Assembly (NCBI RefSeq): GCF_019968905.1
Contig: NZ_CP079946.1
Coordinates: 5,601,356 to 5,665,355 of the forward strand
Direction of reading: 5' to 3'
DNA: 64,000 nucleotides
Source of the DNA: Corallococcus sp. EGB
Lineage (GTDB): Bacteria; Myxococcota; Myxococcia; Myxococcales; Myxococcaceae
This document shows positions 1 to 64,000 of the stretch, in pieces (within the stretch, counting starts at the first letter, position 1; the number at the start of each line of letters is the position of its first letter). The position numbers and the translations under genes are program-made. The notes under the pieces were generated by a model. It saw nothing but the letters and a program-made list of their open reading frames with translations, was not told the origin of the DNA and searched no databases.

Positions 1-1247
1 CGCTGGAGCGTGGTTTCAGGGTCGAGCGACGCCACCAGCTCGCGGCCCGCCTCGGCCAGGAAACGCTGTGACACCTCCCTCCGCTTGCGTTCGGTGATGT
101 CGGTGGCGATTCCACAGAGCGCGTAGGCCGCGCCGGTGGCGTCGAGGAGCGGGAACTTCTGCGTGAGGTGGACGTGGATGCCGTCATCGTGCGGAAGCCG
201 CTCCTCCCGCTCCACGGGGACACGGCGCTGGAAGATGTCCTCGTTGGCGTGGTGCAGGGTGGCTGCGATGTCCGAGGGAAAGACATCGAAGACGGTCCTC
301 CCGGCCACCTGTTGCCGGGTGCGGTGGAAGAGCCGCTCCCACTCGCGGTTCACGAACAGGAAGCGCTCCTGTGGATCCAAGAGGAAGAACACGGTCGGCG
401 CGTTGTCCAGGATGGCGCGCAGCCGCATCTCGCTCTCCTGCAGCGCCGCCTCCGCCCGCCTCCGTTCGGTCACGTCGATGAGCACCGCGAGCGAACGAAC
501 CATCCTGCCCGCGGCGTCCCGCTCCACGATGGCGGACAGGAGGACGTCGAGGACCTGTCCGTCCTTCTTCACCACCTGGTACGGCACGTCCCGGCACGTC
601 CCGACCTTGAAGTACTCGGGCAGGACGACCTCCCGGGCATAGCGCTGGGACTCCGGCGTCAGGAACTCCACCGAGTCGTGCCCGAGCACCTCCGCGCGTT
701 CGTAGCCCAGCGTGTCCAGCCAGAAATCGCTGACACTGATGAGCCGTCCCTGCGGATCAATGGAGTGCATCATCACGGGCGTGTTGTTGTAGAGCAGCCG
801 GTACTTGTCGGCGCCCTCGCGCGCCGCGTCCTGGGCACTCTTGAGGTCGGTGACGTCGCTGAAGACGGAGACGCCGCCGCGGATCACGCCCGCCGCATCG
901 CGGACCGGACTGGAGCTGACGTGCAGCCAGGTCCCCGCCGGCCTCTCGGCATTGCGAAGGAAGACCTCCGTGCGGCTGACGGTCTCGCCGCGCAGCGCCC
1001 GGCTCATGGGCAGGCGCTCGGGCGGATAGCGGGTGAGCTGGTCTGGCAGGTAGAAGCCGTAATGCGCTGGCCACCGGCTGACGGGTTCGTCGGTGGCCCC
1101 CATGCCCAGGATGCGCTCCCCCTTCGGGTTGATGAACACCAGATGCGCGGACGCATCCGCCACCAGGAGCCCTTCGCCCATGCTGGCGAGGACGGCATCG
1201 AGGAGGCGGCCGTGTCCCGGCGGAGGAGCTCGCGAAGGCGGATGCAT
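1..1247 (-). CDS. PAS-domain sensor histidine kinase, N-terminal part; gene continues past the left edge
   Basis: Reverse-strand frame aligned to the open antisense ORF 168..2177 translates to MHPPSRAPPPGHGRLLDAVLASMGEGLL...FINPKGERILGMGATDEP...DITERKRREVSQRFLAEAGRELVASLDPETTLQR, i.e. PAS-like core motifs followed by the start of a HisKA-type helix. ATG at 1247..1245. Still open at position 1. Confidence 0.6.
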   Translation of the reverse strand, partial: MHPPSRAPPPGHGRLLDAVLASMGEGLLVADASAHLVFINPKGERILGMGATDEPVSRWPAHYGFYLPDQLTRYPPERLPMSRALRGETVSRTEVFLRNAERPAGTWLHVSSSPVRDAAGVIRGGVSVFSDVTDLKSAQDAAREGADKYRLLYNNTPVMMHSIDPQGRLISVSDFWLDTLGYERAEVLGHDSVEFLTPESQRYAREVVLPEYFKVGTCRDVPYQVVKKDGQVLDVLLSAIVERDAAGRMVRSLAVLIDVTERRRAEAALQESEMRLRAILDNAPTVFFLLDPQERFLFVNREWERLFHRTRQQVAGRTVFDVFPSDIAATLHHANEDIFQRRVPVEREERLPHDDGIHVHLTQKFPLLDATGAAYALCGIATDITERKRREVSQRFLAEAGRELVASLDPETTLQ

Positions 1248-1598
1248 GGGCTGTCGAACAGGCGGGCCATGGGACGCGTGGAAGGAACAAGCTCCCACTC
1301 CCTTCAACGATGGGGGCTCGCCAGCCCATGTGCCAGCCGTCGCCTCACCCTCCACAAGAGCAGCGGCCGAGCAATTCCACGACGATGGCTGCGTGCGGTT
1401 TCCCGAGCCGGCGACAGCCAACTCCAACGCATGGCCAGGCGTCGCGGCACACCCCCGGGGGCCGTCCCTCCATTCGCCTGGAGCCTCCTCCAGCCGGTGT
1501 TCTCCCCTTCGCGCCCGAGATGCCGGACTCGCCCTCAATCCCAACCGGAAGAACCGCAGCGGGCTTCGCCTGCAAGGCATTGCTGCTATTCTCGCCGG

Positions 1599-2177
1599 AT
1601 GACTCCCCGCGCCCTGGCCCCCACCGTGCTCTGCGCCTTGATCCTATGGCCGCTGTCGGTGCTTGCCTTCGTCAACTCGACGGACCTCATCGCCAGGGAC
1701 GTCACCATGTCCCCCTGGGCCGACCTGATCCCCTGGACCGCAGGCGCGGTGTTCCTGAACTACGTCGTCCTCGTCAACGTCCTGGGACCGACCGCGATGG
1801 AGCAGCCCAAGCCGTCCTGGAGCCGACAGGCTTTCTTCCTTCTCGTTGGGGCCGCGGTCCTCCTGGTGGTGACGACGATCTCGGCGGGCGGGCCGCTCTC
1901 CGACCTCAACTCGGAGGATTACGACAGGTGCACGGGGAGCCCGCTCTTGATGGTGGCGCTGGTGGCGAGCCCCCCGGTGCTCCTCATCCTGCAGGCCATG
2001 TTCTTCCGAAGCGTGGGCAGCCGGCTGCTCGGCGACAGGAGACGGATCGCCCTCGCGAGCCTGATGGTCTCCTCCCTCCTGCTGGTGCTGGGGCTGAGGA
2101 CGGCCCGTGATTCGTTCATCATCCCGAATCTCTGCCCGGTCGCCACGCTCGGACGCCACCCAGGACCCTACGATTGA
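1599..2177 (+). CDS. small polytopic membrane protein (hypothetical)
   Basis: C-terminal segment of ORF 168..2177 from MTPRALAPTVLCALILWPLSVLAF... shows 4-5 hydrophobic helices and sense-like codon usage. The upstream part of that ORF is the antisense shadow of the PAS kinase. Confidence 0.5.
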   Translation: MTPRALAPTVLCALILWPLSVLAFVNSTDLIARDVTMSPWADLIPWTAGAVFLNYVVLVNVLGPTAMEQPKPSWSRQAFFLLVGAAVLLVVTTISAGGPLSDLNSEDYDRCTGSPLLMVALVASPPVLLILQAMFFRSVGSRLLGDRRRIALASLMVSSLLLVLGLRTARDSFIIPNLCPVATLGRHPGPYD

Positions 2178-2348
2178 TTCAGGACGCGTGAAGGTCCTGC
2201 AACAGGTTGATTGCGCGTAGGACAGCGCGAGGTTTGTGCTTGTTCTCGCGGGACTGCCTGGCTCTGGTTTTCAACCCACGCTCCGCCCCGGAGAGCGGAG
2301 CGACCGCGTTCGGGCACACGAGAAGCCAAGGCTCGCCCGATGAAACAC

Positions 2349-2377
2349 GGCTCGACCCCGAGAAATCGGGTCGAGCC
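2349..2377. terminator. GC-rich hairpin between convergent genes, probable bidirectional terminator
   Basis: ggctcgaccc-cgagaaatc-gggtcgagcc: perfect 10-bp inverted repeat with a 9-nt loop, placed between the 3' ends of the + gene ending at 2177 and the - gene ending at 2398. A second 8-bp hairpin (cgctccgc/gcggagcg) lies at about 2279..2302. Confidence 0.4.
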
Positions 2378-2397
2378 GGATCACCCATCGGCTCGGC

Positions 2398-3606
2398 TCA
2401 CTGGAGCTGTTCGAGCAGGGCCGCTTGGAGCGCCTTCCGATTCTCCGGGAAGCGCTGGTTGGGATAGGGCCGCCCTCCGCGCAGGATGACTTCGTACTGC
2501 TTGTACATGGGGTCTGAGCGCGCGGGCTCCTGCTGATAGAAGGCGCGGTTGGCCTGGAGCAGATAGCGAGGCCGCGTGCCCGCCGGGGCGTCCTTGCTGA
2601 AGGCGATGAGGCTGCGCGTCTCCGGAGACTGCATGAACGACGTGAAGGCCCGTGCATCCTCCGCGCATATCCCGGTGCAGTTCGCGTTGAGCACCAGCGC
2701 ATCCACGAAGACCGCCGGCGCCGAGCCCGTGCCCAGCGGGACCGAGATGACCTCCGGGAGCGGCATGCTGGGCTGGGCCTGGAGGATGTAGAAGAGGCGC
2801 TCGGTGTAGCCCATGAAGCCGTTGGCCTGCTCCCTGGCGAAGGCCTCTTCCGCCACCGTGTTATCCGCGTAGCTGCCATCCAGGCACGGATTGACGCCCG
2901 CTTCGAGCGAGCAGCTGTCAACGACCTCCGCGAACGCATTCATCGTCTGCGAGTCGAGTGGCAGCGAGACAGCCTTCGCGAGCGCATCCCCCGGATGCGT
3001 GTCCGCCCAGGCGTCGATGTACGAGGACGGCAGGTTCCAGCTTCCATCGAAGTTCGTCGCGAGCGGGCGCTTGCCGGGAGCCGCCTCGCGGAGGACGCGC
3101 ACGAGCGACGCGCTGTCCGACGCGGACCGGAGGTTCGTGCTCCGCGAATAGACGACGTTCGTGCACAGGTAGGTGGGCACGCCGTAGGTCTCACCGCCGA
3201 TGCGGACGGCCTCCTCCGCCGCCGGATGCACGACGCCCGCTTCCAGCGCGACGGGCTGGATCCATCGCTTCTCCGCGAGCGAGCCGAGCAGCAGCGTGTC
3301 CACCTCCACCAGTTGGGCGGCCCCCGTCCCGGTGCCCAGGAGTTGATTCAACGTTCCGCCTTCATCCAGGTCATAGACATCCAGGGAGGCGTCGAACACG
3401 ACGTCCAGGTCGATGTCTGGATGGCTCTGCTCGAAGTCGGCCTCCAGCCGCTGCTCCAGGCTGGCGAAGCCGTCCCCGGCGGAGTCGGGGATGTATGGGA
3501 ACAGGACCGCCTTCAGCGGTCGCCGGGGCGTGGGGTCGGGGTCGGAAGGATCCGAGCAGGCGCTCAGGACCAGGACGGCGGGGCAGATCAGGGCTCTCCA
3601 ATTCAT
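2398..3606 (-). CDS. lipoprotein, periplasmic solute-binding (PBP2) fold, thiaminase-I-like
   Basis: ORF 2398..3672 with an internal start MNWRALICPAVLVLSACSD (lipobox LSAC) preceded by aagagg. 401 aa, two-lobed binding-protein-like composition. The thiaminase-I/solute-binding call is by recollection only. Confidence 0.55.
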   Translation of the reverse strand: MNWRALICPAVLVLSACSDPSDPDPTPRRPLKAVLFPYIPDSAGDGFASLEQRLEADFEQSHPDIDLDVVFDASLDVYDLDEGGTLNQLLGTGTGAAQLVEVDTLLLGSLAEKRWIQPVALEAGVVHPAAEEAVRIGGETYGVPTYLCTNVVYSRSTNLRSASDSASLVRVLREAAPGKRPLATNFDGSWNLPSSYIDAWADTHPGDALAKAVSLPLDSQTMNAFAEVVDSCSLEAGVNPCLDGSYADNTVAEEAFAREQANGFMGYTERLFYILQAQPSMPLPEVISVPLGTGSAPAVFVDALVLNANCTGICAEDARAFTSFMQSPETRSLIAFSKDAPAGTRPRYLLQANRAFYQQEPARSDPMYKQYEVILRGGRPYPNQRFPENRKALQAALLEQLQ

Positions 3607-3959
3607 GACGGTGGCCTCTTTTGAAAGGACTGCGGGCGGCCCCCATAGCAGGTCGCGGCCAGGCCCAGCCACCAGCCCCTCTCAGCAGGGACGGCATGCG
3701 ATGCAATTCTTTGCTCCCACGGTTCGCGAGGTGGCGGAGCGGTACCGGTACTATCGCGTGAGGAACGAACGCATCTCGGAGAGAACCTCCGCCTGACACG
3801 AAAGCCAGACGTTATTTCAACGGCAGGCTTCGCAGGTCATGGAAACGCGTCTTTGCTGTCCCGTCTCCCCGGGAGTTTGATGCCGTCGATTGAGACCGTG
3901 GACCGATTCAAGGAGGCCGATACCCGGCCAATCTCGACGCGTGTGATCGCGCCGTTGAA

Positions 3960-4229
3960 ATGGCCTTCAAATCAGCCGAGGCCAGCACCCCGAGCGGGAA
4001 TCCCAGGTTCGTCCTCACCATCGAAATCGATGGTCAGGTGAGGCTGTTGGCCTGGAACTACACGGGCCAGAAGCTGGCCGGCTTCAACGTTGGCAACGTG
4101 CCGCCCCGGTGGCTCCTCCGACAGGTCGCCGGAAAGAAGACGCTCACCGTGCTGCCTTCCGGAAGCAACTGCGCATTCGACCTCTGCCCTCAAGAGCCCC
4201 TCGCCAATGGCCCCTGCTCCGGCGAGTAG
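3960..4229 (+). CDS. hypothetical small protein (89 aa) in a lower-GC segment
   Basis: ORF MAFKSAEASTPSGNPRFVLTIEIDGQVRLLAWNYTGQKLAGFNVGNVPPRWLL... with high GC3 despite the roughly 60% GC surroundings. No recognizable domain. Confidence 0.3.
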   Translation: MAFKSAEASTPSGNPRFVLTIEIDGQVRLLAWNYTGQKLAGFNVGNVPPRWLLRQVAGKKTLTVLPSGSNCAFDLCPQEPLANGPCSGE

Positions 4230-4364
4230 GCAGTAACCGCGCGTTCTGACCACGCACGACCCCCACGGCGCGGTGCGTGATCCACGCATTGGGGCTCCCT
4301 CTCCGTCGCCATCCATGGGGGCCTCGGAGTAGCGTGCGGTCCTCTCCACGGAAGAGGGGGGCCC

Positions 4365-6599
4365 ATGCGCGTCGTACCGTCCGTCCTGGAATCCGTCACC
4401 GTTCACGCCGAGGGCGCGCTCTGCACGCGCGCGTTCGTGCTCTCACCCGAGAACGGCCACCTGCCCGGCCAGGTCCGCATCGACGGCCTGCCCCTGGCGC
4501 TGCGCACGGGCTCGCTCCGCGCGCGCGTGGTGGAGGGGCCCTCCGGCCTCCTCGTCCGCGACCTCAAGCCCACCTTCGACGTGCGCCTGCCGCCGGAGTC
4601 GGAGCTGCCCGCCGAACAGCACGCGTTGGAAGCGGCGGAGGCCACGCTGGCGTCCGTGCACGGCCGGCTGGAGCGGGTGCGCGCGGAGATCGCGGCGCTC
4701 CGCGGCCTGACGCCCACCTGGCCCGCTCAGCGCAAAGGCCATCCTCCTCGCGAGGCGCCGGTGCCGGCGATGCTGTCGCTATTGGGCTTCGTGGACTCGG
4801 AGCTGGCGGAGCTGCAGGCCCAGGAGCTGGACCTGGCGCGACAGCACCGCGATGCCACGAATGAACTGGAGCTGCGCCGCCGCCGCGTACAGGAGCTGTC
4901 CTCCGCGAAGAGCGTGGACCGCGCCCGGCTGTTCCGCGCCGCGCTGCTGACGCTGTCCGGCCCCATCGCCGCGAACGCGGACGCGCGGCTGGTGCTGGAG
5001 TACGCGGTGGCCGGCGCGCGCTGGGTGCCCACCTATGATTTGCGCCTTCCGCGCACGCTGGAGGAAGGCACGCTGCGCATGCGCGCCGCCGTCGTCCAGC
5101 GGACCGGCGAGGACTGGAACGGCGTGCGTCTGGCCGTCTCCACCGCGAGCCTGGAGCGGCGCGTGGAGGTGCCGGAGCTGAAGTCGCTGCGCATCGGCCG
5201 CAGCCAGCCTCCGCCCGCGCGCTCCGGATGGCGTGAGCCCGCGCCGGGCCTGGAGGAGTTGTTCGCGGGCTACGACGCCCTGCACCTGGCCCGCCCGGAG
5301 CCCACCCTTCGCAAGCCCCTCCCCCCTCCCATGCCGGAGCCCATGCCGGAAGCGGCGGTCGAGTCTTTCTCGGAGCAGGAGTCTTTCAAGGAGAAGGCCA
5401 CGTTCGGAAGCGCCCCCGGAGCCGCGCCCAGCGTGGCCGCCCCTCCCCCCCCGGCGCCCATGGTGGCACCGGCCTCCGCGTCCTCGGGAGCCTTCCTGGG
5501 CGGATCCCGTCCTTCGATGCCTCGCCGCAGCGGCACCGGCGCCGTCGCGGTGCCCAGCATGTCGGCCGCACCGGGCGGTGGCGGCATGGAGCGCATGCGC
5601 AGCAAGAAGCGCGCGGCCGTGGAAGACGAGCTCGATGACGCGCCGATGGCCGACCTCGTGGATGACGAAGGTGGCGCCGGCGATGAGCCTCGGCGCGCCG
5701 CGGGCCTGGAGCCGGCGGATGGCCTGTTCGATTACGACTCGCTGACGCTGGCCTCCGCGGCCTCACCGGGGCAGCGCGGCCGGCTGCGTCCCCGCTCCTC
5801 GCTCATCTCGCAGGCGATGCTGTCCGTCACCGCCGTGAAACTTCAGGTGGAGGTCGTGCGCCTGGAGGCCCAGGCCTTCACCTTCGCCGAGTCCGTGAAC
5901 AGCGTGGAGCCGCCCAACGGGTCCGTGCCGCCGCGCGATTCCGCGCGCCACTTCGACGCGCGCTTCGACGCGGAGGCGCTCGCGGACGTGCCGTCCGATG
6001 GCGCATGGCACACCGTGTCCATGCTGACGGTGCCCTTGAACCTGCGGGCCGAGTACGTGTGCGTCCCCTCGCTGGAGCCGCGCGTCTTCCGCACGGTGCG
6101 CCTGGACAACGCCTCGCCGCATCCGCTGCTCGCGGGGCCGGTGGACGTGACGCTCGGCGACGAGTTCCTGATGACGTCTCCCCTGCCCACGCTGGGGCCT
6201 GGCGAGACGCAGCGGCTGGGATTGGGCGTGGAGGAGGCGCTCCAGGTGGCGCGCAACACCCGCTTCGAGGAGGCCACGGGCGGTATGTTCGGCAACAGCG
6301 CCGTGCTCACGCACCATGTCTCCGTGGAGGTGGCCAACCACCTCGCCCGCCCCGTGAACATCGCCATCTCCGAGCGCGTCAGCGTGGTCCCCGAGTCCCA
6401 GAAGGACCTCAAGGTGGAGGAGGTGGAGGTGGTGCCTCCGTGGCAGAAGTCCACGCCACTGCCGGGTGAGGACGCGGTGGAGGGCGAGCGGATGTGGCGC
6501 GTGAGCGTCCCCGCCGGAGAGAAGCGTTCGATGAAGGCGACGTGGGTCGTGAAGCTGCCCGCCAGCAAGATGCTGAGCGGCGGGAACCGGAGGACGTGA
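4365..6599 (+). CDS. DUF4140/DUF4139 family protein (mucoidy-inhibitor MuiA-like) with a long disordered Pro/Ala-rich insert
   Basis: 744-aa ORF; ggaagagggggg SD before the ATG. The N-terminus resembles its downstream paralog. Central low-complexity region (PPPARSG...PPPPAPMVAPASASS...). C-terminal beta-rich region like the paralog. Confidence 0.65.
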   Translation: MRVVPSVLESVTVHAEGALCTRAFVLSPENGHLPGQVRIDGLPLALRTGSLRARVVEGPSGLLVRDLKPTFDVRLPPESELPAEQHALEAAEATLASVHGRLERVRAEIAALRGLTPTWPAQRKGHPPREAPVPAMLSLLGFVDSELAELQAQELDLARQHRDATNELELRRRRVQELSSAKSVDRARLFRAALLTLSGPIAANADARLVLEYAVAGARWVPTYDLRLPRTLEEGTLRMRAAVVQRTGEDWNGVRLAVSTASLERRVEVPELKSLRIGRSQPPPARSGWREPAPGLEELFAGYDALHLARPEPTLRKPLPPPMPEPMPEAAVESFSEQESFKEKATFGSAPGAAPSVAAPPPPAPMVAPASASSGAFLGGSRPSMPRRSGTGAVAVPSMSAAPGGGGMERMRSKKRAAVEDELDDAPMADLVDDEGGAGDEPRRAAGLEPADGLFDYDSLTLASAASPGQRGRLRPRSSLISQAMLSVTAVKLQVEVVRLEAQAFTFAESVNSVEPPNGSVPPRDSARHFDARFDAEALADVPSDGAWHTVSMLTVPLNLRAEYVCVPSLEPRVFRTVRLDNASPHPLLAGPVDVTLGDEFLMTSPLPTLGPGETQRLGLGVEEALQVARNTRFEEATGGMFGNSAVLTHHVSVEVANHLARPVNIAISERVSVVPESQKDLKVEEVEVVPPWQKSTPLPGEDAVEGERMWRVSVPAGEKRSMKATWVVKLPASKMLSGGNRRT

Positions 6600-8158
6600 T
6601 GCGCACTTCCATTCTGTTGCCCTTGATCAAGGTGACGGTCCTGGAGGACCGGGCGCTCGTCGAGCGCAGCGGCACGGTGACGCTGCCCCCGGGCCCCTGC
6701 CGGCTCGTGGTGGACGGGCTGCCGGCGGTGGCGGTGGATCGCTCGCTCCAGGCGAAGCTCACCGGCGGCATGGTGACCCAGGCCCGCCTGCGCCGCTCCA
6801 TGCGCGCGGTGCTGCCGGAAGCCCTGCGCGAGCACCACTCGGAGCTGGCCCGCCGCGCCTTCGAGCGCCAGCAGGTACTGGCACGCGCGCAGGCGGTGAT
6901 ACGGCGCCTGGAGGCAAGGCACGGCCTGCTGGAGACCGCGCGCCAGGACATCCTCCGCGCCATCTCCGAGCGCACCGGCGCAGGCGAAGCGGATCCGGCG
7001 CGATGGAAGGAGCAGCTCGCCACCATCCGCCAGGAGCAGACCACGGCGGACGAACAGCTGCGGCAGGCCCGCCGCGACCTGGGTCGTCTGGAGCGGCAGC
7101 ACATCCAGGAGGCCCGCGACGTGCTGTCGCGCACGGAGGCGGCGGAGCCCACGCTGGACGTGCGCGCGGAGCTGGATGTGAGCCACGCGACGGGCGGAGA
7201 GGCGACGCTGACGCTCACCTACCTGGTGCCGTGTGCCGCCTGGCGGCCGGCCTACCGCGCGGTGCTGGGCCTCGCGGAGACAACGTCCTCGGTGACGTTG
7301 GAGTGCGAGGCCGTGGTCTGGCAGAACACCGGCGAGCCCTGGAAGGACGTGACGCTGGCCTTCTCCACGGCGCGCCCCACGCTGGGGGCCACTCCGCCCA
7401 GACTCAGCGACGACTGGCTCCACATGCGGGACAAGACGCAGCGCGAGAAGCAGGTGGTGGACGTTGCCATCCGCGAGGAGTCGCTTCAGGAGACGGGCGA
7501 GTTGGGGACGACGAAAGCATCGGACGCGCTGCCGGGCATGGACGACGGCGGCGAGGCGGTGACGCTGTCCGCGCCGCACAAGGCCACGGTGCCGTCGGAT
7601 GGCGAGGGCCACCGCGTGGCGCTGTTCTCCTTCACCTCGCCCGCCACGTCGGAGCTGGTGGCGTGCCCGGAACAGTCACCGCTGGTGCACCGCGTGGCGC
7701 GCTTCGACAACACAGGGCCGGCAGTGCTGCTCGAGGGGCCGGTGGACCTGGTGCGCAACAACGGCTACGTGGGCCGCGGACGGCTCAAGTTCGCGGGCCG
7801 CGGCGAGCGCGTGAAGCTGGGCTTCGGCAGCGAGGACTCGCTGCGCGTGTCGCGGCAGGTGGACGTGGGCGAGGAAACGGCCCGCATCACCGGCCGGCGC
7901 ACGCGCACGCAGAAGGTGAAGCTGTTCGTCTCCAACATGGGCGCGAAGCCCATGGCGCTCGCGGTGGAGGAGCGCATGCCGGTGTCGGAGGTGGAGGCCG
8001 TGGAGGTGGCGCTGCTCAAGGACGCCACGAAGCCCGCGCCCGCGAAGGTGAGCGACGAGGGCATCGTGCGCTTCGAGCTCAACGTGCCGCCGCGCGCGCG
8101 TGAGACGGTCACGTTCGGATTCACGGTGGCTCGCTCCGCGAAGGTCGCGGGCCTGTAG
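6599..8158 (+). CDS. DUF4140/DUF4139 family protein (MuiA-like), paralog of the upstream gene
   Basis: Start MRTSILLPLIKVTVLEDRALVERSGTVTLPPG at 6599, overlapping the upstream stop (gTGATGc) and preceded by ggagga. Colinear similarity to the upstream protein: coiled-coil middle, then WRPAYRAVLGL...VARFDNTG...LLEGPVDL. Confidence 0.65.
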   Translation: MRTSILLPLIKVTVLEDRALVERSGTVTLPPGPCRLVVDGLPAVAVDRSLQAKLTGGMVTQARLRRSMRAVLPEALREHHSELARRAFERQQVLARAQAVIRRLEARHGLLETARQDILRAISERTGAGEADPARWKEQLATIRQEQTTADEQLRQARRDLGRLERQHIQEARDVLSRTEAAEPTLDVRAELDVSHATGGEATLTLTYLVPCAAWRPAYRAVLGLAETTSSVTLECEAVVWQNTGEPWKDVTLAFSTARPTLGATPPRLSDDWLHMRDKTQREKQVVDVAIREESLQETGELGTTKASDALPGMDDGGEAVTLSAPHKATVPSDGEGHRVALFSFTSPATSELVACPEQSPLVHRVARFDNTGPAVLLEGPVDLVRNNGYVGRGRLKFAGRGERVKLGFGSEDSLRVSRQVDVGEETARITGRRTRTQKVKLFVSNMGAKPMALAVEERMPVSEVEAVEVALLKDATKPAPAKVSDEGIVRFELNVPPRARETVTFGFTVARSAKVAGL

Positions 8159-8169
8159 GGAGCCACGCC

Positions 8170-8934
8170 ATGCCATTCGCGACGAAGTCCGGCCGCCGCA
8201 TCCACTACGAGGTCCAGGGCCACGGGCCGCCGCTGTTGCTCCTGCACGGCCTGCTCCAACTGGGCACGCACTGGGAGCTCAAGGGGTACCGGCCCGCGCT
8301 GACGGACAAGTACACGGTGGTGACGTTCGACGCGCTGGGGCACGGCTGGAGCGACACGCCGCACGACCTGGAGGCCTACCGGCTGCGGCACCGCGTGGAG
8401 GACGTGCTGTCGGTGCTCGACACGCTCTCCATCGAGCGGGCGCACATGTGGGGCTACTCGATGGGAGGCTGGACGGTGTGTGGCCTCGCGTCCTTCGCGC
8501 CGGAGCGGCTGGCGTCCTACGTGGTGGGCGGCTGGGATCCAGTGGTGGGCCTGCCTGTCGCGTACGCGGCGCTGGAGAAGCAGCTCAAGCCGGGCACGAA
8601 CGTGGACTGGTTCCAGGTACTCCTCATGGGAGCACGGCGCGCGCCAGAATTGGCCGAGGCCATTGACGCGGGAGACCTGGACGCGCTCCGGCTGTGCATG
8701 AAGGCTTGTGAGACATCGGCGGGCCTGGATGAGGCGCTGGTGCAATCCGGCAGGCCGGGGCTGCTCTATTGCGGCGCGATGGACCCGTACCACGACTCCA
8801 TGAAGGCCGTGGCACAACGGGCTGGTGCGGCGTTCGCGACCATCGAGCATGCCGACCACGGCGGAGCCTGGGCAAAGGCGCCCAAGGTGCTGCCGCACGT
8901 GCTGCCGTTCCTCGAATCAGTCGCCCGGTCCTGA
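8170..8934 (+). CDS. alpha/beta-fold hydrolase
   Basis: HGLLQLGTHWE with a GYSMGG nucleophile elbow (GxSxG) and a C-terminal His. Only 12 bp after the DUF4139 gene; agggag SD. Confidence 0.75.
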   Translation: MPFATKSGRRIHYEVQGHGPPLLLLHGLLQLGTHWELKGYRPALTDKYTVVTFDALGHGWSDTPHDLEAYRLRHRVEDVLSVLDTLSIERAHMWGYSMGGWTVCGLASFAPERLASYVVGGWDPVVGLPVAYAALEKQLKPGTNVDWFQVLLMGARRAPELAEAIDAGDLDALRLCMKACETSAGLDEALVQSGRPGLLYCGAMDPYHDSMKAVAQRAGAAFATIEHADHGGAWAKAPKVLPHVLPFLESVARS

Positions 8935-9000
8935 GGGTTCCATGACGCCTTTTTCCGCGAACCCTGGGTTGGGAGAAATCAGTTCTGGTAGCCGTCCGCT

Positions 9001-9528
9001 TCACCGCGTGGGCTGGATGGCAATCACCCGGACGTCGAAGTCCTTGCACTCGGCGTCTTTGCAGACGCCGTTGAGCCACGCTTCACCCTGGCCGAACATC
9101 ACGCCGTCCTCATTGACGAAGAGGTCCGCGTAGCGCTGCCGGGTGATGACCTTGGCGATGTCCGGCGTGACGATGACGTCGTAGTGCCTCCTGAACGCCG
9201 CGGCGTCGTGCAGCTTCACCTTCCTGCCGCCCACGTTCGCGGTGAAGGGATACGCCACCATCGCGGCGACGGCCTTCGTGTCATGCGCGGCCACCGCCTG
9301 CTGAAACGCCACGAAGGCCTGTTCATACTTCGAGGGATCACCAAGGACACGCTGGATGCGCGCATTGACCGCACCGGTGTCTTCAGTCGTCCCAGCATCG
9401 GGAGGTACGACCGCGAGGGAGGGCGGCGACGCGGGAGGGCGTTCGGTGTCTCCCCGCGACTCGGTGCGCTGACACGCAGCCGAGGACACGAGGACGAGGG
9501 CGGCCAACCGCTTGGAATTCTTTTGCAT
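9001..9528 (-). CDS. hypothetical lipoprotein
   Basis: MQKNSKRLAALVLVSSAACQ lipoprotein signal (lipobox SAAC); 175 aa. Confidence 0.55.
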   Translation of the reverse strand: MQKNSKRLAALVLVSSAACQRTESRGDTERPPASPPSLAVVPPDAGTTEDTGAVNARIQRVLGDPSKYEQAFVAFQQAVAAHDTKAVAAMVAYPFTANVGGRKVKLHDAAAFRRHYDVIVTPDIAKVITRQRYADLFVNEDGVMFGQGEAWLNGVCKDAECKDFDVRVIAIQPTR

Positions 9529-9591
9529 GAGTTCCCCCCGCCAGGGGCCGACAGCGCTCTCCTGGCAGAGGCGAACTCTACTGAGCCTGAC

Positions 9592-10752
9592 TCAACGCAG
9601 GCCTTGCACCAGCGTCTGAAGCTGCCGTCGCGCGGTCGACGCCGGAACGCGTCGGAATAGCGCATCGCGGACAAATCGCGCAGGGCCACTTTCCCACTGG
9701 GCCACCCGTCCCACCTGACGTGAACGCACCACCAACATGTTGGCGCGCTTCACCCGCCGGGCCTCGTAGGCCCGCAGTGCGTCCTCAACGCCCACCTGCG
9801 CCGCGAGACACTCCCCCAACACGACACCATCCTCGATGGCCTGACATCCCCCCTGCCCCAGGTTCGGCGTCATCGGGTGCGCGGCGTCGCCCAGCAGCGT
9901 CACACGCCCCCGGCTCCAATGCCGCACTGGCGGCCGGTCGTGGATGTCCGTGCGCAGGACGCGCTCGGGCGATGTCGCCGCGAGCAGCCGCGCGATAGGC
10001 GCATGCCATCCCGCGAAGCGCTCCTGGAGGACGGCGAGCTTCTGTCCCGGCGCATCCTCCGCGCCCGCGGGCGCATTCAACGTGGCGTACCAGTACACCT
10101 CGCCATGGCCGATGGGCACGGTGCCGAAGCGGGCACCGGGGCCCCACGTCTCGGTGAAGTGGCCCGCTTGCACCAGCTCCGCGCCCGCGCAGACACCGCG
10201 CCAGCTGGTGTAGCCGGAGTAACGCGTGGGCCGTGCCCCCAACAGGCCGGTCCGCACCGCGGAGCGCAGCCCATCCGCGCCCACCAGGACATCGCCGGTG
10301 GCCGTGCCGCCATCCGACAGCGTCACCGTGACGCGCTCGCCGTCATCGTGGAAGCCCGTCACGGCGACCCCCAGCCGCACGGCCTCCTCCGGGCCCGCGT
10401 GGGCGCGAAGGACGGCCTGGAGGCGGGCGCGGTGGATGGCCACCATCGGAGCCTGCAACTCCTCCTGGAGCGCACGCACGTCCACGCCGGTGATGACGGC
10501 CCCGGTTGGATCAAGGATGACGGTCCGCTCGGCGCGCTCGCCCTCCGCGACCACCGCGTCACACAGGCCGATGCGGCGCAGGGCGACCGAGGCGTTCATC
10601 TGCACGATGAGGCCCGCGCCCACGGGCCGCAGGGCGTCGGCACGCTCGAACACGGTGGCGCGCAAGCCCGCGCGCTGGAGTGCGCAGGCCAGCGTCAGGC
10701 CTCCAATGCCGGCACCGGCGATGAGGACGTGACGAGGAGCTGAAGACGGCAT
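9592..10752 (-). CDS. FAD-dependent monooxygenase (UbiH/salicylate-hydroxylase family)
   Basis: GAGIGGLTLA dinucleotide-binding motif at the N-terminus, a DG (GADGxxS) motif, a C-terminal GDAAH motif; start MPSSAPRHVLIAGAG with aggagg SD. Confidence 0.8.
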   Translation of the reverse strand: MPSSAPRHVLIAGAGIGGLTLACALQRAGLRATVFERADALRPVGAGLIVQMNASVALRRIGLCDAVVAEGERAERTVILDPTGAVITGVDVRALQEELQAPMVAIHRARLQAVLRAHAGPEEAVRLGVAVTGFHDDGERVTVTLSDGGTATGDVLVGADGLRSAVRTGLLGARPTRYSGYTSWRGVCAGAELVQAGHFTETWGPGARFGTVPIGHGEVYWYATLNAPAGAEDAPGQKLAVLQERFAGWHAPIARLLAATSPERVLRTDIHDRPPVRHWSRGRVTLLGDAAHPMTPNLGQGGCQAIEDGVVLGECLAAQVGVEDALRAYEARRVKRANMLVVRSRQVGRVAQWESGPARFVRDALFRRVPASTARRQLQTLVQGLR

Positions 10753-10782
10753 GGCGGCCTCCTGACACGCCGGCACCACGGG

Positions 10783-11631
10783 TCAACCGAACCAGCGGCC
10801 GGCGTCGGGAGCAAAGACTCGCACGCGCTCCAACAGCGACGCGGGCAGGCGGGCCTGGAGCGTCGCGTGGACCTGCGCGGGGCTGTAAGCCTGACTGAAG
10901 TGCATCAGGACCAGCGCCTCGTTCTGGAAGCGGTCCGCCATGGAGGCGATCTCCTCCAGGTGGATGTGGGCCCGCTCCTGCGCGTCACGCACGGTGCGCT
11001 CCGCGTCGATGAACGTGCACTCGAGGATGAGCACCCGGCTGTCGAACAGCGACGGCTGGCGCTCCAGCACGTTGGAGAGCGTGTCCGTGCAGTAGGCCAG
11101 CTCCAGGCGTTCGACTTCATCGAACAGCGGCTCACCGGCCTGACGGCGGCGGCCGATCTCCGCGGGCGGCAGCTCGCGGAACTCCGCCTTGAGCTTCGCG
11201 ACACGGCGGAGGAACTGGTAGCCCAGCGACGGCACCGGATGGTGCGTGCGGAAGGCGCGGACCCACAGGTCCTGCTGCACCTTCACGGTGTCACCCGGGC
11301 GCAGCGGGACGGTGCGGACCTCCGACTTCATCCGGTGCAGACGCCCCAACGCCGCGAGCGCCTCCTGCACCGGCGCTTCGATCTCCGCCGGCAGGTAGAC
11401 GAACGGCGGCCCCTTCCCCACGAGCGCGCGGATGCCCAGCAGCGAACCCAACGCGCTCGCATGGTCCGCGTGGCCATGGCTGAGGAAGATGCGCTCCGTG
11501 GTGGCGAACGAACGGATGGGGATGCCCGCGTCGAGCAGCACCCCCAGCTCCGGAACCAGGAGCGACGTGTACACGCCGCCCACGGACACGCCGCGCACGG
11601 TATAGGGGCCCGCCTGCACCTCGGTCAGCAT
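10783..11631 (-). CDS. MBL-fold metallo-hydrolase (RNase Z / beta-lactamase superfamily)
   Basis: SHGHADH (HxHxDH) metal-binding motif; 282 aa. Confidence 0.75.
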   Translation of the reverse strand: MLTEVQAGPYTVRGVSVGGVYTSLLVPELGVLLDAGIPIRSFATTERIFLSHGHADHASALGSLLGIRALVGKGPPFVYLPAEIEAPVQEALAALGRLHRMKSEVRTVPLRPGDTVKVQQDLWVRAFRTHHPVPSLGYQFLRRVAKLKAEFRELPPAEIGRRRQAGEPLFDEVERLELAYCTDTLSNVLERQPSLFDSRVLILECTFIDAERTVRDAQERAHIHLEEIASMADRFQNEALVLMHFSQAYSPAQVHATLQARLPASLLERVRVFAPDAGRWFG

Positions 11632-11650
11632 GCGCGCAAGCCTACGCCGA

Positions 11651-12718
11651 TCAATTCTTCGCGCGCTCGTACTGGTGCGGCCACTGCACGTCCGAACGCA
11701 GCTCCTTCGCGGCGCGCAGCGGCCAGTACGGATCCCTCAGCAGCTCGCGCGCCAGGAAGACGGCGTCCGCCTGCCCCGTGGCCAGGATGTGCTCGGCCTG
11801 GTACGCGGAGCGGATCATCCCCACCGCGCCCGTCAGCATGCCCGTCTCCTTGCGCACCCGCTCCGCCAGCTGCGTCTGGTAGCCCGGCCCCACCGGAATC
11901 TTCGCGGAGGGCACCACGCCGCCGGACGAGCAATCCATCAGGTCCACGCCCTCCTTCTGCACCCGCCGCGCCAGCGCCACGGAGTCCTCCGGCGTCCAGC
12001 CCCCCTCCACCCAGTCCGTGGCGGAGATGCGCATGAAGAGCGGCAGCGACTCCGGCCACTTCGCGCGCACGGCCCGCGTCACCTCCAGCGCGAAGCGCGT
12101 CCGGTTCTCGAACGTGCCGCCGTACCTGTCCGTCCGCTTGTTCGACAGCGGCGAGAGGAACTCGTGCAGCAGGTAGCCGTGCGCCGCGTGCAGCTCGATG
12201 ACCTGGAAGCCCGCCGCCTTCGCCCGCACGGCCGCGTCCGCGAACGCCTTCACGATGCGCTGGATGCCCGCCTCGTCCAGCGCCGTGGGGACCGTGTAGC
12301 CCTCCTCGAACGCCTCCGTCGTGGGCCCCAGCGTCTGCCAGCCGCCGTGCTCCGGCTCCACGCGCTTGCCCGCGTCCCAGGGCCGGGGCGTGGACGCCTT
12401 GCGGCCCGCGTGCGCCAGCTGGACGCCGGACGCGGCGCCGTTCTGGTGCATGAACCGGTTGATGCGCGCGAGCTGCTCCACGTGCGCGTCCTTCCACAGC
12501 CCCAGGTCCTGCGGCGAGATGCGGCCCTCCGGCTCCACCGCCGTGGCCTCCGTCAACACCAGCCCCGCGCCTCCCACCGCGCGACTGCCCAGGTGCACCA
12601 CGTGCCACTCGTTCGCGAAGCCGTCGTCGCTCGAGTACTGGCACATGGGCGAGACCACCACGCGGTTGCGCAGGGTGATGTCCCGCAGCTTCAGGGGGGT
12701 GAACAGCCTGCTGCTCAT
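11651..12718 (-). CDS. namA: NADH:flavin oxidoreductase / NADPH dehydrogenase (Old Yellow Enzyme family)
   Basis: PMCQY...HLGSRAVGGAG...HAAHGYLLHEFLSP: classic OYE/YqjM motifs; 355 aa. Confidence 0.85.
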   Translation of the reverse strand: MSSRLFTPLKLRDITLRNRVVVSPMCQYSSDDGFANEWHVVHLGSRAVGGAGLVLTEATAVEPEGRISPQDLGLWKDAHVEQLARINRFMHQNGAASGVQLAHAGRKASTPRPWDAGKRVEPEHGGWQTLGPTTEAFEEGYTVPTALDEAGIQRIVKAFADAAVRAKAAGFQVIELHAAHGYLLHEFLSPLSNKRTDRYGGTFENRTRFALEVTRAVRAKWPESLPLFMRISATDWVEGGWTPEDSVALARRVQKEGVDLMDCSSGGVVPSAKIPVGPGYQTQLAERVRKETGMLTGAVGMIRSAYQAEHILATGQADAVFLARELLRDPYWPLRAAKELRSDVQWPHQYERAKN

Positions 12719-13341
12719 GTCGGGTCCTTTCGGGGAAGCGACGGGGTCTGCTCCGGCAGCCCCAGCGCCGCGCGCACCTGGGCCGTGCTCCTGCCCAACC
12801 AGTGCCGGCGGTGGTTCTCCTGCGTCGTGAGGCTGCGCGTCTCCATGCGGTCCACGTAGAGCGTGCCGTCCAGGTGATCCAGCTCGTGCTGGATGATGCG
12901 CGCGTACCAGCCGCGCGCGGACACCGTCACCGGCTGCCCGTTCTCATCCAGCGCCTCCACGCGCACGCCGCGCGCACGAGCCACCAGCGCCGCGAAGCCG
13001 CTCACGCTCAGGCAGCCCTCGTGGAACTCCATGGGCGTGGGGTCCTCCACCACCAGCCTGGGATTGATGAGGACGTGGAAGGCCACCGGCGCCCGCTCCC
13101 GCAGCGCCAGGTCCGCGGGCGACACGCCGGCCTGGTACTCGGGCCGGTCTTCAATCACCACCAGCCGCAGGCCCACGCCCACCTGGGGTGCCGCGAGCCC
13201 CACGCCGGGAGCGTCCCGCATCGTGTCGCGCATCAGCTGGATGAGCCGCCGCGTGTCCTCACTGCCGATTTCTTCCGGGGTCAGCTCCCGCGCGCGCTCG
13301 CGCAGCACCGGCTCCCCCGCCTGGACGATCTTGAGCACCAT
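12715..13341 (-). CDS. def: peptide deformylase
   Basis: Internal start MVLKIV...; motifs GVGLAAPQVG, EGCLS, HELDHLDG. Its stop overlaps the namA start (ATGA). The 5' part of ORF 12715..13803 is non-coding-like. Confidence 0.85.
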   Translation of the reverse strand: MVLKIVQAGEPVLRERARELTPEEIGSEDTRRLIQLMRDTMRDAPGVGLAAPQVGVGLRLVVIEDRPEYQAGVSPADLALRERAPVAFHVLINPRLVVEDPTPMEFHEGCLSVSGFAALVARARGVRVEALDENGQPVTVSARGWYARIIQHELDHLDGTLYVDRMETRSLTTQENHRRHWLGRSTAQVRAALGLPEQTPSLPRKDPT

Positions 13342-13479
13342 GGTGGCCCCACCGTAACAACCGCTCTCCCGCCGCGCCGCATCGCCGTGGGGCCGGCATG
13401 GGCCCGGCCGCCCGGTCCCCCACGGAGAGGGCAGCCCCTGGCGTGGAGGGGTGCCACTGACGGTAGGCTGTGTCGCACC

Positions 13480-13974
13480 ATGGCTCGCCGCAAGAAGGCC
13501 GACGAAACCTCCGCGCGCGTGCGCAACCTGCTCGCCCTCGACGCCGCCGGCATCATGCGCAGGCTGGCCGCACGCCGGGAGGAGATGTTCCTCCTCTTCT
13601 CCCGGCTGCGCAGCCGCGGCCCGCTGGTGGAGACGGTGGCCTCGCGCTACGCGGACGGCGCCTTCGCCCAGCTCATCCACCTCACCGAACAGGAGCAGGC
13701 GGTGGTGGACCACTTCTACGCGCGCCTGGATGAGCTGCGCTGGTACTTCACCTACACCGAGGACATGCCCGGCACGGCGCACCAGACCTTCGGCGCGCTG
13801 CACCGCCGGCTGGAGGAGAGCTACCGCCTGTTCGTGGAGACGCTGGGCCTCCCCGTCCAGCCCGACGGCACGCGCGTGGTGAACGCGGAGGCCGTGCGCA
13901 GGGAGGACACGTCGCCCGAGGCCACGCCCGTGGCGCTCGCCCCGGTGCCCCGCCGTCGCTCGCCGCCCGCCTGA
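13480..13974 (+). CDS. hypothetical protein (164 aa)
   Basis: Sense-like 3' part of ORF 12802..13974 from MARRKKADETSARVRNLLALD...; divergent from def. Confidence 0.45.
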   Translation: MARRKKADETSARVRNLLALDAAGIMRRLAARREEMFLLFSRLRSRGPLVETVASRYADGAFAQLIHLTEQEQAVVDHFYARLDELRWYFTYTEDMPGTAHQTFGALHRRLEESYRLFVETLGLPVQPDGTRVVNAEAVRREDTSPEATPVALAPVPRRRSPPA

Positions 13975-13977
13975 CGC

Positions 13978-15129
13978 TCAGGCCGCGGAGGCCTCCGCCC
14001 GGGCATCCGCGGCGGACATCGCGGGAGCCGCGGCCTTCACCAGCCGCTTCATGGACGCCTTGCCCACGACGACGTCCACCATCTTGCGCGCGCGCGTCCA
14101 GACGCTCTCCTGCACGTAGGGGATGCCGTACCTCTCGCAGAGCGCCTTCACGTGCGGCTGCGCCTCGCGGTACTTCAGCATCGGCAGGTCCGGCCAGAGG
14201 TGATGCTCGATCTGGTAGTTCAGCCACAGGTGGGCGAAGTCGTTGACGTCACCGCCCGTGGCGTAGTTCGCGCTGCCCACCACCTGCTGCACCATGCGCT
14301 CCGCCTTGTTCGCGGGCGCCGAGTCGAAGCGGTACAGGTCCTCGCCGGTGTGGTTGGGCCCCACCACGAAGAACGTGTGGAGGTTGGTGACGACGTCCGC
14401 CAGCACGGAGTTGCAGAACACGCTGAACGCGGCCCACGGCCCCAGCACCAGGAACGCCGCCGGGTACAGCCCGAAGAAGACGGCCGCGTATGGCAGGTAG
14501 CAGCGCGTGATCAGCTCCCAGACCTCCGCGCGCGTCAGCGCCCCGCCCTCGCGCCGCCCCTTGCGCCGCAGCGAGCCCAGCGTCTCCGGCGCGTAGTAGC
14601 TCGCGCGCCACGTGAGGGCCAGGAGCCCCAGCTGCACGTAGCGCAGGGCCAGCGGCCGGCCTGTGTCGCGCAGCGTCCCCTCCGCGTTGCGCTCCAGCAG
14701 ATCCGGATCCGCCTCCTCGCCGGTGTGCGAGTGGTGCAGCACGTTGTGCTCGAAGACCCACGCCTCCGGCAGCATCCAGTCCAGCCAGTCCACGAACCGG
14801 CGGCCCCCCTTCGCGAAGCCCTTGCTCGTGCGCGACGCGGGCATGCCCGGCACGCGGTCATAGCCGCGGTGCCCCACGTGGTGCATGAGCAGCCAGCGGG
14901 TGGAGCGGCCCAGGCCCAGCGCCACCGCGGAGAGCGGGTTGGGGGCGATCCACGCCGTGGCCACGCCCAGCACCGACGCCACCTTGCCCCAGCGTTCCAT
15001 CTTCCGCAGGTGCGCCGCGTCCGCCTCGCCCAGGTTCGCGTCCAACTGCGCGCGCAGCGCCTTCAGCTCCCGGTAGAAGCCCTCCACGTCCACGGAGGAC
15101 ACATCGAAGTCGGGGGCGGCGCGCGACAT
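13978..15129 (-). CDS. membrane fatty-acid desaturase family protein
   Basis: His boxes HHVGHRGY, HNVLHHSH and QIEHHLWPD; several TM helices; start MSRAAPDFD with gaggag SD. Confidence 0.75.
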   Translation of the reverse strand: MSRAAPDFDVSSVDVEGFYRELKALRAQLDANLGEADAAHLRKMERWGKVASVLGVATAWIAPNPLSAVALGLGRSTRWLLMHHVGHRGYDRVPGMPASRTSKGFAKGGRRFVDWLDWMLPEAWVFEHNVLHHSHTGEEADPDLLERNAEGTLRDTGRPLALRYVQLGLLALTWRASYYAPETLGSLRRKGRREGGALTRAEVWELITRCYLPYAAVFFGLYPAAFLVLGPWAAFSVFCNSVLADVVTNLHTFFVVGPNHTGEDLYRFDSAPANKAERMVQQVVGSANYATGGDVNDFAHLWLNYQIEHHLWPDLPMLKYREAQPHVKALCERYGIPYVQESVWTRARKMVDVVVGKASMKRLVKAAAPAMSAADARAEASAA

Positions 15130-15224
15130 GCTGGAGGACTCCTCGGGTGCGGGACGGGAACCACGGCCGGATGCGGGGCGCACGGTAGCCTCCACCCGTC
15201 CCCGCGCAAAGCGTCCCGTCCCGC

Positions 15225-15701
15225 TCACCCGCCCGCAGGGCGGCGGGGCAGCACCAGCTTCGCGACGAGCACCTGCACCACCTCCCCCTTCTGGTTGCGC
15301 GTCTCGCTGCGCACGGTGGCGATGCCCCGGTCCGGCCGCGTGCGCGAGGGGGTGACCTCCAACACCTCGCTCTCCACATGGAGGACGTCCCCCGGGCGCG
15401 TGGGCCGGGGCCAGCGGATGTCTCCGCCCGCGCCCACGATGCCGCCCTTGAAGGGCAGTCCGCTCTGGACGTTGAGCTTCATGGTGAGGGCCGCCGTGTG
15501 CCAGCCGCTCGCCGCCAGGCCCTCGAACAGCGTGTCCTTCGCCGTGGCGTCGTCCAGGTGGAAGCCCTGCGGGTCGAACTCCCGCGCGAAGGCGATGATC
15601 TGCGCCGCGTCCAGCGTGTGCGTGCCGCTGATGAACTTCTGCCCCACCGACAGGTCGTCCAGGAAAAGCTCCCGGCGCCTACCCTCTTCCGTCGAAGCCA
15701 T
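15225..15701 (-). CDS. MaoC-like (R)-specific enoyl-CoA hydratase / hot-dog dehydratase
   Basis: Internal start MASTEEGRRRELFLDDLSVGQKF...; hot-dog fold signature; 158 aa. Confidence 0.7.
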   Translation of the reverse strand: MASTEEGRRRELFLDDLSVGQKFISGTHTLDAAQIIAFAREFDPQGFHLDDATAKDTLFEGLAASGWHTAALTMKLNVQSGLPFKGGIVGAGGDIRWPRPTRPGDVLHVESEVLEVTPSRTRPDRGIATVRSETRNQKGEVVQVLVAKLVLPRRPAGG

Positions 15702-15833
15702 GGTCACGGCCCTCCCAGATGGATGCATCTTCAGATGATGATCATAATAAATCTGGCCTGGGAGGGCCCGCCTCATCGCCGGAGCGGGCGGGGCGCGGCG
15801 CAGGCCGAACGTTGAAGACTGCGCGCCCGCGCC

Positions 15834-17285
15834 GTGCGGCACACGTTGAACCGCCAGGGCCCTCGGGCCATGCGGTATGAGCAGGGCGTGATCCTCCACC
15901 GCGTCCGCCATCACCTGTCCATCCTCGCCATGGCCCTGACCGGCCTGGGTGCCTCCCGGGCTCACGCCGACGAGGACACGCCCGATGCCTCGCTCCGCCA
16001 TCCGGTCGTGGCGGAGGTGACGGTGGAGGGCGCGAACAAGACGACGTCTGGGACGGTGCGCTCGTTCGGGCGGGTGGGCGTGGGCGACGAGGTGGACAGC
16101 GAGGAAATGGAGAAGGTGGAGCGGCGGCTGCTGGCCACGGGCCTCTTCCAGGAGGCCCACGTCAGCACGGAGCCCCTGCCCGACGGGCGCGTGCGGCTGG
16201 TGCTGCGCGTGAAGGACAAGGCGTCGTGGGTCGTGGCCCCCACGGTGGCGCTGTCCTCCGCGAACACGGGCGGCGGACTGCTCTACGCGGAGAACAACCT
16301 GGCCGGCCGGGCAAAGAAGCTCGCGGTCGCGGCGCAGGCGAGCACCGGCGAGAGCGGCCTGTACGTGGGCTATCTGGACCCCATCCTCTTCGGCCTGCCA
16401 CAGCTCAAGTTCAGCCTGGAGGGACAGCTCAAGAGCGACCGCGTGGACGAGTACCTCCCGGGCGCCAGCCAGGACAACCCGGAGATCCTCCGGCGCACCC
16501 GCCTCAACTCCGCGTCCATCAGCTCCGAGCTGGGCTTCATCCTCTTCGAGCGCGTGCGCGCGGCGGCGAAGTACCGGCTCGCCAGCATCGACGCCCAGGC
16601 CCCGGACCCGAAGAAGCCGGTGACGACACAGGCGTTCTCCACCGGCCCCGCCCTGCGCGACGCCTCGCTGCGCTTCATGGTGGGACTGGACTCACGCCAG
16701 ACGCTGCACGCGGTGACCGAAGGACTCAACCTGGAGGGCTCCTACGAGGTCTCCGTCCCGGGCGTGTGGAGCGAGTTCCGCTACCGCAAGTTCGGCCTCC
16801 TCTACCGCCACGGCATCCGCTTCTTCAGCGAGCACAACCTGGTGCTGCGCGGCGAGCTGGCCGTGGGCAAGGACCTGCCCTTCCACCAGGAGCTGGTGAT
16901 GGGCGGCAACACGCTGCGCGGCTTCCAGTACCGGCAGTTCCGCGGCGACACCCGCCTCACCTTCACCGCCGAGTACCACTTCCCCCTCTTCAAGGTGAAG
17001 TCGCTGGCCTTCCGGGGCGTGGGCTTCTCCGACTCAGGCGCCATCGCGTGGCGGGACCTGCCCTCCGACGGGCTCTTGCGCGACGGAGCGGGGCGCGTCA
17101 TCCGGGGCTATCTGCCAGAGACGACGGCGAGCCCGAACTCCGTCACCGTGGCCCAGGGCGTGGGTGCGGGCCTGCGGCTGTACCTCAACAACGTCGTGCT
17201 GCCCCTGTTGGGCGTGGACGTCGCCTACGGCGTCAACTCCGGCCAGGTGCGCTTCTACCTCGTCGCCGGAGTCACGCCGTCCTGA
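15834..17285 (+). CDS. Omp85/BamA-like outer-membrane beta-barrel (surface antigen D15 family), single POTRA
   Basis: Signal-like LSILAMALTGLGASRAHA; POTRA-like VAEVTVEGANKTTSGTVRSF; C-terminal barrel with GGNTLRGF and a terminal aromatic-rich strand. The start may be the in-frame M at 15870. Confidence 0.65.
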   Translation: MRHTLNRQGPRAMRYEQGVILHRVRHHLSILAMALTGLGASRAHADEDTPDASLRHPVVAEVTVEGANKTTSGTVRSFGRVGVGDEVDSEEMEKVERRLLATGLFQEAHVSTEPLPDGRVRLVLRVKDKASWVVAPTVALSSANTGGGLLYAENNLAGRAKKLAVAAQASTGESGLYVGYLDPILFGLPQLKFSLEGQLKSDRVDEYLPGASQDNPEILRRTRLNSASISSELGFILFERVRAAAKYRLASIDAQAPDPKKPVTTQAFSTGPALRDASLRFMVGLDSRQTLHAVTEGLNLEGSYEVSVPGVWSEFRYRKFGLLYRHGIRFFSEHNLVLRGELAVGKDLPFHQELVMGGNTLRGFQYRQFRGDTRLTFTAEYHFPLFKVKSLAFRGVGFSDSGAIAWRDLPSDGLLRDGAGRVIRGYLPETTASPNSVTVAQGVGAGLRLYLNNVVLPLLGVDVAYGVNSGQVRFYLVAGVTPS

Positions 17286-17303
17286 AGCAGCCCGCTCCCT
17301 GGC

Positions 17304-18218
17304 TCAGGTGCTCACGCCAGGCCACGCCTCCGGCGCCAGCGTCAGGCGGAACGGCGGCGCGTCACCGCGCACCGTCCGCCACAGCGCCTTGTCCGCGCAC
17401 AGCGCCTGCGCGATGCGGCCGGACGTCGCGCGGATGCGCTCCACCACGGCCTGGTGCTCCTCCGGCGTCTGCGCCTCCAGCATCGCGACGACGTTCTCCC
17501 AGACGCGCTGCCGCCAGACGATGAGCATCTCCATCACCGCCCGCTCCACCACGGGACGGCTGAAGGGCATGCGCAGCAGCAGCCGCGTGGACACGCACCG
17601 GTAGCGCTCCGCGAGCAGGTCCACGCACTCCGGGATGCACGCGCGAAGGATGGTGTTCACGTGGAAGTAGTCGTGCCGGTAGCGAGCCAGGCGGCGAGCG
17701 TCCACCGGCGGCGACTGGTGCGCGATGCTGTCGTGGACCACCATTCCCAGGTCGTGGTTGATGTGGGCGCTCACGCCCAGCAGCGCGTCCTGATAGGGCT
17801 GTGTGATGCCCTGCGCGGGGTAATGCGTCGCGAACCGCCACGCCGCGCTGGGCAGCGGCCGGTGCATCAGCGAGTCCCGCACCGCGACGAGCGCCTCCTC
17901 CGCGAAGCGGCCTGTCAGGTGGGACAGCCACTCGGGTTCGAGGAAGCCGCCCGCGTCCGGCCGGTTCAGCAGGTGGACGACCCGCCGTGTGACGATCGCG
18001 TAGATGTCCAGGAAGATGGCGCGCGAGTCGCTCCGCGCGTTCAGCCGGCTGACAATCTTCTCCAGCCCCTCCAGCGCCTCCTCCGCGTCGACAGGATGCC
18101 AGAGCACGTCATCCAGCCGGATGGCGTCCCGCGCGTCGGGGGCCGTTGAATCATGGAGGTAGCGGGACTTGGGGGACTGCTTCCGGGTGGCCTGGGAGAA
18201 GGCCGGTGAGACGTTCAT
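17304..18218 (-). CDS. conserved hypothetical protein
   Basis: Start MNVSPAFSQ chosen within ORF 17304..18320; globular helical composition; lies 57 bp downstream of the cytochrome c gene. Confidence 0.45.
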   Translation of the reverse strand: MNVSPAFSQATRKQSPKSRYLHDSTAPDARDAIRLDDVLWHPVDAEEALEGLEKIVSRLNARSDSRAIFLDIYAIVTRRVVHLLNRPDAGGFLEPEWLSHLTGRFAEEALVAVRDSLMHRPLPSAAWRFATHYPAQGITQPYQDALLGVSAHINHDLGMVVHDSIAHQSPPVDARRLARYRHDYFHVNTILRACIPECVDLLAERYRCVSTRLLLRMPFSRPVVERAVMEMLIVWRQRVWENVVAMLEAQTPEEHQAVVERIRATSGRIAQALCADKALWRTVRGDAPPFRLTLAPEAWPGVST

Positions 18219-18376
18219 GGCGAGCGCTCCGCGGGAGGGGGGAACGACTTCACCTGAAAGCCTATCGAAACCGGCCCTCCCCTCAAAGACGGCCCACCGC
18301 GATTTGACGTCTTGTTTCACCAGCCCCCCGCGCGTTGGCTCTCACGCGGGGGGGCTGTGTCACACGAACGTCAATT

Positions 18377-19633
18377 TCAGGGCGCGGTGCCTTCGCTCAC
18401 GCCACTGCCCGTCTTGCCCAGCACGTACTTCGCGAGCGACAGGGCGTTGTTCTCATCGATGAGCGACTCGTAGGTGGGCATCTGCGTGCCGGGCTTGAAG
18501 GACTCCGGGTTGCGGATCCACTTGGCCACTTCCTCCGGGGCCTTGCCCTTGGCGCCCTGGAGCTTGGCCTCGTAGGCCTTGCCGGCGGCGTGGCAGGTCG
18601 CGCAACCCAGCGCGCTGAACATCTTCTCGGGGTCGCTGTTGGAGGGCTCGACCTTGGGGCGGCCACCGGTGGGCGGCGGCACCACCTTGTCGTTGGCCTT
18701 CACGGAGCGCAGGAAGGTGTAGAGGGCCGAGAGCTCCACGTCGTCCGCGTAGCGGTACTTGGGCATGGGCGGGCGGAGGATGAAGCCGCCGGGCGTGATG
18801 CCGGTGACCATCGCGTGCTTGAACTCGTCCAGCGTCCACTTGCCAATGCCGGCTGTCTCGCTGGGGGTGATGTTGGGCGACAGCAGCTTGCCCTCGCCGC
18901 CCAGCGGCACCAGGTCGAACTCGAAGCCGCCGCTCAGCAGCGTCTCCGGGTGCTGCATCTTCACCGCGCTGCTCTCCAGGCCCGGCGAGTGGCAGAAGGT
19001 GCAGTCGTAGACGGCGGAGGCGATGTAGCGGCCGTACTCCACGGAGTCCGCCGCCTTCGCGGGCACGGGCACCGGCTCCGTGCGGCCCTTGTCGTTGATG
19101 CCCATGGCGAACGCGAACGCCATGCGGCCCGGAGGCGTCAGCTCGGAGCGCGGCGGCTGCTGCTTCTCCGGCGCGAAGTCCGGGTGCCCGGAGCGCATGA
19201 AGCCGATGACCGCCGCGATGTCCTTGTCACCCATGTTGGGGAACGGGGGCATGGGGCGGAAGTGGTTGTTCTTGTCGATGCCGTTGATCACCATGCGGGC
19301 GATCTCCTGGTCCGTCCAGGCGCCCACGCCCATCTCCATGTCGGAGGTGATGTTGGCCGAGTAGAACGTGCCCAGCTCGGCCGGGAAGTCGTGCATCCGG
19401 CCGCCCACGGGCTTGGTGTTGCCGCCGCCCGCGTGGCACTCGCCGCACACCGCGCGGAACACCTGCTCACCGCGGGCAATGCCCTCCGGCGAGCTGTCCC
19501 GCGTGATGTTGGGCAGCGCGACGTAGTCATACGTCTTGTTGATCTTGTGGGTGGCGACACCCATGGCGGTACCCGCGCCAATCAAGGCCAGCGCGACCAG
19601 GACGCCTACGGCGATCAGGATCTTTTTCATCAT
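18377..19633 (-). CDS. membrane-anchored c-type cytochrome with three CxxCH heme sites
   Basis: N-terminal TM anchor MMKKILIAVGVLVALALIGAG; heme motifs CGECH, CTFCH and CATCH spaced about 140 aa apart (three class-I-like domains). Confidence 0.8.
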   Translation of the reverse strand: MMKKILIAVGVLVALALIGAGTAMGVATHKINKTYDYVALPNITRDSSPEGIARGEQVFRAVCGECHAGGGNTKPVGGRMHDFPAELGTFYSANITSDMEMGVGAWTDQEIARMVINGIDKNNHFRPMPPFPNMGDKDIAAVIGFMRSGHPDFAPEKQQPPRSELTPPGRMAFAFAMGINDKGRTEPVPVPAKAADSVEYGRYIASAVYDCTFCHSPGLESSAVKMQHPETLLSGGFEFDLVPLGGEGKLLSPNITPSETAGIGKWTLDEFKHAMVTGITPGGFILRPPMPKYRYADDVELSALYTFLRSVKANDKVVPPPTGGRPKVEPSNSDPEKMFSALGCATCHAAGKAYEAKLQGAKGKAPEEVAKWIRNPESFKPGTQMPTYESLIDENNALSLAKYVLGKTGSGVSEGTAP

Positions 19634-19729
19634 GGGGAACGGTGCTCCGAACGAACGGGGACACGGGACTCCGCCATCCCTCGGGACGGGATGGACGGAG
19701 CGGAGGCGCTGCGACTGTGACTGCGGCTG

Positions 19730-20842
19730 CTACTGCCCGGGCAGACAGGTGGTGAGCGGGGGAATCGAGATGGTCGTCGTGGGGACGGTGCTGTTCACCT
19801 GGAGCCCGGCGAACGTGACGATGCCCGGGACCTGCGGGATTTCCAGCGGCTGGAACGCGAAGCGCGGGCCCTTGCCCGGCGCGATCTCCAGCGTGTCCTT
19901 CACCGTGTAGGTGATGTTCGCCGGAGGCCCCATCAGCGGCGGCTGCACGACGACGATGATGCCCAGCTTGCTGCTGGCCGCCGGCGGTCCCGGGGGGATG
20001 AAGAAGCCGCGCGCGGACTGCAGCGGCGCCAGGGGTGGAGGCAATGCGCCCGGAGGCGCCCAGTCGATGTGGAACACACGTCCGCTGGAGGCTTCCACCG
20101 TCGTGCTGTCCGCGGGCACGCGGAACACGGGGAAGCCCGGGGCGTAGAGCCAGAACACCGTCACGCCGCCGTACTTCGCCGGGTTGAGCAGGTCCGCCAC
20201 CGTCACGGACGTGCTGGTCTCGGCGCTGAGGGACCGGGCCACCGCGTCCAGGATGCCCTTGTCGCTCATCTGGAGCGCTTCCAGGCCCACGCACGCGCTG
20301 TGGGCCGGCACCACCGGGCGCACCGTCATGGTGGTCAGGTAGTTGCCCGCCGGCACGGGCGGCAGCGGGAAGGGCCCCTGGACGTCATTGGCCACGGTCC
20401 CCGGCCCCGGCACGGACAGGACGAAGTACGGCGCGCCCCTGCGGGTGGGCACCTTCTCCATCGTCCACAGGCCATGCGCGTCCGACGGCACGGGCGCGGC
20501 CGGCGCGGGGGGCATGTGGGTGACGGGATCCGGCACCGTGTCCTGCAGCGTGACGAGCGCGCCGCGCACCACCGAGCGCTGGAACAGCGGGCTGAACTCC
20601 GCGTACAGCGGCGGCAGCGCGCACTGCGTGCCCGGAGGGGCGCAGTGGGCCAGGTTGAAGAAATAGGCCTCCGGGTCCACCGCGAAGCCGGAGAGCCGCG
20701 AGGTGAGACCCTCCGGCTCGCGGTTCTCGTAGACGGGGCGCGGCGTGAAGTTCGACGCCGCGGGGGAGGAGGTGTTGTCCTGGCAGCCGGCGTTCAGCAG
20801 GGCCGCGCCGAGGAGCGTTCCGACGAAGAGGGCTCTGTGCAT
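19730..20842 (-). CDS. hypothetical Pro-rich lipoprotein
   Basis: Lipoprotein signal MHRALFVGTLLGAALLNAGCQD; 370 aa; lies between the two cytochrome genes with 15-bp and 97-bp gaps. Confidence 0.55.
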   Translation of the reverse strand: MHRALFVGTLLGAALLNAGCQDNTSSPAASNFTPRPVYENREPEGLTSRLSGFAVDPEAYFFNLAHCAPPGTQCALPPLYAEFSPLFQRSVVRGALVTLQDTVPDPVTHMPPAPAAPVPSDAHGLWTMEKVPTRRGAPYFVLSVPGPGTVANDVQGPFPLPPVPAGNYLTTMTVRPVVPAHSACVGLEALQMSDKGILDAVARSLSAETSTSVTVADLLNPAKYGGVTVFWLYAPGFPVFRVPADSTTVEASSGRVFHIDWAPPGALPPPLAPLQSARGFFIPPGPPAASSKLGIIVVVQPPLMGPPANITYTVKDTLEIAPGKGPRFAFQPLEIPQVPGIVTFAGLQVNSTVPTTTISIPPLTTCLPGQ

Positions 20843-20857
20843 GGCGGGTTGCGTCCC

Positions 20858-22768
20858 CTACTTCGCGGGGAGGATGTGGCGGGAGGGGAGCTGATCGCCG
20901 CCGTGGCACGTCTGCGCGCAGGTTCCGAACTTGCTGGGCGTGCCGCGCTGGCTGAAGGCGATCTGGAAGAACTCGTCACCGTGCTGCGAGATGTGGCACG
21001 AGCCGCACAGCGCCAGGCTGGGGCGCTCCGTGCTCTTGCGCGTCAGGTGGCACACGCTGCAGTCCGCGCGGTTCGCCGGGTAGCTGGGCGAATTCATGTG
21101 GATGCGGTGCACCATCTCCTGCGTGCGGCCCACGGTGTCCGTGTCGTAGTGGTGGCAGACCTTGCAGCTCTCGATGTGGTCCACCGACAGGCCGTGGCGC
21201 AGGTTGTCCAGCGACAGCACGCCGCGGTGGCACAGCTGGCAGTTGCCCACGTTGCCCGGGTACGTCGTCGGCTCGTCCTGGCCCACCTGGAAGAAGAAGG
21301 GGTTCAGCTTCGCGATGCGCTCGCCCATGGCCCCGCGGTTGAACTTCACCAGCGCCACGTAGGTGCCCGGCTTCGCGTTCGCCGGCAGCGTGAACGTCTG
21401 GCGCGTGGGCCACCTGTAGTCGATGAGGCCCGGCGTCAGGCCCGTGAGCGTGGCGTCATCGTAGACGGGGAACGGGAACGGCTTGGCGAAGAACTGCGGC
21501 GTGTCGCTCGGGTTGCCCAGCACCTTCAGGTCCTGCAGCGGCCCCGCGATGGCCACGTTGGAGATGGTGTCGTTCTCCGCCGTGATGGAGATGACGCCGG
21601 GGACGAAGGTCAGCAGGCCGTTGGACTGGCCACCGATGATGTCCCGCGCGCTGGGCAACAGGTCCGGGGAGTGCAGGTGCGCCCCGGAGCTGTCGCGCAG
21701 GTCGATGTAGACGCTCACGTCCTCGCCGGGCTTGTAGAAGCTGCCCTCCTTCGGAGGAGAGAAGACCAGCCGCGAGTCCAGGCCCGGGCTGCACTGCACC
21801 GGGTTGCCCGCGTCGTCGGTGCACGTGGACGGGCGCTCATCCGGGATGACGTACGTCACCGGGAAGTAGAACGGCTTGTCCGGCAGCTGGCTCCAGGTGG
21901 CCCGGAGCGCGCCGGGGCCCGACAGGCGCGGGATGCGCAGCACCTTGAACGGGTTGGTGCTGCCCACCCAGTCCACGCGCGCGATGGTGCGGGTGGTGGG
22001 GCTCTGATCCAGGCCGCCCGTGATGCCCGTGACGGTGCCGGGGTCCTTGTCGCCGGGGAAGCGCGGCGCCTTCAGGTTCTCCGACCGCCAGGCGAAGCGG
22101 CTGTGGCCGGCGTAGGGCGAGGAGGCCAGCAACTCCGAGCGCAGGTACGTCTGGCTCGCGCGCGGGGCGCCCGTCTCGTCCAGCACCTCCACGGTGATGG
22201 TGTCGTCCTTCACCTTCTGCCAGTTCGCGTTGCCGAACTGCACCTCACGCGTCCAGCAGTCCTCCACCGCGCCCGCGAGGCTGTAGAAGCTCCACTCGTC
22301 CGGCCCCTGGTTGACGTTGGTCCAGTCCAGGCCGGCGAACACCGTCTGGGTCTTGATCCAGTTGAGCGCCGGCGTCAGGTCGGTGGGGTTGGTGTGCTGG
22401 TTGACCACGCTCTCCGTCACGGAGAACTGGTTCAGGAAGTACTGCGTATCCGACAGGATCTGCATCGTCCCCTGGGGGGGCGACAGCGTCAGCGGGTTCT
22501 GCGCGAGCGGCGTGACGCACACGTCCGGGTACGGGACGGGCACGCCGTTCTTCGCCACCATCTGCCCGTTGGGCAGGAAGGCGCAGCCGTTGATGTACTG
22601 GAGACTCAGTCGGATCGCGCCGGAGTTGAGGCCCTGGTACGGGTCGAACCGCTTGGCGCCGCGGCCCGTCGTGGATCCCTCGTCGTCAGTGACCTTGAGG
22701 AGGTTGCAGGACAGCAGGGGCACCAGCAGGGCGCACCACGCGCTCTTCAGCAGGATTGAGCGGTTCAT
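20858..22768 (-). CDS. multiheme c-type cytochrome lipoprotein with a large N-terminal non-heme domain
   Basis: Lipoprotein signal ...LLVPLLSCNL; about 480-aa beta-rich N-terminal region; C-terminal cluster CQLCH, CKVCH, CSVCH, CGSCH plus CAQTCH (CX3CH). Confidence 0.75.
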   Translation of the reverse strand: MNRSILLKSAWCALLVPLLSCNLLKVTDDEGSTTGRGAKRFDPYQGLNSGAIRLSLQYINGCAFLPNGQMVAKNGVPVPYPDVCVTPLAQNPLTLSPPQGTMQILSDTQYFLNQFSVTESVVNQHTNPTDLTPALNWIKTQTVFAGLDWTNVNQGPDEWSFYSLAGAVEDCWTREVQFGNANWQKVKDDTITVEVLDETGAPRASQTYLRSELLASSPYAGHSRFAWRSENLKAPRFPGDKDPGTVTGITGGLDQSPTTRTIARVDWVGSTNPFKVLRIPRLSGPGALRATWSQLPDKPFYFPVTYVIPDERPSTCTDDAGNPVQCSPGLDSRLVFSPPKEGSFYKPGEDVSVYIDLRDSSGAHLHSPDLLPSARDIIGGQSNGLLTFVPGVISITAENDTISNVAIAGPLQDLKVLGNPSDTPQFFAKPFPFPVYDDATLTGLTPGLIDYRWPTRQTFTLPANAKPGTYVALVKFNRGAMGERIAKLNPFFFQVGQDEPTTYPGNVGNCQLCHRGVLSLDNLRHGLSVDHIESCKVCHHYDTDTVGRTQEMVHRIHMNSPSYPANRADCSVCHLTRKSTERPSLALCGSCHISQHGDEFFQIAFSQRGTPSKFGTCAQTCHGGDQLPSRHILPAK

Positions 22769-23017
22769 GGAAGACGAGGCCGGAGGCAGTCAGGGGAAGG
22801 AAGGGGAGCAGGTGTCCACACGCGCGGGCCCACACGACCCACCGTTCCCGACGCCGCCACCCTTCCGCCACGCGGAGAGGGTGAGGTCCGGGAAGGGTTG
22901 GGAGGAGAACACCTCATCGGTTCGAACTGACCACATTATGAGAGTCCGCGCAATTCGTGGACAGCAGATCACACCGGGGAAATCGCGCGGAGTGGTCGCG
23001 TGACTCAGGGCGTCGGA

Positions 23018-23944
23018 CTAGAGGCTGAGGCCGGCGGACAGGAGCAGCGCGAAGACGAGCCCCAGCGCCGCGGTCTTCCCCAGGTGGGGGTTGAGCGCGC
23101 CGCCATCCTCGCGCCAGATGGCGCGGATCTGCCTCACCGCGAGTGGCAGGGCCGCCAGCGTGAGGAGCCAGGCCTTGGGGTGCTCCGGCGTCACCGCCCA
23201 GACGAGCACCGGGAGCGCGAACGCGCCCGCCACGGCCACCGTGTACTCCCACTGGCCGAAGCGCTGGCCGAAGCGGACCACGAGCGTGCGCTTGCCGGCG
23301 ACGACGTCCGTCTTGCGGTCGCGCAGGTTGTTCACCGCGAGGATGCCGGCGGAGAACAGCCCCATGGACAGCCCCGCCAGCAGCACCGCCGGCGTGACGT
23401 GATGGGTGAGCACCCCGTAGCTGCCGCTCACCCCCAACAGGCCGAAGATGATCAACACCAGCACGTCCCCCAGGCCCAGGTAGCCCAGGGGGACGGGGCC
23501 CGCGGAGTAGAAGACCGCGCCGCCCAGGCAGAAGGCGCCGCCCAGGAACACCGGCCACCCATCCACCTGGGTCAGGAGCAGCAGCGCGAGCGAGGAGCCG
23601 GTGAACGCCAGCGCCGCGGCCGTGGCCACCTCGCGCGCGGTGAGCCAGCCCTTCTGCGTGACGCGCGCGGGGCCCAGGCGCGCCTCCGTGTCCGCGCCCC
23701 GTTCGAAGTCCGCGTAGTCATTCACCAGGTTGCTGACGATCTGCATGAGCACGAAGCCCACCAGGAACGTGAGCGCCGGCACCGGCTGCCAGTGCCCTTC
23801 CGCGTGGGCGAAGGCCCAACCCAGCAGCGTGGGGGCGATGGAGGCGGTCAGCGTCTTGGGCCTGAGGGCGAGCCACCAGACGCGGGCCAGAGGGGGTTTC
23901 ACTTCAACCGCGACACTCGACGACGGGGAAATCGGGGCGGCCAT
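23018..23944 (-). CDS. menA: 1,4-dihydroxy-2-naphthoate polyprenyltransferase (UbiA superfamily)
   Basis: NDYADFERGAD motif and a second Asp-rich region; 8-9 TM helices; start MAAPISPSS within ORF 23018..24049. Confidence 0.8.
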   Translation of the reverse strand: MAAPISPSSSVAVEVKPPLARVWWLALRPKTLTASIAPTLLGWAFAHAEGHWQPVPALTFLVGFVLMQIVSNLVNDYADFERGADTEARLGPARVTQKGWLTAREVATAAALAFTGSSLALLLLTQVDGWPVFLGGAFCLGGAVFYSAGPVPLGYLGLGDVLVLIIFGLLGVSGSYGVLTHHVTPAVLLAGLSMGLFSAGILAVNNLRDRKTDVVAGKRTLVVRFGQRFGQWEYTVAVAGAFALPVLVWAVTPEHPKAWLLTLAALPLAVRQIRAIWREDGGALNPHLGKTAALGLVFALLLSAGLSL

Positions 23945-24030
23945 GGGTCTCCGGGGGAGGGAGCAGGCGCACGGTAAAGCTACAGGCCCAGGGGCCGCAA
24001 GAGGACCCAATGAATCACATTGGTTGCCCT

Positions 24031-24050
24031 CATGTATCACCTGATACATG
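24031..24050. promoter_or_regulatory. perfect palindrome (9-bp arms, 2-bp spacer), candidate operator in the menA/slt divergent region
   Basis: catgtatca-cc-tgatacatg, AT-rich in a 70% GC genome; a second inverted repeat ccaatg-aatca-cattgg lies at 24007..24023. It sits 87-106 bp upstream of the menA start and 470 bp upstream of slt. Confidence 0.35.
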
Positions 24051-24519
24051 CAGCCTCCGCCCCGTGGCTGGAGCGGATTGTCAACATCGCGTCACGGCGC
24101 CATGCGCCCCAAAGGCAGACGCGAGCCGCACCTGCCGTGAATTCATTGATACGCTGAAGCAGCATCAGTCCGGCGCGTTCGCGTCCGCATCGACTTCAAG
24201 CGGGAGGAGGAGCTGTCCTTCGGGCTGGGAGCCCGCGCGGTACGAGCCGACGTACGAGGTAGCGCCCCGCATGCCGAGCGACCTCGGGGGTGCGGCTCGC
24301 CACGCCCTGACAGCAGGCGAACACCCCTGGGTATGTAGCACCCCAGACGCCACCCGCGCGGCCACCGTGCCGTTGGCTTTCTTGCAGGGCTCCTGGTGTG
24401 TGCCGGGGGCCGGATGCACAGAAGGCAACGCAGGCCTGACAAGGGGACAGGCGGGCAGGTTCCAAGCGGAGTGGCAGTGCCAATCCATCGGGGTCGCTGG
24501 CGGACGAACGAGGGGTGGC

Positions 24520-26970
24520 ATGGACGGACTTCGAGGAACGGCGGCGGTCTTGCTCGCGTGCGCGGGCCTGTGGGCACCGGGCGCCGCGTGGGCCCAGGTG
24601 CCCGACGAGGACGACTCCGGCGATGTGATGTCGGAGGAGAAGCTGGAGTCCCTGCTCGACACGCCCACGGCGCAGCCCTCGGAGGACGAGGTGACGGCGG
24701 AGGCCTTCGGGCCGGAGCGGCTGACGCCCTACTTCGCGGAAGGACTGCTGGCGAAGGCGAAGGCGGAGTTCGACCGGGGCCGGTACAAGTCCGCGCGGGC
24801 GCTGCTCGCGACGGAGTCTCCCCCCTCCCTCCCCGGCCGCTTCCTCCAGGCGCAGAGCGCGTTCCTGGCGCGCGACTTCACCACCGCCGCCGAGGAGTTC
24901 ACCGCGCTCGCGGAGGACTACGTCCCCTTGCGTGACCACTGCCTGATGAAGGCCGCGCAGGCGCATGAGCGGCTGCACAAGCCGCTGCGCGCGGCGGAGC
25001 AGTATGGCCAGGTGAGCCCCAGCTCACCGCTCTATCCGGAGGCGCGCTTCACCATGGCGCAGGTGCTCAAGCGCCAGCTGAAGATCCCCGAGGCGCTGAC
25101 CGCGCTCCAGGAGTTCATCGACCACCGGCAGGCGCGCGGCCCGGACCCGCTGCGGATGAAGGCGCTGCTCGCGTACTGCGACCTGGCGCGCGCCGCGGGG
25201 CAATACAACGCGGAGCACCGCGCACTGCTGGAGGTCTGGGCCACCGCGCCCCTGTCCCGCGAGGCGGAGCGCGCGCGCACCCTGCTGCGCGACCTGCCCC
25301 TTCCCATGAAGTGGCGCGTGCGTCGCGCGGAGGCGCTGGTGGAGCTGCACCAGAACGTCGCGGCCATGAACATGCTGGCCCGCTCCGGCCCCCGCACGGA
25401 GCTTCCGGATGAGCTGGCCTGCCGCGCCCAGCTCACCCTGGGCCGAGCCCTGCGCAAGGAGCGCCAGCACCGCCGCGCCATCCAGGTGCTGGAGCCGGTG
25501 GCGCGCGAGTGCCAGTCGCCCGAGCAGCGGCCGCAGGCGCTGTACCTGCTCGCCTATTCGCAGTCGGTGGTGCAGCCCGAGGAGGCGGTGGAGACCTACG
25601 CCACGCTGGCGCGCGACTACCCGGACCACGGCTACGCGGACGACGCGCTCTTCTTCGAGGCCTGGACGCAGCAGCGCCTGGGCCGCGCGGACGAGGCGCT
25701 CCAGAACTACGAGGCGCTGGCGAAGCGCTACCCCGCCGGCAACTTCGCCGCCGAGGCCCTCTTCCGCGCCTTCTGGCTGCACCTGCGCAAGGCCGAGACG
25801 CAGCCGGGCCTGGCGTCGCTGATGGCGGTGGAGCAGCTTCCGGAGGCCGCGCGCACCGACGACGCCCTCTGGCGCGCGCGCTACTGGCAGGCGCGCGTGC
25901 AGGAGAACGGCGGCGCGTTGGACGCGGCGCTCGCGCGCTACGAGCTCATCGCCACCGAGCGCCCCACGGCCTGGTACGGGCTGCTGTCCCGGACGCGCCT
26001 GGCGCAGCACGCACCGGAGCGGCTGGCGCGGCTGACGGAGACCGCCGCGCGGCCCGCCGCCGCGAAGACGTTGAACGCCGCCGCGCCGGCCAACGACGAG
26101 GTCTGGCCCCTGCCGCCCGGGCCGCTCCAGAAGGATCCGCGCTTCGCGGCGGGCGTGGAGCTGTTGCGCCTGGGGCAGCCCGGCGTGGTGGAGGAGCTGC
26201 TCGCGGTGGACACGCGCGGCCTGGCGGAGGCGCCCGCGCGGCTGCTCTACCAGACCATGCGCCGCACCGGCCGGGGCCGGGCCACGCGGCAGGTGGCCCG
26301 CGTGACGCTGCGCCAGGAGGCCGCGGGGCCGCTCAGCGCCGCGTCCCGCCCGGTGTGGGAGGCGACGTGGCCCCTCGCGTTCCGGCCGCTCATCCAGAGC
26401 TACTCGCGCGCCGCGCGCGTGGACCCCGACCTCTTGCAGGGCCTCATCCGCGAGGAGAGCCGCTTCAACCCGAGCGCGCGCTCCTCCACCGGCGCGCTGG
26501 GGCTCGCGCAGCTCATGCCCCAGACGGCGCGGCAGGTGGCGGACTCGCTCAAGATGGCGTCGTTCGAGGTGTCGTCGCTCCTGCAGCCCGCGCAGAACAT
26601 CCGGCTGGGCGCGGCGTACCTGGGCTCGCTGCTCAAGCACTTCGACGGCAACCCCGCCTACGCGGTGGCCGCCTACAACGCGGGCCCGGCGGCGGTGGAG
26701 CGCTGGCGCAAGGCCCTGCCGGACGCGGAGCTGGACGAGTGGGTGGAGCACATCGCCTTCGACGAGACGCGCGACTACGTGAAGCGCGTGCTCAGCAGCT
26801 ACAGCGCCTACAAGCTGCTCTACGCGAACGAGGTCCCCGCCTCCTTCGCGCCGGCCCGCAGGGCGCCGCTGGAGGCCTCGCGCACGCCCACGCTGAGCCC
26901 CGCCGCGGGCGTGGGTGGCAGCGGCCGCAACGTGGCGACGCCCACGTCCTCCGTCTCCGGACGACGCTAG
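24520..26970 (+). CDS. slt: soluble lytic murein transglycosylase (Slt70-like: superhelical N-domain plus SLT domain)
   Basis: Signal MDGLRGTAAVLLACAGLWAPGAAWAQ; C-terminal SLT motifs GLIREESRFNPSARSSTGALGLAQLMPQTA...AYNAGPAAVERW. The upstream 510 nt of ORF 24010..26970 is non-coding-like. Confidence 0.8.
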   Translation: MDGLRGTAAVLLACAGLWAPGAAWAQVPDEDDSGDVMSEEKLESLLDTPTAQPSEDEVTAEAFGPERLTPYFAEGLLAKAKAEFDRGRYKSARALLATESPPSLPGRFLQAQSAFLARDFTTAAEEFTALAEDYVPLRDHCLMKAAQAHERLHKPLRAAEQYGQVSPSSPLYPEARFTMAQVLKRQLKIPEALTALQEFIDHRQARGPDPLRMKALLAYCDLARAAGQYNAEHRALLEVWATAPLSREAERARTLLRDLPLPMKWRVRRAEALVELHQNVAAMNMLARSGPRTELPDELACRAQLTLGRALRKERQHRRAIQVLEPVARECQSPEQRPQALYLLAYSQSVVQPEEAVETYATLARDYPDHGYADDALFFEAWTQQRLGRADEALQNYEALAKRYPAGNFAAEALFRAFWLHLRKAETQPGLASLMAVEQLPEAARTDDALWRARYWQARVQENGGALDAALARYELIATERPTAWYGLLSRTRLAQHAPERLARLTETAARPAAAKTLNAAAPANDEVWPLPPGPLQKDPRFAAGVELLRLGQPGVVEELLAVDTRGLAEAPARLLYQTMRRTGRGRATRQVARVTLRQEAAGPLSAASRPVWEATWPLAFRPLIQSYSRAARVDPDLLQGLIREESRFNPSARSSTGALGLAQLMPQTARQVADSLKMASFEVSSLLQPAQNIRLGAAYLGSLLKHFDGNPAYAVAAYNAGPAAVERWRKALPDAELDEWVEHIAFDETRDYVKRVLSSYSAYKLLYANEVPASFAPARRAPLEASRTPTLSPAAGVGGSGRNVATPTSSVSGRR

Positions 26971-27026
26971 CGGCAACGCCGGACGGGAGCGCGGCTCCCG
27001 TCCGGCGCGTGAAACAACCTTGCCCG

Positions 27027-27842
27027 CTACTTGCCCGCGGTCGTGGGCTCGGTGATGGACTCCGAGCGGATGGTGTACTGGCTGGCAACGGCGTTCGTGT
27101 CGATGCCGGTGAAGTGGCGGTACGGGTACGCGCCATCCGCGATGGTCTCGACGAACTCCACCGTGTCCCCCGTGACGGTCTTGCCGTCGATGTCCACGGT
27201 GAAGGTGTTCTTCTCCGCGTTCACGCGCCACACGCACGCGCCCACGTTCGTCGCCGTGGAGCCGGTGGTCAGCGAGAGGATGTCGAAGTCGCTCAGGAAG
27301 AAGTGGTGCATCTCCGCCCAGCGGAGGAAGTCCCGCCAGCTGCCGAAGGTGATCACGAACCCTGCGGGCTGCTGGGTGGAGCCCTGGAGCACGCCGCCCC
27401 GGTAGACGTTCATCCGGAACGCAGAGCCGCCCGGCGAGCCCGTGAACGTGGGCGCCATGGTGACCGTGTTCGCCTCACGCCCCGGCCTCACCTGCAACGT
27501 GCTGACGACCTGATCGCCGTCGCGCGCGGACAGCTGGTAGCCGCCCTTGTCGCCCAGGCTCATCGCCACGCGCTGTTCCCACTTCACGGCCTGCTTGAAG
27601 TTGCTGGAGACGCCGTCTTTCGGGGTCAGGAGCTTGGACACCGCCAGACCGTCCGCCACGGCATCGAGCCGCGCCTGGCCCAGCGCGCAGCTGGAGATGC
27701 CGTCGAACTTCGTCACGCACTGGGACGCCGCGGACTCCTGCGCGCCCAGCGAACCCGTGGCCTGGCTGTCGTCACCGCCAGCGCAGCCCGTGATGCTCAG
27801 CAGCATGGAAGCCAGCAGGAGACCCGTCCTCTTCAGATGCAT
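27027..27842 (-). CDS. hypothetical lipoprotein
   Basis: MHLKRTGLLLASMLLSITGCAGG lipobox; 271 aa. Confidence 0.55.
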   Translation of the reverse strand: MHLKRTGLLLASMLLSITGCAGGDDSQATGSLGAQESAASQCVTKFDGISSCALGQARLDAVADGLAVSKLLTPKDGVSSNFKQAVKWEQRVAMSLGDKGGYQLSARDGDQVVSTLQVRPGREANTVTMAPTFTGSPGGSAFRMNVYRGGVLQGSTQQPAGFVITFGSWRDFLRWAEMHHFFLSDFDILSLTTGSTATNVGACVWRVNAEKNTFTVDIDGKTVTGDTVEFVETIADGAYPYRHFTGIDTNAVASQYTIRSESITEPTTAGK

Positions 27843-28117
27843 GCACTACCTCATGGTGGGAGTGGACTGCGCGCCACTCCTCTGCACCCCGCGAGCCAAG
27901 ACCCGGAGCCCGTCTGCTTTCACTCTGGCCCTGCATTGTTTGAGAAAACGAAGTAGCGCCGGATGTCACATGAAACATGTGATTTGTAGCAGGGTTGGTC
28001 TCACCCGGAGCGTCAGGGCCCCGCACTCGCGGGAGGAACTTCGCCGCGGCGCACAACTCCCGGCCGGGTCGGGTGGATAATGAGGGGAGCGCGGTTTCTC
28101 CCCCCGGATTGCCCACC

Positions 28118-29539
28118 ATGGCCTCGAAGATCAACGACAGCACGCGTCCCCTGACCTCCCTCTCGCGGCTGTCCTCGCAGGACGCCCGGGCGCCGGAGGC
28201 GAAGACCCGGAACCGCCCCCTCGCGTTCAAGGACGGCTTCGAGTCCTCCAGCACGCGTCCCGCCCCGGGTCAGCTGCCCCAGCTGCCCGCCCCGCCGCCA
28301 GTGCTGTCGCTGCCCGCGCCCTCCACGCCGACGCCCGCGCCGACGACGCCGGTGCCCCCGGAGACGCCCACCGAGCCGCCCGTGTCGGCGGACGCGGATC
28401 CGATGACGCACATCGAGTACCTGTCCTCGGACGCGATGCAGGGGCGTGACAGCCCCTCCGCGGGCCTGGACGCCGCTTCCGCCTACGTGCAGGCCCACGT
28501 CGAGAAGTACGGGCTCGTGGGGCCCAACTCCACCAACCCGGAGAACCCCTTCCAGCAGAAATTCAAGGTCTACTCCTGGCTGGGCGCGGAGAAGGCGGGC
28601 GAGGCGGCGGGCGCGGCCCATGGCCACGCCGGGCACAAGCAGTTCGGCCACAAGACGTTCCAGGAGGGCTTCTACCTGGACGAGAAGATGCCCAAGGACA
28701 CGCTGAAGCTGCTCAACCAGCAGTACGAGCAGACGATGAAGGCTGCGGGCCAGTCCGCGGCGCCGGCGCGCGCGGGCAAGCAGCGCAGCGTGGAGGAGCT
28801 GAAGCAGGTGGCCACCGCCACGGGCCAGGCGGTGAACACGATGGCGCTGCTGCCAGGCACGGGCCCGCACAAGGACGAGGTCATCGTGGTGATGGCCCAC
28901 CTGGACCACGTGGGCGTGGACCGCAAGGGCAACGCGTACAACGGCGCGGACGACAACGCGTCCGGCAGCGCGGTGCTGATGGCGGCGGTGCCGGAGCTGG
29001 CGGAGGCCGCGAAGAACGGCAAGCTGGACCGCTCCGTGCTCTTCCTCTGGACGGGCGCCGAGGAGAAGGGCCTGGTGGGCTCGCAGTACTTCGTGGACCA
29101 CCCCATCCCCGGGCTGGAGCTGAAGAACATCGCGGGCGTCATCAACACGGACATGGTGGGCCGCTGGGATGATCAGCGCCTGTCCGTGGTGGACACCAAC
29201 ACCAAGGGCCAGCCCAACTACTTCCGCGACGTGGTGGACCAGGCGAACCAGCAGCTGGCGGATCCGTTCGACCGCATCAACCGCGACATCAACGTCTACC
29301 GCGACCGGCAGGACGGTGCGTCCTTCGGGAGGAAGGGCGAGGACGTGCTCTTCCTCTTCGAGGGCCTGTCCAACCCCGAGGGCGGCGGCGACCTCATCCC
29401 CGAGTACCACCGGCAGGATGACGACATCGAGAAGATCATCGAGGACAACGGCGGCAACAAGCCGCGCCGCGTGAAGGACCTGCTCGTCAACGTCATCGGC
29501 ATCGCGGCGAACCGGACGGCGGAGACGCAGACCCGGTAG
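28118..29539 (+). CDS. M28-family zinc aminopeptidase with a Pro-rich N-terminal extension
   Basis: Zn-ligand motifs HLDHVG, GADDNASG and EEKGLVGS; start MASKINDSTRPL; about 100 aa of Pro/Thr-rich low-complexity sequence and no classical signal peptide. Confidence 0.7.
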   Translation: MASKINDSTRPLTSLSRLSSQDARAPEAKTRNRPLAFKDGFESSSTRPAPGQLPQLPAPPPVLSLPAPSTPTPAPTTPVPPETPTEPPVSADADPMTHIEYLSSDAMQGRDSPSAGLDAASAYVQAHVEKYGLVGPNSTNPENPFQQKFKVYSWLGAEKAGEAAGAAHGHAGHKQFGHKTFQEGFYLDEKMPKDTLKLLNQQYEQTMKAAGQSAAPARAGKQRSVEELKQVATATGQAVNTMALLPGTGPHKDEVIVVMAHLDHVGVDRKGNAYNGADDNASGSAVLMAAVPELAEAAKNGKLDRSVLFLWTGAEEKGLVGSQYFVDHPIPGLELKNIAGVINTDMVGRWDDQRLSVVDTNTKGQPNYFRDVVDQANQQLADPFDRINRDINVYRDRQDGASFGRKGEDVLFLFEGLSNPEGGGDLIPEYHRQDDDIEKIIEDNGGNKPRRVKDLLVNVIGIAANRTAETQTR

Positions 29540-29599
29540 CGCGGTGCCGCCCGCCGGATGCTGCACTTCCGGCGGGAGCTTCCTGGAGAGGTTGGACGC

Positions 29600-30484
29600 T
29601 CAGGCGGCCAGCTTCTCTCCGCCGCCGTCCACGGGCCCACCGGAGAGCGCGGCGACCTCGTGCTCGCTCAGCACGAGCTTCTCCTCGGAACCGCGCCAGA
29701 CGAACGGGATGCCGGGCTGCCGGTAGAGGTTCGCGGGGATGTCGCGCGCGAGCTGCGCGTGCAGCTCCGGCAGCTTGGACCAGTGCAGCCCGTGCCGCGT
29801 GTGATGCGCGGTGTGGTAGCCCAGGTTGCCCGTCATCAGGTTGTAGCCCTTGTGGAGGATGTTGTACGAGGCCTCCGAGTGGTTGGCCGTCTCCAGGCCC
29901 ACGTGGTGGAAGTACGTCGCCCAGGTCGTCACGTAGAGCGACGCCATCATGGGCAGGAGGAACACGAACAGCGCGTTGTAGGGGTTCACCCAGAACAGGC
30001 CCGCCAGCAGCACCAGCTGGAGCGCGGCCATCCCCACGAACGTGCGCAGCGCCTTGGGGTGGTGCTTCCTCCCCACCTGGAACGCGCGCGGATACGCCGT
30101 CAGCGCCGTGCCCAGCGAGTACTCCACCTCCCCCATCGTCGAGCCGTCATCCCGCTTCCAGCGCGACTCGTCCTGCGTCTGGTCCAGGTAGTTCTTGTGG
30201 TGGCCCAGCACGTGGTGGAGGAACCACGCCTGCGACGTCACGCCCGTCTGGAAACCGAAGACGATCTCCAACAGGCGGTTGGGCAGCGTGTGCTTGAAGA
30301 AGGACAGGTGCTGGTGGTGGTGGTTCCACGAGCAGATCCATCCCTTGGGGATGATGCCCAGCCCGAACCACAGCACCGGCACCCACCAGCTCCGGGCCAT
30401 GAGGAACACCGTCACATCGAGCGCGAACACGCCAAGGAACATCAGGACCGGGATGCGATCTTCAGGGTGCCGGAACAGGGTCAT
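29600..30484 (-). CDS. membrane fatty-acid desaturase/hydroxylase family protein
   Basis: His boxes NHHHQH, HHVLGHH and HTAHHTRH; 4 TM helices; start MTLFRHPEDRIPVLMF within ORF 29600..30592. Confidence 0.7.
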   Translation of the reverse strand: MTLFRHPEDRIPVLMFLGVFALDVTVFLMARSWWVPVLWFGLGIIPKGWICSWNHHHQHLSFFKHTLPNRLLEIVFGFQTGVTSQAWFLHHVLGHHKNYLDQTQDESRWKRDDGSTMGEVEYSLGTALTAYPRAFQVGRKHHPKALRTFVGMAALQLVLLAGLFWVNPYNALFVFLLPMMASLYVTTWATYFHHVGLETANHSEASYNILHKGYNLMTGNLGYHTAHHTRHGLHWSKLPELHAQLARDIPANLYRQPGIPFVWRGSEEKLVLSEHEVAALSGGPVDGGGEKLAA

Positions 30485-30705
30485 GCGCCTTCCGAGACAA
30501 GGGGAGCCAGGGCCAAAATGCCGCTTTTCCAACTGTAGGCCGCCTCCCCCCACCCCGAACAGCCCGCCCTCGCCCGCCTGCACGTTCCACACTGGCGGTA
30601 AACAACGTAGTCACGTTGAACTTGTATTTCCACAATTCCAAGAATGCCAGTCCTGCATTGTGATAAACGCCGACCCAGCCCTTTTGGACCCACCTGGAGG
30701 CAGCG

Positions 30706-31368
30706 ATGCGGAACCAGACCATCGAGGCGGCACTGGCGAAGAATCCCCACCGTGAGCAGCTGATCAAGCACCGGTTCTTCGAGGTCGTGGATGAGAAGGC
30801 CTTCAGCCGCGAACAGGCGGAGATGGTGCTGGGGCAGTGGTGGCACCCCCTGCACTACTTCCCCAACTTCCTGAGCAAGCTCATCGCCGTCTGCCCGCAG
30901 ATGGAGATGAAGACGGCGGTGACGCACATCCTCAACCAGGAGGTGGGCGAGGGAGACCCGGCGCGCGCGCACGAGCGCTTCTTCATCCAGACGATGACGG
31001 ACGCGGGCTTCACGAAGGCGGGCGTGTCGGAGGCGGACATGACGCCCGCGACGCGCCGGCTCATTGACGGCTATCAGCGCGCCACGGACAACCACCTCAC
31101 CGGCCTGGGCTTCCTCTACGGCACCGAGGTCGCGGACCTCACCATGGTGGCCAAGCTGGGCAAGCTGGTGCGCCGCACCACGGGCCTCAAGGCCCTGCCC
31201 TGGGTGGACATCCACGTGAAGCAGGAGCCGGACCACGTGGAGACCGCCGGCCACACGGTGGGCCTGCGGTACTCGGACGAGGAGCTGGCCACCATCACCC
31301 GCGGCGCCGAGGAGATGTGGCAGCTGTGGGTGGGCTTCTTCGAGGAGCTGCGCAACCGCGTCGTCTGA
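30706..31368 (+). CDS. heme-oxygenase-like fold protein (TenA/PqqC/CADD-like, putative di-iron redox enzyme)
   Basis: 220 aa, all-helical; ExxH-like carboxylate/His pairs (NQEVGEGD, AHERFF, HVKQEPDHVE); divergent from the desaturase at 29600..30484. Confidence 0.5.
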   Translation: MRNQTIEAALAKNPHREQLIKHRFFEVVDEKAFSREQAEMVLGQWWHPLHYFPNFLSKLIAVCPQMEMKTAVTHILNQEVGEGDPARAHERFFIQTMTDAGFTKAGVSEADMTPATRRLIDGYQRATDNHLTGLGFLYGTEVADLTMVAKLGKLVRRTTGLKALPWVDIHVKQEPDHVETAGHTVGLRYSDEELATITRGAEEMWQLWVGFFEELRNRVV

Positions 31369-31402
31369 GCGGCCGCCTGCGTCAAACGCAACTCCCCGGA
31401 AT

Positions 31403-31420
31403 CCGTACGTTTTCGTACGG
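31403..31420. terminator. hairpin ccgtacg-tttt-cgtacgg downstream of the HO-like gene
   Basis: Perfect 7-bp stem with a TTTT loop, 35 nt after the stop at 31368; no U-tract follows. Confidence 0.3.
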
Positions 31421-31449
31421 AACACTGGCGAATCTCTCCAGGTAGGGTA

Positions 31450-31476
31450 GTCACTCCCGCGTCACGGGAGTGTCAC
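31450..31476. promoter_or_regulatory. three GTCAC direct repeats at 11-bp periodicity (candidate Pho box), overlapping an 8-bp hairpin
   Basis: aGTCACtcccgcGTCACgggagtGTCACaccc: repeats start at 31450, 31461 and 31472, 65-90 bp upstream of the DUF47-pit operon. cactcccg/cgggagtg also form a stem at 31452..31472. Confidence 0.3.
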
Positions 31477-31540
31477 ACCCTGGCCCAATGGCCTCCCGCG
31501 GCGCACCGCGCCTGTCCCTCCAGGCGCCGAGGGAGATTCC

Positions 31541-32167
31541 ATGCTCGAAAAGCTGATGCCGAAGTCGGACGAGTTCTTCGACGACTTCGACGCGCAGTGC
31601 TCCAAGACCGTCGAGGGAGCCAAGCTCCTGCACGAGCTCCTGAGCGACTTCCGCGACGTGCCCGCGCGCGTCCAGGCCCTCAAGGACGTGGAGCACCGGG
31701 GCGACGAAGTCACCCACACGGCCTTCAACCGGCTCCACCAGCAGTTCATCACCCCGTTCGACCGGACGCAGATCCACACGCTCTTGTCGCGCATCGACGA
31801 CGTGCTGGACCTGACCAACGCGGCGGCGGCGCGCCTGCTGTATTACGAAATCGACTCCAGCCGGGCGGACGCGACGGAGCTGGCGCGGCTCCTGGTGCTG
31901 TCCACGCAGAAGGTGCAGGAGGTCGTGGCGGCGCTGCGGCTGATCAAGAAGCCGGAGCAGATCCTCGCGGGCTGCAAGGAGATCAAGCACCTGGAGACCC
32001 AGGCGGATGAGGTCCTGCGCGCGGGCATGGGCCGGCTGTTCAAGAGCGGCGTGGATACCCTGACCATCATCAAGTGGAAGGAGATCTACGATCTCATCGA
32101 GACGGCCACGGACAAGTGCCAGGGCGTGGCCAACGTCATCGAAGGCGTCGTGCTGGAGCACTCCTGA
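31541..32167 (+). CDS. DUF47 (PhoU-like, orfA/YkaA) family protein
   Basis: 208 aa, helical with PhoU-like repeats; stop TGA immediately followed by the pit ATG. Confidence 0.8.
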   Translation: MLEKLMPKSDEFFDDFDAQCSKTVEGAKLLHELLSDFRDVPARVQALKDVEHRGDEVTHTAFNRLHQQFITPFDRTQIHTLLSRIDDVLDLTNAAAARLLYYEIDSSRADATELARLLVLSTQKVQEVVAALRLIKKPEQILAGCKEIKHLETQADEVLRAGMGRLFKSGVDTLTIIKWKEIYDLIETATDKCQGVANVIEGVVLEHS

Positions 32168-33193
32168 ATGCTGCTCGCAGCGGTCGTCCTCATTGTCGTC
32201 GTCGCGCTCGTCTTCGATTTCATCAACGGCTTCCACGACGCGGCGAACTCCATCGCGACGGTGGTGTCCACGCGCGTGCTGTCGCCGAACCTGGCGGTGG
32301 CGTGGGCCGCGTTCTTCAACTTCGTGGCGGCCTTCGCGGGCGGCGTGCACGTGGCCAACACCATGGGCAAGGGCATCATCAACTTCGACATGCTCCGCGC
32401 GGCCGGCCCCACCGCGGTGCTGATGGTCGTCTTCTCGTCGCTGATGGGCGCCATCGCCTGGAACCTGCTCACCTGGTGGTGGGGGCTGCCCTCGTCGTCG
32501 TCGCACGCGCTGGCGGGCGGGATGATTGGCGCCACCCTGCCCGTCCTGGGCTTCCAGGGGCTGGTGGGGAGCGGCATCGCGCGCATCGCGGCCTTCATCG
32601 TGCTGTCGCCGCTCATCGGCATGACGCTGGGCATCGGGATGATGCTGGCCACCACCTGGGCGGTGCGCAAACAGACGCCGCTGCGCGTGGACACCTGGTT
32701 CCGCCGGCTGCAGCTGGTGTCGTCCGCCATCTTCTCCTTCAGCCACGGCACCAACGACGCGCAGAAGGTCATGGGCATCATCGCGGTGGTGCTCTTCGGC
32801 ACCATCTGGCGCGACCGGCCGTTCCACATCGACTGGTGGATGATCATCTCCTGCCACGCCGCGATTGGACTGGGCACCTTCTTCGGCGGCTGGCGTATCA
32901 TCCGCACCATGGGCCACAGCCTCACGAAGCTGGCGCCCATTGGCGGCTTCTGCGCGGAGACGGGCGGCGGCGTCACCATCATCGCGCTGGCGGAGCTGGG
33001 CATCCCCGTCTCCACCACGCACACCATCACCGGCGCCATCGTCGGCGTGGGCTCCACGCGCGGCTGGCGCGCCGTGAAGTGGGGCACCGCCGGCCGCATC
33101 ATCTGGGCGTGGGTGTTCACCATCCCCGCCGCCGCGCTGGTGTCCGTCATCGTCTACGGACTCACGCTGGCCGTGGTGCGGCTGGTGGGCTGA
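32168..33193 (+). CDS. pit: inorganic phosphate transporter, PiT family
   Basis: GFHDAANSIAT and GTNDAQKVMG signature motifs of the PHO4/PiT family; 10 TM helices. Confidence 0.85.
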   Translation: MLLAAVVLIVVVALVFDFINGFHDAANSIATVVSTRVLSPNLAVAWAAFFNFVAAFAGGVHVANTMGKGIINFDMLRAAGPTAVLMVVFSSLMGAIAWNLLTWWWGLPSSSSHALAGGMIGATLPVLGFQGLVGSGIARIAAFIVLSPLIGMTLGIGMMLATTWAVRKQTPLRVDTWFRRLQLVSSAIFSFSHGTNDAQKVMGIIAVVLFGTIWRDRPFHIDWWMIISCHAAIGLGTFFGGWRIIRTMGHSLTKLAPIGGFCAETGGGVTIIALAELGIPVSTTHTITGAIVGVGSTRGWRAVKWGTAGRIIWAWVFTIPAAALVSVIVYGLTLAVVRLVG

Positions 33194-33250
33194 AGAAGCC
33201 CTGGGGGTCCTGGCGCGGGGGACAGGCCCCCCGCGCCACCTGCTCCCCGA

Positions 33251-35038
33251 CTACTGCACGGCCCGGACGTTGAGCGCCGTGGACGGCCCGCCCACCGCCG
33301 GCGGCACCCAGGGCACCACCTTCTTGTTCTGCCACTGGACCAGCTTCAGCGACGGGTCCTCCAGCGGCACGTCGAAGGTGTAGGAGATGCGCGTGGGGCC
33401 CTGCGCGTCCGCCTCTTCAATCTTCACCACCATGCCCTGCATGTCGAAGGTATCGCCCTGGTGCACCGGGTGGCGCGCGGCGCGGTGGATGCGCTCCTCC
33501 ACGGAGTCCAGGAAGTGGCCGCCCTTGGTGAGCGCCAGCTCCAGCGAGTTGGGGCCGGTGCGCGTCACCTTCTGCTCGTGGAGCGAATAGGACAGCACCC
33601 ACCAGGCCTTCGGCAGCGTCAGGCCCGAGGACCACCACCGCACCGAGCCGTAGATGCCGATGATGCCGTTGGGGGCGTTGAGCACCACCACGCGCTGGTT
33701 GGGCAGCTTCTCCTGGTCAAAGGCCTCCTTGTAGCGCGCCTCCACGCGCCCCATGAGCGCGTCCGCCTGGGAGTACTGGTCCATGGTCTGCCACCAGATG
33801 TAGGGCGAGCCCACGACGTGGATGACCGCCATCACCGCCGCGCCGGCCAGCACCGCGCCCGCGCGGGGCTTGAGCGCCCGGCCCGTCCACGCGTGGCGCA
33901 GCACCACGGCCAGGGCCGCCGCCATGCCCAGGCTGGGCACGATGAGCGTGCGCGAGCCCGCGAAGGCGGAGTTGGACAGCCACGTGGACACGAACGCGCC
34001 CGTCAGCATCCACCCCACCGTGCGCCGCTCCGAGGCCTCCAGCCGGGGCCACACGCCCCACACGAGCAGCGCGAACAGCGTCAGGCCCACCGCGCCCAGG
34101 AGGGTGAACAGGGGCACCAGGGACTGGTCGAAGATGAAGTCCGGAGGCGCGTTCAGCGTCAGGCCCGCGATGGCGGCCGGGACGCGCCCGAGCATCGCCT
34201 GGAACCACGCCACGGGCGTCCCCAGGGCGTCCAGGTACATGTCCGAGCCGCCCGCGCCGTAGCCCATGGCCCGGTAGGCCACGAAGTAGATGGCCATCAG
34301 CACGCCAAAGGGGAGGAGCCCCCTGAGCTTGTCCTTCGCCGCCCCCGGCCCGGAGAAGAACTCGTAGGCCAGCACGTACGGGCTGAGGATGACCATGGTC
34401 TCGCCGCACAGGAGCGCGAGCGCGAAGGACACGAGCGCCCCCACCAGCGCGTTCCTGCGCCCCTGCTCCCGCCACTGGATGTGGAAGAAGAGGCCGAGGA
34501 CGCCGAACATCAACGACATCACCACGCTGCGGTAGGACAGCCAGCCCAGCACCGCCGCGTGCGAGCCCCAGATGGCGAAGAGGAACATCGCCACGCCCGC
34601 CACCGCCGTGGGCAGCACGCGCTTGAGCAGCACGCCCGCCAGCGCCACCAGCCCCACGTACCAGAGCACCGAGTGGAGCTGATAGGCCACCGCGACGCGG
34701 TTGTAGAGCAGGTGATCCAGTCCGTAGAGCAGGCTGCCCAGGGGCCGGAAGAACGAGACGCGGACCGTGGGCTCCACCCACCACGGGAAGACGCCCACGT
34801 GCGCCAGCTTCAGCGTGTGCTCCGGGATGCCGGTGGCGGTGCGGTAGACGTCCAGCGGCGTGTTGCCCAGCGGCGCGGGCGGCGGAATGTGGTCCCAGAC
34901 ACCCAGCCAGATGAAGTCATCCGGCATGAAACCCGAGCGCAACGCCAACGCGCCCAGCGCCACCGCGAACACGATGGAAATCCAGAAGTAACGTTTAAAC
35001 GGCCAACCCGGGGTGGCTGGCGGAGGAGAGGTATCCAT
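33251..35038 (-). CDS. large polytopic membrane protein, possible GT-C-type glycosyl/lipid transferase
   Basis: 595 aa; about 12 TM helices followed by a roughly 150-aa soluble C-terminal domain; N-terminal DD motif region (MPDDFIWLGVWDH). Confidence 0.55.
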   Translation of the reverse strand: MDTSPPPATPGWPFKRYFWISIVFAVALGALALRSGFMPDDFIWLGVWDHIPPPAPLGNTPLDVYRTATGIPEHTLKLAHVGVFPWWVEPTVRVSFFRPLGSLLYGLDHLLYNRVAVAYQLHSVLWYVGLVALAGVLLKRVLPTAVAGVAMFLFAIWGSHAAVLGWLSYRSVVMSLMFGVLGLFFHIQWREQGRRNALVGALVSFALALLCGETMVILSPYVLAYEFFSGPGAAKDKLRGLLPFGVLMAIYFVAYRAMGYGAGGSDMYLDALGTPVAWFQAMLGRVPAAIAGLTLNAPPDFIFDQSLVPLFTLLGAVGLTLFALLVWGVWPRLEASERRTVGWMLTGAFVSTWLSNSAFAGSRTLIVPSLGMAAALAVVLRHAWTGRALKPRAGAVLAGAAVMAVIHVVGSPYIWWQTMDQYSQADALMGRVEARYKEAFDQEKLPNQRVVVLNAPNGIIGIYGSVRWWSSGLTLPKAWWVLSYSLHEQKVTRTGPNSLELALTKGGHFLDSVEERIHRAARHPVHQGDTFDMQGMVVKIEEADAQGPTRISYTFDVPLEDPSLKLVQWQNKKVVPWVPPAVGGPSTALNVRAVQ

Positions 35039-35259
35039 GTTTCAAAGATCTATCAGCAGGCCCCCCACACGAGATAGGTCCCCCCAGGTCGTCCGCTGAC
35101 ACCGGAAGCACGCGGGGTGCGGCGCGCGCGACGGAGATCCTTTGCCACCGCCCGGACTCCGGGTGATCCTCGGCGGACGAAGGGGGACGCGGCCCGGCAG
35201 GTGAAAACAAGAATGCGCGCGCATGGCCTTTCATCCGCGCCGTTTCCGGGCCCGCACGC

Positions 35260-36675
35260 ATGCGCATCGCCATCATCGCCACGTACACCCATCCGACCCG
35301 CCTGCGGATCAAGGAACCCTCCATCATGCAGTCCTCCGTGCCGGAGCTCATCGCGGGCCTGTGTCCGGAGCACGCGGAGGTGGAGATCTTCAACGAGAAG
35401 GAGGCGGACCTCCCGCTGGACCGGCACTGGGACCTGGTCTTCTTCTCGTACCTGCACTCGTATTACGAGCACACCAAGGTGCTCTCCACCCTCTTCCGTC
35501 AGCGCGGCATGACGACGGTGGCGGGCGGCCGGCACGCGAGCCACTTCCCCGATGACGCGGCGAAGTACTTCGACGCGGTCATCACCGGGGAGCCGGAGTC
35601 CAACGTGCCCGCGCTCATCGCGGACTTCGAGAAGGGGGAGCTCAAGCCCCGCTACAGCCTTCCCTCGCAGGGCGCCGCGGCCATCAAGCCGTACCGCTAC
35701 GAGCTCATCGACTTCACGCACAACAAGGTGCGCCTGCCGGGCATCGAGGCGTCGCGCGGCTGCCCCTTCACGTGCAACTTCTGCGTGCTCACCGGCCACG
35801 AGCGCTACCGCTTCCGGCCCATCCCGGAGGTCATCGATGAAATCCAGACGCGCATGCGCTGGAACCCGAACTTCCTGGGGCTGATGGGAGACGCGTTCGT
35901 CTTCCTGGACAACAACCTGGGCGGTTCTCCCAAGTACCTGCGCGCGCTGTGCGAAGCGTTGATCCCCCTGAAGAAGACCTGGGGCTGCGCCCTCACCTTC
36001 AACGTGCTGAAGGACGAGTCGCTGGTGAAGCTGATGGCGAAGGCGGGCTGCCGCTACGTCTACACCGGCCTGGAGTCGCTCAACCCGGACTCGCTCAAGG
36101 CGATGAACAAGGGGCAGAACAAGCTGTCGGAGGTGGACGCCGTCATCCGCCGCGTCTTCTCCGCCGGCATCCTCCTGTCCTTCGGGCTCATCGTCGGCTC
36201 GGACGGCGACACCAACGAATACCTGCACCGGCTGCCGGACTACCTGGCGGACCTGAAGTACTTCTCCGTCACGTTCCTGGGCATCGTGTGCCCCTACCCG
36301 GAGACGCCCTTCTTCCGCGAGCTGAAGGCGGAGGACCGGCTGCTGCCCGGCACCACCAGCCGCGACTACGACGGCTACACGCTGTGCCACCGGCCCAAGA
36401 ACCTGCACGCATCCGAGGTGGTGGAGCACTTCCAGCGGCTGTGCCGCACGCTGGGGAGCCTGCCCAACATCGCCCGGCACTACGCGTCCAAGCTGATGAT
36501 GAGCGACCTGCCCCGCTACAAGACGACCATCCTCTTCTCCGGGCCCGAAATCGTCAGCATCCGCAACCCGGTGAAGAACCCGGCGCGCCGCTACATCGCC
36601 GGGTTGGATGCCCTTGAAGCCTGGGACGCGGAGCGGATGCCCGCGCTGGGGCTCACGCCGCAGGTCCTGACCTGA
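35260..36675 (+). CDS. B12-binding domain radical SAM protein (class B)
   Basis: N-terminal Rossmann-like B12-binding domain, then SRGCPFTCNFC (CxxxCxxC) radical SAM cluster motif; 471 aa; 3' end overlaps the convergent desaturase by 23 bp. Confidence 0.8.
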   Translation: MRIAIIATYTHPTRLRIKEPSIMQSSVPELIAGLCPEHAEVEIFNEKEADLPLDRHWDLVFFSYLHSYYEHTKVLSTLFRQRGMTTVAGGRHASHFPDDAAKYFDAVITGEPESNVPALIADFEKGELKPRYSLPSQGAAAIKPYRYELIDFTHNKVRLPGIEASRGCPFTCNFCVLTGHERYRFRPIPEVIDEIQTRMRWNPNFLGLMGDAFVFLDNNLGGSPKYLRALCEALIPLKKTWGCALTFNVLKDESLVKLMAKAGCRYVYTGLESLNPDSLKAMNKGQNKLSEVDAVIRRVFSAGILLSFGLIVGSDGDTNEYLHRLPDYLADLKYFSVTFLGIVCPYPETPFFRELKAEDRLLPGTTSRDYDGYTLCHRPKNLHASEVVEHFQRLCRTLGSLPNIARHYASKLMMSDLPRYKTTILFSGPEIVSIRNPVKNPARRYIAGLDALEAWDAERMPALGLTPQVLT

Positions 36676-37483
36676 GCCGGGATGGCAGGCGCACGTCCCA
36701 CGCCAGCCCCAGGACCTGGAGCGCGCGGATGAAGAGCCAGCCCGGGTCCCACTGCCACCACACCCACCCGTGCCGCGCGGACGCGGGGAAGGCGTGGTGG
36801 TTGTTGTGCCAGCCCTCGCCCAATGCGAGCACGCTCACCCACCACACGTTGCGGCTGTGGTCGCGCGTGTCGTGGGCGCGCTGACCGAACGCCGCGTGGC
36901 ACACGGAGTTCACCGCGTAGGTGCTCTGCATCCAGCACACCACCGGGAGGAAGAAGTACGCGGGCACCGCGCGCCAGCCGAACGTCAGCCCCACGAAGAG
37001 CACCGCCAGCACCTGCGGCGCGATGCGGTAGCGCAGGAGCCAGTGGTAGTAGCGATCATGGGCCATGTCGCGGCACCAGGTGCGCCAGCCGTCCTCCTCC
37101 GTGGAGGCCTCGTTGAGGATCCACCCCATGTGCGCGTACCAGAAGCCGTGCACCGGCGAGTGCACGTCCCCTTCCGCGTCCGCATTCGCGTGGTGCAGCC
37201 GGTGGTTGGCGGCCCACAGCAGCGGGCTGCCCTGGGCGGTGAGCATGGCCACCGTGACCAGCGCGTACTCCACCCAGCGGGGGCACGCGAAGGCGCGGTG
37301 GCACAGCAGCCGGTGCAGCCCCACCGTCGTGCCCAGGCCAATGGACACGTACACGGCCAGCGCCACCGGCAGCGCGTACGGCGGCCAGGGCAGGAAGAAC
37401 GCGAGCGCGGCCAGCCCGTGGACCACGACCATGTAACCGACGATGACGGGACTGAGCTGGAAGCGGAGCGGCGCGGTGTTCAT
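36653..37483 (-). CDS. acyl-CoA/acyl-lipid delta-9-type desaturase (stearoyl-CoA desaturase family)
   Basis: His boxes HRLLCH, HRLHH and HNNHH with 4 TM helices; start MNTAPLRF within ORF 36653..37543. Confidence 0.8.
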   Translation of the reverse strand: MNTAPLRFQLSPVIVGYMVVVHGLAALAFFLPWPPYALPVALAVYVSIGLGTTVGLHRLLCHRAFACPRWVEYALVTVAMLTAQGSPLLWAANHRLHHANADAEGDVHSPVHGFWYAHMGWILNEASTEEDGWRTWCRDMAHDRYYHWLLRYRIAPQVLAVLFVGLTFGWRAVPAYFFLPVVCWMQSTYAVNSVCHAAFGQRAHDTRDHSRNVWWVSVLALGEGWHNNHHAFPASARHGWVWWQWDPGWLFIRALQVLGLAWDVRLPSRLRSGPAA

Positions 37484-37567
37484 GTGCTCGATGCTGCGTC
37501 GAGGATGAGGCCCGCAGTCTAGGGGGCCCGCCTGACGGGACAAGGAATGCGCCCGGCGCGCCCCGCG

Positions 37568-40500
37568 TCACATCACGCGCGCGTCACGGGCCGGGGGCGG
37601 CGCGAACGCCGGGCTGGGTGGGGCCCGCAGGGTGGACTCGAAGCGGTCCATGCGCCGCAGCTCCGCGCGGGCCTCCACCTCCGTGAAGATGGCGCGCGCA
37701 CGGGCGAGGAAGGCCTCGCGCCGGTGCGGCAGGGCCACCGCCGCGTCGAAGTAGGCCACGCCCGTCTCCCAGCGGTTGGGGCTCCTCTCCAGGACGGCGA
37801 TGGCCTCCAGGAACACCGGCTCCGCGGCCTTCGGCCCCTTGCGCAGCGCCAGCGAGCGCGCCGTCACGCGCAGCGCCGGGCCCTTCAGGTACGGGTAGAG
37901 CCGGGCGATGAGGCGCGCCTTGATGCAGGACAGCCGGACGATCCTCGACAGCTTCCTGCGCGGCACCACCGTGGCGCCCTCCTCCAGCGCGAAGAGGGCC
38001 GCCTCCGCCGCGTCCACCAGCCCCACCTGGAGGAAGGGCACCATCACCTGGTAGCTCCAGATGCTCTTGAAGCAGCGCACCGCGACGAGCGCCGCCTCCT
38101 CCACCTGGTGCTCGCGCACCGTGACGTTGGCCAGGTGGTTGAGGCTGGCGCACTGGTTGGCCAGGTCCGCCACCTCCACGCTGATGCGCAGGCCCTGCTC
38201 CAGCTCCGCGCACAGTTCGCCCACGTCCCCTTCGCCCAGCAGGTAGCGGCACATGGGCGCCCACGAGTGCGCCCAGCCCTGGTGCATCAGCGCGTTGAGC
38301 TCCTCGCCAATGGCGCCCATCTGCTCGTAGAGCGCGACGGCGGCGCGGAAGCGCGAGTGGAGGAACTCGCCCGTGGCCTGCATCATCAGGGACGTCTGGC
38401 GCTCCCAGCGCTCGCCCACCTGGCGCAGCGTGGAGACGGCCTCCTCCTGGAACTCCCGCGCGCGCTGCAGCTCGTTGGCGAAGAAGGCCTGGATGCCCAG
38501 GCGGCTGAGCGCGAGCCCCTCCGCCACCGGGTCCTTGGAGCGCCGCGCGTACTCCAGCGCCTTCTCACAGTGGTAGCGCGCGCGCTTGAGCAGGCCCGCG
38601 CCGAACAGCAGCGTGCCGTAGTAGCCGCGCGCCAGGCTGATGGCGTAGTCGTTGCGCGAGCGCTCCGCCATGTTGGTGGACACCAGCGTCGCCCAGGTGA
38701 GCTTGGTGATGTCCGCGAAGTAGTAGATGCGGATGAGCGAGTTGAGCGTGGACAGCTGCTGCAGGTAGTTGCCCAGCCGCGCCGCCGGCAGCGGCCGCAG
38801 GATGAACGGCAGCAGCGACGCGAGCCCCCGCAGCAGCAGGTTCGCCAGCGTGCGCAGCCCCAGCGCGGGCAGGCTCCCCGGAAGGCTGCGCCCCCGCAGC
38901 ACCAGCGACTTCTCCAGGTGCTGCGTGGCGAGCGCGGACTCGCCCTTCTCCTGGTGCGCGCGGCCCAGCCCCAGGTGCAGCTCCGCCTGGCGCTGGACCT
39001 CCTCCTCGTCCACCAGGCACTGCTCGAACATCAGGATGGCGTTGGCGTAGTGGCCCGCCTGCAGCAGCGTCTCCGCCAGCTCCTGCATCACCCGGCGCGT
39101 CTGCAGCAGCGTCACCTCCGGGTCCACCGGGACGACGGTGCCCAGGAGCTCCAGGCCGCGGTTGTAGTGGTAGAGCGCGTCATCGTTCGCGTACTGCGCC
39201 CGCGCGCTGCGGGCCGCCATCAGCGTGTACTCCAGGCCCTTGTCCTCCACGTTGCCCGCGAGGAAGTGGAACGCGAGCAGCCCCGCGGAGCCCGCGAGGT
39301 TGTCGCTGGCGCGGACCTCCAGGTAGCGCGCGAGCCGGCGGTGCAGGTCCTCGCGCGCCGACACCAGCAGCGTGTTGTAGGCCACGTCGCGGATGACGAT
39401 GTGCTTGAAGAGGCAGGTGTACGGCTCCTCCGTCTCCAGGAGGATGAGGCCCAGGCGCTGGAGCGTGTCCATGGCCTCGCGCAGGACGCGGTGGCCCAGG
39501 GTGGGCACCAGCGCCGCCACGCCATCCAGCGTGAAGATGCGCCCGATGACGGACGCCACCTTCACCACCAGCTTCTCCGTCTCGCTGAGCAGGTCGATGC
39601 GCGACAGCACCACGTCCTGGATGGAGTCCGGGAGGAGGAGGTCCTGCAGGCCCCGCTTCAGCTCCATCCGCGAGGCGCCGGGCTCCACCGGCCCCAGGTA
39701 GCCCTGCTCCGCCAGCCCCTCCACGATGGATTCGATGAAGAACGGGTTGCCCTGCACCTTCGCGAGCAGCCGGTCCTCCAGCGCCACGTCCGGCGGCGAC
39801 AGGCGCAGGTGCACGCGCAAGAGCGCCCGCGTGTCCGCGTCGTCCAGGCTCACCAGGTCCACCGGACGGAACTCCGGCAGCTCGCGCAGGCCCTTGAGCT
39901 GCTCTCCCGGGCGCATCGTCGCCAGCACCATGATGCGGTGCGAGCCCACGCGCCCCGCCACGTACTGCAGCAGGTCCAGGGAGATGTAGTCCGCCCAGTG
40001 CAGGTCCTCGAAGAAGAGCAGCACCGGCTGCGAGCGGCTGAGCTTCTCCAGCAGCTGGAAGACGATCTGGAACACCTTCTGCTGCCTGCGCCGCGCGTCC
40101 ATCCGCGCCGTGGTGGACGTCTCCTCCAGGGACATGCCGAGGATGCCCGCGACCACGGGGATCCACTCCGGCCCCACGTCCTCCAGCCCGTCCAGCCCCT
40201 GGCGCAGGCGCGTCAGCTGCGCCTCGGTGTCATCCGAGTCGAGCAGCCCGAACGCCTGGAGGAGCACCTCCTTCCAGGGGAAGAACGGGGTGAAGGCCTC
40301 GTAGGAGTAGCAGACGCCGTACAGCGCCCGCGCGCCGCCCTCCTCCGCGTCCTCCAGCACGCGCGCGCCCAGGCGCGACTTGCCGATGCCCGCCTCTCCG
40401 GACACCATGCACACGCGGCCCTGGCCCGCGAAGGCCGCGTCGAGCGACTCGCGCAGCATGTCGAGCTCGCGGCCACGGCCGATGATGTCACCCCGGCCCT

Positions 40501-41860
40501 TGATGAAGAGGCTGCGGCGCGTCTCGCCCGAGAGCCGGTACACCGGCACCGAGCGCGAGACGCCCTTCAGCTTCGCGTCCTCCACGAACTCGGTGGCGAA
40601 GCCGCCCTGCTGTGATCTCGCCTGGGTGTGGGAGCACAGGTGCACGCCGCCCTGGCGTCCGCCGTGCGTCATCAGGCGCGCGGCGATGTTCACCACCTCG
40701 CCCAGCGCCGAGTACCCCTTGCGCGTGGGCGAGCCCATGTCCCCGCAGTAGGCGTGGCCGGTGGCGATGCCGATCTGCAGCTCATCCAGGAAGGGGAACT
40801 GCTCGCGGGCCTTGAGCAGCTTGCAGGCCAGCCGGCACGCCAGCACCTCCTTGTTCTGCTGGGCGGTGGGCGCGCCGAAGAGGACGTAGAGCACGTTGCC
40901 CTTGTCCGTGAAGTCCGTCATCAGCAGCACGCCGCCGTGGTGGGCGCTCTCGCGCTGGACGTATTCGTAATAGGCGTTGAGGTCGCGGGTGAAGGCGTCC
41001 GGATCCGCGTCCGCCCGCGCGTGCGTGAAGCGCACGAAGAAGCAGGTGACGTCGCGGAAGTCGCCCGCGAACTCCTGGTGCGCGGTGGTGATCTTCGTGA
41101 AGAGCACCGGGTGCAGGAGCAGCGCGCACCGGCCCACCAACTCCGCTCCGCCCGTGGGCGCGGGCAGCGGGCGCCTCACCGACTCCAGCCGCGCGTCCGC
41201 CGCCAGCCGGTGGTTGCCGCCCTCGCGGGGCTCGCCCCTGCGCACGGCCTCCGGCAGGGCCGCCCAGGCGCGGGGGCTCAGCACGACCTCCGACACGGCG
41301 GCCTGCTTCTCCGCGGCCACCGCCTGCGCCAGCGGCTCGCCCACGAGCGCCGGGTGCATCCACAGGCCGGTGGCGCCCATCACGATGCGCGTGGCCTCAC
41401 CGAACCCGATGCCGATGCGCGACGACACGCCGAAGCGCTGCCCCAACAGCTCCAGCCGGGCGAAGCGCGCGAGCCTGCGCTGCACGTGCAGCGCGCACAC
41501 CGCCGCGCGCTGCACCACGTCCGCGTCCGCCTCCTCGGGCTCGGCCTCGAAGCACGCGAGGATGGAGTCGCCGGCGAACTGGTAGATGTCCCCGCCGTGG
41601 TCTCGGACCACGTCGATCATCTCCGTGTAGTAGTTCGTCAGCAGGCGCTGGAGCGCGTCGATGCCGCGTGGCCCCGCGCCGCTCAGCCCCACCACGATGG
41701 GCGTGAAGCCCGCGATGTCCAGGAGCAGGATGGCGCCCCGCACGCCTTCGGTCCGAGGCAGCGCGTCCGCCTCGTGGCGCTGGAGCCGCGCGAGGATGGC
41801 CGCCGGCATGTAGGGCGCCAGCATCGCGACGGCGGGATCGATGGGCTGCGGGGAGGACAT
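37568..41860 (-). CDS. adenylate/guanylate cyclase domain protein with a central AAA/NB-ARC-like ATPase and C-terminal TPR array
   Basis: Two class-III cyclase-like domains (ILLLDIAGFT...; FFVRFTHARA...GDMGSPTR), Walker A GEAGIGKS, a long TPR/helical C-terminus; about 1430 aa. Confidence 0.8.
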   Translation of the reverse strand: MSSPQPIDPAVAMLAPYMPAAILARLQRHEADALPRTEGVRGAILLLDIAGFTPIVVGLSGAGPRGIDALQRLLTNYYTEMIDVVRDHGGDIYQFAGDSILACFEAEPEEADADVVQRAAVCALHVQRRLARFARLELLGQRFGVSSRIGIGFGEATRIVMGATGLWMHPALVGEPLAQAVAAEKQAAVSEVVLSPRAWAALPEAVRRGEPREGGNHRLAADARLESVRRPLPAPTGGAELVGRCALLLHPVLFTKITTAHQEFAGDFRDVTCFFVRFTHARADADPDAFTRDLNAYYEYVQRESAHHGGVLLMTDFTDKGNVLYVLFGAPTAQQNKEVLACRLACKLLKAREQFPFLDELQIGIATGHAYCGDMGSPTRKGYSALGEVVNIAARLMTHGGRQGGVHLCSHTQARSQQGGFATEFVEDAKLKGVSRSVPVYRLSGETRRSLFIKGRGDIIGRGRELDMLRESLDAAFAGQGRVCMVSGEAGIGKSRLGARVLEDAEEGGARALYGVCYSYEAFTPFFPWKEVLLQAFGLLDSDDTEAQLTRLRQGLDGLEDVGPEWIPVVAGILGMSLEETSTTARMDARRRQQKVFQIVFQLLEKLSRSQPVLLFFEDLHWADYISLDLLQYVAGRVGSHRIMVLATMRPGEQLKGLRELPEFRPVDLVSLDDADTRALLRVHLRLSPPDVALEDRLLAKVQGNPFFIESIVEGLAEQGYLGPVEPGASRMELKRGLQDLLLPDSIQDVVLSRIDLLSETEKLVVKVASVIGRIFTLDGVAALVPTLGHRVLREAMDTLQRLGLILLETEEPYTCLFKHIVIRDVAYNTLLVSAREDLHRRLARYLEVRASDNLAGSAGLLAFHFLAGNVEDKGLEYTLMAARSARAQYANDDALYHYNRGLELLGTVVPVDPEVTLLQTRRVMQELAETLLQAGHYANAILMFEQCLVDEEEVQRQAELHLGLGRAHQEKGESALATQHLEKSLVLRGRSLPGSLPALGLRTLANLLLRGLASLLPFILRPLPAARLGNYLQQLSTLNSLIRIYYFADITKLTWATLVSTNMAERSRNDYAISLARGYYGTLLFGAGLLKRARYHCEKALEYARRSKDPVAEGLALSRLGIQAFFANELQRAREFQEEAVSTLRQVGERWERQTSLMMQATGEFLHSRFRAAVALYEQMGAIGEELNALMHQGWAHSWAPMCRYLLGEGDVGELCAELEQGLRISVEVADLANQCASLNHLANVTVREHQVEEAALVAVRCFKSIWSYQVMVPFLQVGLVDAAEAALFALEEGATVVPRRKLSRIVRLSCIKARLIARLYPYLKGPALRVTARSLALRKGPKAAEPVFLEAIAVLERSPNRWETGVAYFDAAVALPHRREAFLARARAIFTEVEARAELRRMDRFESTLRAPPSPAFAPPPARDARVM

Positions 41861-41877
41861 CCTCGGGGGCTTTCCGC

Positions 41878-42279
41878 TCAGGCCAGGTTGGCGTAGCGCA
41901 GGTAGAGGGCGCCCAGGCACATGACGCCGTAGAGGGGGATCTCCGCCGTCTCCAGCCAGGGCTGCTGCTTCATCACCGCGCCCCAGATGTGCACCGCCGT
42001 CATGATGCCGCCAATGAGGCCGATGAGCTCGAAGATGACCAGGTGGCTCTTGGGGTCCGGGATGAACTGCACCACCGCGATGATGACGGACAGCGCCAGG
42101 CCGCCCAGGCAGCGCGCGAAGTAGACCGTCAGGTCATTGTTGCCCGTGGGCAGCTCCCACCCGAACCACCGCGCCCAGCGCAGCGGCATGAACATCAGCG
42201 GCAGCGCGTAGACGACCAGGAAGACCGAGGTGGAGACCGCGAGGAACCAGCTGGCCAGCGGATAGTCGGGGTTGATCAT
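41878..42279 (-). CDS. small membrane protein (about 133 aa, 4 TM)
   Basis: Sense-like C-terminal part of ORF 41878..42534 from MINPDYPLASWFLAVSTSVFLVVYALPLMF...; 17 bp upstream of the cyclase gene start. Confidence 0.45.
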   Translation of the reverse strand: MINPDYPLASWFLAVSTSVFLVVYALPLMFMPLRWARWFGWELPTGNNDLTVYFARCLGGLALSVIIAVVQFIPDPKSHLVIFELIGLIGGIMTAVHIWGAVMKQQPWLETAEIPLYGVMCLGALYLRYANLA

Positions 42280-42415
42280 GATGGCGGACGTGGCTGGGGC
42301 CGGGTGTGCTCCCCGCCGGGCGCGGCCCAACCCCACGCCGTCCATCCTAGAATCTTTTCCGACCCCGTGGGGTGCCTTCCCCCCTCCCCACCCGCGCCTC
42401 CAGCCCGCCCGCCGC

Positions 42416-42946
42416 CTAGCGCGTGGCGGCGAGGAGGAACTCGGCCACCCGCTCCAGGGAGGTGGTGCGCTCGGCCTCGGCCGGGAAGCGCCGGAACACC
42501 TCCGGTGGCCCGTGCAGGATGAGCGGCTTGCCATAGCGCAGCGCCAGGACGGCCTCCGCGACGGTGCCGGCCCCTCCGGGCAGCGCCACCAGCGCGTGCG
42601 GCGTCAGCACGTTGATGTGGTTGCGGCTCATGGGGTCCGTGCCCTGCTCCCCGCTGAGCGGCAGGTGCGTGTAGATGGGGATCTCGATGTCCGTGTTCGG
42701 GTAGCCGGGCCGGGGCTGGTAGCGGCCGTCCGCCCCCACGGTGCCGGGGATGATGCCGATGGCCGCCCCCCGCCGTCCCTCCACCTGCACGAAGGCCCCC
42801 GCCGCGGCGCTCATGACGCCGCCGCCCGCGCCGGTGAGCAGGTCGAAGCCGGCCTCGGCGATCCACCGCGCCAGGGGAACGACCCACTCCTCGTGTGTCG
42901 CCCTGCCGGAGCCGAACACTCCGATGATGCGGCGGTGTCTGCGCAT
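42416..42946 (-). CDS. LOG/TIGR00725 family Rossmann-fold protein (lysine-decarboxylase-like)
   Basis: GVFGSGR...GGGVM...PGGAGT motifs typical of TIGR00725/LOG proteins; 176 aa. Confidence 0.65.
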   Translation of the reverse strand: MRRHRRIIGVFGSGRATHEEWVVPLARWIAEAGFDLLTGAGGGVMSAAAGAFVQVEGRRGAAIGIIPGTVGADGRYQPRPGYPNTDIEIPIYTHLPLSGEQGTDPMSRNHINVLTPHALVALPGGAGTVAEAVLALRYGKPLILHGPPEVFRRFPAEAERTTSLERVAEFLLAATR

Positions 42947-43189
42947 GACTGCGTCCTCCACGAAAGACCGGAACTACGTGTGCCCCTGTTCCATGCGAAT
43001 GCCCGGCCAACGCGGCAAGGGATCACGAACCTCCGGGCGTCCCCGCTCCCGTCCACCCGTGGAAGGTGCGTGACGCGAGCGTCACCTGACCGTCGCTTCC
43101 CTCCGCCCGGGGCGCCAGACGCGGGCTGCACGACCCGTGATGTCGGACCCCTCCTCTACCTTCGGCACAACCAAGCGAGGAGGCCGCCC

Positions 43190-43414
43190 ATGTTGGACGC
43201 CTGTGGAGGTTGTGAGCGCCGTGGCACCGCCAGAGAGGTGTTCGACGGGGGCGAGCTGCGGGAGCTGCCGGACCCGCCCCCTCCCGAGCGCGACGCCCTG
43301 CCGGAGGACTTCGGGGGCCGCTGCTGCACGCATGCCCGCGCGGAGCCGTGCTCGTGCGCCTTCCACTGGGTCTGTGCCCGCCACGGCGACCTGCACGTCG
43401 GCACCCATGACTGA
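43190..43414 (+). CDS. small Cys-rich protein (74 aa), possible zinc-ribbon
   Basis: MLDACGGCERRG...GRCCTHARAEPCSCAFHWVCARHGD with 7 Cys; strong gaggagg SD 7 nt upstream. Confidence 0.4.
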   Translation: MLDACGGCERRGTAREVFDGGELRELPDPPPPERDALPEDFGGRCCTHARAEPCSCAFHWVCARHGDLHVGTHD

Positions 43415-43510
43415 AACGCGAGTGCGGCCGTTGACACATGGGCAGTCGGTCCACGACGTTTCCCACGACTCCGGGCACGGCTGCCCGCGAAGGAATCGGA
43501 GCACGACACC

Positions 43511-43903
43511 ATGGGGCTCGCCGAACGTCAGGAACTGGCCGCGTTCAAACAGGACACCCTCCCAGCGAAGCTGGCGGAGCTGAAGGAGGCCGCGCGCGGG
43601 GCGGACCTCCAGGTCACGCTCGACGAGGAGAGCTTCACCACGGTGGCCGCCATCCAATGGCTGTCCCATGGCATCTTCGACCGGCTCATCGACGACATGA
43701 GGCGCGTCTGCGGCGATGCCATTGGAAAGCAGGCCGTGCGGGAGGGGCTCCAGCGGGTCCACCTCGTTCACCAGGAGGCGCCGGGCTACACGCTGGAGCT
43801 GAAGGACGGCACCCTCACCGTCCGGGCGAAGCTGGACGGCTCCATTGGCGACGACCTGCCCGGCTACGGCACCTACAAGGACTTCTTGTACAAGAAGCTG
43901 TAG
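43511..43903 (+). CDS. hypothetical protein (130 aa)
   Basis: MGLAERQELAAFKQDTLPAKLAELKEAARG...; globular composition; SD ggag upstream. Confidence 0.45.
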   Translation: MGLAERQELAAFKQDTLPAKLAELKEAARGADLQVTLDEESFTTVAAIQWLSHGIFDRLIDDMRRVCGDAIGKQAVREGLQRVHLVHQEAPGYTLELKDGTLTVRAKLDGSIGDDLPGYGTYKDFLYKKL

Positions 43904-43974
43904 GCCGCATGCCTTCCGGGCAGGAGAGCCGCCCTGTCCCAGGGCGGCTCCCAACCCGTGTCATTCCGTCCGGC

Positions 43975-46900
43975 TCAGGGCACGTCCAGCGCGACGCCCT
44001 GGCCGGGCACGGCCATCACCCAGCGGACGACGTCCGGCTTGCCGCCGCAGGTGACGCGCACCTCGAACTCGCGCCCCGCGGGCATCTGGCTGGACAGCGG
44101 CGTCTGGCCCTCCAGCACCTGCGAGCCCAGTGACACGCGGCACCCCTGGGCGCCGGTGACGCTGAGCGTGCCCCGGGCATCCGCCTGGGGCGCGGCGTCC
44201 GCGAGCGTGCGCAGGTCGATGTGCTCTGACTTGGGCACCTTGCCGAAGCGGTGCAGCTTGCCGTCCACCGCGGTGGAGACGAGCCAGCCCGAGGGGTCCT
44301 CCGGCAGACCGGAGTTCGGATCCAGCAGGACGCCGGACAGGTAGACGCGCTCGCCCTCCTGGGCGTTGCGCACCTCCACACCGCCCTTGGGCAGGAGGAA
44401 CACCAGCGCGAGCCCCGCGAGCACCAGGCCCACACCGCCCACGATGAGCCCCTTGCGCTGACCGGGCGTGAGCCCCTTCCCGCCCGCCGTGGCGGCGGGG
44501 GCCTGGGCCGTGGACGCCACCGCGTGGACGGGGGCCGGCGGCGCGGCCACGGGCGCCACCGGAGGGCGCACGGGCGTCGCGATGGGGGTCACCGGCGGGA
44601 GCGGCGGAGCGGCCACGGGCTGCGGCGGAGCGGCCCCCGGCGGAGGATAGGCCGCGTGGGTGCCCGTCGGCGGCGGCGAAGGGGTCCCCGGCTGAGGCGC
44701 GGGAGGCGCCGCGTATTGCGCGTGGGTGCCGCCAGGCTGCACGGACATGGCCGCGGGGGGCGGCGGCGGAGGGGCCGAGGTCAGGGGCGCGACGGAGGGC
44801 ACCGACACCGACGGACGCTGCGGCGGAGGCCCCACGCGCGTGGGCACGTTGGCGGAGGCGGCCGGCCGCACGGCGGTGGGCGGCGGCAGCGACGACCCGG
44901 GCGCGGGCGCGGCCGGGCGCGAGGGACGCTGCGCGGGCGCGGCCACGGGCGGCGCGGCCGGGGGACGCGTGGGGTCGGCGACGGAGACGACCTCCGTGCC
45001 ACGGTCGGCGGGCTCCGGCGGAGCGGCCACCGGGGGCGGCTCCATCCGGGGCATGCTGCCGGAACCGCCACGCGCGGGCGGCCGGGACAGGTCCGACGGG
45101 GCCCGCATGTCGCTGCCCGAGCCCGAGCCCGTCCCCAGGTTGCGCGAGTGCGAGCCCGTCCCCGGCATCAGCGCACGGGGGTTGGAGCCCGTCCCCGAGC
45201 CGGAGATGGACGACGGCGCGTACTCGGTGAGCCGGTCGCCCAGCGCCTCCTTGAAGAACTGCGCCACCGACGCGGGCGACGAGGACAGCCGGTGGTGCGC
45301 GATGACGGCTTCAATCTCCTCGCGCATCGCCGCGGCGGAGGGCGTGCGCCGCGCCGGGTCCTTCACCAGCGCGCGCAGGATGAGGTCCGACACGTCCTGC
45401 GGAATGTGGGGCCGCAGCTGCGAGGGCACCGGCGCGGGCTCGCGCACGATGGCCGCGAGCGTCGCCGCGTCGTGGTCCCGGCGGAAGGGCAGCTGGCCGG
45501 TGAGCAGCTCGAAGAGCACCACGCCCAGCGCGAACACGTCGTTGCGCCAGTCCAGCGGGCGGCCGCTGGCGGCCTCCGGGGAGAGGTACGAAATCTTTCC
45601 CTTGATGACGCCCGCCTGCGTGTGCTCCTCGCCCTGCACCTTGGCGATGCCGAAGTCCGACAGCTTGATGGCGCCGTCCAGCGACACCAGCACGTTGTGG
45701 GGACTGACGTCGCGGTGCACCACCGGGTGCGCCGTGCCGGACGGGTCCACGTAGCTGTGCGCGTAATGCAGGCCCGCGGCCACCTCCGCCACGATGCGCA
45801 GCGCGTGCTCCAGCGGCAGCGCCATGCCCTTGCGGCGCAGCTCCGTGATGAGGCGCTTGAGGTCCGGGCCGCGCACGTACTCCATCAGGATGTACGCCAC
45901 GCCGTCCGTCACGCCCACGTCGAAGGTCTGGACGACGTTGGGGTGCGTGAGGCGCGCGTTGGCGCGGGCCTCCGCGAAGAGCATGTCGACGAACTCAGGA
46001 TTCTCCGCGAACTGCGCGAGAATCTTCTTCATCACCACGAACTTCTCGAAGCCCTTCACGCCCTGCTGCTTGGCGAGGAAGACCTCCGCCATGCCGCCCT
46101 GCCCCAGCCGGCGGATGATCTGCAGCCGCGCGCCGCCGCTGTGCGTGTCCGTGGGCGACGTGCCCCGGGCGCCGGGGTCCTGGTTGGTGGAGCCGAAGAG
46201 GTACTGGCTGAGCGCGCGCTGCTCCAGCGCCTCGATGTCGTCCAGCGGCTTGTCGGTGAGGGGCGTGCGCGCGAGCAGCCCCTGGAACTGCGCGAGCGCC
46301 GGGGCCCGGGCGGTGCCGCCGCAGACGGGGCACACGCGCTCCATGGTGCCCTTGGCGCGAAGGACCTCCAGGTACTCGGAGGTCTGGATGCGCTGGTGGG
46401 TGACCTGGCCGCAGTTGCGGCAGTCGCACGGCAGCCACAGCGTGGCCAGCTTCGCCGGGAGCGCCTTGGTGGACTTCGCCAGGACGCTCAGGAGCGGCGG
46501 CGGCACGCGGCAGAGGACCACCTGGGCGCCCTGGGACGCGACCTCCAGCACCTGTTCGATGCGCGGCAGCGCCTCCGGCTCCACCACGCTCACGTGGCAG
46601 CAGTCGAAGGCGACGCGCCCCTCCAGGCCGGACGCCAGCCGGCGCACGTTGAGGTCGCCCTTGAGCGTGCTGGCCAGGGTGATGAAGGTGATGTCGTCCT
46701 GGATGATCTTCAGGTGCGACGCGAGCTCGGACGGCTCTGACGGGATGCCCGAGCGCAGGTAGCGCAGCACCGCCGGGTCCACCGCGGAGAACTGCTGGCG
46801 GCGCGCGAAGTCGAAGAACTCCGTGGGCTCGTCCGCGAACTCCAGCGGCTGGGCGCACACCGGGCACTGGTGCGGCGGGGCTCCGCCCTGCTCCAGCACC

Positions 46901-47283
46901 TTCGCCTCCTCCACCAGGCGCACCAGCCGCAGCCGGTCCTCCTTGCAGAAGCGGCACGTGTACGGCGCCAGCATGGAGAGCACGCGCGCGACGCCCGCGA
47001 AGCCCTCCACCATGTTGAGCTGATCCACCACCACCGGCGGCGCGTTGACGACGTACAGCCCCGACACGCCCTGCGGCGGGTGGCCGGCGAACTCGATCCA
47101 CCGGCGCACGCCGAAGGAGCTGATGCGCTCCACCAGGCCCAGGTCCACCACCACCAGGCCCTGGAGGCCCTTGGAGGTGGACGTGAGGGGGAAGGTTTCG
47201 TCGATCACCCCGGCCACGCGCACGTGGGTCAGACTGCCCACGCGCAGGGAGGTGATGCTGGCATTGGAAGTTTGGCTCTCCAC
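43975..47283 (-). CDS. Ser/Thr protein kinase fused to two N-terminal STAS (anti-sigma-antagonist-like) domains and zinc ribbons; Pro-rich linker, one TM helix, C-terminal extracytoplasmic domain
   Basis: STAS-like SLRVGSLTHVRVAGVIDETF and a second copy; CxxC pairs (CRFCKED...CPVCAQ; CDCRNCGQ...CPVCGG); kinase motifs GQGGMAEVFLAK, HRDVSPHNVLV, DFGIAK; about 230 aa Pro/Ala-rich region; TM LIVGGVGLVLAGLALVFLL. Start taken as GTG (VESQTSNASITSL) after gagggtagg; the ORF's ATG at 47364 is also possible. Confidence 0.75.
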   Translation of the reverse strand: MESQTSNASITSLRVGSLTHVRVAGVIDETFPLTSTSKGLQGLVVVDLGLVERISSFGVRRWIEFAGHPPQGVSGLYVVNAPPVVVDQLNMVEGFAGVARVLSMLAPYTCRFCKEDRLRLVRLVEEAKVLEQGGAPPHQCPVCAQPLEFADEPTEFFDFARRQQFSAVDPAVLRYLRSGIPSEPSELASHLKIIQDDITFITLASTLKGDLNVRRLASGLEGRVAFDCCHVSVVEPEALPRIEQVLEVASQGAQVVLCRVPPPLLSVLAKSTKALPAKLATLWLPCDCRNCGQVTHQRIQTSEYLEVLRAKGTMERVCPVCGGTARAPALAQFQGLLARTPLTDKPLDDIEALEQRALSQYLFGSTNQDPGARGTSPTDTHSGGARLQIIRRLGQGGMAEVFLAKQQGVKGFEKFVVMKKILAQFAENPEFVDMLFAEARANARLTHPNVVQTFDVGVTDGVAYILMEYVRGPDLKRLITELRRKGMALPLEHALRIVAEVAAGLHYAHSYVDPSGTAHPVVHRDVSPHNVLVSLDGAIKLSDFGIAKVQGEEHTQAGVIKGKISYLSPEAASGRPLDWRNDVFALGVVLFELLTGQLPFRRDHDAATLAAIVREPAPVPSQLRPHIPQDVSDLILRALVKDPARRTPSAAAMREEIEAVIAHHRLSSSPASVAQFFKEALGDRLTEYAPSSISGSGTGSNPRALMPGTGSHSRNLGTGSGSGSDMRAPSDLSRPPARGGSGSMPRMEPPPVAAPPEPADRGTEVVSVADPTRPPAAPPVAAPAQRPSRPAAPAPGSSLPPPTAVRPAASANVPTRVGPPPQRPSVSVPSVAPLTSAPPPPPPAAMSVQPGGTHAQYAAPPAPQPGTPSPPPTGTHAAYPPPGAAPPQPVAAPPLPPVTPIATPVRPPVAPVAAPPAPVHAVASTAQAPAATAGGKGLTPGQRKGLIVGGVGLVLAGLALVFLLPKGGVEVRNAQEGERVYLSGVLLDPNSGLPEDPSGWLVSTAVDGKLHRFGKVPKSEHIDLRTLADAAPQADARGTLSVTGAQGCRVSLGSQVLEGQTPLSSQMPAGREFEVRVTCGGKPDVVRWVMAVPGQGVALDVP

Positions 47284-47287
47284 CCGC

Positions 47288-48130
47288 CTACCCTCGTTCC
47301 AGACAGAACAGCAGCGACTTGGGCTGCGCGGCCCGGCGGCGCGCATCCCCCAGGTCCACCCCACAGGTGAACTGGGTCCGCTTCCCCGGGGTCACCCGCA
47401 CGGCGACCGCGTCGCTGTGCTCCAGGATGCGCCGCAGCCCCAGGCCCGCGCCACCCCCCGAGGCATCCACCTGCGCCTTCTCACCCCACGCCCTCACCAC
47501 CCGCACCAGCGGTGACACCGGCATGCGGCCGAAGCGATCCGTTGCCTCCAGCCACGCGCGGCCCTCCACCACCGCCCAGGACAAAAGGCAGCGGTCCTCC
47601 TCCTCCACCGCCTGCACCTGCCCCCGCCGGTGGGCGTACTTCGGCTCGCCGCTTCCGTCCACCGGAGCGTCGAGCAGGGCGTTCACGCCAATCTCATGGA
47701 CGACATCCGCCACCCGGCCGGCCGCGCCCTTGGAGCCGCCGGCCTGGAGGACGGCCTCCGCCACGCGCTCGCCCACGGCCGTCACCTCCGCCACGCTGCC
47801 CAGCCACGTGACGGACGTGGCGGCCTCCTGCGGAATCATGGGCTCGCCGCGCAAGAGCGCGCTCAAGAGGCGCGCCTCCCAGGCGGACGGCTGGCCCCCC
47901 TCGCGGGTGGCCAGGAGCAGCGCTGGGGGCCTGCGCTCCAGGAGCGCGGCGTGGGCGGGGGTGAACCGCCCGTCGAACAGCACCAGGTGCGGTGCCGCGT
48001 CGTCTCCCTTCCCCAACTGCAGGCCATCACGGGCCAGCACCCCGGAGGCCTTCTCCAGCGCCTCCGGCGTGAGCGTCGTGTCCGGCGTCAACTTCAGGGG
48101 AGCATCCTTCACGGCGGCAGCGGTTTCCAA
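47288..48130 (-). CDS. GHKL-type ATPase (RsbW/anti-sigma-kinase-like) with a degenerate receiver-like N-terminal domain
   Basis: C-terminal HEIGVNALLDA...DASGGGAGLGLRRIL (N-box, G2-box-like); ends 4 nt before the kinase gene start. Confidence 0.55.
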   Translation of the reverse strand: METAAAVKDAPLKLTPDTTLTPEALEKASGVLARDGLQLGKGDDAAPHLVLFDGRFTPAHAALLERRPPALLLATREGGQPSAWEARLLSALLRGEPMIPQEAATSVTWLGSVAEVTAVGERVAEAVLQAGGSKGAAGRVADVVHEIGVNALLDAPVDGSGEPKYAHRRGQVQAVEEEDRCLLSWAVVEGRAWLEATDRFGRMPVSPLVRVVRAWGEKAQVDASGGGAGLGLRRILEHSDAVAVRVTPGKRTQFTCGVDLGDARRRAAQPKSLLFCLERG

Positions 48131-48138
48131 ACAAGGCC

Positions 48139-50745
48139 CTAGTAGTGGAGCCGGACTTCGGTGAAGACGCCCAGCGGCGGGGCGGGGAAGCCGTGGGACT
48201 CCTCGTACTTCGCGTTGAAGAGGTTGGTACCCAACAGGGACACCGCCACGCGCTCGTGGACGTTGAAGCCCACGCGCGCGGTCGCGGTGATGTAGCTGGG
48301 CAGCTTCACGCGGGTGGTGGTGCCGGCGTTCTCATCCACCACGAAGCCCGGATCATACCGTGCGCCCACGAACAGGCCGTAGAGCTCCACGAAGGCGAAC
48401 TTGCCGATGTTGGTGCGGCCGCGCAGGTACACGCGGTGGCTGGGCGCGTAGTCCAGCGGGTAGCTGGCCCCGCCGCCCACCGGCAACGCCTGGGCGTCCA
48501 GGAACTGGTAGGCCACGTCGAAGGACGAGTTGAGGGACGGCACCTGCGCCGCGGCCTCCGCCTCGAAGCCCGCCACGCGCGCGTCGCCCAGGTTCTGGAA
48601 CTGCGAGGTGGAGCCGAAGAGGAGCTCCTGGTTGATGAAGTTCCGGGCGCGGTTGTAGAAGCCCGTGCCCGTCAGGCGCACCTTGCGGTCGAAGGGCCAG
48701 AAGTCCACGGCCGCCTCCACCGTGTCCAGCGTCTCCGCGCGCAGCGCCGGGTTGCCCAGCAGCGTCGCGGCGTACATCTGCTGGTTGATGGCCAGCTCCG
48801 CCAGCGTGGGCGCGCGGAAGGCGCGGCCGTAGTTGGTGCGCAGCGTGAGCAGCTCCGGGATGGCGTGGAACACGACGCTGGCGCGAGGGGAGATCTGATC
48901 CGTGCGCTCCGACCAGACCTTGGAGGGGATCTGGTAGTTGTCGTACCGGGCGCCGCCGCCCACCACCAGCCGGTCCGTGATGCGGTACTCCGCGTCCACG
49001 AAGCCGCCCAGGATGGTCTGCTTCGTGTCGTCCAGGGTCAGGCCGGGGAGGACGTTCTGGTTGTTGACCTGGTCGGCCTTGATGTCGCCGCCCACGGTGA
49101 CGGACAGCTTGTCCAGGGAGAACAGCGCGCGCGCCTCGCCGCCCAGGCGGCTGCGCTTGCCGAGCGTGTCCTCCAGCGCGCCGGTGATCTCGTTCTCCAG
49201 CGTCACGTTGCGGCGCTTGAAGAACGCGTAGCCCTGGGCGAACACGCGCACGTTGTCCGTCACCTGCTGATCCAGCTGCAGGGCGGCGTTGAGGTTCTGG
49301 ACGTGCTCGTTGTCCTGCGCGGTGTAGTGGCAGCGGCCGCAGTTGCCCACGGTGGAGATGTTCTGACCGCCGGGCCGGCCGATGTTGCCGTCGGTGAAGT
49401 CCGCGTCCAGCGCAAGGGGGCCCACGCGGACCTTGCCGTTCACCTGGTGGACCAGCGAGTCCTCGTTGGTGTCCGTCTGGTTGAGCTGCGGGTTGTTGAA
49501 GAGCTGCGGGCCGTCCGAGCCGAACCCGTAGTAGCCGAGCAGCGCCTCCACCGGGCCGCCGCGGCCGGCGACGTTGGTCTGCAGGCGCCAGGTCTTGTCC
49601 TGGCCCGCGAGGATGCGCGCGTCCGCGCCCACGTTCTGGCCCTTGGCGATGAGATCGCCGGGCTGGCGCTCGATGATGTTGATGACGCCGCTGAAGGCGT
49701 TGGAGCCGTAGAGCGACGAACCCGGGCCGCGAATCACCTCCACCTGCTTCAGGTTGGTGAGCGGCGTCGTCTCATCCGCGTAGAACTGGCCCGTCCAGGG
49801 GTCCGTCAGGGGACGGCCGTCCTTGAGGAGCAGGAGCCGGTTGGACAGGTAGTTGGAGCCCAGGCCGCGCGCGCTCACCGCCGCCTTGCGCATGGAGCCC
49901 CGGCGGCACTCCATGCCCGGGAAGTACTGGATGGCCTCGCAGAGCGAGAACTGGCCGGTGCCCTCCAGCTCCTCCGCCGGAATCCAGGACACCGTGAGGG
50001 GCACGTCGGAGATGCGCTGGCTGCGCTTGGAGGCCGTGGTGACGACGGCCTCGCTCAGCGCCATGTTGATGTTCTTCTCCAGGTCGTCGCCTCCGCCCAG
50101 GTCCGGGCCGTCCAGGCCGGAGAGGCTGGAGGGCGGCGGCAGCGCGCGGTCCGGGGTGGGCTCCGTGAAGGGCGCGCGGTCCGGGACGTTGGTCGCCGCG
50201 CGCGGCTGCGACGACGGCAGCACCGCGCCGGAGCCCAGCGCGGGCGGCGGGTTGGAAGGAACGTCGGTGGTCAGCGGCCCGTCATAGGGCGACGTGGGCG
50301 AGGCCACGGGCAGCGGATCCGACACGGACGGGCCGGGGCCGGCCAGCGGGGGCGGAGGCGGCGTGTGCGCCGGCTCGTTGGCGAGCGCGGGCTCCTGCGG
50401 CTGGGTGGGCGCCTCGTCCGGAATGAACTCCGGCTCCACCGGCGGAGGCGGCGTCTTCGCGCCCCGGCGCGTCTTCGCGGCGCGCGGCGGCTTCGCCCCC
50501 GGAGTCGCCGTCTTCGCGCCCGGGGAGGTGGCCGCCTTCGCGCCCGGGGGGGTGGCCGCGCGTTTGCGGGCCGTCTTGGTCCGCGTCTTGGAGGCGGGCT
50601 CCTGGGCCTCCTGGGCCCGGGCCGTCTCCAGCGTGAACAGGGACAGCGCGCAGACCACCAGGGTAAGGCATGCGCGCGCGCTCAGCCGCCCGGCAAACCC
50701 CTTCACCGCGTTGGTGCGCGGCCCACCGTACTCAGTCGAGTCCAT
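48139..50745 (-). CDS. TonB-dependent outer-membrane receptor with a long Pro/Ala/Lys-rich N-terminal extension
   Basis: Signal peptide, then about 200 aa of low-complexity sequence (AKAATSPGAKTATPGAKPP...), plug (EVIRGPGSSLYGSNAFSGVINII), beta-barrel and a C-terminal aromatic strand VRLHY. Contains a CGRCH motif. Confidence 0.8.
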   Translation of the reverse strand: MDSTEYGGPRTNAVKGFAGRLSARACLTLVVCALSLFTLETARAQEAQEPASKTRTKTARKRAATPPGAKAATSPGAKTATPGAKPPRAAKTRRGAKTPPPPVEPEFIPDEAPTQPQEPALANEPAHTPPPPPLAGPGPSVSDPLPVASPTSPYDGPLTTDVPSNPPPALGSGAVLPSSQPRAATNVPDRAPFTEPTPDRALPPPSSLSGLDGPDLGGGDDLEKNINMALSEAVVTTASKRSQRISDVPLTVSWIPAEELEGTGQFSLCEAIQYFPGMECRRGSMRKAAVSARGLGSNYLSNRLLLLKDGRPLTDPWTGQFYADETTPLTNLKQVEVIRGPGSSLYGSNAFSGVINIIERQPGDLIAKGQNVGADARILAGQDKTWRLQTNVAGRGGPVEALLGYYGFGSDGPQLFNNPQLNQTDTNEDSLVHQVNGKVRVGPLALDADFTDGNIGRPGGQNISTVGNCGRCHYTAQDNEHVQNLNAALQLDQQVTDNVRVFAQGYAFFKRRNVTLENEITGALEDTLGKRSRLGGEARALFSLDKLSVTVGGDIKADQVNNQNVLPGLTLDDTKQTILGGFVDAEYRITDRLVVGGGARYDNYQIPSKVWSERTDQISPRASVVFHAIPELLTLRTNYGRAFRAPTLAELAINQQMYAATLLGNPALRAETLDTVEAAVDFWPFDRKVRLTGTGFYNRARNFINQELLFGSTSQFQNLGDARVAGFEAEAAAQVPSLNSSFDVAYQFLDAQALPVGGGASYPLDYAPSHRVYLRGRTNIGKFAFVELYGLFVGARYDPGFVVDENAGTTTRVKLPSYITATARVGFNVHERVAVSLLGTNLFNAKYEESHGFPAPPLGVFTEVRLHY

Positions 50746-50981
50746 CGTTCTCAATTCCACGAGGGGGAAGCAGGGATGTCCGCGGTCCTTGCGCCAGGAG
50801 CCAGAGCCGGTGCGACTGGCAATCGCTCAGGGGGTCGAGTTTCCACCCCTGAACGATGGCGTTCCGCTCGACTTCTCAAATTACCGCAATAACTCGCCTT
50901 AGGCCAAGTCATGGCTGTCGATCGCGGCAAAACACGCGCACGGCGACGGGAGCGCCGTGCGCTGATCAGCCCACGGCGCAA

Positions 50982-51908
50982 TCAGTCATCCGGCTGTTCA
51001 GCGGAGACGGACAGGTCGTCCGCGAACGGAGGCAGCGCGGGACCCAGCGAGTCGGACCGCACCAGGACGGGCGTCTCCACCCGCAGGTCGGGCGCGTCCG
51101 CGAGGACGGGCTGACGGCGCGGGGGCCCCTGGGTGACGAGCTTGCGGAAGTCCTCGAACTCGTGGCCCTGGATGCGGGCGAAGGCGTCGAACGGAGCGAC
51201 CGCACCGACGGAGGACAGGGACTGGGACAACGCGTCCGCCCCGCCCTTCACCTCCACCAGCACGGCGCCGGGCACCCGGGCGCTCTTGAAGAGGACGCGC
51301 AGGTCCTTGGGCACGTGCGAGACGGGCACGAGCGCGGCCTCCGCGCCCTTGGCCTCCAGCATCTTCACGGCCGACTCCACGTTGGGCACCGGCACCAGCT
51401 TGAAGTGCTTCTGGGCATCCAGGTCGCCGCCCAGCACGACGTGGGTGACGAACTTGGGATCCGCGGGACCCGCGCCCTTGACCACCGCCAGCCGCTTGCC
51501 GGCGAGGTCCTTCACGCTGCCCTTCTGGCTGGAGATGATGGCCCAGCGCTGCTGCGTCTCACCGGCGCGCGGCGCGTACGCCACGGGCTGCGCCTTGGCG
51601 CCCAGTTGCACCGCGGCCCAGCCGTCCACCACGGCGAAGTCGATCTGCCCCTCCCCCACCGCCTTGGCGAAGTCCTCGTAGCGGCCGAAGCTCTTGCCGG
51701 TGACGGGGCGGCCCAGGCTGGCCTCCAGCTTCTGGGCGAGCGCTTCCGCGTACTGGAAGCGCTCCTGGCCGTCCGACAGCGTGGTGGCGAGGAACACCCC
51801 CAGCGTGGCCTTCTTCGGCGCGGCGGACGCGGGGCGGGCAACGACGACGGCGAACAACACGGCGGCGAGCAGGACGCTCCACCGCGCGACAAGGGATGGC
51901 GTCTTCAC
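50982..51908 (-). CDS. periplasmic substrate-binding protein, PhnD/SsuA-like (phosphonate/phosphite ABC-type)
   Basis: Signal peptide MKTPSLVARWSVLLAAVLFAVVVARPASA; PBP type-2 fold features; the start overlaps the TPR gene stop (ATGA). Confidence 0.6.
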   Translation of the reverse strand: MKTPSLVARWSVLLAAVLFAVVVARPASAAPKKATLGVFLATTLSDGQERFQYAEALAQKLEASLGRPVTGKSFGRYEDFAKAVGEGQIDFAVVDGWAAVQLGAKAQPVAYAPRAGETQQRWAIISSQKGSVKDLAGKRLAVVKGAGPADPKFVTHVVLGGDLDAQKHFKLVPVPNVESAVKMLEAKGAEAALVPVSHVPKDLRVLFKSARVPGAVLVEVKGGADALSQSLSSVGAVAPFDAFARIQGHEFEDFRKLVTQGPPRRQPVLADAPDLRVETPVLVRSDSLGPALPPFADDLSVSAEQPDD

Positions 51909-54418
51909 GGCGTCTCCTCCGCGACCCCGGTGGCCGGCGTGGCGCCCTGCGCGTCACCCAGTCCATAGAGGCCCTGCAGGCGGTCCTTCCATTCACGCAC
52001 CTGGGCGGCGCGGGCTCCCGAGGCGGACACCAGGTAGCGCCGCCATGCGTCCACGGCCTCGGCGGGCTCGTGCCGGCGCTCCTGCGCGTCGATGCCCAGG
52101 TTGAGCGAGGCGATGGGCACGGACGTCTCCAGGCGCTTCCACGTGGCCAGCGCCGACGCGGTGTCACCCTGGCGCCAGTCCACGCACGCCAGGTTGTGCT
52201 GCACCACCGCGTCGTCGGGCGTCGCGGCGAGCGCGGCCTTCAGCGCCTTCTCCGACGCCTTCATGTTGCCGGAGGCGTAGGCGAGGGCGGCCTCGCGCCG
52301 CAGCAGCGCGCCGGTGAAGTGACCCATCCACTTCGGCTGTCCGGGCATGGGCTTCTTCTGGGCGGTGGCGAGCAGCTTGCGCGCGGGCGCCACCTTGCCC
52401 TGGCGGTAGAGGACATACGCGTCCGCGAGCGTGCGCGTGTTGGGCCACGCCCACTCCGGCGCCGGGGTGAGGGCGCGCTTGAGCCCCGCGGTGGCCTCCG
52501 CGAACCGCCCCTCCTCCGCGCGCGTGAGCGCCCGCGCGAAGGTGGCCAGCTTCGCCAGGTCCGAGCCCTTGCCGGTGCCCAGGCGGTCCACGGCGTCCAG
52601 GTCCCGGTTCGCCGCGGCGGCGTCGCCCACCTCCAGCTTCGCCAGGGCGCGGCGCACGAGCACGCGGGGCAGGTTCGCCTCCGCCACCTTCGCGGCCGTC
52701 TTGGAGGGGCCCGCGTCCGTCAGCCGCTGCACGGCGGCGTCCACCTGGCCCAGCTCCACCTCCGCGAGCGCGGCGCCCGCGGACGCCTCCGCGCGCTGAT
52801 CCGGCTCCTGCGTGGCCTCACCGGACTGGGTGAAGGCGGCGAGCGCGGCCTGCGCGTCGCCGCTGCCCAGCCGCGCGTAGCCCAGGAGCAGGTGCTCGCG
52901 CCAGGTCGCGCCCGGCAGCGTCACCGCGCCCTCCATCACCTTGCGGGCCTCCGCGTACTGGTGGCTGTCCAGCAGCGCCGCGCCCAGCCGCCGGGCCATG
53001 GGCACGGAGCGGTCCAGGTCATACGCGCGGCGCAGGTCGCGCACGGCGTCATCCAGGCGCTGCGTGCCGGCGCGCTCCCTCGCGCGGTGGGCCAGCGCCT
53101 GCGCCAGCCACTGCTTCGCGCCGGGGTGGCCCGGTTCGACCTGGAGCGCGCTGCCATAGTCCTCGATGGACTGATCCCACTGGCCGGTGGCGAAGTGATC
53201 CGCGCCCAGCAGCATCCAGCCCAGCGCCTGGCGCGGGGCCATCTCCACCACGCGCCGGTGCACCTCCACCGCGCGCTGGAAGCGGCCGGCGCGGCGGTTG
53301 ACGGAGCCCAGCGTCGCCCACAGCTCCAGGCTGCCGCCGCCCGACTTCACCGCGGACTCCAGGAACTGGATGGCCTCCTCGTGGCGGGACTGCGCCTGGA
53401 GCGCCTTGCCCACGGCGATCTGCCCCATCAGCAGGCCCGGCTGCAGCTCCAGCACCTTGCGGAACTCGGCCTCCGCCTGCGCGGGCTGCTTCTGCGCGAG
53501 CCGCACGTCGCCGAGCAGCAGGTGCGCGGCGGGCGTGGCGCCCAGCTTCATCAGGGCCGTGGCCTGGATGTCCGCGCGCGGCACGTCGCCCGCGGCGAGG
53601 TACAGGCGCGCGAGGCGCTCCTTCGGCTCCGCCACCTGCGGGAACTTCGTCACCAGCCGCTCGAGGAGCGCGCGGGCCTCCGCCACCTGCCCCTCCAGCT
53701 CCAGCACGGCCGCGAGGCCGATCTGCGCGGTCGCGGACTCCGCCCGGCCGGCCTGCGCCTTCTCGAACGAGGCGCGCGCGGCGCCAGCATCCCGGCGCAG
53801 GAGGTGCGCCTTGCCCAGCAGCTCGTGGATCTGGAAGTCGTTGGCCGCGAGCTTCTCCGGGCGCAGCGCCAGGTAGCGCTGCAGCCGCGTCACGGCCCGG
53901 TTCCCGTCCTGGGCGTACAGGTAGTAGCTGGCCAGGTAGTAGTGGACGATGAGGTGGTCCGGCTGATCCGCCGCGGCCACCTGCTCCAGCACCGGGACGG
54001 CCTCCTGGAAGCGGCGCAGCTTGAAGTACGCGGTGCCCAGCGGGTACGCGAGCGCCAGGTCCTGCGGGTTCTGCGCGAACACGGGCTGAAGGCGCGCGGC
54101 CGTGCGCTGGAAGTCCTGGAGCGCGTTGGCGGCGCTGCCCAGGCCCGCGGCGGCGGAGACGGACTGCGGCTCCTGGGTGAGCGCCTGCTCGAAGAGGTTG
54201 AGCGCCTTCTTGAACTTCTCCTCCGCCTCCTTCTTGTCGCCCTTGGCGGCGGCGGCGTTGGCGGACACGAGCGCCTGTTCACCCTGCTCCGTCATGCGCT
54301 GCGCCTCGGTGGCGGGCGGCGGGCGGAACTGGGCGAGCGCCGTCGGCGGGCCGGCCAGGGTGGCCAGCAGGACGAGCGCGGTGGAGACGCGGCGCGGGGA
54401 ACGGATGAATGGGCGCAT
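51905..54418 (-). CDS. secreted TPR-repeat protein
   Basis: Signal peptide STALVLLATLAGPPTALAQ; about 800 aa of TPR-like helical repeats rich in A/L/E/R. Confidence 0.7.
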   Translation of the reverse strand: MRPFIRSPRRVSTALVLLATLAGPPTALAQFRPPPATEAQRMTEQGEQALVSANAAAAKGDKKEAEEKFKKALNLFEQALTQEPQSVSAAAGLGSAANALQDFQRTAARLQPVFAQNPQDLALAYPLGTAYFKLRRFQEAVPVLEQVAAADQPDHLIVHYYLASYYLYAQDGNRAVTRLQRYLALRPEKLAANDFQIHELLGKAHLLRRDAGAARASFEKAQAGRAESATAQIGLAAVLELEGQVAEARALLERLVTKFPQVAEPKERLARLYLAAGDVPRADIQATALMKLGATPAAHLLLGDVRLAQKQPAQAEAEFRKVLELQPGLLMGQIAVGKALQAQSRHEEAIQFLESAVKSGGGSLELWATLGSVNRRAGRFQRAVEVHRRVVEMAPRQALGWMLLGADHFATGQWDQSIEDYGSALQVEPGHPGAKQWLAQALAHRARERAGTQRLDDAVRDLRRAYDLDRSVPMARRLGAALLDSHQYAEARKVMEGAVTLPGATWREHLLLGYARLGSGDAQAALAAFTQSGEATQEPDQRAEASAGAALAEVELGQVDAAVQRLTDAGPSKTAAKVAEANLPRVLVRRALAKLEVGDAAAANRDLDAVDRLGTGKGSDLAKLATFARALTRAEEGRFAEATAGLKRALTPAPEWAWPNTRTLADAYVLYRQGKVAPARKLLATAQKKPMPGQPKWMGHFTGALLRREAALAYASGNMKASEKALKAALAATPDDAVVQHNLACVDWRQGDTASALATWKRLETSVPIASLNLGIDAQERRHEPAEAVDAWRRYLVSASGARAAQVREWKDRLQGLYGLGDAQGATPATGVAEETP

Positions 54419-54426
54419 GCGGTTCG

Positions 54427-56226
54427 TCACGGCGTGGGGGCGGAGCTGAATTCGGCGACGATGACGGTGATGTCGTCGCGCTGGGGCTGGCCGGCGCTGT
54501 ACGCGCGCACGTCCGCGAGGAGTGCGTCGCGCAAGGCGTCGGCGGGGAGGTGGGCGTGGGCCTGGATGGCGGCGGCCAGCCGCTGCGTGCCGTAGAGGCG
54601 GTTGGCGCCGTCGCGCGCCTCGGTGAGGCCGTCCGTGTACCAGACGATGATGTCGCCGGGGCTCAGCTGCGTCTGGCGCGACGTGAACTGCGAGGCCACG
54701 TTCGCGCCCAGCAGCGGACCGCGCGCGGGCAGCGACGCCATCTGCCGCGTGTTCCGGTTGTAGACGGCCGCCGCCGGGTGCGCGCCCGCCGCGTAGTCAA
54801 TCTGGCCGCTGTACACGTCGATGACCGCGAGCGCGCTGGACATCTGGTGCTCGCCGCGGCCCACGTTGGCCAGCGTCACGTTGAGCGCGGTGATCAGCAT
54901 CTGCGCGTGCACCTGCGACGGCTCGCGCAGCGTCATGGCGGAGGCGAAGCCGCTGGTGGCGCTGGTGGCGACCAGCGACGTGGACAGACCGTGGCCCGTC
55001 ACGTCCCCGATGCCGATGACCACCCGCCGGTCGTCCAGCGCGGCGCGGAACCACCAGTCACCGCCGCACGCGTCCGCGGGCACCACGAGCCCGGCCAGCC
55101 GCAGCGGCCCCACCGTCACGGCCTCGCGGCCCGGCAAGAGCGTCTCCTGCACCGTGCGCGCGAGCGACACCTCGCGCTCCAGCTGCGCCTTGGCGCGCAC
55201 GTCCTCCAGCAGGACCTTGATGCGCTCGGCCATGTGGTTGAACACCACGCCCAGCGTCGTCACCTCGCGGCCCGCGCCCGGAGCGGTGCCCGCGCGAGCG
55301 CCCAGGTCACCGGCGGCCAGCTGCATCACGCGGTGGGTGAGCACGCCCAGCGGCTTGGTGATGCGGCGGCTCTGGAAGGCGGCCAGCACGCCGGCCAGCA
55401 CCACGAAGCCCACGCCCAATCCGACGATGCGCAGCGTGTTGGCGCGCACGGCGGCGCGGTTGGTCTCCTCCAGTTCGTGCAGCTGCTTCTGCAGGTCCTC
55501 CAGCGAGTAGCTGATCACGACCACGCCCTTGCCGCCCTGCGAGCCGTAGTCGAGCGGCTCCTGGAACTCGAAGACCGGCTGGCCCTGGAAGAAGGCGCTG
55601 GCCCAGCGGCGCTCCGCGGTGCGGCCTCCGGAGGACTCGCCCAGCCTGGCGTTGGGGTCGCTGTCCGCCACCAGCTGCCCGTCCGCGTCGTACATCTGCA
55701 CGCGCAGGATGTTGCGGTTGTCCGCGATGATGGAGCGCGCCACTTCCGTGAGGAACGCGTAGTTGTTGTCGCGAAGGCTGGTGGCGGAGGTGAGCGCCAG
55801 CGTGTGGCTCACCGTCTGGCCCAGTTCGCGCGCCTGGGACTGGAGCCGCTGGGTGAAGCGGTCCGACGTCGCGGTGAGCTGCGCCTCCGTCGTCTTCGCG
55901 GACAGCGCGGCCAGCAGGCCCACGATGATGATGACCAGCGCGCCCGTGGTGAGCAGCAGCAGCTGATCCAACCGCATCCCGCGGATGGCCGCCACGTTGG
56001 GCAGCTCTCCCGCCTCCATGGGCGCGATGACCGTGCTCGTGGGCTCCGTGGGCGGCAGCCCCAGCGCTCCGGTCAGCCGGGTCGCCGTGCTCTCCCCACG
56101 CAGCGCGGTGAGCTCCCGCGAATGCGTCCCGGTGTACTCCGGTGGAGGAGGCGGGGTGCCGGGCGCCGCGTCGGGCGCATCAGGAGATTCGGGTACGGGG
56201 TCGAGGCGCGGATTCGTACGGGACAA
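54427..56226 (-). CDS. membrane-bound PP2C-family (SpoIIE/RsbU-like) Ser phosphatase with periplasmic sensor and HAMP domains
   Basis: TM1 LLLLTTGALVIIIVGLLAAL, periplasmic region, TM2 IVGLGVGFVVLAGVLAAF, HAMP-like segment; PP2C motifs GGDWWF, IGDVTGHG, DGLTEA. Confidence 0.8.
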   Translation of the reverse strand: MSRTNPRLDPVPESPDAPDAAPGTPPPPPEYTGTHSRELTALRGESTATRLTGALGLPPTEPTSTVIAPMEAGELPNVAAIRGMRLDQLLLLTTGALVIIIVGLLAALSAKTTEAQLTATSDRFTQRLQSQARELGQTVSHTLALTSATSLRDNNYAFLTEVARSIIADNRNILRVQMYDADGQLVADSDPNARLGESSGGRTAERRWASAFFQGQPVFEFQEPLDYGSQGGKGVVVISYSLEDLQKQLHELEETNRAAVRANTLRIVGLGVGFVVLAGVLAAFQSRRITKPLGVLTHRVMQLAAGDLGARAGTAPGAGREVTTLGVVFNHMAERIKVLLEDVRAKAQLEREVSLARTVQETLLPGREAVTVGPLRLAGLVVPADACGGDWWFRAALDDRRVVIGIGDVTGHGLSTSLVATSATSGFASAMTLREPSQVHAQMLITALNVTLANVGRGEHQMSSALAVIDVYSGQIDYAAGAHPAAAVYNRNTRQMASLPARGPLLGANVASQFTSRQTQLSPGDIIVWYTDGLTEARDGANRLYGTQRLAAAIQAHAHLPADALRDALLADVRAYSAGQPQRDDITVIVAEFSSAPTP

Positions 56227-56571
56227 AGGCAGACCTGGGGGAGCCCGCGTGGCAACGCGGTCGGGGCGAAGCGGACTCTATCGCACTTCCTGTTTGACGC
56301 GAGGAGACCACCTGTCGGGCTATTCCCAGCGGGCGCCCCCTCCCCCGCCCTCCCAACGGCCGTGCGCTCCCCCGGGCCGGGAGGGGCCCTCCCCAGGCCC
56401 GGGAAGCAGCGTGTCGCGCGCCATGAATGAGTTGCGCTCATTGCCGCGTCGCGCCACCCGGGGCCCAAATGGCGGTGGCAAACGCCCGTGACATCAGGGT
56501 TCTTGAGCCGGGAGGCTCCGTTCGGAGTATAGGGGCCGTCCCTTTCCTTTCCCCTTCGAGGTCCTCCGCCC

Positions 56572-57579
56572 GTGTCACGGCCCCGGTTGATCAAAGAGAA
56601 CTCCGCGCCGCTCTCCCTGCCCCGAGAGCAGCTCATCCGCATCCATGACCTGATGGTGAAGGCGCGCGTCCTGGAGGAGCGCCTGATCCAGATGTACAAA
56701 CAGGGTCACGGCTACTTCTGGATCGGCGGTCCCGGTGAGGAGGCGTTCAACGTCCCTCTCGGCCTGCTGATGAAGGTCGGCGAGGGCCCGGCCTACGACT
56801 ACCTGCACGCGCACTACCGCCAGTCCGCCACGCTGCTGGCCATGGGCGAGGAGCCCATCGGGGCGCTGCGGCAGATGAAGAACACGGCGACGGACCCCTA
56901 CTCCGGCGGCCGCAACTTCGCGGGCCACTTCAGCCGGCGCTCGAAGAACATCGCGCCCATCACCTCCCCCATCGAGGTGCAGTACGCCATCGCGCCGGGC
57001 TCGGCCATGGCCCAGAAGCGCCACGGCGGCGACGGCATCACCATCGTCACCGGCGGCGACGCGGGCACGGCCGAGGGCGATTTCGCCAGCTGCCTCGTCT
57101 GGAGCAGCCGCCCCGCCAACCCGCTGCCCATCCTGATCATCGTCACCAACAACAAGTGGGGCATCAGCACCACGGCGGACGGCCAGCACGGCGAGACGAA
57201 CATCAGCGACCGCGCGCGCGCCTTCAACATCCCGGCGAAGACCATCAACGGCAATGATCCGGTGGAGTCCTACCAGGAGCTCCAGGCCGCGATGGACTAC
57301 GTGCGCAAGGAGCGCAAGCCGTTCTTCATCGAGGCTCGGGTGTCGCGCCTGTACGGGCACTCGTCCGCGTCCGGCGCCAACTTCGTGAACGAGGAGCAGG
57401 ACTGCCTGCGCCTGTTCGAGGCGCGGCTGGAGCAGGAAGGCATCCTCGACCGCAAGCAGATGGACGAGGCGCGCAACCGCTACACGGAGGAGCTGGCCGC
57501 CGCGGCGCGCACCGTGCGCGACGAGCCGCAGCCCTCCGGCGACTCCATCTGGGACCACATCTACGCGGAGAAGAAATAA
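56572..57579 (+). CDS. 2-oxoacid dehydrogenase E1 component alpha subunit (TPP-dependent)
   Basis: TPP-binding GDGxxxEG-like segment (TGGDAGTAEGDF) and IVTNNKWGIST; 335 aa. Confidence 0.85.
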   Translation: MSRPRLIKENSAPLSLPREQLIRIHDLMVKARVLEERLIQMYKQGHGYFWIGGPGEEAFNVPLGLLMKVGEGPAYDYLHAHYRQSATLLAMGEEPIGALRQMKNTATDPYSGGRNFAGHFSRRSKNIAPITSPIEVQYAIAPGSAMAQKRHGGDGITIVTGGDAGTAEGDFASCLVWSSRPANPLPILIIVTNNKWGISTTADGQHGETNISDRARAFNIPAKTINGNDPVESYQELQAAMDYVRKERKPFFIEARVSRLYGHSSASGANFVNEEQDCLRLFEARLEQEGILDRKQMDEARNRYTEELAAAARTVRDEPQPSGDSIWDHIYAEKK

Positions 57580-57581
57580 CC

Positions 57582-58637
57582 ATGGCGAACATGGCACAGG
57601 CCATCCGCATGGCCCTGCACTACGCGGAAGAGCATCTGGGCGTCACCGACATCTTCGGCGAGGACGTGGGCGCCCCCCTGGGCGGCGTCTTCACCTGCAC
57701 CCAGGGCCTGAAGACGGCGTGGAACAGCCCCCTGGACGAGCGCGGCATCATCGGCGCGGCCATGGGCCTGGCGATGGCGGGCAACCGCCCCGTCGCGGAG
57801 ATCCAGTTCTGCGACTACATCTACAACACCATCGACCTGCTCAAGCTGGCGGGCAACACGCACTGGTCCACCAACGGTGACTGGGCGCTGCCCATGGTGG
57901 TGCGCACGCCCGTGGGCAGCGGCATCCGCGGGTCGCTGTACCACTCGCATTCCTTCGACGCGACGATGACGCACATCCCCGGCTGGAAGGTGGTGATGCC
58001 CTCCACGCCGCTGGACGCGTACGGCCTGCTCATCTCCGCGTGCCAGGACCCCAACCCGGTCATGTTCCTGGAGCCCAAGGCGCTGCTGCGCGTGAAGGGC
58101 GACGAGCGCATCCCGGGCGAGCCCGAGGACGACCGCGCGCTGTCGAAGATGATCGACGCGCCCCTGGGGGACCGCTCACAGTGGAAGCCCCAGTGGCCCG
58201 CGCTGGAGGCGTTCGCCATCCCCATTGGCAAGGGCAAGCTCGTGCGCGAGGGCACCCAGGCCACGGTGGTGAGCTACGGCCGCACCATGCCCCTGTGCAT
58301 CAAGGCCGCCTCGCAGCTGGCGGAAGAAGGCCTGAGCGTGGAGGTCATCGACATGCGCTCGCTCTGGCCGTACGACTGGGAGATGATCAAGGCCTCCGTC
58401 CAGAAGACGGGCCGCGTGCTCTTCGTCAACGAGGACACCGAGGTGACGAACTTCGGCGAGCACCTGGTCCGGCGCACCGTGGAGGAGCTGTTCTACTCGC
58501 TGCTCGCGCCGCCGCGGCTGGTGGCCGGCAAGTTCGTCCCGGGCATCGGCCTGGCGGACGCGCTGGAGATGGCGTCCGTGCCGCAGCAGAACGACATCAC
58601 CACCGCCCTGCGCACGCTGTGCCGCGAGCAGCCGTAA
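57582..58637 (+). CDS. 2-oxoacid dehydrogenase E1 component beta subunit
   Basis: Transketolase-like pyrimidine-binding and C-terminal domains (FGEDVG, VVRTPVGSG); starts 3 nt after the alpha subunit. Confidence 0.85.
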   Translation: MANMAQAIRMALHYAEEHLGVTDIFGEDVGAPLGGVFTCTQGLKTAWNSPLDERGIIGAAMGLAMAGNRPVAEIQFCDYIYNTIDLLKLAGNTHWSTNGDWALPMVVRTPVGSGIRGSLYHSHSFDATMTHIPGWKVVMPSTPLDAYGLLISACQDPNPVMFLEPKALLRVKGDERIPGEPEDDRALSKMIDAPLGDRSQWKPQWPALEAFAIPIGKGKLVREGTQATVVSYGRTMPLCIKAASQLAEEGLSVEVIDMRSLWPYDWEMIKASVQKTGRVLFVNEDTEVTNFGEHLVRRTVEELFYSLLAPPRLVAGKFVPGIGLADALEMASVPQQNDITTALRTLCREQP

Positions 58638-58752
58638 CGCGCGGCGTTCCACCCACACCGTAGAAAGCCACGGGGGCCGCCGTTCCTCTTTGGAGGCCGG
58701 CGGCCCAGTCGTTAGAATCGCAACTTCCGTGTCCCAGCCCATCGTACGCACC

Positions 58753-59220
58753 ATGACCCCCGCCCCAGACGCCAACGCCTTCCGGATCCGCCGCGCGCGT
58801 CGCGGCGACGCCGAGGTCATGGCCCAGCTGCTGCGAGAGCTGGGCTACCCCCAGGGCACCGATCAGCAGACGGTGCACTGGGTCATCAGCCATCCAGAGA
58901 TTGAAATCTTCGTCGCGGGAGATCCGCAGGACCGCGCGGTGGGGATGGTGTCCTTCTCCCACCGGCCGCAGCTGCGGCTGCGCGGGCGCGTGGCCACGGT
59001 GGACGAGCTCGTCGTGTCCGAGGGCTGGCGCCGCCGGGGCGTGGGCCGCGCGCTGCTCGCGCAGGTGGCGCAGCGGGGCAAGGTGCTGAGCGTGAAGCAG
59101 CTGCAGCTCATCGCCCCCATCAACGTCACCGAGGAGACGCGCGCCTTCTACCGGGCGTGCGGCTACGTGGAAGGTGACTCCGGGGTGTTCCGCCACGCGG
59201 AGTACGAGCCCCAGCGGTAG
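58753..59220 (+). CDS. GNAT-family N-acetyltransferase
   Basis: Acetyl-CoA-binding motif VSEGWRRRGVGRALL; start MTPAPDANAFRIRRA within ORF 58690..59220. Confidence 0.65.
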   Translation: MTPAPDANAFRIRRARRGDAEVMAQLLRELGYPQGTDQQTVHWVISHPEIEIFVAGDPQDRAVGMVSFSHRPQLRLRGRVATVDELVVSEGWRRRGVGRALLAQVAQRGKVLSVKQLQLIAPINVTEETRAFYRACGYVEGDSGVFRHAEYEPQR

Positions 59221-59290
59221 CGGAAGGGTCCGCCGCGAGGGCCCGGCATCCCGGCCGGGCGCCTCCGCGGAAGAAGGTGCTTCGGAAGAC

Positions 59291-59647
59291 TCAGCGCTTG
59301 AAGCTCGCGACGACGCGGCGCAGGCGCTCGTGGTCCTCTTCGCTCACGTCGGTGAAGCGCACGCCGATGGCCTCCGCCTCGTCGCGCACCCAGGCGACGA
59401 TGCCCGTGAGGTGGAACTCCTCCCCGTCGATGACCATGGCCAGACGCACCTGCGCGCCCACGTCGTAGGACTTGCGCGTGCGCAGACACAGGCCCCCCGC
59501 GGACAGATTCAGCGAGTAGGCCCGCAGCGCTCTCGCCGCGTCCTCCGCCTGACCGAAGCGCACCTCGAACCGCGCCGCCACGCGCTCGTCGGCGCGACGG
59601 TTCATGTACGGGTCTGGCTCCACCGGCCCATCCAACTTCGTATTCAT
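59291..59647 (-). CDS. PilZ-domain protein (c-di-GMP-binding candidate)
   Basis: Internal start MNTKLDG; PilZ motifs RRADERV ... DLSAGGLCL; 118 aa. Confidence 0.6.
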   Translation of the reverse strand: MNTKLDGPVEPDPYMNRRADERVAARFEVRFGQAEDAARALRAYSLNLSAGGLCLRTRKSYDVGAQVRLAMVIDGEEFHLTGIVAWVRDEAEAIGVRFTDVSEEDHERLRRVVASFKR

Positions 59648-59774
59648 GCGCACCCTGACCCCCTCGGTTCTCGGACCCGAAGTGTCGGCTGGTTTCCAGG
59701 CCCGGTTCAAGAGCCCCCGGACAACGGAAACGCTCGTGTAAGTCCAAGGCCAATTTGATGCCAGGAGTTTCCGG

Positions 59775-60662
59775 ATGAGTGCACGTCTCGTGTTGTTGGG
59801 TGGGGCCCTGATGCTGGGGCTGTGGGTGGCGGGCTGCGATGACGGAAAGACCGTCCAACCGCCAACGGATGGGGGAACGACCCTGGATTCGGGCGCGGAT
59901 GCCGGAGATTCCGGGACTGTCGACGCTGGCGATGGCGGCGGCGGAAAATCCGACTTCGCGTGCAACGTCCCGAGGCAGGAGGGCTGCGCGGCGGGACAGG
60001 ACTGCCTGTACACGGACCTGGCGGATGGAGGCACGGGCAGCCAGTGCTTCGCGGGCGCTTGCGACGTGGTCCGCCAGGACTGCCCGTCCGGGCAGCGCTG
60101 CACCTACGTGGGGTTGGACGGCGGAAGCACCGAGCGCCAGTGCGTCGCGGCGGGCACCGCCACGGAAGGAGCGCCGTGCCTCCTGGCCAACTCGCCTCCG
60201 GGCCAGACCTATGACACGTGCGCGGCCGGCCTCTACTGCAAGGACGAGTCGCAGGCCGACGGCGGCGCGGCCTTCTTCTGCCGCAAGCTGTGCCACGCGA
60301 CGAGCGACTGCGGCTCCGGCGAGTGCAACACCGTGCTGCGGCTGCCCGGCACGCGCGAGCTGCCGCTGGTGTGCGGCCCCGCGTCCGCGCGCTGTGATCC
60401 GTTCGCGCAGGACTGCGAGAGCCCGCTGGGCTGCTACCCGGCCTCCAACGGCCCGGTGTGCGCGGGCCAGGGGACGCTGGCGGAGGGCGCCGCGTGCGAG
60501 TTCAGCAACCAGTGTTCACCGGGCAGCACCTGCGTGATGACCAACGGCCACGGCACGTGCCGCACGCTGTGCCGGACGGCCGGGGGCTCGCCGGGCTGCG
60601 CGAACGGCGCCACCTGCCGGGCCATCAACAACAACAGCGGCGTGGGCGCCTGCGCCCCGTAG
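59775..60662 (+). CDS. Cys-rich secreted lipoprotein (repetitive CxxxC modules)
   Basis: Lipobox LGLWVAGCDD; more than 30 Cys in recurring ...GxxC...C...DC... modules, a pattern common in myxobacterial secreted proteins. Confidence 0.6.
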   Translation: MSARLVLLGGALMLGLWVAGCDDGKTVQPPTDGGTTLDSGADAGDSGTVDAGDGGGGKSDFACNVPRQEGCAAGQDCLYTDLADGGTGSQCFAGACDVVRQDCPSGQRCTYVGLDGGSTERQCVAAGTATEGAPCLLANSPPGQTYDTCAAGLYCKDESQADGGAAFFCRKLCHATSDCGSGECNTVLRLPGTRELPLVCGPASARCDPFAQDCESPLGCYPASNGPVCAGQGTLAEGAACEFSNQCSPGSTCVMTNGHGTCRTLCRTAGGSPGCANGATCRAINNNSGVGACAP

Positions 60663-60869
60663 AGCAACGGATTTCCCATCCAGGGGAAGCGTCCCTCCCG
60701 GGGTGGCGCGCGCGCGGGTCCTCCTGGGGCCCGGACCGCCACCGCGTGGGGAGCGCCGTGGGTCATTCGTGCCTGCCCCCCTGTTCTCGGCGATTGGCGC
60801 GCGCCGTGAATCCCCGGGTCGCCACGCGTGGACATCGTGCACATTGTCTTGCGCCGGGAGGTCGTGGGT

Positions 60870-62138
60870 ATGGGGCTGAGGAAGGCGCTGCGCTGGGGCT
60901 GCTTTGGAGCCCTGGGCCTGCTGGCGGGCTGTGGGAGCATGGACGACGGCGCGACGGACGAGCCGGCGCGGCCTGGCCACACGGACGCGGAAGTGACGGC
61001 GCCGGCCCCCACGGACTCCGTGGAGGCCGCTCCCACGCTGACGCTGCATGACGGGCATCAGGTCCAGGCCACGCCGCCCGCGACACCTCCCCCTGCCCGC
61101 TTCCAGCCCGGCTTCCACCAGGCGCTGCGGCTCTCCAACAACGTGGGGACCGTCACCACCTACCGGCTGAAGGTGCCGGTGGGACGCGCGGGCGGCCGCG
61201 TGCGCGTCACCTTCCGTTCGGGGGACGGCACGCTGACGCTGCAGAAGGCCACCGTGGCCAAGGCCGGCGCCAACGGCGCGCTGGCGTCCGCGCCGGTGAC
61301 GCTCACGTTCAACGGCCAGGCCGGCTTCACCGCGAACGCGCGCACCCTGGTGACGTCGGATCCGGTCGCGTTCCCGGTGGCGTTCCGCGACGAGCTGGCC
61401 CTCACCTTCGAGGTGAAGGGCGCCGTGGCCCAGAGCATGATCGACGCGTTCCCGGACAGCTGGATGAAGGCCGGCTCCTACGCGACCACGCAGGGCGCGC
61501 TGGGCGGCACGTCGTGGCAGAAGTCCCTGGGCGTGGCCACGGTGGACGTGGAGGGCCCGCCGGGGCGGGCGTTCGTGGCCATCGGCGACAGCATCACCGA
61601 GGGCTACATGGACACCTTCAACGACACGCGCAACGCGTGGCCGGCCCTGGTGGAGAAGCAGCTGGGCGTGCCGGTGGTGAACTCGGGCGTGTCCGGGCAG
61701 GGCTTCTGGGACGCGAACATCCAACTGCCGCAGGAGGTGCTGGCGCTCCAGGGCGTGACGGACTGCATCGTGCTCCTGGGCACCAATGACCTGGGCGCCT
61801 CCGACATGACGGTGGAGAGGCTGGAGCAGCGGATGACCCAGATCCTGGATCAGCTCCAGCCCAGGTGCCGGCTGTGGGTGAGCACGCTGCTGCCCAAGGA
61901 GAAGACGAACGAAGGCAGCTACGACCTGGTGAAGTCCCAGCGCCGCGCGTTCAACGAATGGGTCCGCGGCCTGACGCGCGCGGATGTCATCGACCTGGAG
62001 GCGGTGATGCGCCAGCCGGGCAACGCGGACCTCTTCAAGGACGGCCTGGAGGTGGACGGCATCCACCCTTCCGCGGAGGGACACCGCGTCATGGCGAACG
62101 AGGTGGTCCGGGTCCTCAAGGAGAAGGGGGGCCTGTAG
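60870..62138 (+). CDS. SGNH/GDSL-family hydrolase lipoprotein
   Basis: Lipobox LGLLAGCGS; catalytic block IGDSITEG; C-terminal DGIHPSAEGH (the DxxH of the SGNH triad). Confidence 0.7.
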   Translation: MGLRKALRWGCFGALGLLAGCGSMDDGATDEPARPGHTDAEVTAPAPTDSVEAAPTLTLHDGHQVQATPPATPPPARFQPGFHQALRLSNNVGTVTTYRLKVPVGRAGGRVRVTFRSGDGTLTLQKATVAKAGANGALASAPVTLTFNGQAGFTANARTLVTSDPVAFPVAFRDELALTFEVKGAVAQSMIDAFPDSWMKAGSYATTQGALGGTSWQKSLGVATVDVEGPPGRAFVAIGDSITEGYMDTFNDTRNAWPALVEKQLGVPVVNSGVSGQGFWDANIQLPQEVLALQGVTDCIVLLGTNDLGASDMTVERLEQRMTQILDQLQPRCRLWVSTLLPKEKTNEGSYDLVKSQRRAFNEWVRGLTRADVIDLEAVMRQPGNADLFKDGLEVDGIHPSAEGHRVMANEVVRVLKEKGGL

Positions 62139-62237
62139 CGCCGGGCCGTCCGGAAAACGCTCGCAGGGTTTGAATAGCTTCGGGGCCGCTGCGTCCAGGC
62201 GGTATTCCCGACCTTCCCCACTCCCCGGAGCCCTCCC

Positions 62238-62594
62238 ATGCGCGCCCTTCCCGCCGCCCTCGTCGTCGCGTGCCTCGCCCTGCCCACGCTCGCCCACGCG
62301 TCTGCGCTGCGCTGTGACAACAAGCTGGTGTCCGAGGGCGCCTCGCAGGCGGACGCGCTGGCCAAGTGCGGCGAGCCCGTGACGAGGCAGAGCAAGACCG
62401 AGTACGTGACCAACAAGAGCAAGGTGAGCACGGGCCGCGGCCACTCGGAGCGCGAGGAGGCCTCCACGGAGGTCACGACGTCCACGACGGTGGAGGAGTG
62501 GACCTACAACTTCGGTCCCCACCGGCTGATGCAGGTGGCCATCTTCCGCGACGGCCGCCTCGTGGACGTGCGCAGCGGCAGCTACGGCTACTGA
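62238..62594 (+). CDS. small secreted protein (DUF2845-like)
   Basis: Signal peptide ALVVACLALPTLAHA; conserved-looking Cys pair (LRCDNK ... KCGEP); 118 aa. Confidence 0.5.
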   Translation: MRALPAALVVACLALPTLAHASALRCDNKLVSEGASQADALAKCGEPVTRQSKTEYVTNKSKVSTGRGHSEREEASTEVTTSTTVEEWTYNFGPHRLMQVAIFRDGRLVDVRSGSYGY

Positions 62595-64000
62595 AGGACG
62601 CCCTCCTCGGGGTCGCGCGGAGACAGCGGCCCCAGGTACTTCTCCAGCAGCTGGCGCATGGACGCCGGCCGCAGACGCAGCCTCTCCCGGAAGTCATGCA
62701 GGTGCCCGCGCCAGGCCTCCATCGAGGCCGGCTGGCTCCAGCGGGCGACCTGGCCGGGCATCTCCGGCTCCAGCCCCTCCACCGCCGCGTCCAGGGCCGG
62801 GAGCACCCGCTCGGCCGCGAAGGTGTGCTCGATGTGCCAGAGGAAGCGCTCGATGAAGCGGGCCTTGAACTCCGGCGACTGGAGCAGCGCCCGCAGAAGC
62901 TGGGTGGACCAGGCCGGCACCTCCGGCGGGTCGTTCAGCACGCGCCCCAGGCTGTCGAAGTCCGGGCCCTGGCTCAGGGCGGCGTCCAGGTCATACACGA
63001 GCCAGCGCCAACGGCCGTCCTGGCCGTAGGGCGCGTCCTGCACGGTCTTCTTCGTGCGCAGCCGCCAGAACTTCACGTTGTTGTCCGGCCAGTCCGCGTT
63101 GCCCAGGTAGAGCTGCGCGACCTGGTAGTCGATGAAGTCCTCCACGTCCATCCGCTCGCGCACCCAGGCGTAGTGCTCCGGCACCGACAGGTCGTGCGCC
63201 GCCACGTAGGCGAGGAGGTCCTGGTAGGGCTGCGCGTCCTCGGTCTCTCCCACGCTCACGAGCCCAAAGCGCTCCAGGATGACGGCCTTCTTGCGGTCCA
63301 CGCCGTAGTGGGAGGCCAGGTAGTACTCGTCCAGGCGCTCACGCATTTCGTGCAGGCCCCAGTACTCGCCGTTGATGAACACCAGCGTGGGGCGGCAGGC
63401 CTGGATCGCCAGCCGGGTCTCGGCCAGGAGGCCCTGCAGCATGCAGTCGCGCAGCTTGGTGGCGCCCTGATCCTGCCCGGACGTGCGCACCAGCAGCCGC
63501 GTGAACTCCGTCACCGGGGAGCCGGGGAACACCGCCCCCGCGAACGTCTTGGGGCCGTAGTCCTCCTTCGCGTACAGCCGCAGGCTCTTCTGCGGCAGCG
63601 CCGCGCTGCCGGAGCCGTGGATGCGCACGCCCGCGTCCTGGTCGAACACGCGGTCGCCGGAGGCCTCGAACCACTCCACGTGGACGGGGCGCTCCCAGTC
63701 CTTGCCGTCCTGCAGGTAGTTGGCCGCCTCCCAGTCGTCGGGCGCGGCCTCGGACAGGAGGCCCGGCACGTAGATGCCCTTCTCCGGGCCGAAGAAGTTC
63801 TCCGCGTCCGTGACGAGCGACAGCACCGGCAGCGTGGACGGCGCCCGCCCGATGATGAACGTGCGCGTGCGAACCGGGCCCACCGGCTCCGTGCCCGCGT
63901 ACTGCCGGTAGCGAATCACCGCGGCCTGCGGCGGTTGCTCCCGTGGCTCCACCCACCGCGTGCCCTCCGCCGCGGAGGGCGCCGTCGTGGGGATGAAGGA
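62588..64000 (-). CDS. CotH kinase-family protein, C-terminal part; gene continues past the right edge
   Basis: CotH-like motifs (LRLYAKEDYGPK, TKLRDCMLQ, DWPDNNVKFWR); the reading frame stays open upstream of the annotated start (…SFIPTTAPSAAEGTRW VEPREQ…) to position 64000. Confidence 0.65.
   Translation of the reverse strand, partial: SFIPTTAPSAAEGTRWVEPREQPPQAAVIRYRQYAGTEPVGPVRTRTFIIGRAPSTLPVLSLVTDAENFFGPEKGIYVPGLLSEAAPDDWEAANYLQDGKDWERPVHVEWFEASGDRVFDQDAGVRIHGSGSAALPQKSLRLYAKEDYGPKTFAGAVFPGSPVTEFTRLLVRTSGQDQGATKLRDCMLQGLLAETRLAIQACRPTLVFINGEYWGLHEMRERLDEYYLASHYGVDRKKAVILERFGLVSVGETEDAQPYQDLLAYVAAHDLSVPEHYAWVRERMDVEDFIDYQVAQLYLGNADWPDNNVKFWRLRTKKTVQDAPYGQDGRWRWLVYDLDAALSQGPDFDSLGRVLNDPPEVPAWSTQLLRALLQSPEFKARFIERFLWHIEHTFAAERVLPALDAAVEGLEPEMPGQVARWSQPASMEAWRGHLHDFRERLRLRPASMRQLLEKYLGPLSPRDPEEGVLQ

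Follow-up and report, generated by a model that had tools for sequence, protein, structure and literature searches.

The module described here lies in a 64,000-nucleotide stretch of DNA from Corallococcus sp. EGB (the window), in which five co-directional genes on the minus strand are separated by short gaps of 249, 15, 96, and 158 bp, all of them present where the initial annotation had placed them. They are menA (23018..23944), for 1,4-dihydroxy-2-naphthoate polyprenyltransferase; the genes for a 636-aa pentahaem lipoprotein (MHC; 20858..22768), a 370-aa Pro-rich lipoprotein (PRO; 19730..20842), and a 418-aa trihaem class-I cytochrome c (TRI; 18377..19633); and a DUF5995 gene (17304..18218; PF19458, 155.7 bits). 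The two outer open reading frames are longer than the genes as called. That of menA spans 23018..24049 on the minus strand, and the start at 23944 is the internal Met36, which keeps the gene clear of the divergent SLT gene at 24010; that of the DUF5995 gene spans 17304..18320 on the same strand, with the called start at 18218. The identity of menA was borne out by TIGR00751 (190.9 bits, above the cut-off of 102.15) and PF01040 UbiA (111.5 bits), which place the product in the UbiA-fold prenyltransferase family, and NF004751 scored slightly below its cut-off (249 versus 264). The neighbors of the module in the window are an Omp85/POTRA protein, the DUF5995 gene, menA, and an SLT transglycosylase.

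MHC carries a lipobox (LLSC21) whose Cys21 is invariant in 20/20 aligned homologues. Its haem motifs, four CxxCH (CQLCH, CKVCH, CSVCH, and CGSCH) and one CxxxCH (CAQTCH), lie within residues 510 to 622 and are preceded by ~485 non-haem residues, so that the earlier description of a lipoprotein with a non-haem domain of roughly 480 aa and five C-terminal haem sites is correct. The 4+1 motif pattern is exact in 64/64 homologues. The five motif histidines and five further histidines are invariant in a 20-sequence alignment; these ten residues fit bis-His ligation of all five haems and leave no obvious open coordination site, and all five haems appear from the sequence to be six-coordinate. The N-terminal region is all-β and consists of Ig-like/macroglobulin-like β-sandwich domains, while the C-terminal part is the pentahaem domain. 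Conserved Cys pairs fit an oxidizing, extracytoplasmic location.

How does MHC relate to known multihaem lipoproteins? Its top Pfam family is PF22113 (MtrC/MtrF domains II/IV), for which it scores 23.1 bits (cut-off, 30; E = 6e-5) and which 13 of the 20 family members match at E < 1e-3. The score against TIGR03507 is likewise below threshold (16.6 versus a cut-off of 209), and the sole PDB matches to the MHC family profile are MtrC and MtrF, with weak scores. In common with MtrC, OmcA, MtrF, and UndA of Shewanella, MHC is a lipoprotein in which β-domains are joined to a pentahaem module of bis-His-type haems. The spacing of its first four haem motifs and a distal histidine align with MtrC domain II, and MtrF domain IV opens with a match to its YPGxxGNCxxCH motif; UndA has a CxxxCH motif as well. 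However, MHC has one pentahaem domain instead of two and 5 haems instead of the 10 to 11 of MtrC-type proteins, and with only five motifs it lacks the ten CxxCH in two pentahaem domains, alternating with two β-barrel domains, that characterize MtrC and OmcA. Unlike MtrC it invariably comes with a second, unrelated lipoprotein of β-sandwich type, and it occurs in Myxococcaceae and Archangiaceae, families described as aerobic. No MtrA/MtrB-type or porin-cytochrome genes were present among the annotated neighbors in the window or in the conserved neighbor clusters of 62 related loci.

PRO, the obligate partner lipoprotein of MHC, has the lipobox NAGC20 and a Pro content of 14.9%, in keeping with its initial annotation as a Pro-rich lipoprotein. 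Its β-sandwiches are of the transthyretin/CarboxypepD_reg/CnaB-like kind, and it lacks redox motifs. The non-haem parts of MHC and PRO are plain β-sandwiches in which no catalytic fold was found. The two genes are adjacent and co-directional, MHC first, in 60/62 loci, and the two proteins most likely associate, with PRO as the scaffolding or docking subunit.

TRI combines one N-terminal hydrophobic helix with three CxxCH motifs (CGECH, CTFCH, and CATCH), which agrees with its earlier description as a membrane-anchored tri-haem cytochrome c, and it matches PF13442 and PF00034. Candidate Met ligands lie in PMPP, PPMP, and TQMP segments that are kept in relatives, in domains 1 and 2 in every aligned relative and in domain 3 in all trihaem forms. 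These conserved residues apparently ligate the haems, which would make TRI a His/Met-ligated cytochrome. Its structural relatives are the β subunit of FAD-glucose dehydrogenase (8hdd_B; E = 1.7e-23, residues 39 to 350 aligned to 15 to 340), the cytochrome subunit of fructose dehydrogenase (7w2j_C; E = 1.3e-19), and alcohol dehydrogenase subunit II (8gy2_B; E = 4.2e-14), and 8gy3_A matched as well (E = 1.9e-10). With these subunits TRI shares three class-I cytochrome c domains and membrane attachment, the homology covering the first two domains and reaching into the third; the C-terminal domain has a further match, to the cytochrome c domain of subunit II from caa3 oxidase (2yev_B; E = 1.2e-4). 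Judged by its sequence, TRI belongs to a quinone-linked family, the known members of which exchange electrons with the membrane quinone, and subunit II of the quinone-reducing dehydrogenases reduces ubiquinone (PMC9171043). TRI differs from the dehydrogenase subunits in its N-terminal helix anchor, in its pentahaem lipoprotein partner, and in having no gene for a catalytic or small subunit beside it; no catalytic flavoprotein, PQQ, or molybdoprotein gene occurs among the annotated genes around the module or in the conserved neighbor clusters of the relatives. The host quinone differs as well, as menaquinone is the respiratory quinone generally reported for Myxococcaceae, in contrast to the ubiquinone of the dehydrogenases.

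The five genes had been taken as one island. Our comparison of 62 related loci shows otherwise: only in the C. coralloides group does the module have DUF5995 and a directly adjacent menA beside it. The adjacency of menA and the cytochrome genes, present in the window as claimed, recurs in only 10 further loci, all from Corallococcus, and a DUF5995 gene accompanies the module in only 7 Corallococcus loci. The conserved core is MHC-PRO (60/62 loci), with a class-I cytochrome c of three or two haems often near it (36/62 loci, usually adjacent). The menA and DUF5995 genes are neighbors that lie outside the conserved module. In the Myxococcus-type loci (35/62) there is no men gene within 10 kb, and the cytochrome c is a dihaem lipoprotein whose gene is preceded by one for a Rieske oxygenase, the Myxococcus relatives of TRI having lost the third domain. 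In three loci (L031, L041, and L042) a gene for a CCP/MauG dihaem peroxidase takes the place of the TRI-type gene. The commonest older context of MHC-PRO includes genes for a Ser/Thr kinase and a cyclase-STAND regulator.

The link to menaquinone proposed in the initial annotation is nevertheless broader than the menA adjacency, and at least four arrangements of men genes around the module occur among Corallococcus, Hyalangium, and MAG lineages. The order is menA-MHC-PRO-TRI in Corallococcus, TRI-MHC-PRO-menF in L010, and menA(-)|TRI-MHC-PRO-menF in L043, and two loci (L011 and L023) hold the trio within a menF…menD-menA-menC-menE block, as menF-TRI-MHC-PRO-...-menD-...-menA-menC-menE. The trio stands beside menF or menA in Hyalangium versicolor and three MAG loci. 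Such linkage is hard to attribute to chance, given how few men genes there are among the several thousand genes of a genome. The putative direct electron exchange between TRI and the quinone has two lines of support, the family precedent (PMC9171043) and the linkage to men genes.

The gap between menA and the cytochrome genes (22769..23017, minus strand) had been described as promoter-like and lower in GC. The 249 bp are indeed there, but the drop in GC content is modest (0.655 versus 0.704 for the window). Within the gap and reaching the start of MHC lies a conserved block of ~200 nt (22766-22965) with 90% mean column identity among 11 Corallococcus loci, in which the first ~70 nt are invariant. 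It contains the inverted repeat GTCCACG-AATTG-CGCGGAC, followed by CATAAT and a GC-rich leader, and its central hairpin has a few compensatory pairs. The block is restricted to this Corallococcus clade and has no match in Rfam, and the upstream region does not match the sigma-70 consensus. The region 22769..23017 probably serves the module as a promoter, operator, and 5' leader of its own. The module also seems to have moved in this lineage. Window positions 35260-54430 are collinear with L013 (52 to 83% amino-acid identity), except that L013 has MHC-PRO between Ser/Thr kinase and SLOG-domain genes; the counterpart of this site at 42962..43974 (no strand assigned) is empty in the window. The apparent displacement from the older site is ~20 kb, and after such a relocation the adjacency to menA could be recent.

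We searched the literature for this protein family and found no experiment or paper, and the genes encode an uncharacterized, probably quinol-linked envelope redox module. These results partly support the reading of the initial annotation, which saw in the genes menaquinol-to-outer-surface electron conduits. The explanation that we find best, and which we hold tentatively at somewhat less than an even chance, is a quinone-linked extracytoplasmic electron-transfer chain of three proteins, TRI, MHC, and PRO. We infer the quinone contact, complex formation, direction, location, and terminal partner as follows. TRI would be held at the inner membrane by its N-terminal helix, and because Myxococcaceae are reported to use menaquinone and TRI comes from a quinone-exchanging family, it would connect the menaquinol/menaquinone pool to MHC. 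MHC, with a predicted bis-His pentahaem domain of the MtrC type on tandem Ig-like β-sandwiches, would be complexed with PRO, encoded beside it. With neither an evident open haem site nor a catalytic fold, MHC would exchange electrons with a partner by an outer-sphere mechanism, either within the periplasm or at the outer membrane. Flow would most likely run from menaquinol via TRI and MHC to an acceptor. This chain would share the logic of CymA-MtrCAB, in which electrons pass from the quinol pool through an inner-membrane c-type cytochrome to a multihaem lipoprotein anchored in the outer membrane. However, TRI is not a member of the NapC/NirT (CymA) family, and the periplasmic decahaem protein and the porin of CymA-MtrCAB have no counterpart among the annotated neighbors; the only candidate for passage through the outer membrane is a TonB-dependent receptor, found in some of the relatives. 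Several observations weigh against the chain. The Myxococcus-type loci lack nearby men genes, the module has its own upstream region and was seemingly relocated beside menA, and the similarity to MtrC stays below the curated thresholds of both PF22113 and TIGR03507. Every solved relative of TRI is part of a complex with a catalytic dehydrogenase subunit, which is missing here, and passes electrons to quinone, and the apparent His/Met haems of TRI and bis-His haems of MHC leave the direction unfixed.

The TonB-dependent receptor is central to an alternative in which MHC-PRO and the receptor carry out reductive uptake at the outer membrane, for example of Fe(III) chelates or another oxidized substrate. 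The electrons would be supplied by the quinone pool or periplasmic cytochromes, and this activity could sit atop the wiring proposed above. In four loci (L031, L041, L048, and L050) the receptor gene is contiguous with MHC or PRO or overlaps it, in L013 and L042 the distance is at most 4.3 kb, and receptor genes also follow, abutting or overlapping, those of the distant MHC-like lipoproteins of L063 and L064 (32 to 35% identity over residues 262 to 622). The window contains a receptor of the cluster that shares an operon with MHC-PRO in other genomes (48139..50760, minus strand; plug and barrel domains), inside the block that holds MHC-PRO in L013 and with 75% identity to the L013 receptor and 52% to that of L048. 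There is an analogy, and no more, to TbpA/TbpB and SusC/SusD, as the lipoprotein pair is translationally coupled to the receptor gene in several relatives; MHC, however, is a cytochrome without relation in sequence or fold to TbpB or SusD, and most loci, like the immediate surroundings of the module in the window, lack the receptor link. The link concerns gene neighborhood in only 8/64 loci, and the window receptor, which we consider a candidate partner only, is ~25 kb from the module. We identified neither an iron-regulation site nor a siderophore-binding domain or ferrous-iron transporter, and myxobacterial TonB-dependent receptors of this class also have roles outside uptake. We consider reductive uptake unlikely.

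Could the menaquinone tie be spurious? The adjacency of menA might be a by-product of rearrangement and shared ancestry, and the proteins might form a periplasmic cytochrome set that serves, for example, as donor to a dihaem cytochrome c peroxidase or in redox sensing. The apparent move of the module, the 35/62 loci without a men gene, the replacement of TRI by the CCP/MauG gene, and the kinase and cyclase-STAND genes of the commonest older context are all consistent with this possibility. We regard it as doubtful in view of the recurrence of men genes in different arrangements and lineages and the quinone-reactive family to which TRI belongs.

A reversed flow in a dehydrogenase-type complex is another option, with MHC-PRO accepting electrons from an extracytoplasmic donor, such as a reduced metal, a humic or phenazine-like shuttle, or a prey-derived compound, and TRI delivering them to menaquinone or a terminal oxidase, in the manner of the homologous cytochrome subunits of acetic acid bacteria. 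The solved relatives of TRI are quinone-reducing subunits of periplasmic dehydrogenases (PMC9171043), and the resemblance of its C-terminal domain to caa3 oxidase subunit II points the same way. Against this, MHC, PRO, and the conserved neighbors contain no flavin, PQQ, molybdopterin, or other catalytic domain, the MHC haems appear to offer no free site, and redox chemistry would make the reduction of low-potential menaquinone by the apparently His/Met-ligated c-type haems energetically unfavorable. We consider inward flow very unlikely. An assignment of the cytochromes to standard respiratory complexes, as cbb3 CcoP, a cytochrome c of bc1, or a subunit of alternative complex III, is scarcely credible: the match of TRI to PF13442 (Cytochrome_CBB3) is to a generic class-I domain model, the CcoP and QcrC models score far below their cut-offs (TIGR00782, 23.5 versus 179.95; NF050122, 18.1 versus 200), no ccoNOQ, qcr/pet, or act genes occur among the annotated window neighbors or the conserved neighbor clusters of the relatives, and a cytochrome c is tied to MHC-PRO in 36 loci, a linkage to the lipoproteins that ordinary subunits, as the initial annotation put it, would lack.

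A bolder combination, which we consider quite unlikely, is that a menaquinol-fed "half-MtrC" and its β-sandwich partner dock to a TonB-dependent receptor in place of a porin-cytochrome and support extracellular or uptake-linked reduction. If true, the lipoprotein and receptor would represent a novel way of organizing electron transfer to the cell envelope, and Myxococcaceae and Archangiaceae would carry a previously unrecognized outer-membrane redox system, with mineral or chelated Fe(III) and prey-derived oxidants as possible substrates. The initial annotation held that no extracellular electron transfer has been described in myxobacteria, a statement that overlooks Anaeromyxobacter (PMC2330069).

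The best-supported reading of the pentaheme lipoprotein MHC, the Pro-rich lipoprotein PRO, and the triheme class-I cytochrome c TRI is that they form a quinol-linked electron-transfer chain of the cell envelope. The initial annotation had placed their genes in an island of five, and an ORF check with translations recovered all five on the minus strand: menA (23018..23944; TIGR00751, 190.9 bits versus a cut-off of 102), MHC (20858..22768; 636 aa), PRO (19730..20842; 370 aa), TRI (18377..19633; 418 aa), and a gene described as a conserved hypothetical, which encodes a DUF5995 protein (17304..18218). The gaps between them are 249, 15, 96, and 158 bp, the first being the lower-GC stretch of about 250 bp noted after menA (249 bp; GC content of 0.655 versus 0.704 for the window). 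MHC, which is 100% identical to WP_223633284.1, has the lipobox LLSC21 and about 485 nonheme residues followed by CQLCH, CKVCH, CSVCH, CGSCH, and CAQTCH; PRO is a lipoprotein (NAGC20) with 14.9% proline; and TRI has three CxxCH motifs and, at its N terminus, a single hydrophobic helix. The island itself did not withstand comparison. In 62 loci, obtained by scanning one genome per species and identifying neighbors by tblastn and clustering, the DUF5995 gene, an Omp85 gene, and the direct adjacency to menA were confined to the C. coralloides group. Hence, the proposed island is a two- or three-gene core with lineage-specific neighbors.

About 130 close relatives of MHC are present in databases. 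Every named one belongs to the Myxococcaceae or Archangiaceae, and most sampled Myxococcus, Corallococcus, Pyxidicoccus, Archangium, and Hyalangium genomes have a relative that looks single copy; where labeled at all, they are called hypothetical protein, lipoprotein, or cytochrome c (c3) family protein. MHC adjoins PRO in 60 of the 62 loci, and a TRI-type cytochrome c gene lies near the pair, mostly adjacent, in 36. This gene follows PRO in the C. coralloides group and immediately precedes MHC in two other layouts, encoding a protein with three hemes and a membrane helix in most Hyalangium-type loci and a two-heme lipoprotein in Myxococcus-type loci.

Myxococcus-type operons begin with a gene for a cytoplasmic Rieske/VanA-like oxygenase. 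In the M. xanthus locus (L039), the Rieske/VanA_C-type oxygenase gene (7899-8897) overlaps by 4 bp the gene for a diheme lipoprotein cytochrome c (8894-9886), which precedes MHC-PRO, and the same order is repeated in about 20 Myxococcus-type loci. Such a combination of an oxygenase that stays in the cytoplasm and cytochromes that are exported is puzzling. Divergent from the operon lies a gene for a secreted protein of 470 to 850 aa (cluster c4; L039 5645-7627, minus strand, and 22 other loci). The 660-aa c4 protein had no match in Pfam, NCBIfam, or PDB, and an outer-membrane β-barrel might make up its C-terminal half. Small ORFs that seemed to form arrays upstream of Myxococcus-type loci were a gene-call artefact, with AMP-binding/NRPS-like matches on the opposite strand. 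One record labeled "Comamonas sp. KCTC 72670" (BNCN01000002.1; L034) contains a locus of the typical Myxococcus type (c4, Rieske oxygenase, diheme cytochrome, MHC, PRO, and TldD/PmbA), and its organism label is probably wrong.

In an alignment of 20 MHC sequences, the lipid-anchored Cys, the five motif His residues, and five more His residues are all invariant, as are two Cys pairs in the N-terminal part. The heme pattern is exactly four CxxCH motifs and one CxxxCH motif in 64 of 64 homologues. The ten invariant His residues would fit five bis-His hemes and no open catalytic site. The best Pfam match of MHC is PF22113 (MtrC/MtrF domains II/IV) with 23.1 bits, under the curated cut-off of 30; 13 of 20 family members match this model at an E-value of <1e−3. 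A search of all PDB sequences with the MHC family profile returned only MtrC (E-value of 0.0028) and MtrF (0.02) and revealed a shared motif, YPGxxGNCxxCH. An AF2 model of MHC is all-β and confident over residues 50 to 500. Directly after the lipid anchor, in a low-confidence and probably flexible tether, residues 35 to 44 (window about 22637-22666, minus strand) read GRGAxxFDPY, a motif that is invariant in 20 homologues and might serve as an epitope for docking or sorting.

TRI is not a subunit of CcoP, bc1, or ACIII type, as it scores far below the cut-offs of the CcoP and QcrC models (TIGR00782, 23.5 bits versus 180; NF050122, 18 versus 200). Its best solved relative is the β subunit of FAD-glucose dehydrogenase (8hdd_B; E-value of 1.7e−23; residues 39 to 350 aligned), and further ones belong to fructose dehydrogenase (7w2j_C), alcohol dehydrogenase (subunit II, 8gy2_B), and aldehyde dehydrogenase (8gy3_A). 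These relatives are triheme cytochrome subunits of membrane-bound dehydrogenases, in which the triheme subunit reduces ubiquinone (PMC9171043). Met residues that presumably serve as heme ligands in TRI are kept across relatives. Judged by its sequence, TRI falls into the ADH-subunit-II-type family but lacks the catalytic partner that goes with members of this family. The sequence of PRO had no match in Pfam, NCBIfam, or PDB. Its model (pLDDT of 80) contains transthyretin/CarboxypepD_reg/CnaB-like sandwiches, and its Cys residues are conserved, without a redox motif. From the protein matches, folds, and motifs of TRI, MHC, and PRO, the module has no recognizable catalytic center other than its hemes. 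An inward, dehydrogenase-like electron flow through the module is possible, with the kinship of TRI to dehydrogenase subunits on one side and the missing catalytic partner on the other.

Four loci outside Corallococcus have men genes flanking the module, in differing arrangements: Hyalangium versicolor (L023) and a MAG (L011) have menF-TRI-MHC-PRO-...-menD-...-menA-menC-menE, L010 has TRI-MHC-PRO-menF, and L043 has menA(-)|TRI-MHC-PRO-menF. NCBIfam scores exceeded the cut-off for MenD, MenA, MenC, and MenE in L023, and so did those for isochorismate synthase and MenA in the tested loci. In another locus (L045), MHC lies near a chorismate-binding gene that is PabB/TrpE-like rather than MenF, and this locus was therefore left out of the men-linked set. 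Because men genes are few among several thousand, their repeated landing beside the module by chance would be rare, and we consider the link moderately good evidence for a functional tie of the module to the quinone pool. Shared ancestry is the alternative account of the same link. A function unrelated to quinone is possible as well: Myxococcus-type loci had no men gene within 10 kb, and the men-flanked loci argue the other way.

In the quinol-linked chain that we propose, TRI would reside at the inner membrane and exchange electrons with the menaquinone pool. MHC, lipid-anchored and in complex with PRO, would relay electrons by outer-sphere transfer to or from a periplasmic or outer-membrane partner; the flow direction, the location (with any surface exposure), and the final partner are inferences. 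In its workings, the module would resemble a CymA-MtrC-type pathway, but it falls outside that family: MHC has one pentaheme domain versus two in MtrC-type proteins and scores under the curated cut-offs of MtrC models, no MtrA/MtrB-type genes were seen among the annotated neighbors, and its quinol-side cytochrome comes from a different family.

In four loci (L031, L041, L048, and L050), MHC or PRO overlaps with or directly borders a TonB-dependent receptor gene, and in two others (L013 and L042) such a gene lies ≤4.3 kb from the module. In three of these receptor-linked loci (L031, L041, and L042), a diheme CCP/MauG peroxidase gene (cluster c64) lies beside MHC-PRO, and there is no TRI-type cytochrome gene nearby. 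A profile search of 1.84 billion representatives revealed a distant tier of 595- to 670-aa lipoproteins with the same 4+1 motif pattern in Deltaproteobacteria MAGs and Pendulispora albinea. A related 566-aa protein of a Planctomycetota MAG has only three CxxCH motifs, and a word-indexed search with the distant-family alignment gave only 8 proteins. Among three distant-tier contexts looked up, two have a receptor gene directly downstream, and the third has neither a receptor gene nor a multiheme cytochrome gene. The link to receptor genes singles out reductive uptake as the most interesting candidate for a specific role of the module. Of the two distant loci with a receptor gene, L063 (6057-14866) has MHC-like lipoprotein genes in tandem after the gene for a 1287-aa multiheme cytochrome and before a TonB-dependent receptor gene, and L064 (2057-6132) has one directly before a receptor gene.

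MtrC-type multiheme lipoproteins are a hallmark of mineral- or electrode-respiring bacteria. We found no paper on the MHC family in the literature. Traditional myxobacteria are described as strictly aerobic, with 34 c-type cytochromes reported for M. xanthus, whereas their relative Anaeromyxobacter has a versatile respiration and a genome coding for 68 putative c-type cytochromes (PMC2330069). Our analysis suggests an unrecognized redox activity in the cell envelope of these predatory soil bacteria, which are described as aerobes. M. xanthus is genetically tractable, so the idea is directly testable, and the recurrent links to menaquinone-synthesis genes and TonB-dependent receptors provide two concrete hypotheses. 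Should the function prove mundane, about 130 database proteins would still be described for the first time and the extent of the gene set corrected.

A block of about 200 nt upstream of MHC (22766-22965, minus strand) has a mean identity of 90% in 11 Corallococcus loci, and nhmmer detected it in no group other than that of C. coralloides. A 7-5-7 inverted repeat, GTCC(A/G)CG-AATTG-CGCGGAC, opens the block and is followed by CATAAT, and a central hairpin shows a few compensatory changes. Rfam gave nothing credible for this leader even at permissive thresholds, and its folding energy is ordinary (z of −0.69). Since it is conserved no better than the adjacent coding DNA (76 to 90% versus 86 to 93% for MHC), we do not claim a riboswitch; the block is probably a promoter, operator, and leader. 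The GC-rich inverted repeat was also rejected as a regulon motif (11 matches versus 4.6 expected, with every other match located within a gene). Neither a sigma-70 consensus nor a terminator lies between the genes.

Positions 35260-54430 of the window are collinear with positions 1-20890 of L013 (52 to 83% identity), in the order TPR protein, periplasmic binding protein, TonB-dependent receptor, 287-aa protein, Ser/Thr kinase, SLOG, c36 (a neighbor-protein cluster), cyclase-STAND (cyclase-AAA-TPR), and radical-SAM. MHC-PRO lies between the kinase and SLOG genes in L013 and is absent there from the window, and seven further loci have MHC-PRO directly beside the SLOG/c36/cyclase-STAND/radical-SAM block. 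Hence, in the C. coralloides group, the module seems to have shifted by about 20 kb to its place immediately downstream of menA. The window also contains three separate fatty-acid-desaturase-family genes within 24 kb (13978-15228, 29600-30592, and 36653-37543, all on the minus strand), one adjoining a MaoC dehydratase gene and one adjoining the cyclase-STAND gene.

Follow-up and report, generated by a model that had tools for sequence, protein, structure and literature searches.

The gene described here lies in a stretch of 64,000 nucleotides from Corallococcus sp. EGB (hereafter the window) and encodes a lipoprotein with five haem motifs, which we take, with some reserve, to be probably an outer-membrane-tethered pentahaem c-type cytochrome that serves as a short electron wire and not as an enzyme. 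As suggested by the gene neighbourhood, this lipoprotein and a second one encoded beside it would exchange electrons, in either direction, with a class-I cytochrome c that has two or three haems and is tethered to a membrane. Conservation of the neighbourhood further suggests that the site of action may be the outer membrane, where the lipoprotein pair would be joined by a barrel resembling TonB-dependent receptors and bearing a CXXCH motif. The features on which this proposal is based are listed in Table 1.

Table 1. Features of the window, with positions counted from its first nucleotide and residues from the start of the respective protein
Feature	Position	Strand	Description
Pentahaem lipoprotein gene	20858..22768	-	ATG-started open reading frame, 636 aa; end coordinate includes the stop codon
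Signal peptide and lipobox	22706..22768	-	Residues 1-21, LLSC; mature protein would start at Cys21, followed by Asn
Haem-free N-terminal region	21257..22648	-	Residues ~41-504; flexible tether, then three beta-sandwich domains (predicted)
C-terminal pentahaem domain	20861..21256	-	Residues 505-636; probable remote homologue of MtrC/MtrF/UndA domain II/IV
Fifth haem site, CAQTCH	20903..20920	-	Residues 617-622; non-canonical CX3CH, confirmed by translation
Partner lipoprotein	19730..20842	-	370 aa; lipobox NAGC, Gln at +2; starts 15 bp past the cytochrome gene
Class-I cytochrome c, tri-haem, membrane-anchored	18377..19633	-	418 aa; PF13442 (3.3e-18), PF00034
menA (1,4-dihydroxy-2-naphthoate polyprenyltransferase)	23018..24049	-	TIGR00751, 190.9 bits (cut-off 102)
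TonB-dependent-receptor-like outer-membrane barrel	48139..50760	-	Plug and TonB_dep_Rec_b-barrel; CGRCH at 49327-49341

Homology search found the pentahaem protein to be 100% identical to a protein of Corallococcus sp. EGB that is annotated as hypothetical, and returned 132 homologues; the homologue in M. xanthus is likewise annotated as a hypothetical protein only. A literature search found no paper on this protein family or on multihaem cytochromes of Myxococcus. For the comparisons below, 113 homologues from Myxococcaceae and Archangiaceae (39–93% identity) were aligned, and 65 neighbourhood loci gathered through close orthologues were compared. The N-terminus of the protein, MNRSILLKSAWCALLVPLLSC, displays a lipobox (LLSC, Cys21) of the LXXC type expected of the OmcA/MtrC family, and Cys21 is conserved in at least 90% of the aligned sequences. 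At position +2, 107 of the 113 homologues have N, D, Q or E, and two have K. Lysine at this position marks inner-membrane lipoproteins in M. xanthus (PMC3222651). Since the +2 residue is not lysine here, the protein is predicted by this sorting rule to be destined for the outer membrane.

Upstream of residue 510 the 636-residue protein contains no CXXCH motif. From there on follow CQLCH (510–514), CKVCH (535–539), CSVCH (570–574), CGSCH (588–592) and the atypical CAQTCH. The preliminary description, a reading of the sequence without database searches, had proposed a lipoprotein cytochrome with exactly these motifs, packed into the last 130 residues or so behind a large, haem-free and beta-rich region. 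Reading frame, lipobox and the motifs at residues 510–622 agree with that proposal, and so does the AlphaFold2 model, in which residues 505–636 form short helices of the type found in multihaem domains. Exactly four CXXCH and one CX3CH are present in each of the aligned homologues (113/113), with all ten motif cysteines, including both of CAQTCH, and all five motif histidines invariant, hence the pattern is not a matter of chance. Outside the motifs, four histidines are invariant (H525, H554, H596, H631), and a fifth, H557, is conserved in at least 90% of the sequences. These five distal histidines would provide enough ligands for five bis-His haems, and as each haem would thus have a conserved sixth-ligand histidine, an open coordination site is predicted for none of them. 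H631 is the likely distal ligand of the CX3CH haem, and covalent attachment of haem is predicted at each of the CXnCH sites.

In sequence-profile searches the best matches in the PDB are the pentahaem domains of MtrF, MtrC and UndA, and haem motifs 1–4 align together with three distal histidines to domain II of MtrF. These alignments suggest that the haem domain is, at the level of sequence, a remote homologue of domain II/IV of Shewanella MtrC, OmcA, MtrF and UndA. Established family models are matched weakly: PF22113 (MtrC/MtrF II/IV pentahaem) reaches 23.1 bits at a gathering score of 30, TIGR03507 (OmcA/MtrC decahaem) reaches 16.6 bits (E 0.0021, cut-off 209.3) over a stretch of 23 residues only, and both models match the relatives weakly as well. 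Scores for the cytochrome c3/c7 families PF14537 (18.8 bits, threshold 25), PF14522 (16.9 bits, threshold 24.8) and PF02085 stay below their gathering thresholds. Comparison of whole-protein structures again ranks OmcA, MtrC and UndA as best matches, with 181–261 residues aligned. This exceeds the haem domain of about 130 residues and hence points to the architecture of a non-enzymatic surface electron-transfer cytochrome. Members of the MtrC family are composed of beta-barrel I, pentahaem domain II, beta-barrel III and pentahaem domain IV, with 10 or 11 haems (PMC9973256). The protein described here does not follow this four-domain layout; it displays three beta-sandwich domains followed by one haem domain with five motifs, and thus looks like one half of MtrC, in which a beta domain is joined to a pentahaem domain. 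In comparison to MtrC, OmcA, MtrF and UndA it has five haems in one domain instead of 10–11 in two, beta-sandwich domains instead of two split barrels, and CX3CH instead of CXXCH at the fifth site, and its hosts are aerobic Myxococcaceae and Archangiaceae and not metal-respiring Shewanella.

More distant relatives form a wider superfamily, which is uncharacterised and includes a "cytochrome C" of Pendulispora albinea (WP_394827431.1), a protein from a Planctomycetota MAG, and T9SS-tailed metagenome proteins of FCB type. Its members have in common with the pentahaem lipoprotein an N-terminal beta domain with the motif LDW...NAxWM, the last beta-sandwich domain, the pentahaem domain and a widened Cys spacing at the fifth haem site. 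Differences concern the middle regions, extra haem domains or T9SS tails, and the gene neighbours. The T9SS sorting tails imply that the remote members bearing them are exported to the cell surface.

The partner lipoprotein is composed of transthyretin/CnaB-like beta-sandwich domains and carries no haem motif. Its gene adjoins the pentahaem gene on the 3′ side in 64 of the 65 loci, and the two genes are predicted to be co-transcribed, judging by the 15-bp gap and synteny only. A scan of positions 17000–24300 for sigma-70 promoters returned no promoter-like sites, and a terminator scan of the same range returned a single terminator-like match, on the wrong strand and below chance expectation; these scans are uninformative, so gene spacing and synteny alone define the operon structure. 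In L069, the locus of a distant relative, the downstream gene was considered as a homologue of the partner and rejected (hhalign probability 0.2%). As that gene is unrelated, the partner appears specific to the Myxococcaceae/Archangiaceae family.

At a distance of 96 bp downstream of the lipoprotein pair lies the gene of the class-I cytochrome c, which has an N-terminal hydrophobic helix and the haem motifs CGECH, CTFCH and CATCH. In 31 of the 65 loci a di- or tri-haem class-I homologue is the immediate neighbour of the cassette and is encoded on its strand. This homologue is always tethered to a membrane, in one clade by a transmembrane anchor and in the other as a lipoprotein with a long Pro/Ala linker. 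This cytochrome probably connects the pair electronically with the respiratory chain. The Omp85 and DUF5995 genes further downstream were considered as functionally linked and set aside, the synteny being confined to Corallococcus.

TonB-dependent transporters with companion surface lipoproteins are known, as in SusC/SusD, TbpA/TbpB and BtuB/BtuG. The barrel encoded in the window scores as a TonB-dependent receptor with both PF07715 (66.9 bits) and PF00593 (148.7 bits). Its closest solved relative is CirA (E 1e-28), and the haem receptors PhuR and ShuA are also among the closest. Exactly one CXXCH, at the same site, is present in all of its 120 best homologues (120/120). By alignment to CirA, this motif is tentatively located where a strand has its outer end, with a short GG turn preceding it. 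The motif could also be a disulfide or metal site instead of a haem site.

A connection of this barrel with the pentahaem lipoprotein is suggested by gene order in other genomes. The barrel of the window is 49–73% identical to receptors encoded near the pentahaem gene in six loci (L016, L034, L044, L045, L051 and L053). The receptor gene adjoins or overlaps the pentahaem gene in L034, L044, L051, L053 and two metagenome contigs, is divergent from it in L045, and lies within about 4 kb of it in L016. In the two contigs the operon order is receptor, pentahaem lipoprotein, partner. The gene of a further receptor, which is only 28% identical but retains the CXXCH, overlaps that of a distant member of the superfamily. 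Within the 9.43-Mb genome of Corallococcus sp. EGB the two genes are 25.4 kb apart, for which our own arithmetic gives a chance expectation of about 0.5%. In Corallococcus and Myxococcus the barrel gene is not adjacent to the pentahaem gene and instead belongs to a conserved cluster of its own, encoding a TPR protein, a PhnD-like binding protein, the barrel, a cytoplasmic protein of 280 aa and a Ser/Thr kinase. Scanning metagenomes for a DNA pattern encoding VGNCGRCH gave 77 matches, among them nine barrel orthologues, with a pentahaem gene in none of the nine short flanks (0/9); the result speaks neither for nor against the coupling. Taken together, the barrel is a candidate haem-bearing partner of the pentahaem lipoprotein.

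Based on this dataset, we hypothesize that the two lipoproteins may be placed on or beside a haem-bearing barrel in the manner of the surface lipoproteins of other TonB-dependent transporters, and that electrons would travel from the pool of periplasmic cytochromes to an outer-membrane substrate or the reverse way. As to this substrate, our favoured guess is that TonB-dependent uptake is coupled to a redox step, such as reductive mobilisation of Fe(III). A plugged receptor of the 22-strand type and the operon order barrel–lipoprotein–lipoprotein in several lineages recall SusC/SusD, TbpA/TbpB and BtuB/BtuG, with the difference that the lipoprotein is here a multihaem cytochrome and the barrel has a conserved CXXCH. 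Outer-membrane proteins that combine a barrel with c-type haem are known: Cyc2 is a cytochrome fused to a porin, and in MtrAB/PCC systems a porin sheathes a decahaem protein. The idea of an outer-membrane barrel that holds c-type haem and links periplasmic and external redox partners would be common to these systems and the one proposed here. However, the barrel of the window is a homologue of plugged TonB-dependent receptors with an internal CXXCH, unlike the fusion in Cyc2 or the sheath in MtrAB/PCC. What speaks against the electron-wire model is that a single haem in the barrel cannot span the outer membrane on its own and that a conduit of the MtrA/MtrB type is absent nearby. Gene neighbours of other distant superfamily members, namely a giant multihaem protein, two-component systems and a multicopper oxidase, bear no relation to those of the cassette and likewise speak against it. 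No decahaem protein and porin of this type is encoded in the 64-kb window or among the conserved neighbours in the 65 loci, and the only other multi-CXXCH gene of the window is that of the tri-haem class-I cytochrome, besides the single-CXXCH barrel.

More speculatively, pentahaem lipoprotein, partner and CXXCH barrel may constitute a new class of outer-membrane redox machine, in which a plugged barrel with haem c would be wired to an MtrC-like surface cytochrome; we consider this a tentative extension that is considerably less probable than the electron wire itself. Such a machine could be coupled to TonB-dependent uptake, for example where aerobic predators in soil acquire iron or metals reductively. 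Alternatively, it could be a trans-outer-membrane electron route distinct from MtrAB, PCC and Cyc2. A literature search found no paper on haem-c TonB-dependent receptors or on a multihaem cytochrome as companion lipoprotein. If the haem in the barrel is real, electron transfer within a TonB-dependent transporter would represent a new design principle, and the coupling of barrel and cytochrome is amenable to a direct test in a genetically tractable organism.

Although less in line with the data, an ordinary periplasmic carrier or scaffold has also to be weighed, that is, an inner-leaflet outer-membrane lipoprotein in an aerobic, menaquinol-based chain that is unrelated to the barrel or to the exterior. 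The commonest neighbours, tethered class-I cytochromes with domains resembling cbb3 subunit III, would fit such a role, as would the aerobic life of Myxococcaceae and the lack of porin-cytochrome conduit genes in the 64-kb window. Menaquinone genes recur beside the cassette in one clade. In the window, menA lies 249 bp upstream of the pentahaem gene on the same strand; it is adjacent in the loci of the Corallococcus group (11 of the 13 menA-cluster members), and L026 and L046 have it close to the cassette. In L013, L014, L026 and L046 the cassette is flanked by menF (PF00425), which in L048 lies in the vicinity. We regard menA as context only and claim no functional tie. However, T9SS-tailed relatives are exported, the nearest family known is found outside the cell, and an operon with an outer-membrane barrel has been kept or has arisen across lineages down to 28% barrel identity. 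Three Ig-like domains and a second beta-sandwich lipoprotein would moreover be unusual for a simple shuttle, and we consider such a carrier rather unlikely.

Homology and likeness of fold to MtrC, OmcA and UndA bring to mind a dissimilatory terminal reductase, which in cells short of oxygen would respire soluble shuttles or insoluble Fe(III)/Mn(IV) oxides. Against this stand the number of only five haems and the lack of MtrAB-like conduit genes in the 64-kb window, and the neighbourhood conserves class-I cytochromes and a TonB-dependent barrel in place of porin-cytochrome genes. Moreover, the hosts are obligate or near-obligate aerobes. In favour of such a reductase, the genes of a distant paralogue pair adjoin that of a 1287-aa multihaem protein, and the conserved cysteine pair C316–C326, which lies in the beta domain beside the haem domain, recalls the redox-switch CX8C in domain III of MtrC (PMC9973256); the spacing of this pair varies from X9 to X26 among the 113 homologues. 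This function appears improbable for the pentahaem lipoprotein.

The preliminary description had likened the protein to fusions of an oxidoreductase with a cytochrome. On such a reading, an N-terminal substrate-binding or catalytic domain of about 480 residues would be fed or drained by a wire of five haems, and the CX3CH haem would be specialised or part of the active site. It is correct that the N-terminal region is large and conserved and has no established family, as searches of Pfam and NCBIfam with residues 1–500 gave no match. Fold prediction, however, gives no enzyme fold. In the AlphaFold2 model (mean pLDDT 87.8, pTM 0.86) residues ~50–495 are nearly all beta strand, and secondary structure and pLDDT delimit three separate domains (~50–215, ~224–307 and ~331–495). 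Foldseek matches of this region are limited to generic tandem Ig/FN3/MG domains, so that the model suggests three Ig/MG-like beta-sandwiches that do not look like an enzyme. The invariant residues of the region are of structural type (Gly, Pro, Trp and the two cysteine pairs C62–C84 and C316–C326), and the 113-sequence alignment reveals no conserved His/Cys/Met/acidic cluster and no catalytic or cofactor signature. With this, with the predicted sixth ligand for all five haems and with non-enzymatic MtrC-type cytochromes as best fold matches, the proposed fusion is not supported. The CX3CH site is real, as had been claimed, and it is invariant, but here it is not the mark of a specialised enzyme. 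In the wider superfamily the spacing of the fifth site drifts between X2, X3, X4 and X5, which makes CX3CH a trait of the lineage, and published CX3CH proteins (ImcH, some CymA homologues and one branch of MtrA) are electron carriers. These proteins, with a distal Cys in the MtrA branch, likewise have a single CX3CH among canonical CXXCH motifs; in them the atypical site is the first haem, near the membrane anchor or N-terminus, whereas here it is the last. An oxygenase-type gene (Rieske/VanA_C) beside the cassette in 20 loci, as well as genes for HpaB, an O-methyltransferase and Haem_oxygenas_2 beside it in some loci, may be quoted in support of a fusion. The Rieske protein lacks a signal peptide and is hence cytoplasmic, and the gene is conserved in one clade only, wherefore a link was set aside. 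Overall, we regard an enzyme fusion as very improbable.

That the pentahaem lipoprotein is a structural or adhesive surface protein, with Cys-His motifs serving as metal or disulfide sites, can practically be dismissed: the Ig-, CnaB- or transthyretin-like domains of both lipoproteins are indeed typical of adhesins and pilins, but four CXXCH, one CX3CH and five matching distal histidines are invariant or nearly so over 113 sequences, and homology links the domain to genuine pentahaem domains.

To our knowledge, multihaem surface cytochromes have so far been found almost solely in anaerobic metal respirers and iron oxidisers. The conserved five-haem version described here is found across Myxococcaceae and Archangiaceae, which are aerobic predators and count the model organism M. 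xanthus among their number. If the predicted electron wire is indeed an outer-membrane electron-transfer module, it may point to extracytoplasmic redox chemistry that has not been looked for in these bacteria, such as iron mobilisation, reduction of shuttles or electron uptake. With the invariant CX3CH and the relatives that have X2 to X5 at the fifth site, nature provides a series in which the handling of non-canonical spacing by cytochrome c maturation systems can be studied.

The cytochrome gene begins with ATG and encodes 636 aa within a window of ~70% G+C (see table). Its preliminary description, covering the ORF, its lipoprotein nature, five haem motifs and a beta-rich N-terminal part, proved correct at the coordinates given. 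The N-terminus MNRSILLKSAWCALLVPLLSC comprises a signal peptide and a lipobox, with residue 21 as the lipidated Cys. Read from the sequence, the haem motifs are CQLCH (510), CKVCH (535), CSVCH (570), CGSCH (588) and CAQTCH (617–622), with no CXXCH upstream of residue 510. A word-indexed search returned 132 homologues, all from Myxococcaceae/Archangiaceae or related MAGs, mostly full length, 39–93% identical and annotated 'hypothetical protein'; the query itself is 100% identical to a hypothetical protein of Corallococcus sp. EGB. The genera are Corallococcus, Myxococcus, Pyxidicoccus, Archangium, Hyalangium and Melittangium. A genome scan yielded 62 loci in the same taxa, with two paralogues in some genomes.

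Alignment of 113 family sequences displays invariant Cys and His in all haem motifs, and every sequence (113/113) carries exactly four CXXCH and one CX3CH, so that the unusual site is a conserved one. Outside the motifs, H525, H554, H596 and H631 are invariant and H557 is at least 90% conserved. Five conserved non-motif His for five haems lead us to predict that all haems are six-coordinate bis-His. The cytochrome represents a conserved pentahaem lipoprotein with an MtrC-type module, haem attachment being predicted from its motifs.

A confident AlphaFold2 model based on the 113 homologues (mean pLDDT 87.8, pTM 0.86) displays a disordered tether (residues 20–40), a nearly all-beta region (~50–495) and short helices (505–636), the latter as expected of a multihaem domain modelled without haems. 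No Pfam or NCBIfam model covers residues 1–500, and Foldseek against the PDB matched the N-terminal part to generic tandem Ig, FN3 and macroglobulin beta-sandwiches only. Together with the modelled secondary structure, these matches indicate three beta-sandwich domains at about 50–215, 224–307 and 331–495. Invariant in these domains are Gly, Pro, Trp and Cys, and no catalytic-type or cofactor-binding cluster is visible among the conserved beta-domain residues of the alignment. Two Cys pairs are conserved, C62–C84 and C316–C326. The spacing of the latter varies from X9 to X26 across the family; it recalls the CX8C disulfide in domain III of MtrC, a redox switch controlling flavin binding (PMC9973256).

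Sequence comparison shows a remote similarity of the C-terminal domain to the MtrC family. This domain matches PF22113 (MtrC/MtrF domains II/IV) with E 6e-5, under the gathering score. The family profile, compared with all PDB sequences, has MtrF and two MtrC entries as top matches, and brings haem motifs 1–4 and three distal His into register with MtrF domain II. With a profile built from the haem domain of the superfamily, UndA (4.9e-7) and several MtrC entries (~2e-5) rank above NrfH, Hmc and c3/c7. The aligned lengths exceed the ~130-residue haem domain, and hence the match takes in the preceding beta domain. MtrC is ordered as beta-barrel I, pentahaem II, beta-barrel III and pentahaem IV (PMC9973256), and by this order the cytochrome looks like one 'beta domain plus pentahaem' half with two further beta-sandwiches. 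It probably works like MtrC, OmcA and UndA and is remotely related to them, yet it stands outside that family: its scores stay under the cut-offs of TIGR03507 and PF22113, and it has half as many haems, differs in its number of domains, carries a non-canonical fifth haem site and lacks mtrAB partner genes, with no MtrAB-like conduit encoded in the 64-kb window. Its home is an unnamed family inside a wider unnamed superfamily, and a literature search on both found no publication.

This wider, uncharacterised superfamily emerged when 1.84 billion representatives were searched exhaustively with a profile, which matched 227 proteins at E<=1e-3. Its members have the pentahaem domain in common, together with the first beta domain and the last beta-sandwich. 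Among them are a 'cytochrome C' from Pendulispora, a protein from a Planctomycetota MAG, and proteins that carry additional haem domains and T9SS sorting tails. Both Cys and the His of the fifth haem site are invariant throughout, and the spacing is variable: X3 in most members, including 12/12 of one distant clade, X4 in several, X5 in one and X2 in the most remote. In this module, the expanded spacing at the terminal haem is an old trait that drifts, and not the mark of a specialised enzyme that CX3CH had been proposed to be; published CX3CH proteins (ImcH, some CymA homologues, an MtrA branch) are electron carriers too. The Planctomycetota protein (P0207) has CX4CH at its fifth site, and its third haem motif lacks the first Cys (DYTVCH), resulting in a single-thioether site. 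In a JGI metagenome contig (L068), two tandem distant-clade paralogues directly follow the gene of a 1287-aa multihaem cytochrome; the module of this lineage seems to belong to a larger set of genes for extracellular electron transfer. Another distant member (L069) is flanked by genes for a 969-aa multicopper oxidase, SCO1/SenC and ApbE, a hint that its redox context there may be linked to copper or flavin.

Features of the cytochrome locus and of the barrel cluster in the window
Feature	Positions	Strand	Remarks
Omp85-family protein	15834-17285	+	single POTRA; downstream of cytochrome operon
DUF5995 protein	17304-18320	-	56 bp after class-I cytochrome gene
Class-I cytochrome c	18377-19633	-	418 aa; 96 bp after partner gene; N-terminal hydrophobic (TM) helix, three class-I cytochrome c domains; tri-haem, about 150 residues per haem domain
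Partner lipoprotein	19730-20842	-	370 aa; 15 bp after cytochrome gene
Cytochrome	20858-22768	-	636 aa
C316–C326 of cytochrome	~21791-21823	-	invariant pair opening the beta domain that abuts the haem domain
menA	23018-24049	-	TIGR00751, 190.9 bits; 249-bp gap to cytochrome gene
PF14518 gene	30706-31368	+	about 8 kb from cytochrome
Barrel cluster	43975-51908	-	also in locus L070
Ser/Thr kinase	43975-47364	-	barrel cluster
280-aa cytoplasmic protein	47288-48130	-	barrel cluster; GGGAGLGL motif
TonB-dependent barrel	48139-50760	-	barrel cluster; motif STVGNCGRCHYTAQDNEHVQ
CGRCH of barrel	49327-49341	-	
PhnD-like periplasmic binding protein	50982-51908	-	barrel cluster
TPR protein			barrel cluster

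The beta-sandwich partner lipoprotein is obligatory. Of 65 loci, 64 have a homologue adjoining the cytochrome gene: it comes immediately after that gene in 63 and immediately before it in L058. The partner family displays conserved Cys pairs and the motifs DPEA, WAPPG and QSxRGF, and contains neither a haem motif nor a conserved His. Class-I cytochromes are frequent neighbours: in 31/65 loci this two-gene cassette is immediately flanked, upstream or downstream on the same strand, by a gene for a di- or tri-haem class-I cytochrome c. This cytochrome is membrane-tethered in every case, by a TM helix in the Corallococcus/Hyalangium clade and, in the Myxococcus clade, as a dihaem lipoprotein whose +2 residue is K, R or Q and whose Pro/Ala linker is long. 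The tri-haem protein encoded in the window may serve in quinol-linked or oxidase-linked transfer.

In several lineages the cytochrome is joined in one operon with a TonB-dependent barrel carrying a CXXCH motif. In L044, L051 and L053 the barrel gene (Plug and barrel) comes immediately before the cytochrome gene, which it abuts or overlaps; it directly follows the partner gene in L034, is divergent in L045 and lies about 4 kb off in L016. Two metagenome contigs have the operon order barrel, cytochrome (overlapping) and partner. All barrels near cytochrome genes carry the motif VGNCGRCH[YFA]TPxDxExVQ, and the orthologue in the window is 49–73% identical to those of the cytochrome-linked loci. 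Among its 120 best homologues (59–97% identity), which come from the same taxa as the cytochrome family, 120/120 have exactly one CXXCH, at this site. In an unrelated MAG, a barrel of only 28% identity retains the aligned CXXCH and has a second one in a 25-residue insertion, and its gene overlaps that of the remote superfamily member P0195; hence the cytochrome/barrel pairing spans the deepest split sampled.

In Corallococcus and M. xanthus the barrel gene lies away from the cytochrome gene in a conserved cluster of its own. The conservation of this cluster with its Ser/Thr kinase from Corallococcus to M. xanthus suggests that the barrel is tied to a signalling module. The cytochrome and barrel genes of Corallococcus sp. 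EGB are 25.4 kb apart in a 9.43-Mb genome, for which we calculate a chance expectation of about 0.5%. Among solved structures, the barrel is most closely related to CirA and to the haem receptors PhuR and ShuA; alignment to CirA tentatively places its CXXCH at the outer end of a strand, after a short GG turn. A literature search found no publication on a haem-c TonB-dependent receptor.

Lipoproteins of M. xanthus with +2 Lys are retained in the inner membrane and those with +7 Ala reach the matrix, the others going to the outer membrane (PMC3222651). With Asn at +2 and Thr at +7 in the cytochrome and Gln at +2 in the partner, both are predicted by this rule to be outer-membrane lipoproteins. 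Across the cytochrome family, the +2 residue is N, D, Q or E in 107/113 and K in 2/113. T9SS-tailed relatives and the extracellular MtrC family argue for surface exposure, and the absence of an MtrAB-like conduit advises caution.

We hypothesize that the five bis-His haems form a short wire, which may exchange electrons on one side with a cytochrome pool of the periplasm or inner membrane, and on the other with some partner or substrate at the outer membrane. The two lipoproteins would act at the barrel as companion lipoproteins do at TonB-dependent transporters. Our favoured guess is a redox step coupled to uptake, such as a reductive mobilisation of Fe(III). The reverse flow, from an external donor to the aerobic chain, fits the data equally well. 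The main gap of the wire model is the crossing of the outer membrane by electrons with one putative haem in the barrel. The interest lies mostly in two points: aerobic predatory myxobacteria are unexpected hosts, and the cytochrome is linked to a TonB-dependent barrel with a haem motif, which would be a new design if the barrel haem is real.

The menaquinone genes and the conserved neighbours of the Myxococcus/Archangium clade are possibly linked to the system, or plain synteny, and are not counted as its parts. menA occurs near the cassette in Corallococcus-group loci, L026 and L046, and menF (isochorismate synthase) in L013, L014, L026, L046 and L048, all within one clade and in varying arrangements; this recurrence may reflect a link to the menaquinol pool or old synteny. 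Conserved beside the cassette in the Myxococcus/Archangium clade are a gene for a cytoplasmic Rieske/VanA_C oxygenase, which immediately precedes the cytochrome c/pentahaem genes in 20 loci (L002, L031, L039 and 17 others), PmbA/TldD genes (25 loci) and the gene of a divergently encoded, secreted ~470-aa protein without a Pfam match (24 loci). The Omp85/DUF5995 arrangement downstream of the cytochrome operon is kept in Corallococcus only, and is therefore probably synteny. In the two metagenome contigs with the barrel–cytochrome–partner operon, the next genes encode an HpaB-like monooxygenase, an O-methyltransferase and Haem_oxygenas_2 (PF14518), and a CCP_MauG dihaem peroxidase is encoded on the other strand; a small aromatic redox compound could be the product or the substrate of this gene set.

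Follow-up and report, generated by a model that had tools for sequence, protein, structure and literature searches.

Conservation of a radical SAM–SCD-type desaturase gene pair across Myxococcota and Acidobacteriota

We found that a radical SAM enzyme and an SCD-type membrane di-iron desaturase (des2) form a conserved, uncharacterised pair across Myxococcota and Acidobacteriota. In Corallococcus sp. EGB, the pair lies in an 8-kb stretch that a preliminary description of the surrounding 64 kb of DNA (the window) had read as one lipid-tailoring island. Our overall explanation, to which we assign a probability of roughly 0.7, is a Corallococcus-specific juxtaposition of genes that holds one conserved radical SAM–SCD-type desaturase module with a putative lipid role. 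The stretch would then consist of at least five independent units, namely des1, an orphan heme-oxygenase-like (HO-like) gene, PhoU_div-Pit, a Myxococcaceae-specific GT-C gene (mem595), and the radical SAM gene and des2 together with a STAND cyclase.

Gene content and synteny of the stretch

Third-position GC analysis backed precisely the ORFs named in the preliminary description, and with Pfam it upheld both their positions and their family assignments (Table 1). FA_desaturase matches were obtained for des1 (E 6e-29) and des2 (E 8e-17), and the other island genes matched Haem_oxygenas_2 (E 1e-27), Radical_SAM (E 1.5e-15), PhoU_div (E 2e-22) and PHO4 (E 3e-94).

Table 1. Genes of the 8-kb stretch and the adjoining regulator (positions in the window).
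Feature	Position	Strand	Assignment
des1	29600-30484/30592	-	FA_desaturase-family membrane di-iron enzyme, stand-alone
HO-like	30706-31368	+	heme-oxygenase-like di-iron oxidase (HDO), orphan copy; PF14518
PhoU_div (DUF47)	31541-32167	+	Pfam PhoU_div
Pit	32168-33193	+	Pfam PHO4
mem595	33251-35038	-	GT-C-fold polytopic glycosyltransferase-like, 595 aa; predicted structure match
Radical SAM enzyme	35260-36675	+	471 aa; N-terminal Rossmann (B12-like) domain and Radical_SAM
des2	36653-37483/37543	-	SCD-type membrane di-iron desaturase; alternative TTG start at 37543
STAND-type regulator	37568-41920	-	1450 aa; Pfam adenylate/guanylate cyclase, AAA_16 and TPR

The earlier reading had joined des1, the HO-like, GT-C and radical SAM genes, des2 and Pit into one Corallococcus-specific pathway for a phosphate-responsive unusual membrane lipid or lipid signal. 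The presence of three FA_desaturase genes in the 64-kb window (Pfam) speaks for such a pathway, but the 8-kb stretch comprises at least five transcription units on alternating strands. We compared 84 loci, each anchored by its radical SAM gene, by tblastn with 17 window proteins. The order M28-des1-HO-phoU-pit-mem595-radical SAM-des2 was intact in 8 of the 11 Corallococcus-group loci, which again favours a single pathway; against it, des1, the HO-like gene, phoU-pit and mem595 were found near the radical SAM gene solely in these 11 loci, with no synteny beyond the genus, an outcome that the preliminary description had itself named as refuting, and the HO-like and GT-C genes come and go even within Corallococcus. 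The HO-like gene is missing from three of the 11 loci (L012, L013 and L061), all of which keep des1, and mem595 is missing from one (L012), in each case with no remnant. It is highly probable that the stretch is a mosaic in which only the radical SAM-des2 pair is linked, and a single pathway is very unlikely. What stands of the lipid-tailoring reading is this pair, which is conserved across two phyla, whereas the four other units adjoin the radical SAM gene in Corallococcus alone. Because the whole block is kept in 8 of the 11 loci, the left-hand genes may still share a genus-specific functional link.

Units outside the conserved pair

The product of des1 carries the His boxes HHHQH, HHVLGHH and HTAHH, and no NCBIfam or PDB assignment was obtained for it. 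In the loci of 80 metagenome homologues of des1 (43-78% identity, GC 34-73%), neither an island gene nor a conserved neighbour was found nearby, and des1 stands outside the conserved module. PhoU_div and Pit abut (stop at 32167, start at 32168) and are an ordinary phosphate transport unit, whose place beside the radical SAM gene is peculiar to Corallococcus; none of our results ties Pit to the remodelling of lipids.

The membrane protein mem595 matched no Pfam or NCBIfam model, but its AlphaFold (AF2) model (pLDDT 91.6) retrieved GT-C enzymes as all of the top 25 Foldseek PDB matches (AglB, STT3, ArnT, AftB, PglB, DPY19 and Pmt4; prob 1.0, TM-scores ~0.4). It resembles GT-C enzymes such as ArnT, STT3/AglB/PglB, AftB and PMT in its predicted fold and in the acidic DD motif of its first extracytoplasmic loop (D39 invariant, D40 at least 90% conserved), whereas its C-terminal beta-rich domain is unrelated to theirs. 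Only 46 homologues were found, in a fast-evolving family confined to Myxococcaceae. On this model, mem595 is a predicted GT-C-fold glycosyltransferase-like protein; it stands outside the conserved module. GT-C enzymes use polyprenyl-phosphate donors to transfer sugars and have no part in tailoring acyl chains, which argues further against a single pathway, as do the unrelated contexts of des1 and mem595 orthologues (for mem595, in Citreicoccus and Archangium).

The HO-like protein matched PF14518 with 97.5 bits and shares with BesC, UndA, CADD/pABA synthase and SznF an intact 3-His/3-carboxylate ligand set (E79, H89, E141, H170, E174 and H177, invariant in 13 homologues). It is nevertheless very distant from every characterised HDO (E 8.6e-4 or worse, the weak top PDB match being BesC, 7twa) and falls below the NCBIfam cut-off of the CADD subfamily (45.7 vs 200 bits); it is not a TenA thiaminase. 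Outside Corallococcus, its relatives adjoin giant NRPS genes in four of four contexts (L085/86, L087, L088 and L173/174), in Pyxidicoccus and Thermoanaerobaculia, and not lipid genes. No NRPS domain was detected among the Pfam-scanned genes of the 64-kb window, in which no supported ORF exceeds 1450 aa. The comparison suggests that the HO-like gene lies outside the conserved module as an orphan copy whose relatives probably serve NRPS pathways.

A reaction of the UndA/BesC kind, in which the HO-like protein and the product of des1 form an olefin from a fatty acid or cleave one of its C-C bonds, would agree with the divergent arrangement of the two genes (221-bp gap from the des1 ATG start), the six intact di-iron ligands and the match to BesC. 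The two genes are paired only in some Corallococcus genomes, however, with three loci holding des1 alone, and the sole desaturase gene near the NRPS-adjacent HO genes is a 25%-identity paralogue. The substrate of BesC is an amino acid, and such chemistry suits the supply of an NRPS precursor better than fatty acids. We regard such a reaction as very improbable.

The radical SAM enzyme and its pairing with des2

The radical SAM protein carries its CX3CX2C motif at C168/C172/C175 and is neither BchE nor a known maturase. It matched 22 NCBIfam models and passed none, all scores being far under the cut-off. The preliminary description had called it divergent, which holds relative to the named families but not within its own, where conservation is exceptional (the Corallococcus and Pyrinomonadaceae proteins are 72-75% identical). 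It shares 72-99% identity with its homologues in Myxococcota and Acidobacteriota, the identity of deep groups to one another reaches a plateau at ~70-73%, and beyond a single full-length 50%-cluster representative the next relatives reach at most 41%. By these sequence comparisons, the family is a tight orphan orthogroup with ~70% identity between phyla. The enzyme is universal in Myxococcaceae and abundant in Pyrinomonadaceae, and it was seen once in Bryobacteraceae.

The best PDB matches were AprD4, MgmA, TsrM, OxsB and CysS, and AprD4 (6fd2) led both by sequence (E 1.7e-11) and by fold (E 1.2e-12, TM 0.58), the radical SAM core of the AlphaFold model being poor (pLDDT 63). AprD4, a radical SAM 1,2-diol dehydratase, likewise has a Rossmann-like N-terminal domain, but the two proteins share only 17% identity, and AprD4 acts on an aminoglycoside, for which there is no context here. 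Of the earlier assignment as a B12-radical SAM enzyme, the Radical_SAM part was confirmed (E 1.5e-15), whereas the B12-binding domain stayed below the Pfam threshold (19.1 vs 32.1 bits). Because this match is sub-threshold, the top match AprD4 binds no cobalamin (PMC12931638) and a search for a cobalamin riboswitch found none, cobalamin binding is doubtful.

The product of des2 aligned with mouse SCD1 (4ymk) over residues 21-268 (E 1.3e-25) and shares the HX4H, HX2HH and HX2HH boxes and the NSxxH motif of SCD1 and the bacterial DesA-DesC-type desaturases (here HRLLCHR, HRLHH, HNNHH and NSVCH). It differs from these in its score of 90 bits, short of the 400 bits that the NCBIfam DesA-family equivalog requires, and in its conservation beside a radical SAM gene. 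In the window, the 3′ ends of the two genes overlap tail to tail by 23 bp (stop codons at 36673-36675 on the plus strand and 36653-36655 on the minus strand).

In 36 of the 84 loci, drawn from two phyla, the radical SAM gene had a des2 orthologue within ~6 kb, and four arrangements were seen: convergent and overlapping (Corallococcus, Citreicoccus), tandem and upstream (Archangium, Hyalangium), des2 followed by FA_hydroxylase and then the radical SAM gene (Pyrinomonadaceae), and upstream at a distance of 5.5 kb and on the other strand (Myxococcales MAGs). These orthologues are 57-96% identical, except at L070, which holds only a 42% relative, and the identities of the two proteins co-vary across loci (Spearman 0.94). 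In 25 acidobacterial loci, the gene immediately upstream of the radical SAM gene is FA_hydroxylase, with a 4-base overlap in L001, and in Pyrinomonadaceae the two genes are translationally coupled. Together, a membrane di-iron lipid enzyme (des2 and/or FA_hydroxylase) adjoins the radical SAM gene in 49 of the 84 loci. Neither gene was found beside it in any of 12 loci from Myxococcus, Pyxidicoccus and others of the Myxococcus type (L014-L016, L018-L025 and L041), and in many MAGs its neighbours are unrelated genes. The pairing is therefore common without being obligatory. The radical SAM gene is the core of the conserved module.

Regulators and proposed function of the module

The pairing with des2 fits a lipid-directed radical SAM enzyme. 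HpnP and HpnR are hopanoid methylases, Grs is the archaeal GDGT ring synthase, Gmm and Cgm are methylases and Ted is a tetraether desaturase, all acting on unactivated lipid carbons, and B12-type radical SAM enzymes as a group methylate, cyclise and desaturate lipids (bioRxiv 10.1101/2025.10.20.683597). The protein studied here resembles these class B enzymes in its N-terminal Rossmann domain, CX3CX2C barrel and genomic tie to lipid enzymes. There is, however, no family-level match: NCBIfam profiles gave 37.9 bits for HpnR (cut-off 650), 65 for HpnJ (cut-off 578), 68 for the ladderane-type TIGR04072 (cut-off 360) and no match for HpnP. It forms its own orthogroup, its B12 binding is only putative, and pairing with an O2-dependent di-iron desaturase is a feature not described for the class B lipid systems.

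We also weighed whether the radical SAM protein is the missing aerobic enzyme for membrane-spanning lipids of Acidobacteria, coupling iso-C15 tails to iso-diabolic acid or adding extra brGDGT methylations. Because subdivisions 1, 3, 4 and 6 make iso-diabolic acid and lack mss homologues, another enzyme is needed, and the known tail-coupling enzymes are radical SAM proteins (PMC13159169). The distribution of the family, abundant in Pyrinomonadaceae and with a single case in Bryobacteraceae, would agree with such a role. Yet the same enzyme (~73% identity) occurs throughout Myxococcaceae, Acidobacteriaceae (subdivision 1) are absent among the homologues listed, and the link to an O2-dependent desaturase is left unexplained. 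We know of no reports of membrane-spanning lipids in Myxococcaceae, and Pyrinomonadaceae belong to subdivision 4. This role is very unlikely, the least likely of those considered.

STAND, kinase or two-component regulators usually adjoin the radical SAM module. In the window, the STAND cyclase gene shares the strand of des2 and is the next gene upstream of it; a STAND-type regulator neighbours the radical SAM gene throughout Myxococcaceae, where the cyclase occurs with a SLOG-family gene (LDcluster4) and a gene for a small membrane protein. A STAND/TPR homologue adjoins the gene in 44 of the 84 loci, so that signalling proteins are commoner neighbours than des2 (44 vs 36). L003 has a Pkinase-AAA_16-TPR gene 93 bases ahead of the radical SAM gene on the same strand, with a cNMP-binding/Rce1-like gene alongside, and Pkinase-AAA_16-TPR genes also lie upstream in L078, L068 and L071. 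Paralogues of the radical SAM gene (34-41% identity) lie either after a Pkinase-TPR gene, in the company of an FA_desaturase gene, or between RR-GerE and a hybrid histidine kinase.

These neighbours would also suit a signalling or regulatory radical SAM enzyme that modifies a protein, or else a small-molecule or nucleotide signal of the adjacent STAND cyclase, Ser/Thr kinase or two-component proteins, the desaturase being secondary; the SLOG family has been tied to nucleotide signalling in the literature, and the near-housekeeping conservation of the enzyme could reflect a protein partner. We consider such a role unlikely, although less so than the other alternatives. The di-iron enzymes in 49 of 84 loci, with translational coupling in acidobacterial loci that contain no STAND gene, and the FA_desaturase gene in a paralogue context argue against it, and regulators beside enzymes are more simply read as the regulators of those enzymes. 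In Bacillus subtilis, DesK/DesR likewise places a membrane desaturase under a dedicated adjacent sensor and regulator, and the paralogue context with RR-GerE, the DesR family, and a histidine kinase is similar. The system described here differs in that STAND cyclases or TPR-bearing Ser/Thr kinases are its regulators and that its conserved element is the radical SAM enzyme.

The gene neighbourhood thus points to regulated acyl-chain modification as the most likely function of the conserved module. Using O2, the SCD-type di-iron enzyme would modify an acyl chain, and the radical SAM enzyme would attack that lipid with a 5′-deoxyadenosyl radical, abstracting hydrogen from one of its unactivated carbons; a membrane-lipid acyl chain as its substrate is a tentative proposal, at somewhat less than even odds. 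With cobalamin bound to the Rossmann domain, the outcome would be methylation; without it, dehydrogenation or the formation of a C-C bond would result. B12-dependent methylation is improbable. In Pyrinomonadaceae, a third step would fall to the coupled FA_hydroxylase-type di-iron enzyme, and the adjacent STAND, kinase or two-component sensors may set expression or activity of the module in the manner of DesK/DesR.

Gene map of the window and the proposed lipid-tailoring set

Because the window has a GC content of about 70%, we called genes by third-position GC (GC3). The preliminary description had placed two desaturases (des1 and des2), a heme-oxygenase-like (HO-like) di-iron protein, a 595-aa GT-C-like membrane protein (mem595) and a radical SAM protein (rSAM) within 29600-37483 and had read these five enzymes as one lipid-tailoring set. 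Its ORFs were confirmed, because the GC3-supported ORFs match its coordinates and the Pfam and NCBIfam families agree. The convergent genes for rSAM and des2 share 23 bp at their 3' ends. PhoU_div and Pit are an ordinary transporter pair, and none of the results ties this pair to lipids. Predicted promoter and terminator sites were not in excess of those in shuffled DNA.

Features of the window and of retrieved loci (positions are those of the window or of the respective locus)
Sequence	Feature	Position	Strand	Remarks
Window	Two tandem paralogous DUF4140/DUF4139 proteins	4365-8158	+	744 and 554 aa; longest ORFs overlap by ~100 bp
Window	Third FA_desaturase-family gene	13978-15228	-	416 aa
Window	MaoC-like dehydratase	15225-16160	-	4-bp overlap with the third FA_desaturase gene
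Window	Cytochrome c	18377-19633	-	
Window	636-aa protein	20858-22768	-	Weak MtrC/MtrF-like match
Window	UbiA-family prenyltransferase	23018-24049	-	
Window	des1	29600-30484	-	GC3-supported; longer GTG ORF to 30592; Pfam/NCBIfam FA_desaturase
Window	HO-like	30706-31368	+	GC3-supported; Haem_oxygenas_2
Window	PhoU_div	31541-32167	+	GC3-supported; abuts Pit
Window	Pit	32168-33193	+	GC3-supported; PHO4
Window	mem595	33251-35038	-	GC3-supported
Window	rSAM	35260-36675	+	GC3-supported; Pfam Radical_SAM
Window	des2	36653-37483	-	GC3-supported; alternative TTG start at 37543; FA_desaturase
Window	Cyclase/AAA_16/TPR protein	37568-41920	-	GC3-supported; 1450 aa
Window	Small membrane protein	within 41878-42534	-	Homologues ~133-145 aa
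Window	SLOG/LDcluster4 protein	42416-42961	-	
L001	FA_hydroxylase	9321-10004		4-base overlap with rSAM
L001	rSAM	10001-11524		
L085/L086	HO relative beside NRPS	6001-6714		
L087	HO relative beside NRPS	8001-8663		
L088	HO relative beside NRPS	6001-6696		
L173/L174	HO relative beside NRPS	6001-6711		
L171	rSAM paralogue context	5099-9443		
L172	rSAM paralogue context	1856-7590		

To examine the proposed set, we searched 17 window proteins by tblastn against 84 loci, each built around an rSAM gene; exact homologue look-ups supplied four of them, and a scan with a single genome for each species the other 80. The rSAM locus of the window is 99% identical to that of Corallococcus coralloides KYC2213. 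The HO-like protein is 100% identical to a protein recorded from Corallococcus sp. EGB, and mem595, over the covered 96% of its length, matches a protein of the same NCBI contig at 100%. M28, des1, HO, phoU, pit and mem595 adjoin rSAM solely in 11 Corallococcus-group loci; in this search they were not found beside rSAM in Myxococcus, Pyxidicoccus, Citreicoccus, Archangium, Hyalangium or Stigmatella, in other Myxococcales MAGs or in any Acidobacteriota locus. Three loci of the Corallococcus group (L012, L013 and L061) show no trace of the HO gene, and one (L012) none of mem595. The block itself is divided into five or more transcription units whose strands alternate. Outside Corallococcus, only rSAM and des2, together with a STAND regulator, stay together. 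Because synteny is lacking outside the genus and HO and mem595 are not always present within it, the single lipid-tailoring set does not hold for four of its five enzymes. The locus is thus a mosaic neighbourhood whose sole noteworthy element is the rSAM family with its SCD-type desaturase partner, and a lipidomics campaign on all five genes would not be worthwhile, since they are for the most part unrelated neighbours.

At 29500-36500 the GC content falls to 0.635-0.67, between flanks of 0.70-0.76, and the position of this dip matches that of the genus-specific block plus the rSAM gene. Because a repeat search found chance-level short repeats only and no mobile-element boundaries around the dip, the lower GC of 30-36.5 kb is not attributable to an insertion. 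Elsewhere in the window, the third FA_desaturase-family gene, which is unrelated to the genes considered here, and the MaoC-like gene upstream of it (13978-16160) are probably another lipid pair. The genes for cytochrome c, the 636-aa protein and the UbiA-family enzyme lie upstream of the block.

The HO-like protein, des1 and mem595

The assignment of the HO-like protein to the di-iron superfamily was borne out by PF14518 (97.5 bits, cut-off 28.9) and by the presence of the full ligand set for the metals (E, H, E, H, E/D, H); these six residues, E79, H89, E141, H170, E174 and H177, do not vary among 13 sequences with identities as low as 50%. Because the Pfam scan gave no TENA_THI-4 (PF03070) match and the sole Cys (C63) lies outside the conserved columns of 13 homologues, a TenA thiaminase II is ruled out, and its sequence marks the protein as a true, though very remote, heme-oxygenase-like di-iron oxidase. 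Among solved structures BesC comes closest (E 8.6e-4), followed by CADD and pABA synthase in the PDB at E ~0.6. Membership in the CADD/pABA synthase subfamily was rejected at 45.7 bits for TIGR04305 against a cut-off of 200 bits.

The distribution of the HO-like protein is patchy and comprises a few Corallococcus, Pyxidicoccus caerfyrddinensis (79% identity) and relatives at 50-59% identity that, where the source is named, stem from Thermoanaerobaculia or Polarisedimenticolia. A giant NRPS gene lies beside the HO relative in all four independent contexts outside Corallococcus, and in one of them only 9 bases separate the relative from a downstream NRPS of 6092 aa, in which AMP-binding and PF23024 (AMP-dom_DIP2-like) are the first domain hits. 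The NRPS genes adjoining HO relatives (50-79% identity) encode 2,100-6,300 aa, and the three largest start with AMP-binding and PF23024. These NRPS-adjacent relatives occur in Thermoanaerobaculia and Pyxidicoccus, where an Abhydrolase_2 esterase gene is also nearby. We found no NRPS gene in the 64-kb window, as the Pfam-scanned genes carry no NRPS domains and no GC3-supported ORF exceeds 1450 aa. The HO-like protein of the window appears to be an orphan member of an NRPS-associated clade and not a lipid enzyme, and its NRPS-adjacent relatives are candidate precursor-tailoring enzymes for lipopeptides. The family takes shape as a clade of di-iron oxidases that accompany NRPS genes in Thermoanaerobaculia and Pyxidicoccus, and as such it is a lead for natural-product precursor chemistry.

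A conserved pair of des1 and HO was rejected by the synteny and neighbour comparisons. At 80 metagenome loci carrying des1 homologues (43-78% identity, GC 34-73%), we found neither a gene of the proposed set nor a conserved neighbour, and neighbour clustering yielded no family common to more than 7 of these 80 loci, except frame shadows of des1 itself. The searches gave no NCBIfam or PDB assignment for des1.

For mem595, the AlphaFold (AF2) model (pLDDT 91.6) predicts a GT-C membrane fold: every one of the top 25 Foldseek PDB matches is a GT-C glycosyltransferase (probability 0.97-1.0), and the first extracytoplasmic loop carries an acidic motif in which D39 is invariant and D40 at least 90% conserved among 29 homologues. 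Placement in a named GT-C family (PMT_2, ArnT, STT3 or others) was rejected, there being no Pfam or NCBIfam match at E 0.01. Every named source among the 46 homologues found belongs to Myxococcaceae, and the orthologues in Citreicoccus and Archangium minus lie in unrelated contexts. By protein identity the family is fast-evolving (63-90% among Corallococcus-group loci, against 91-99% for rSAM).

The rSAM family and its recurrent neighbours

The rSAM protein of Corallococcus shares 72-75% identity with those of Pyrinomonadaceae or Bryobacteraceae, and identity between any two deep groups plateaus at ~70-73%. Among 1.84 billion 50%-identity representatives, the family has one full-length representative (60% identity) plus fragments, and the next relatives follow at 41, 39 and 34%. 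An exact-sequence look-up of the window protein returned no record, and the names on record for the nearest paralogues are all generic ('radical SAM protein' and the like).

In the preliminary description, rSAM was a class-B enzyme akin to HpnP and HpnR. The radical SAM barrel stood: C168-x3-C172-x2-C175 is invariant, paralogues at 27-41% identity included, and Pfam Radical_SAM scores 58.2 bits (cut-off 29.5). Membership in the HpnP/HpnR family, however, did not, as the NCBIfam search gave no HpnP match and HpnR reached 37.9 bits against a cut-off of 650. HpnJ (65.2/577.6), BchE (65.3/481) and the ladderane-type TIGR04072 (68/360) likewise stayed below their equivalog cut-offs; all 22 NCBIfam matches, PhpK among them, fall far short. 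Because beyond CX3CX2C only C264 is invariant when paralogues at 27-41% identity are included, no auxiliary Fe-S cluster is indicated.

The B12-binding domain PF02310 scores 19.1 bits, under its cut-off of 32.1. The AlphaFold model, built with 15 close homologues, is poor (pLDDT 63), and its fold matches support a general class-B-like architecture only. It is confident only for most of the N-terminal Rossmann-like domain (residues 1-140, with alternating strands and helices and block-mean pLDDT of mostly 72-96 and just 53-57 at residues 11-30). The best match by sequence and structure is AprD4, which does not bind cobalamin (PMC12931638), followed by the B12 enzymes MgmA, TsrM, OxsB and CysS. 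Searching 27-43 kb with Rfam at E values up to 1 gave no match, so no riboswitch, for cobalamin or otherwise, precedes the rSAM gene. Because of the sub-threshold B12 match, the top rank of AprD4 and the lack of a riboswitch, we regard a class-B methylase like HpnP/HpnR as no more than a possibility. Non-methylating chemistry, such as C-C coupling or the desaturation shown for the archaeal B12-radical SAM enzyme Ted (bioRxiv 10.1101/2025.10.20.683597), is an equally open option.

The partner des2 carries the boxes HRLLCHR, HRLHH and HNNHH (HX4H, HX2HH, HX2HH) together with NSVCH (NSxxH) and matches mouse SCD1 (4ymk, E 1.3e-25), which makes it an SCD-type enzyme; at 90.1 bits against a cut-off of 400 it is related to the NCBIfam DesA family but is not its equivalog. 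A des2 orthologue is located near the rSAM gene in 36 of the 84 loci, in four arrangements: convergent and overlapping (Corallococcus, Citreicoccus), in tandem 66-90 bp upstream (Archangium, Hyalangium), in the order des2, FA_hydroxylase, rSAM (Pyrinomonadaceae), or ~5.5 kb upstream on the opposite strand (two Myxococcales MAGs). By chance, a given orthologue would be expected within 10 kb in about 0.2% of 9-Mb genomes. Sequence identities for rSAM and des2 co-vary (Spearman 0.94), for which shared phylogeny accounts in part. Not every rSAM gene has this partner: des2 is missing from the rSAM locus in Myxococcus and Pyxidicoccus, and unrelated neighbours surround rSAM in several MAG loci. In the literature that we searched for a system of radical SAM enzyme and desaturase in Myxococcus or Acidobacteria, neither the rSAM family nor the pair is described.

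Directly upstream of rSAM, 25 acidobacterial loci (Pyrinomonadaceae) carry an FA_hydroxylase-family gene of 210-230 aa. At one of these (L001), a des2 orthologue is found further upstream and a sigma-70 region-4-like gene downstream. Such a partner was rejected for the window, as a tblastn search with the FA_hydroxylase of L001 gave no match there.

STAND-type regulators adjoin rSAM in 44 of the 84 loci, namely cyclase-AAA_16-TPR proteins in Myxococcaceae and Pkinase-AAA_16-TPR proteins in other Myxococcales. The rSAM paralogues at 34-41% identity either follow a Pkinase-TPR gene with an FA_desaturase nearby or lie between RR-GerE and a hybrid histidine kinase. The order in Blastocatellia is an FA_desaturase-fusion gene, Pkinase-TPR and rSAM; on another metagenome contig, RR-GerE and the paralogous rSAM are followed by an overlapping hybrid histidine kinase. 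Across Myxococcaceae, a trio of SLOG/LDcluster4 protein, small membrane protein and STAND cyclase is kept beside rSAM, and in the window (37568-42961) it looks like a nucleotide-signalling unit. Two loci are probably taxonomically mislabelled or contaminated assemblies: L023 (BNCN01000007.1), titled 'Comamonas sp. KCTC 72670', shows a Myxococcus-type rSAM-STAND locus with 86% identity and the same gene order, and L068 (CAYHHL010000068.1), a MAG titled 'Enterobacteriaceae', shows a Pkinase-STAND-rSAM arrangement.

Possible functions of the rSAM family

Our boldest reading, to which we give a chance of about one in four, is that in aerobic members of Myxococcota and Acidobacteriota the rSAM family alters the acyl chains of membrane lipids by a radical reaction not described before, together with the SCD-type desaturase and the FA-hydroxylase-type enzyme and under STAND, kinase or two-component control. 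In the proposed mechanism, the O2-dependent SCD-type di-iron enzyme des2 and rSAM would share one acyl-lipid substrate, the FA_hydroxylase-type enzyme would be an additional partner in Acidobacteria, and the adjacent sensory proteins would tune the output in the spirit of DesK/DesR. The main rival takes the regulator-flanked loci, those of the paralogues included, at face value and assigns the rSAM enzyme to the signalling systems themselves; the recurrence of des2 and FA_hydroxylase genes points to acyl lipids.

If acyl chains are the substrate, methyl branching, O2-independent desaturation and tail-to-tail C-C coupling are candidate reactions, and with the last, rSAM would be the missing iso-diabolic-acid synthase of Acidobacteria. 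More speculative is the proposal that rSAM fills the gap in the aerobic synthesis of membrane-spanning lipids by Acidobacteria, which would fit the lack of mss in Acidobacteria (PMC13159169) but is weakened by the universal presence of rSAM in Myxococcaceae and its apparent absence from the subdivision 1 matches.

As far as sequence comparison can tell, rSAM is an orphan, extremely conserved family. Radical SAM chemistry on bacterial acyl lipids has been little explored so far. With near-housekeeping conservation, at ~70% identity between two phyla, rSAM is a compact and tractable target that has no characterised relative, passes none of its 22 matched NCBIfam models and is recurrently linked to membrane di-iron lipid enzymes and sensory regulators. 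Radical SAM chemistry on acyl lipids bears on membrane tuning in soil bacteria rich in iso-branched and ether lipids, and on the unresolved enzymology of the acidobacterial membrane-spanning lipids that are used as palaeoclimate proxies.
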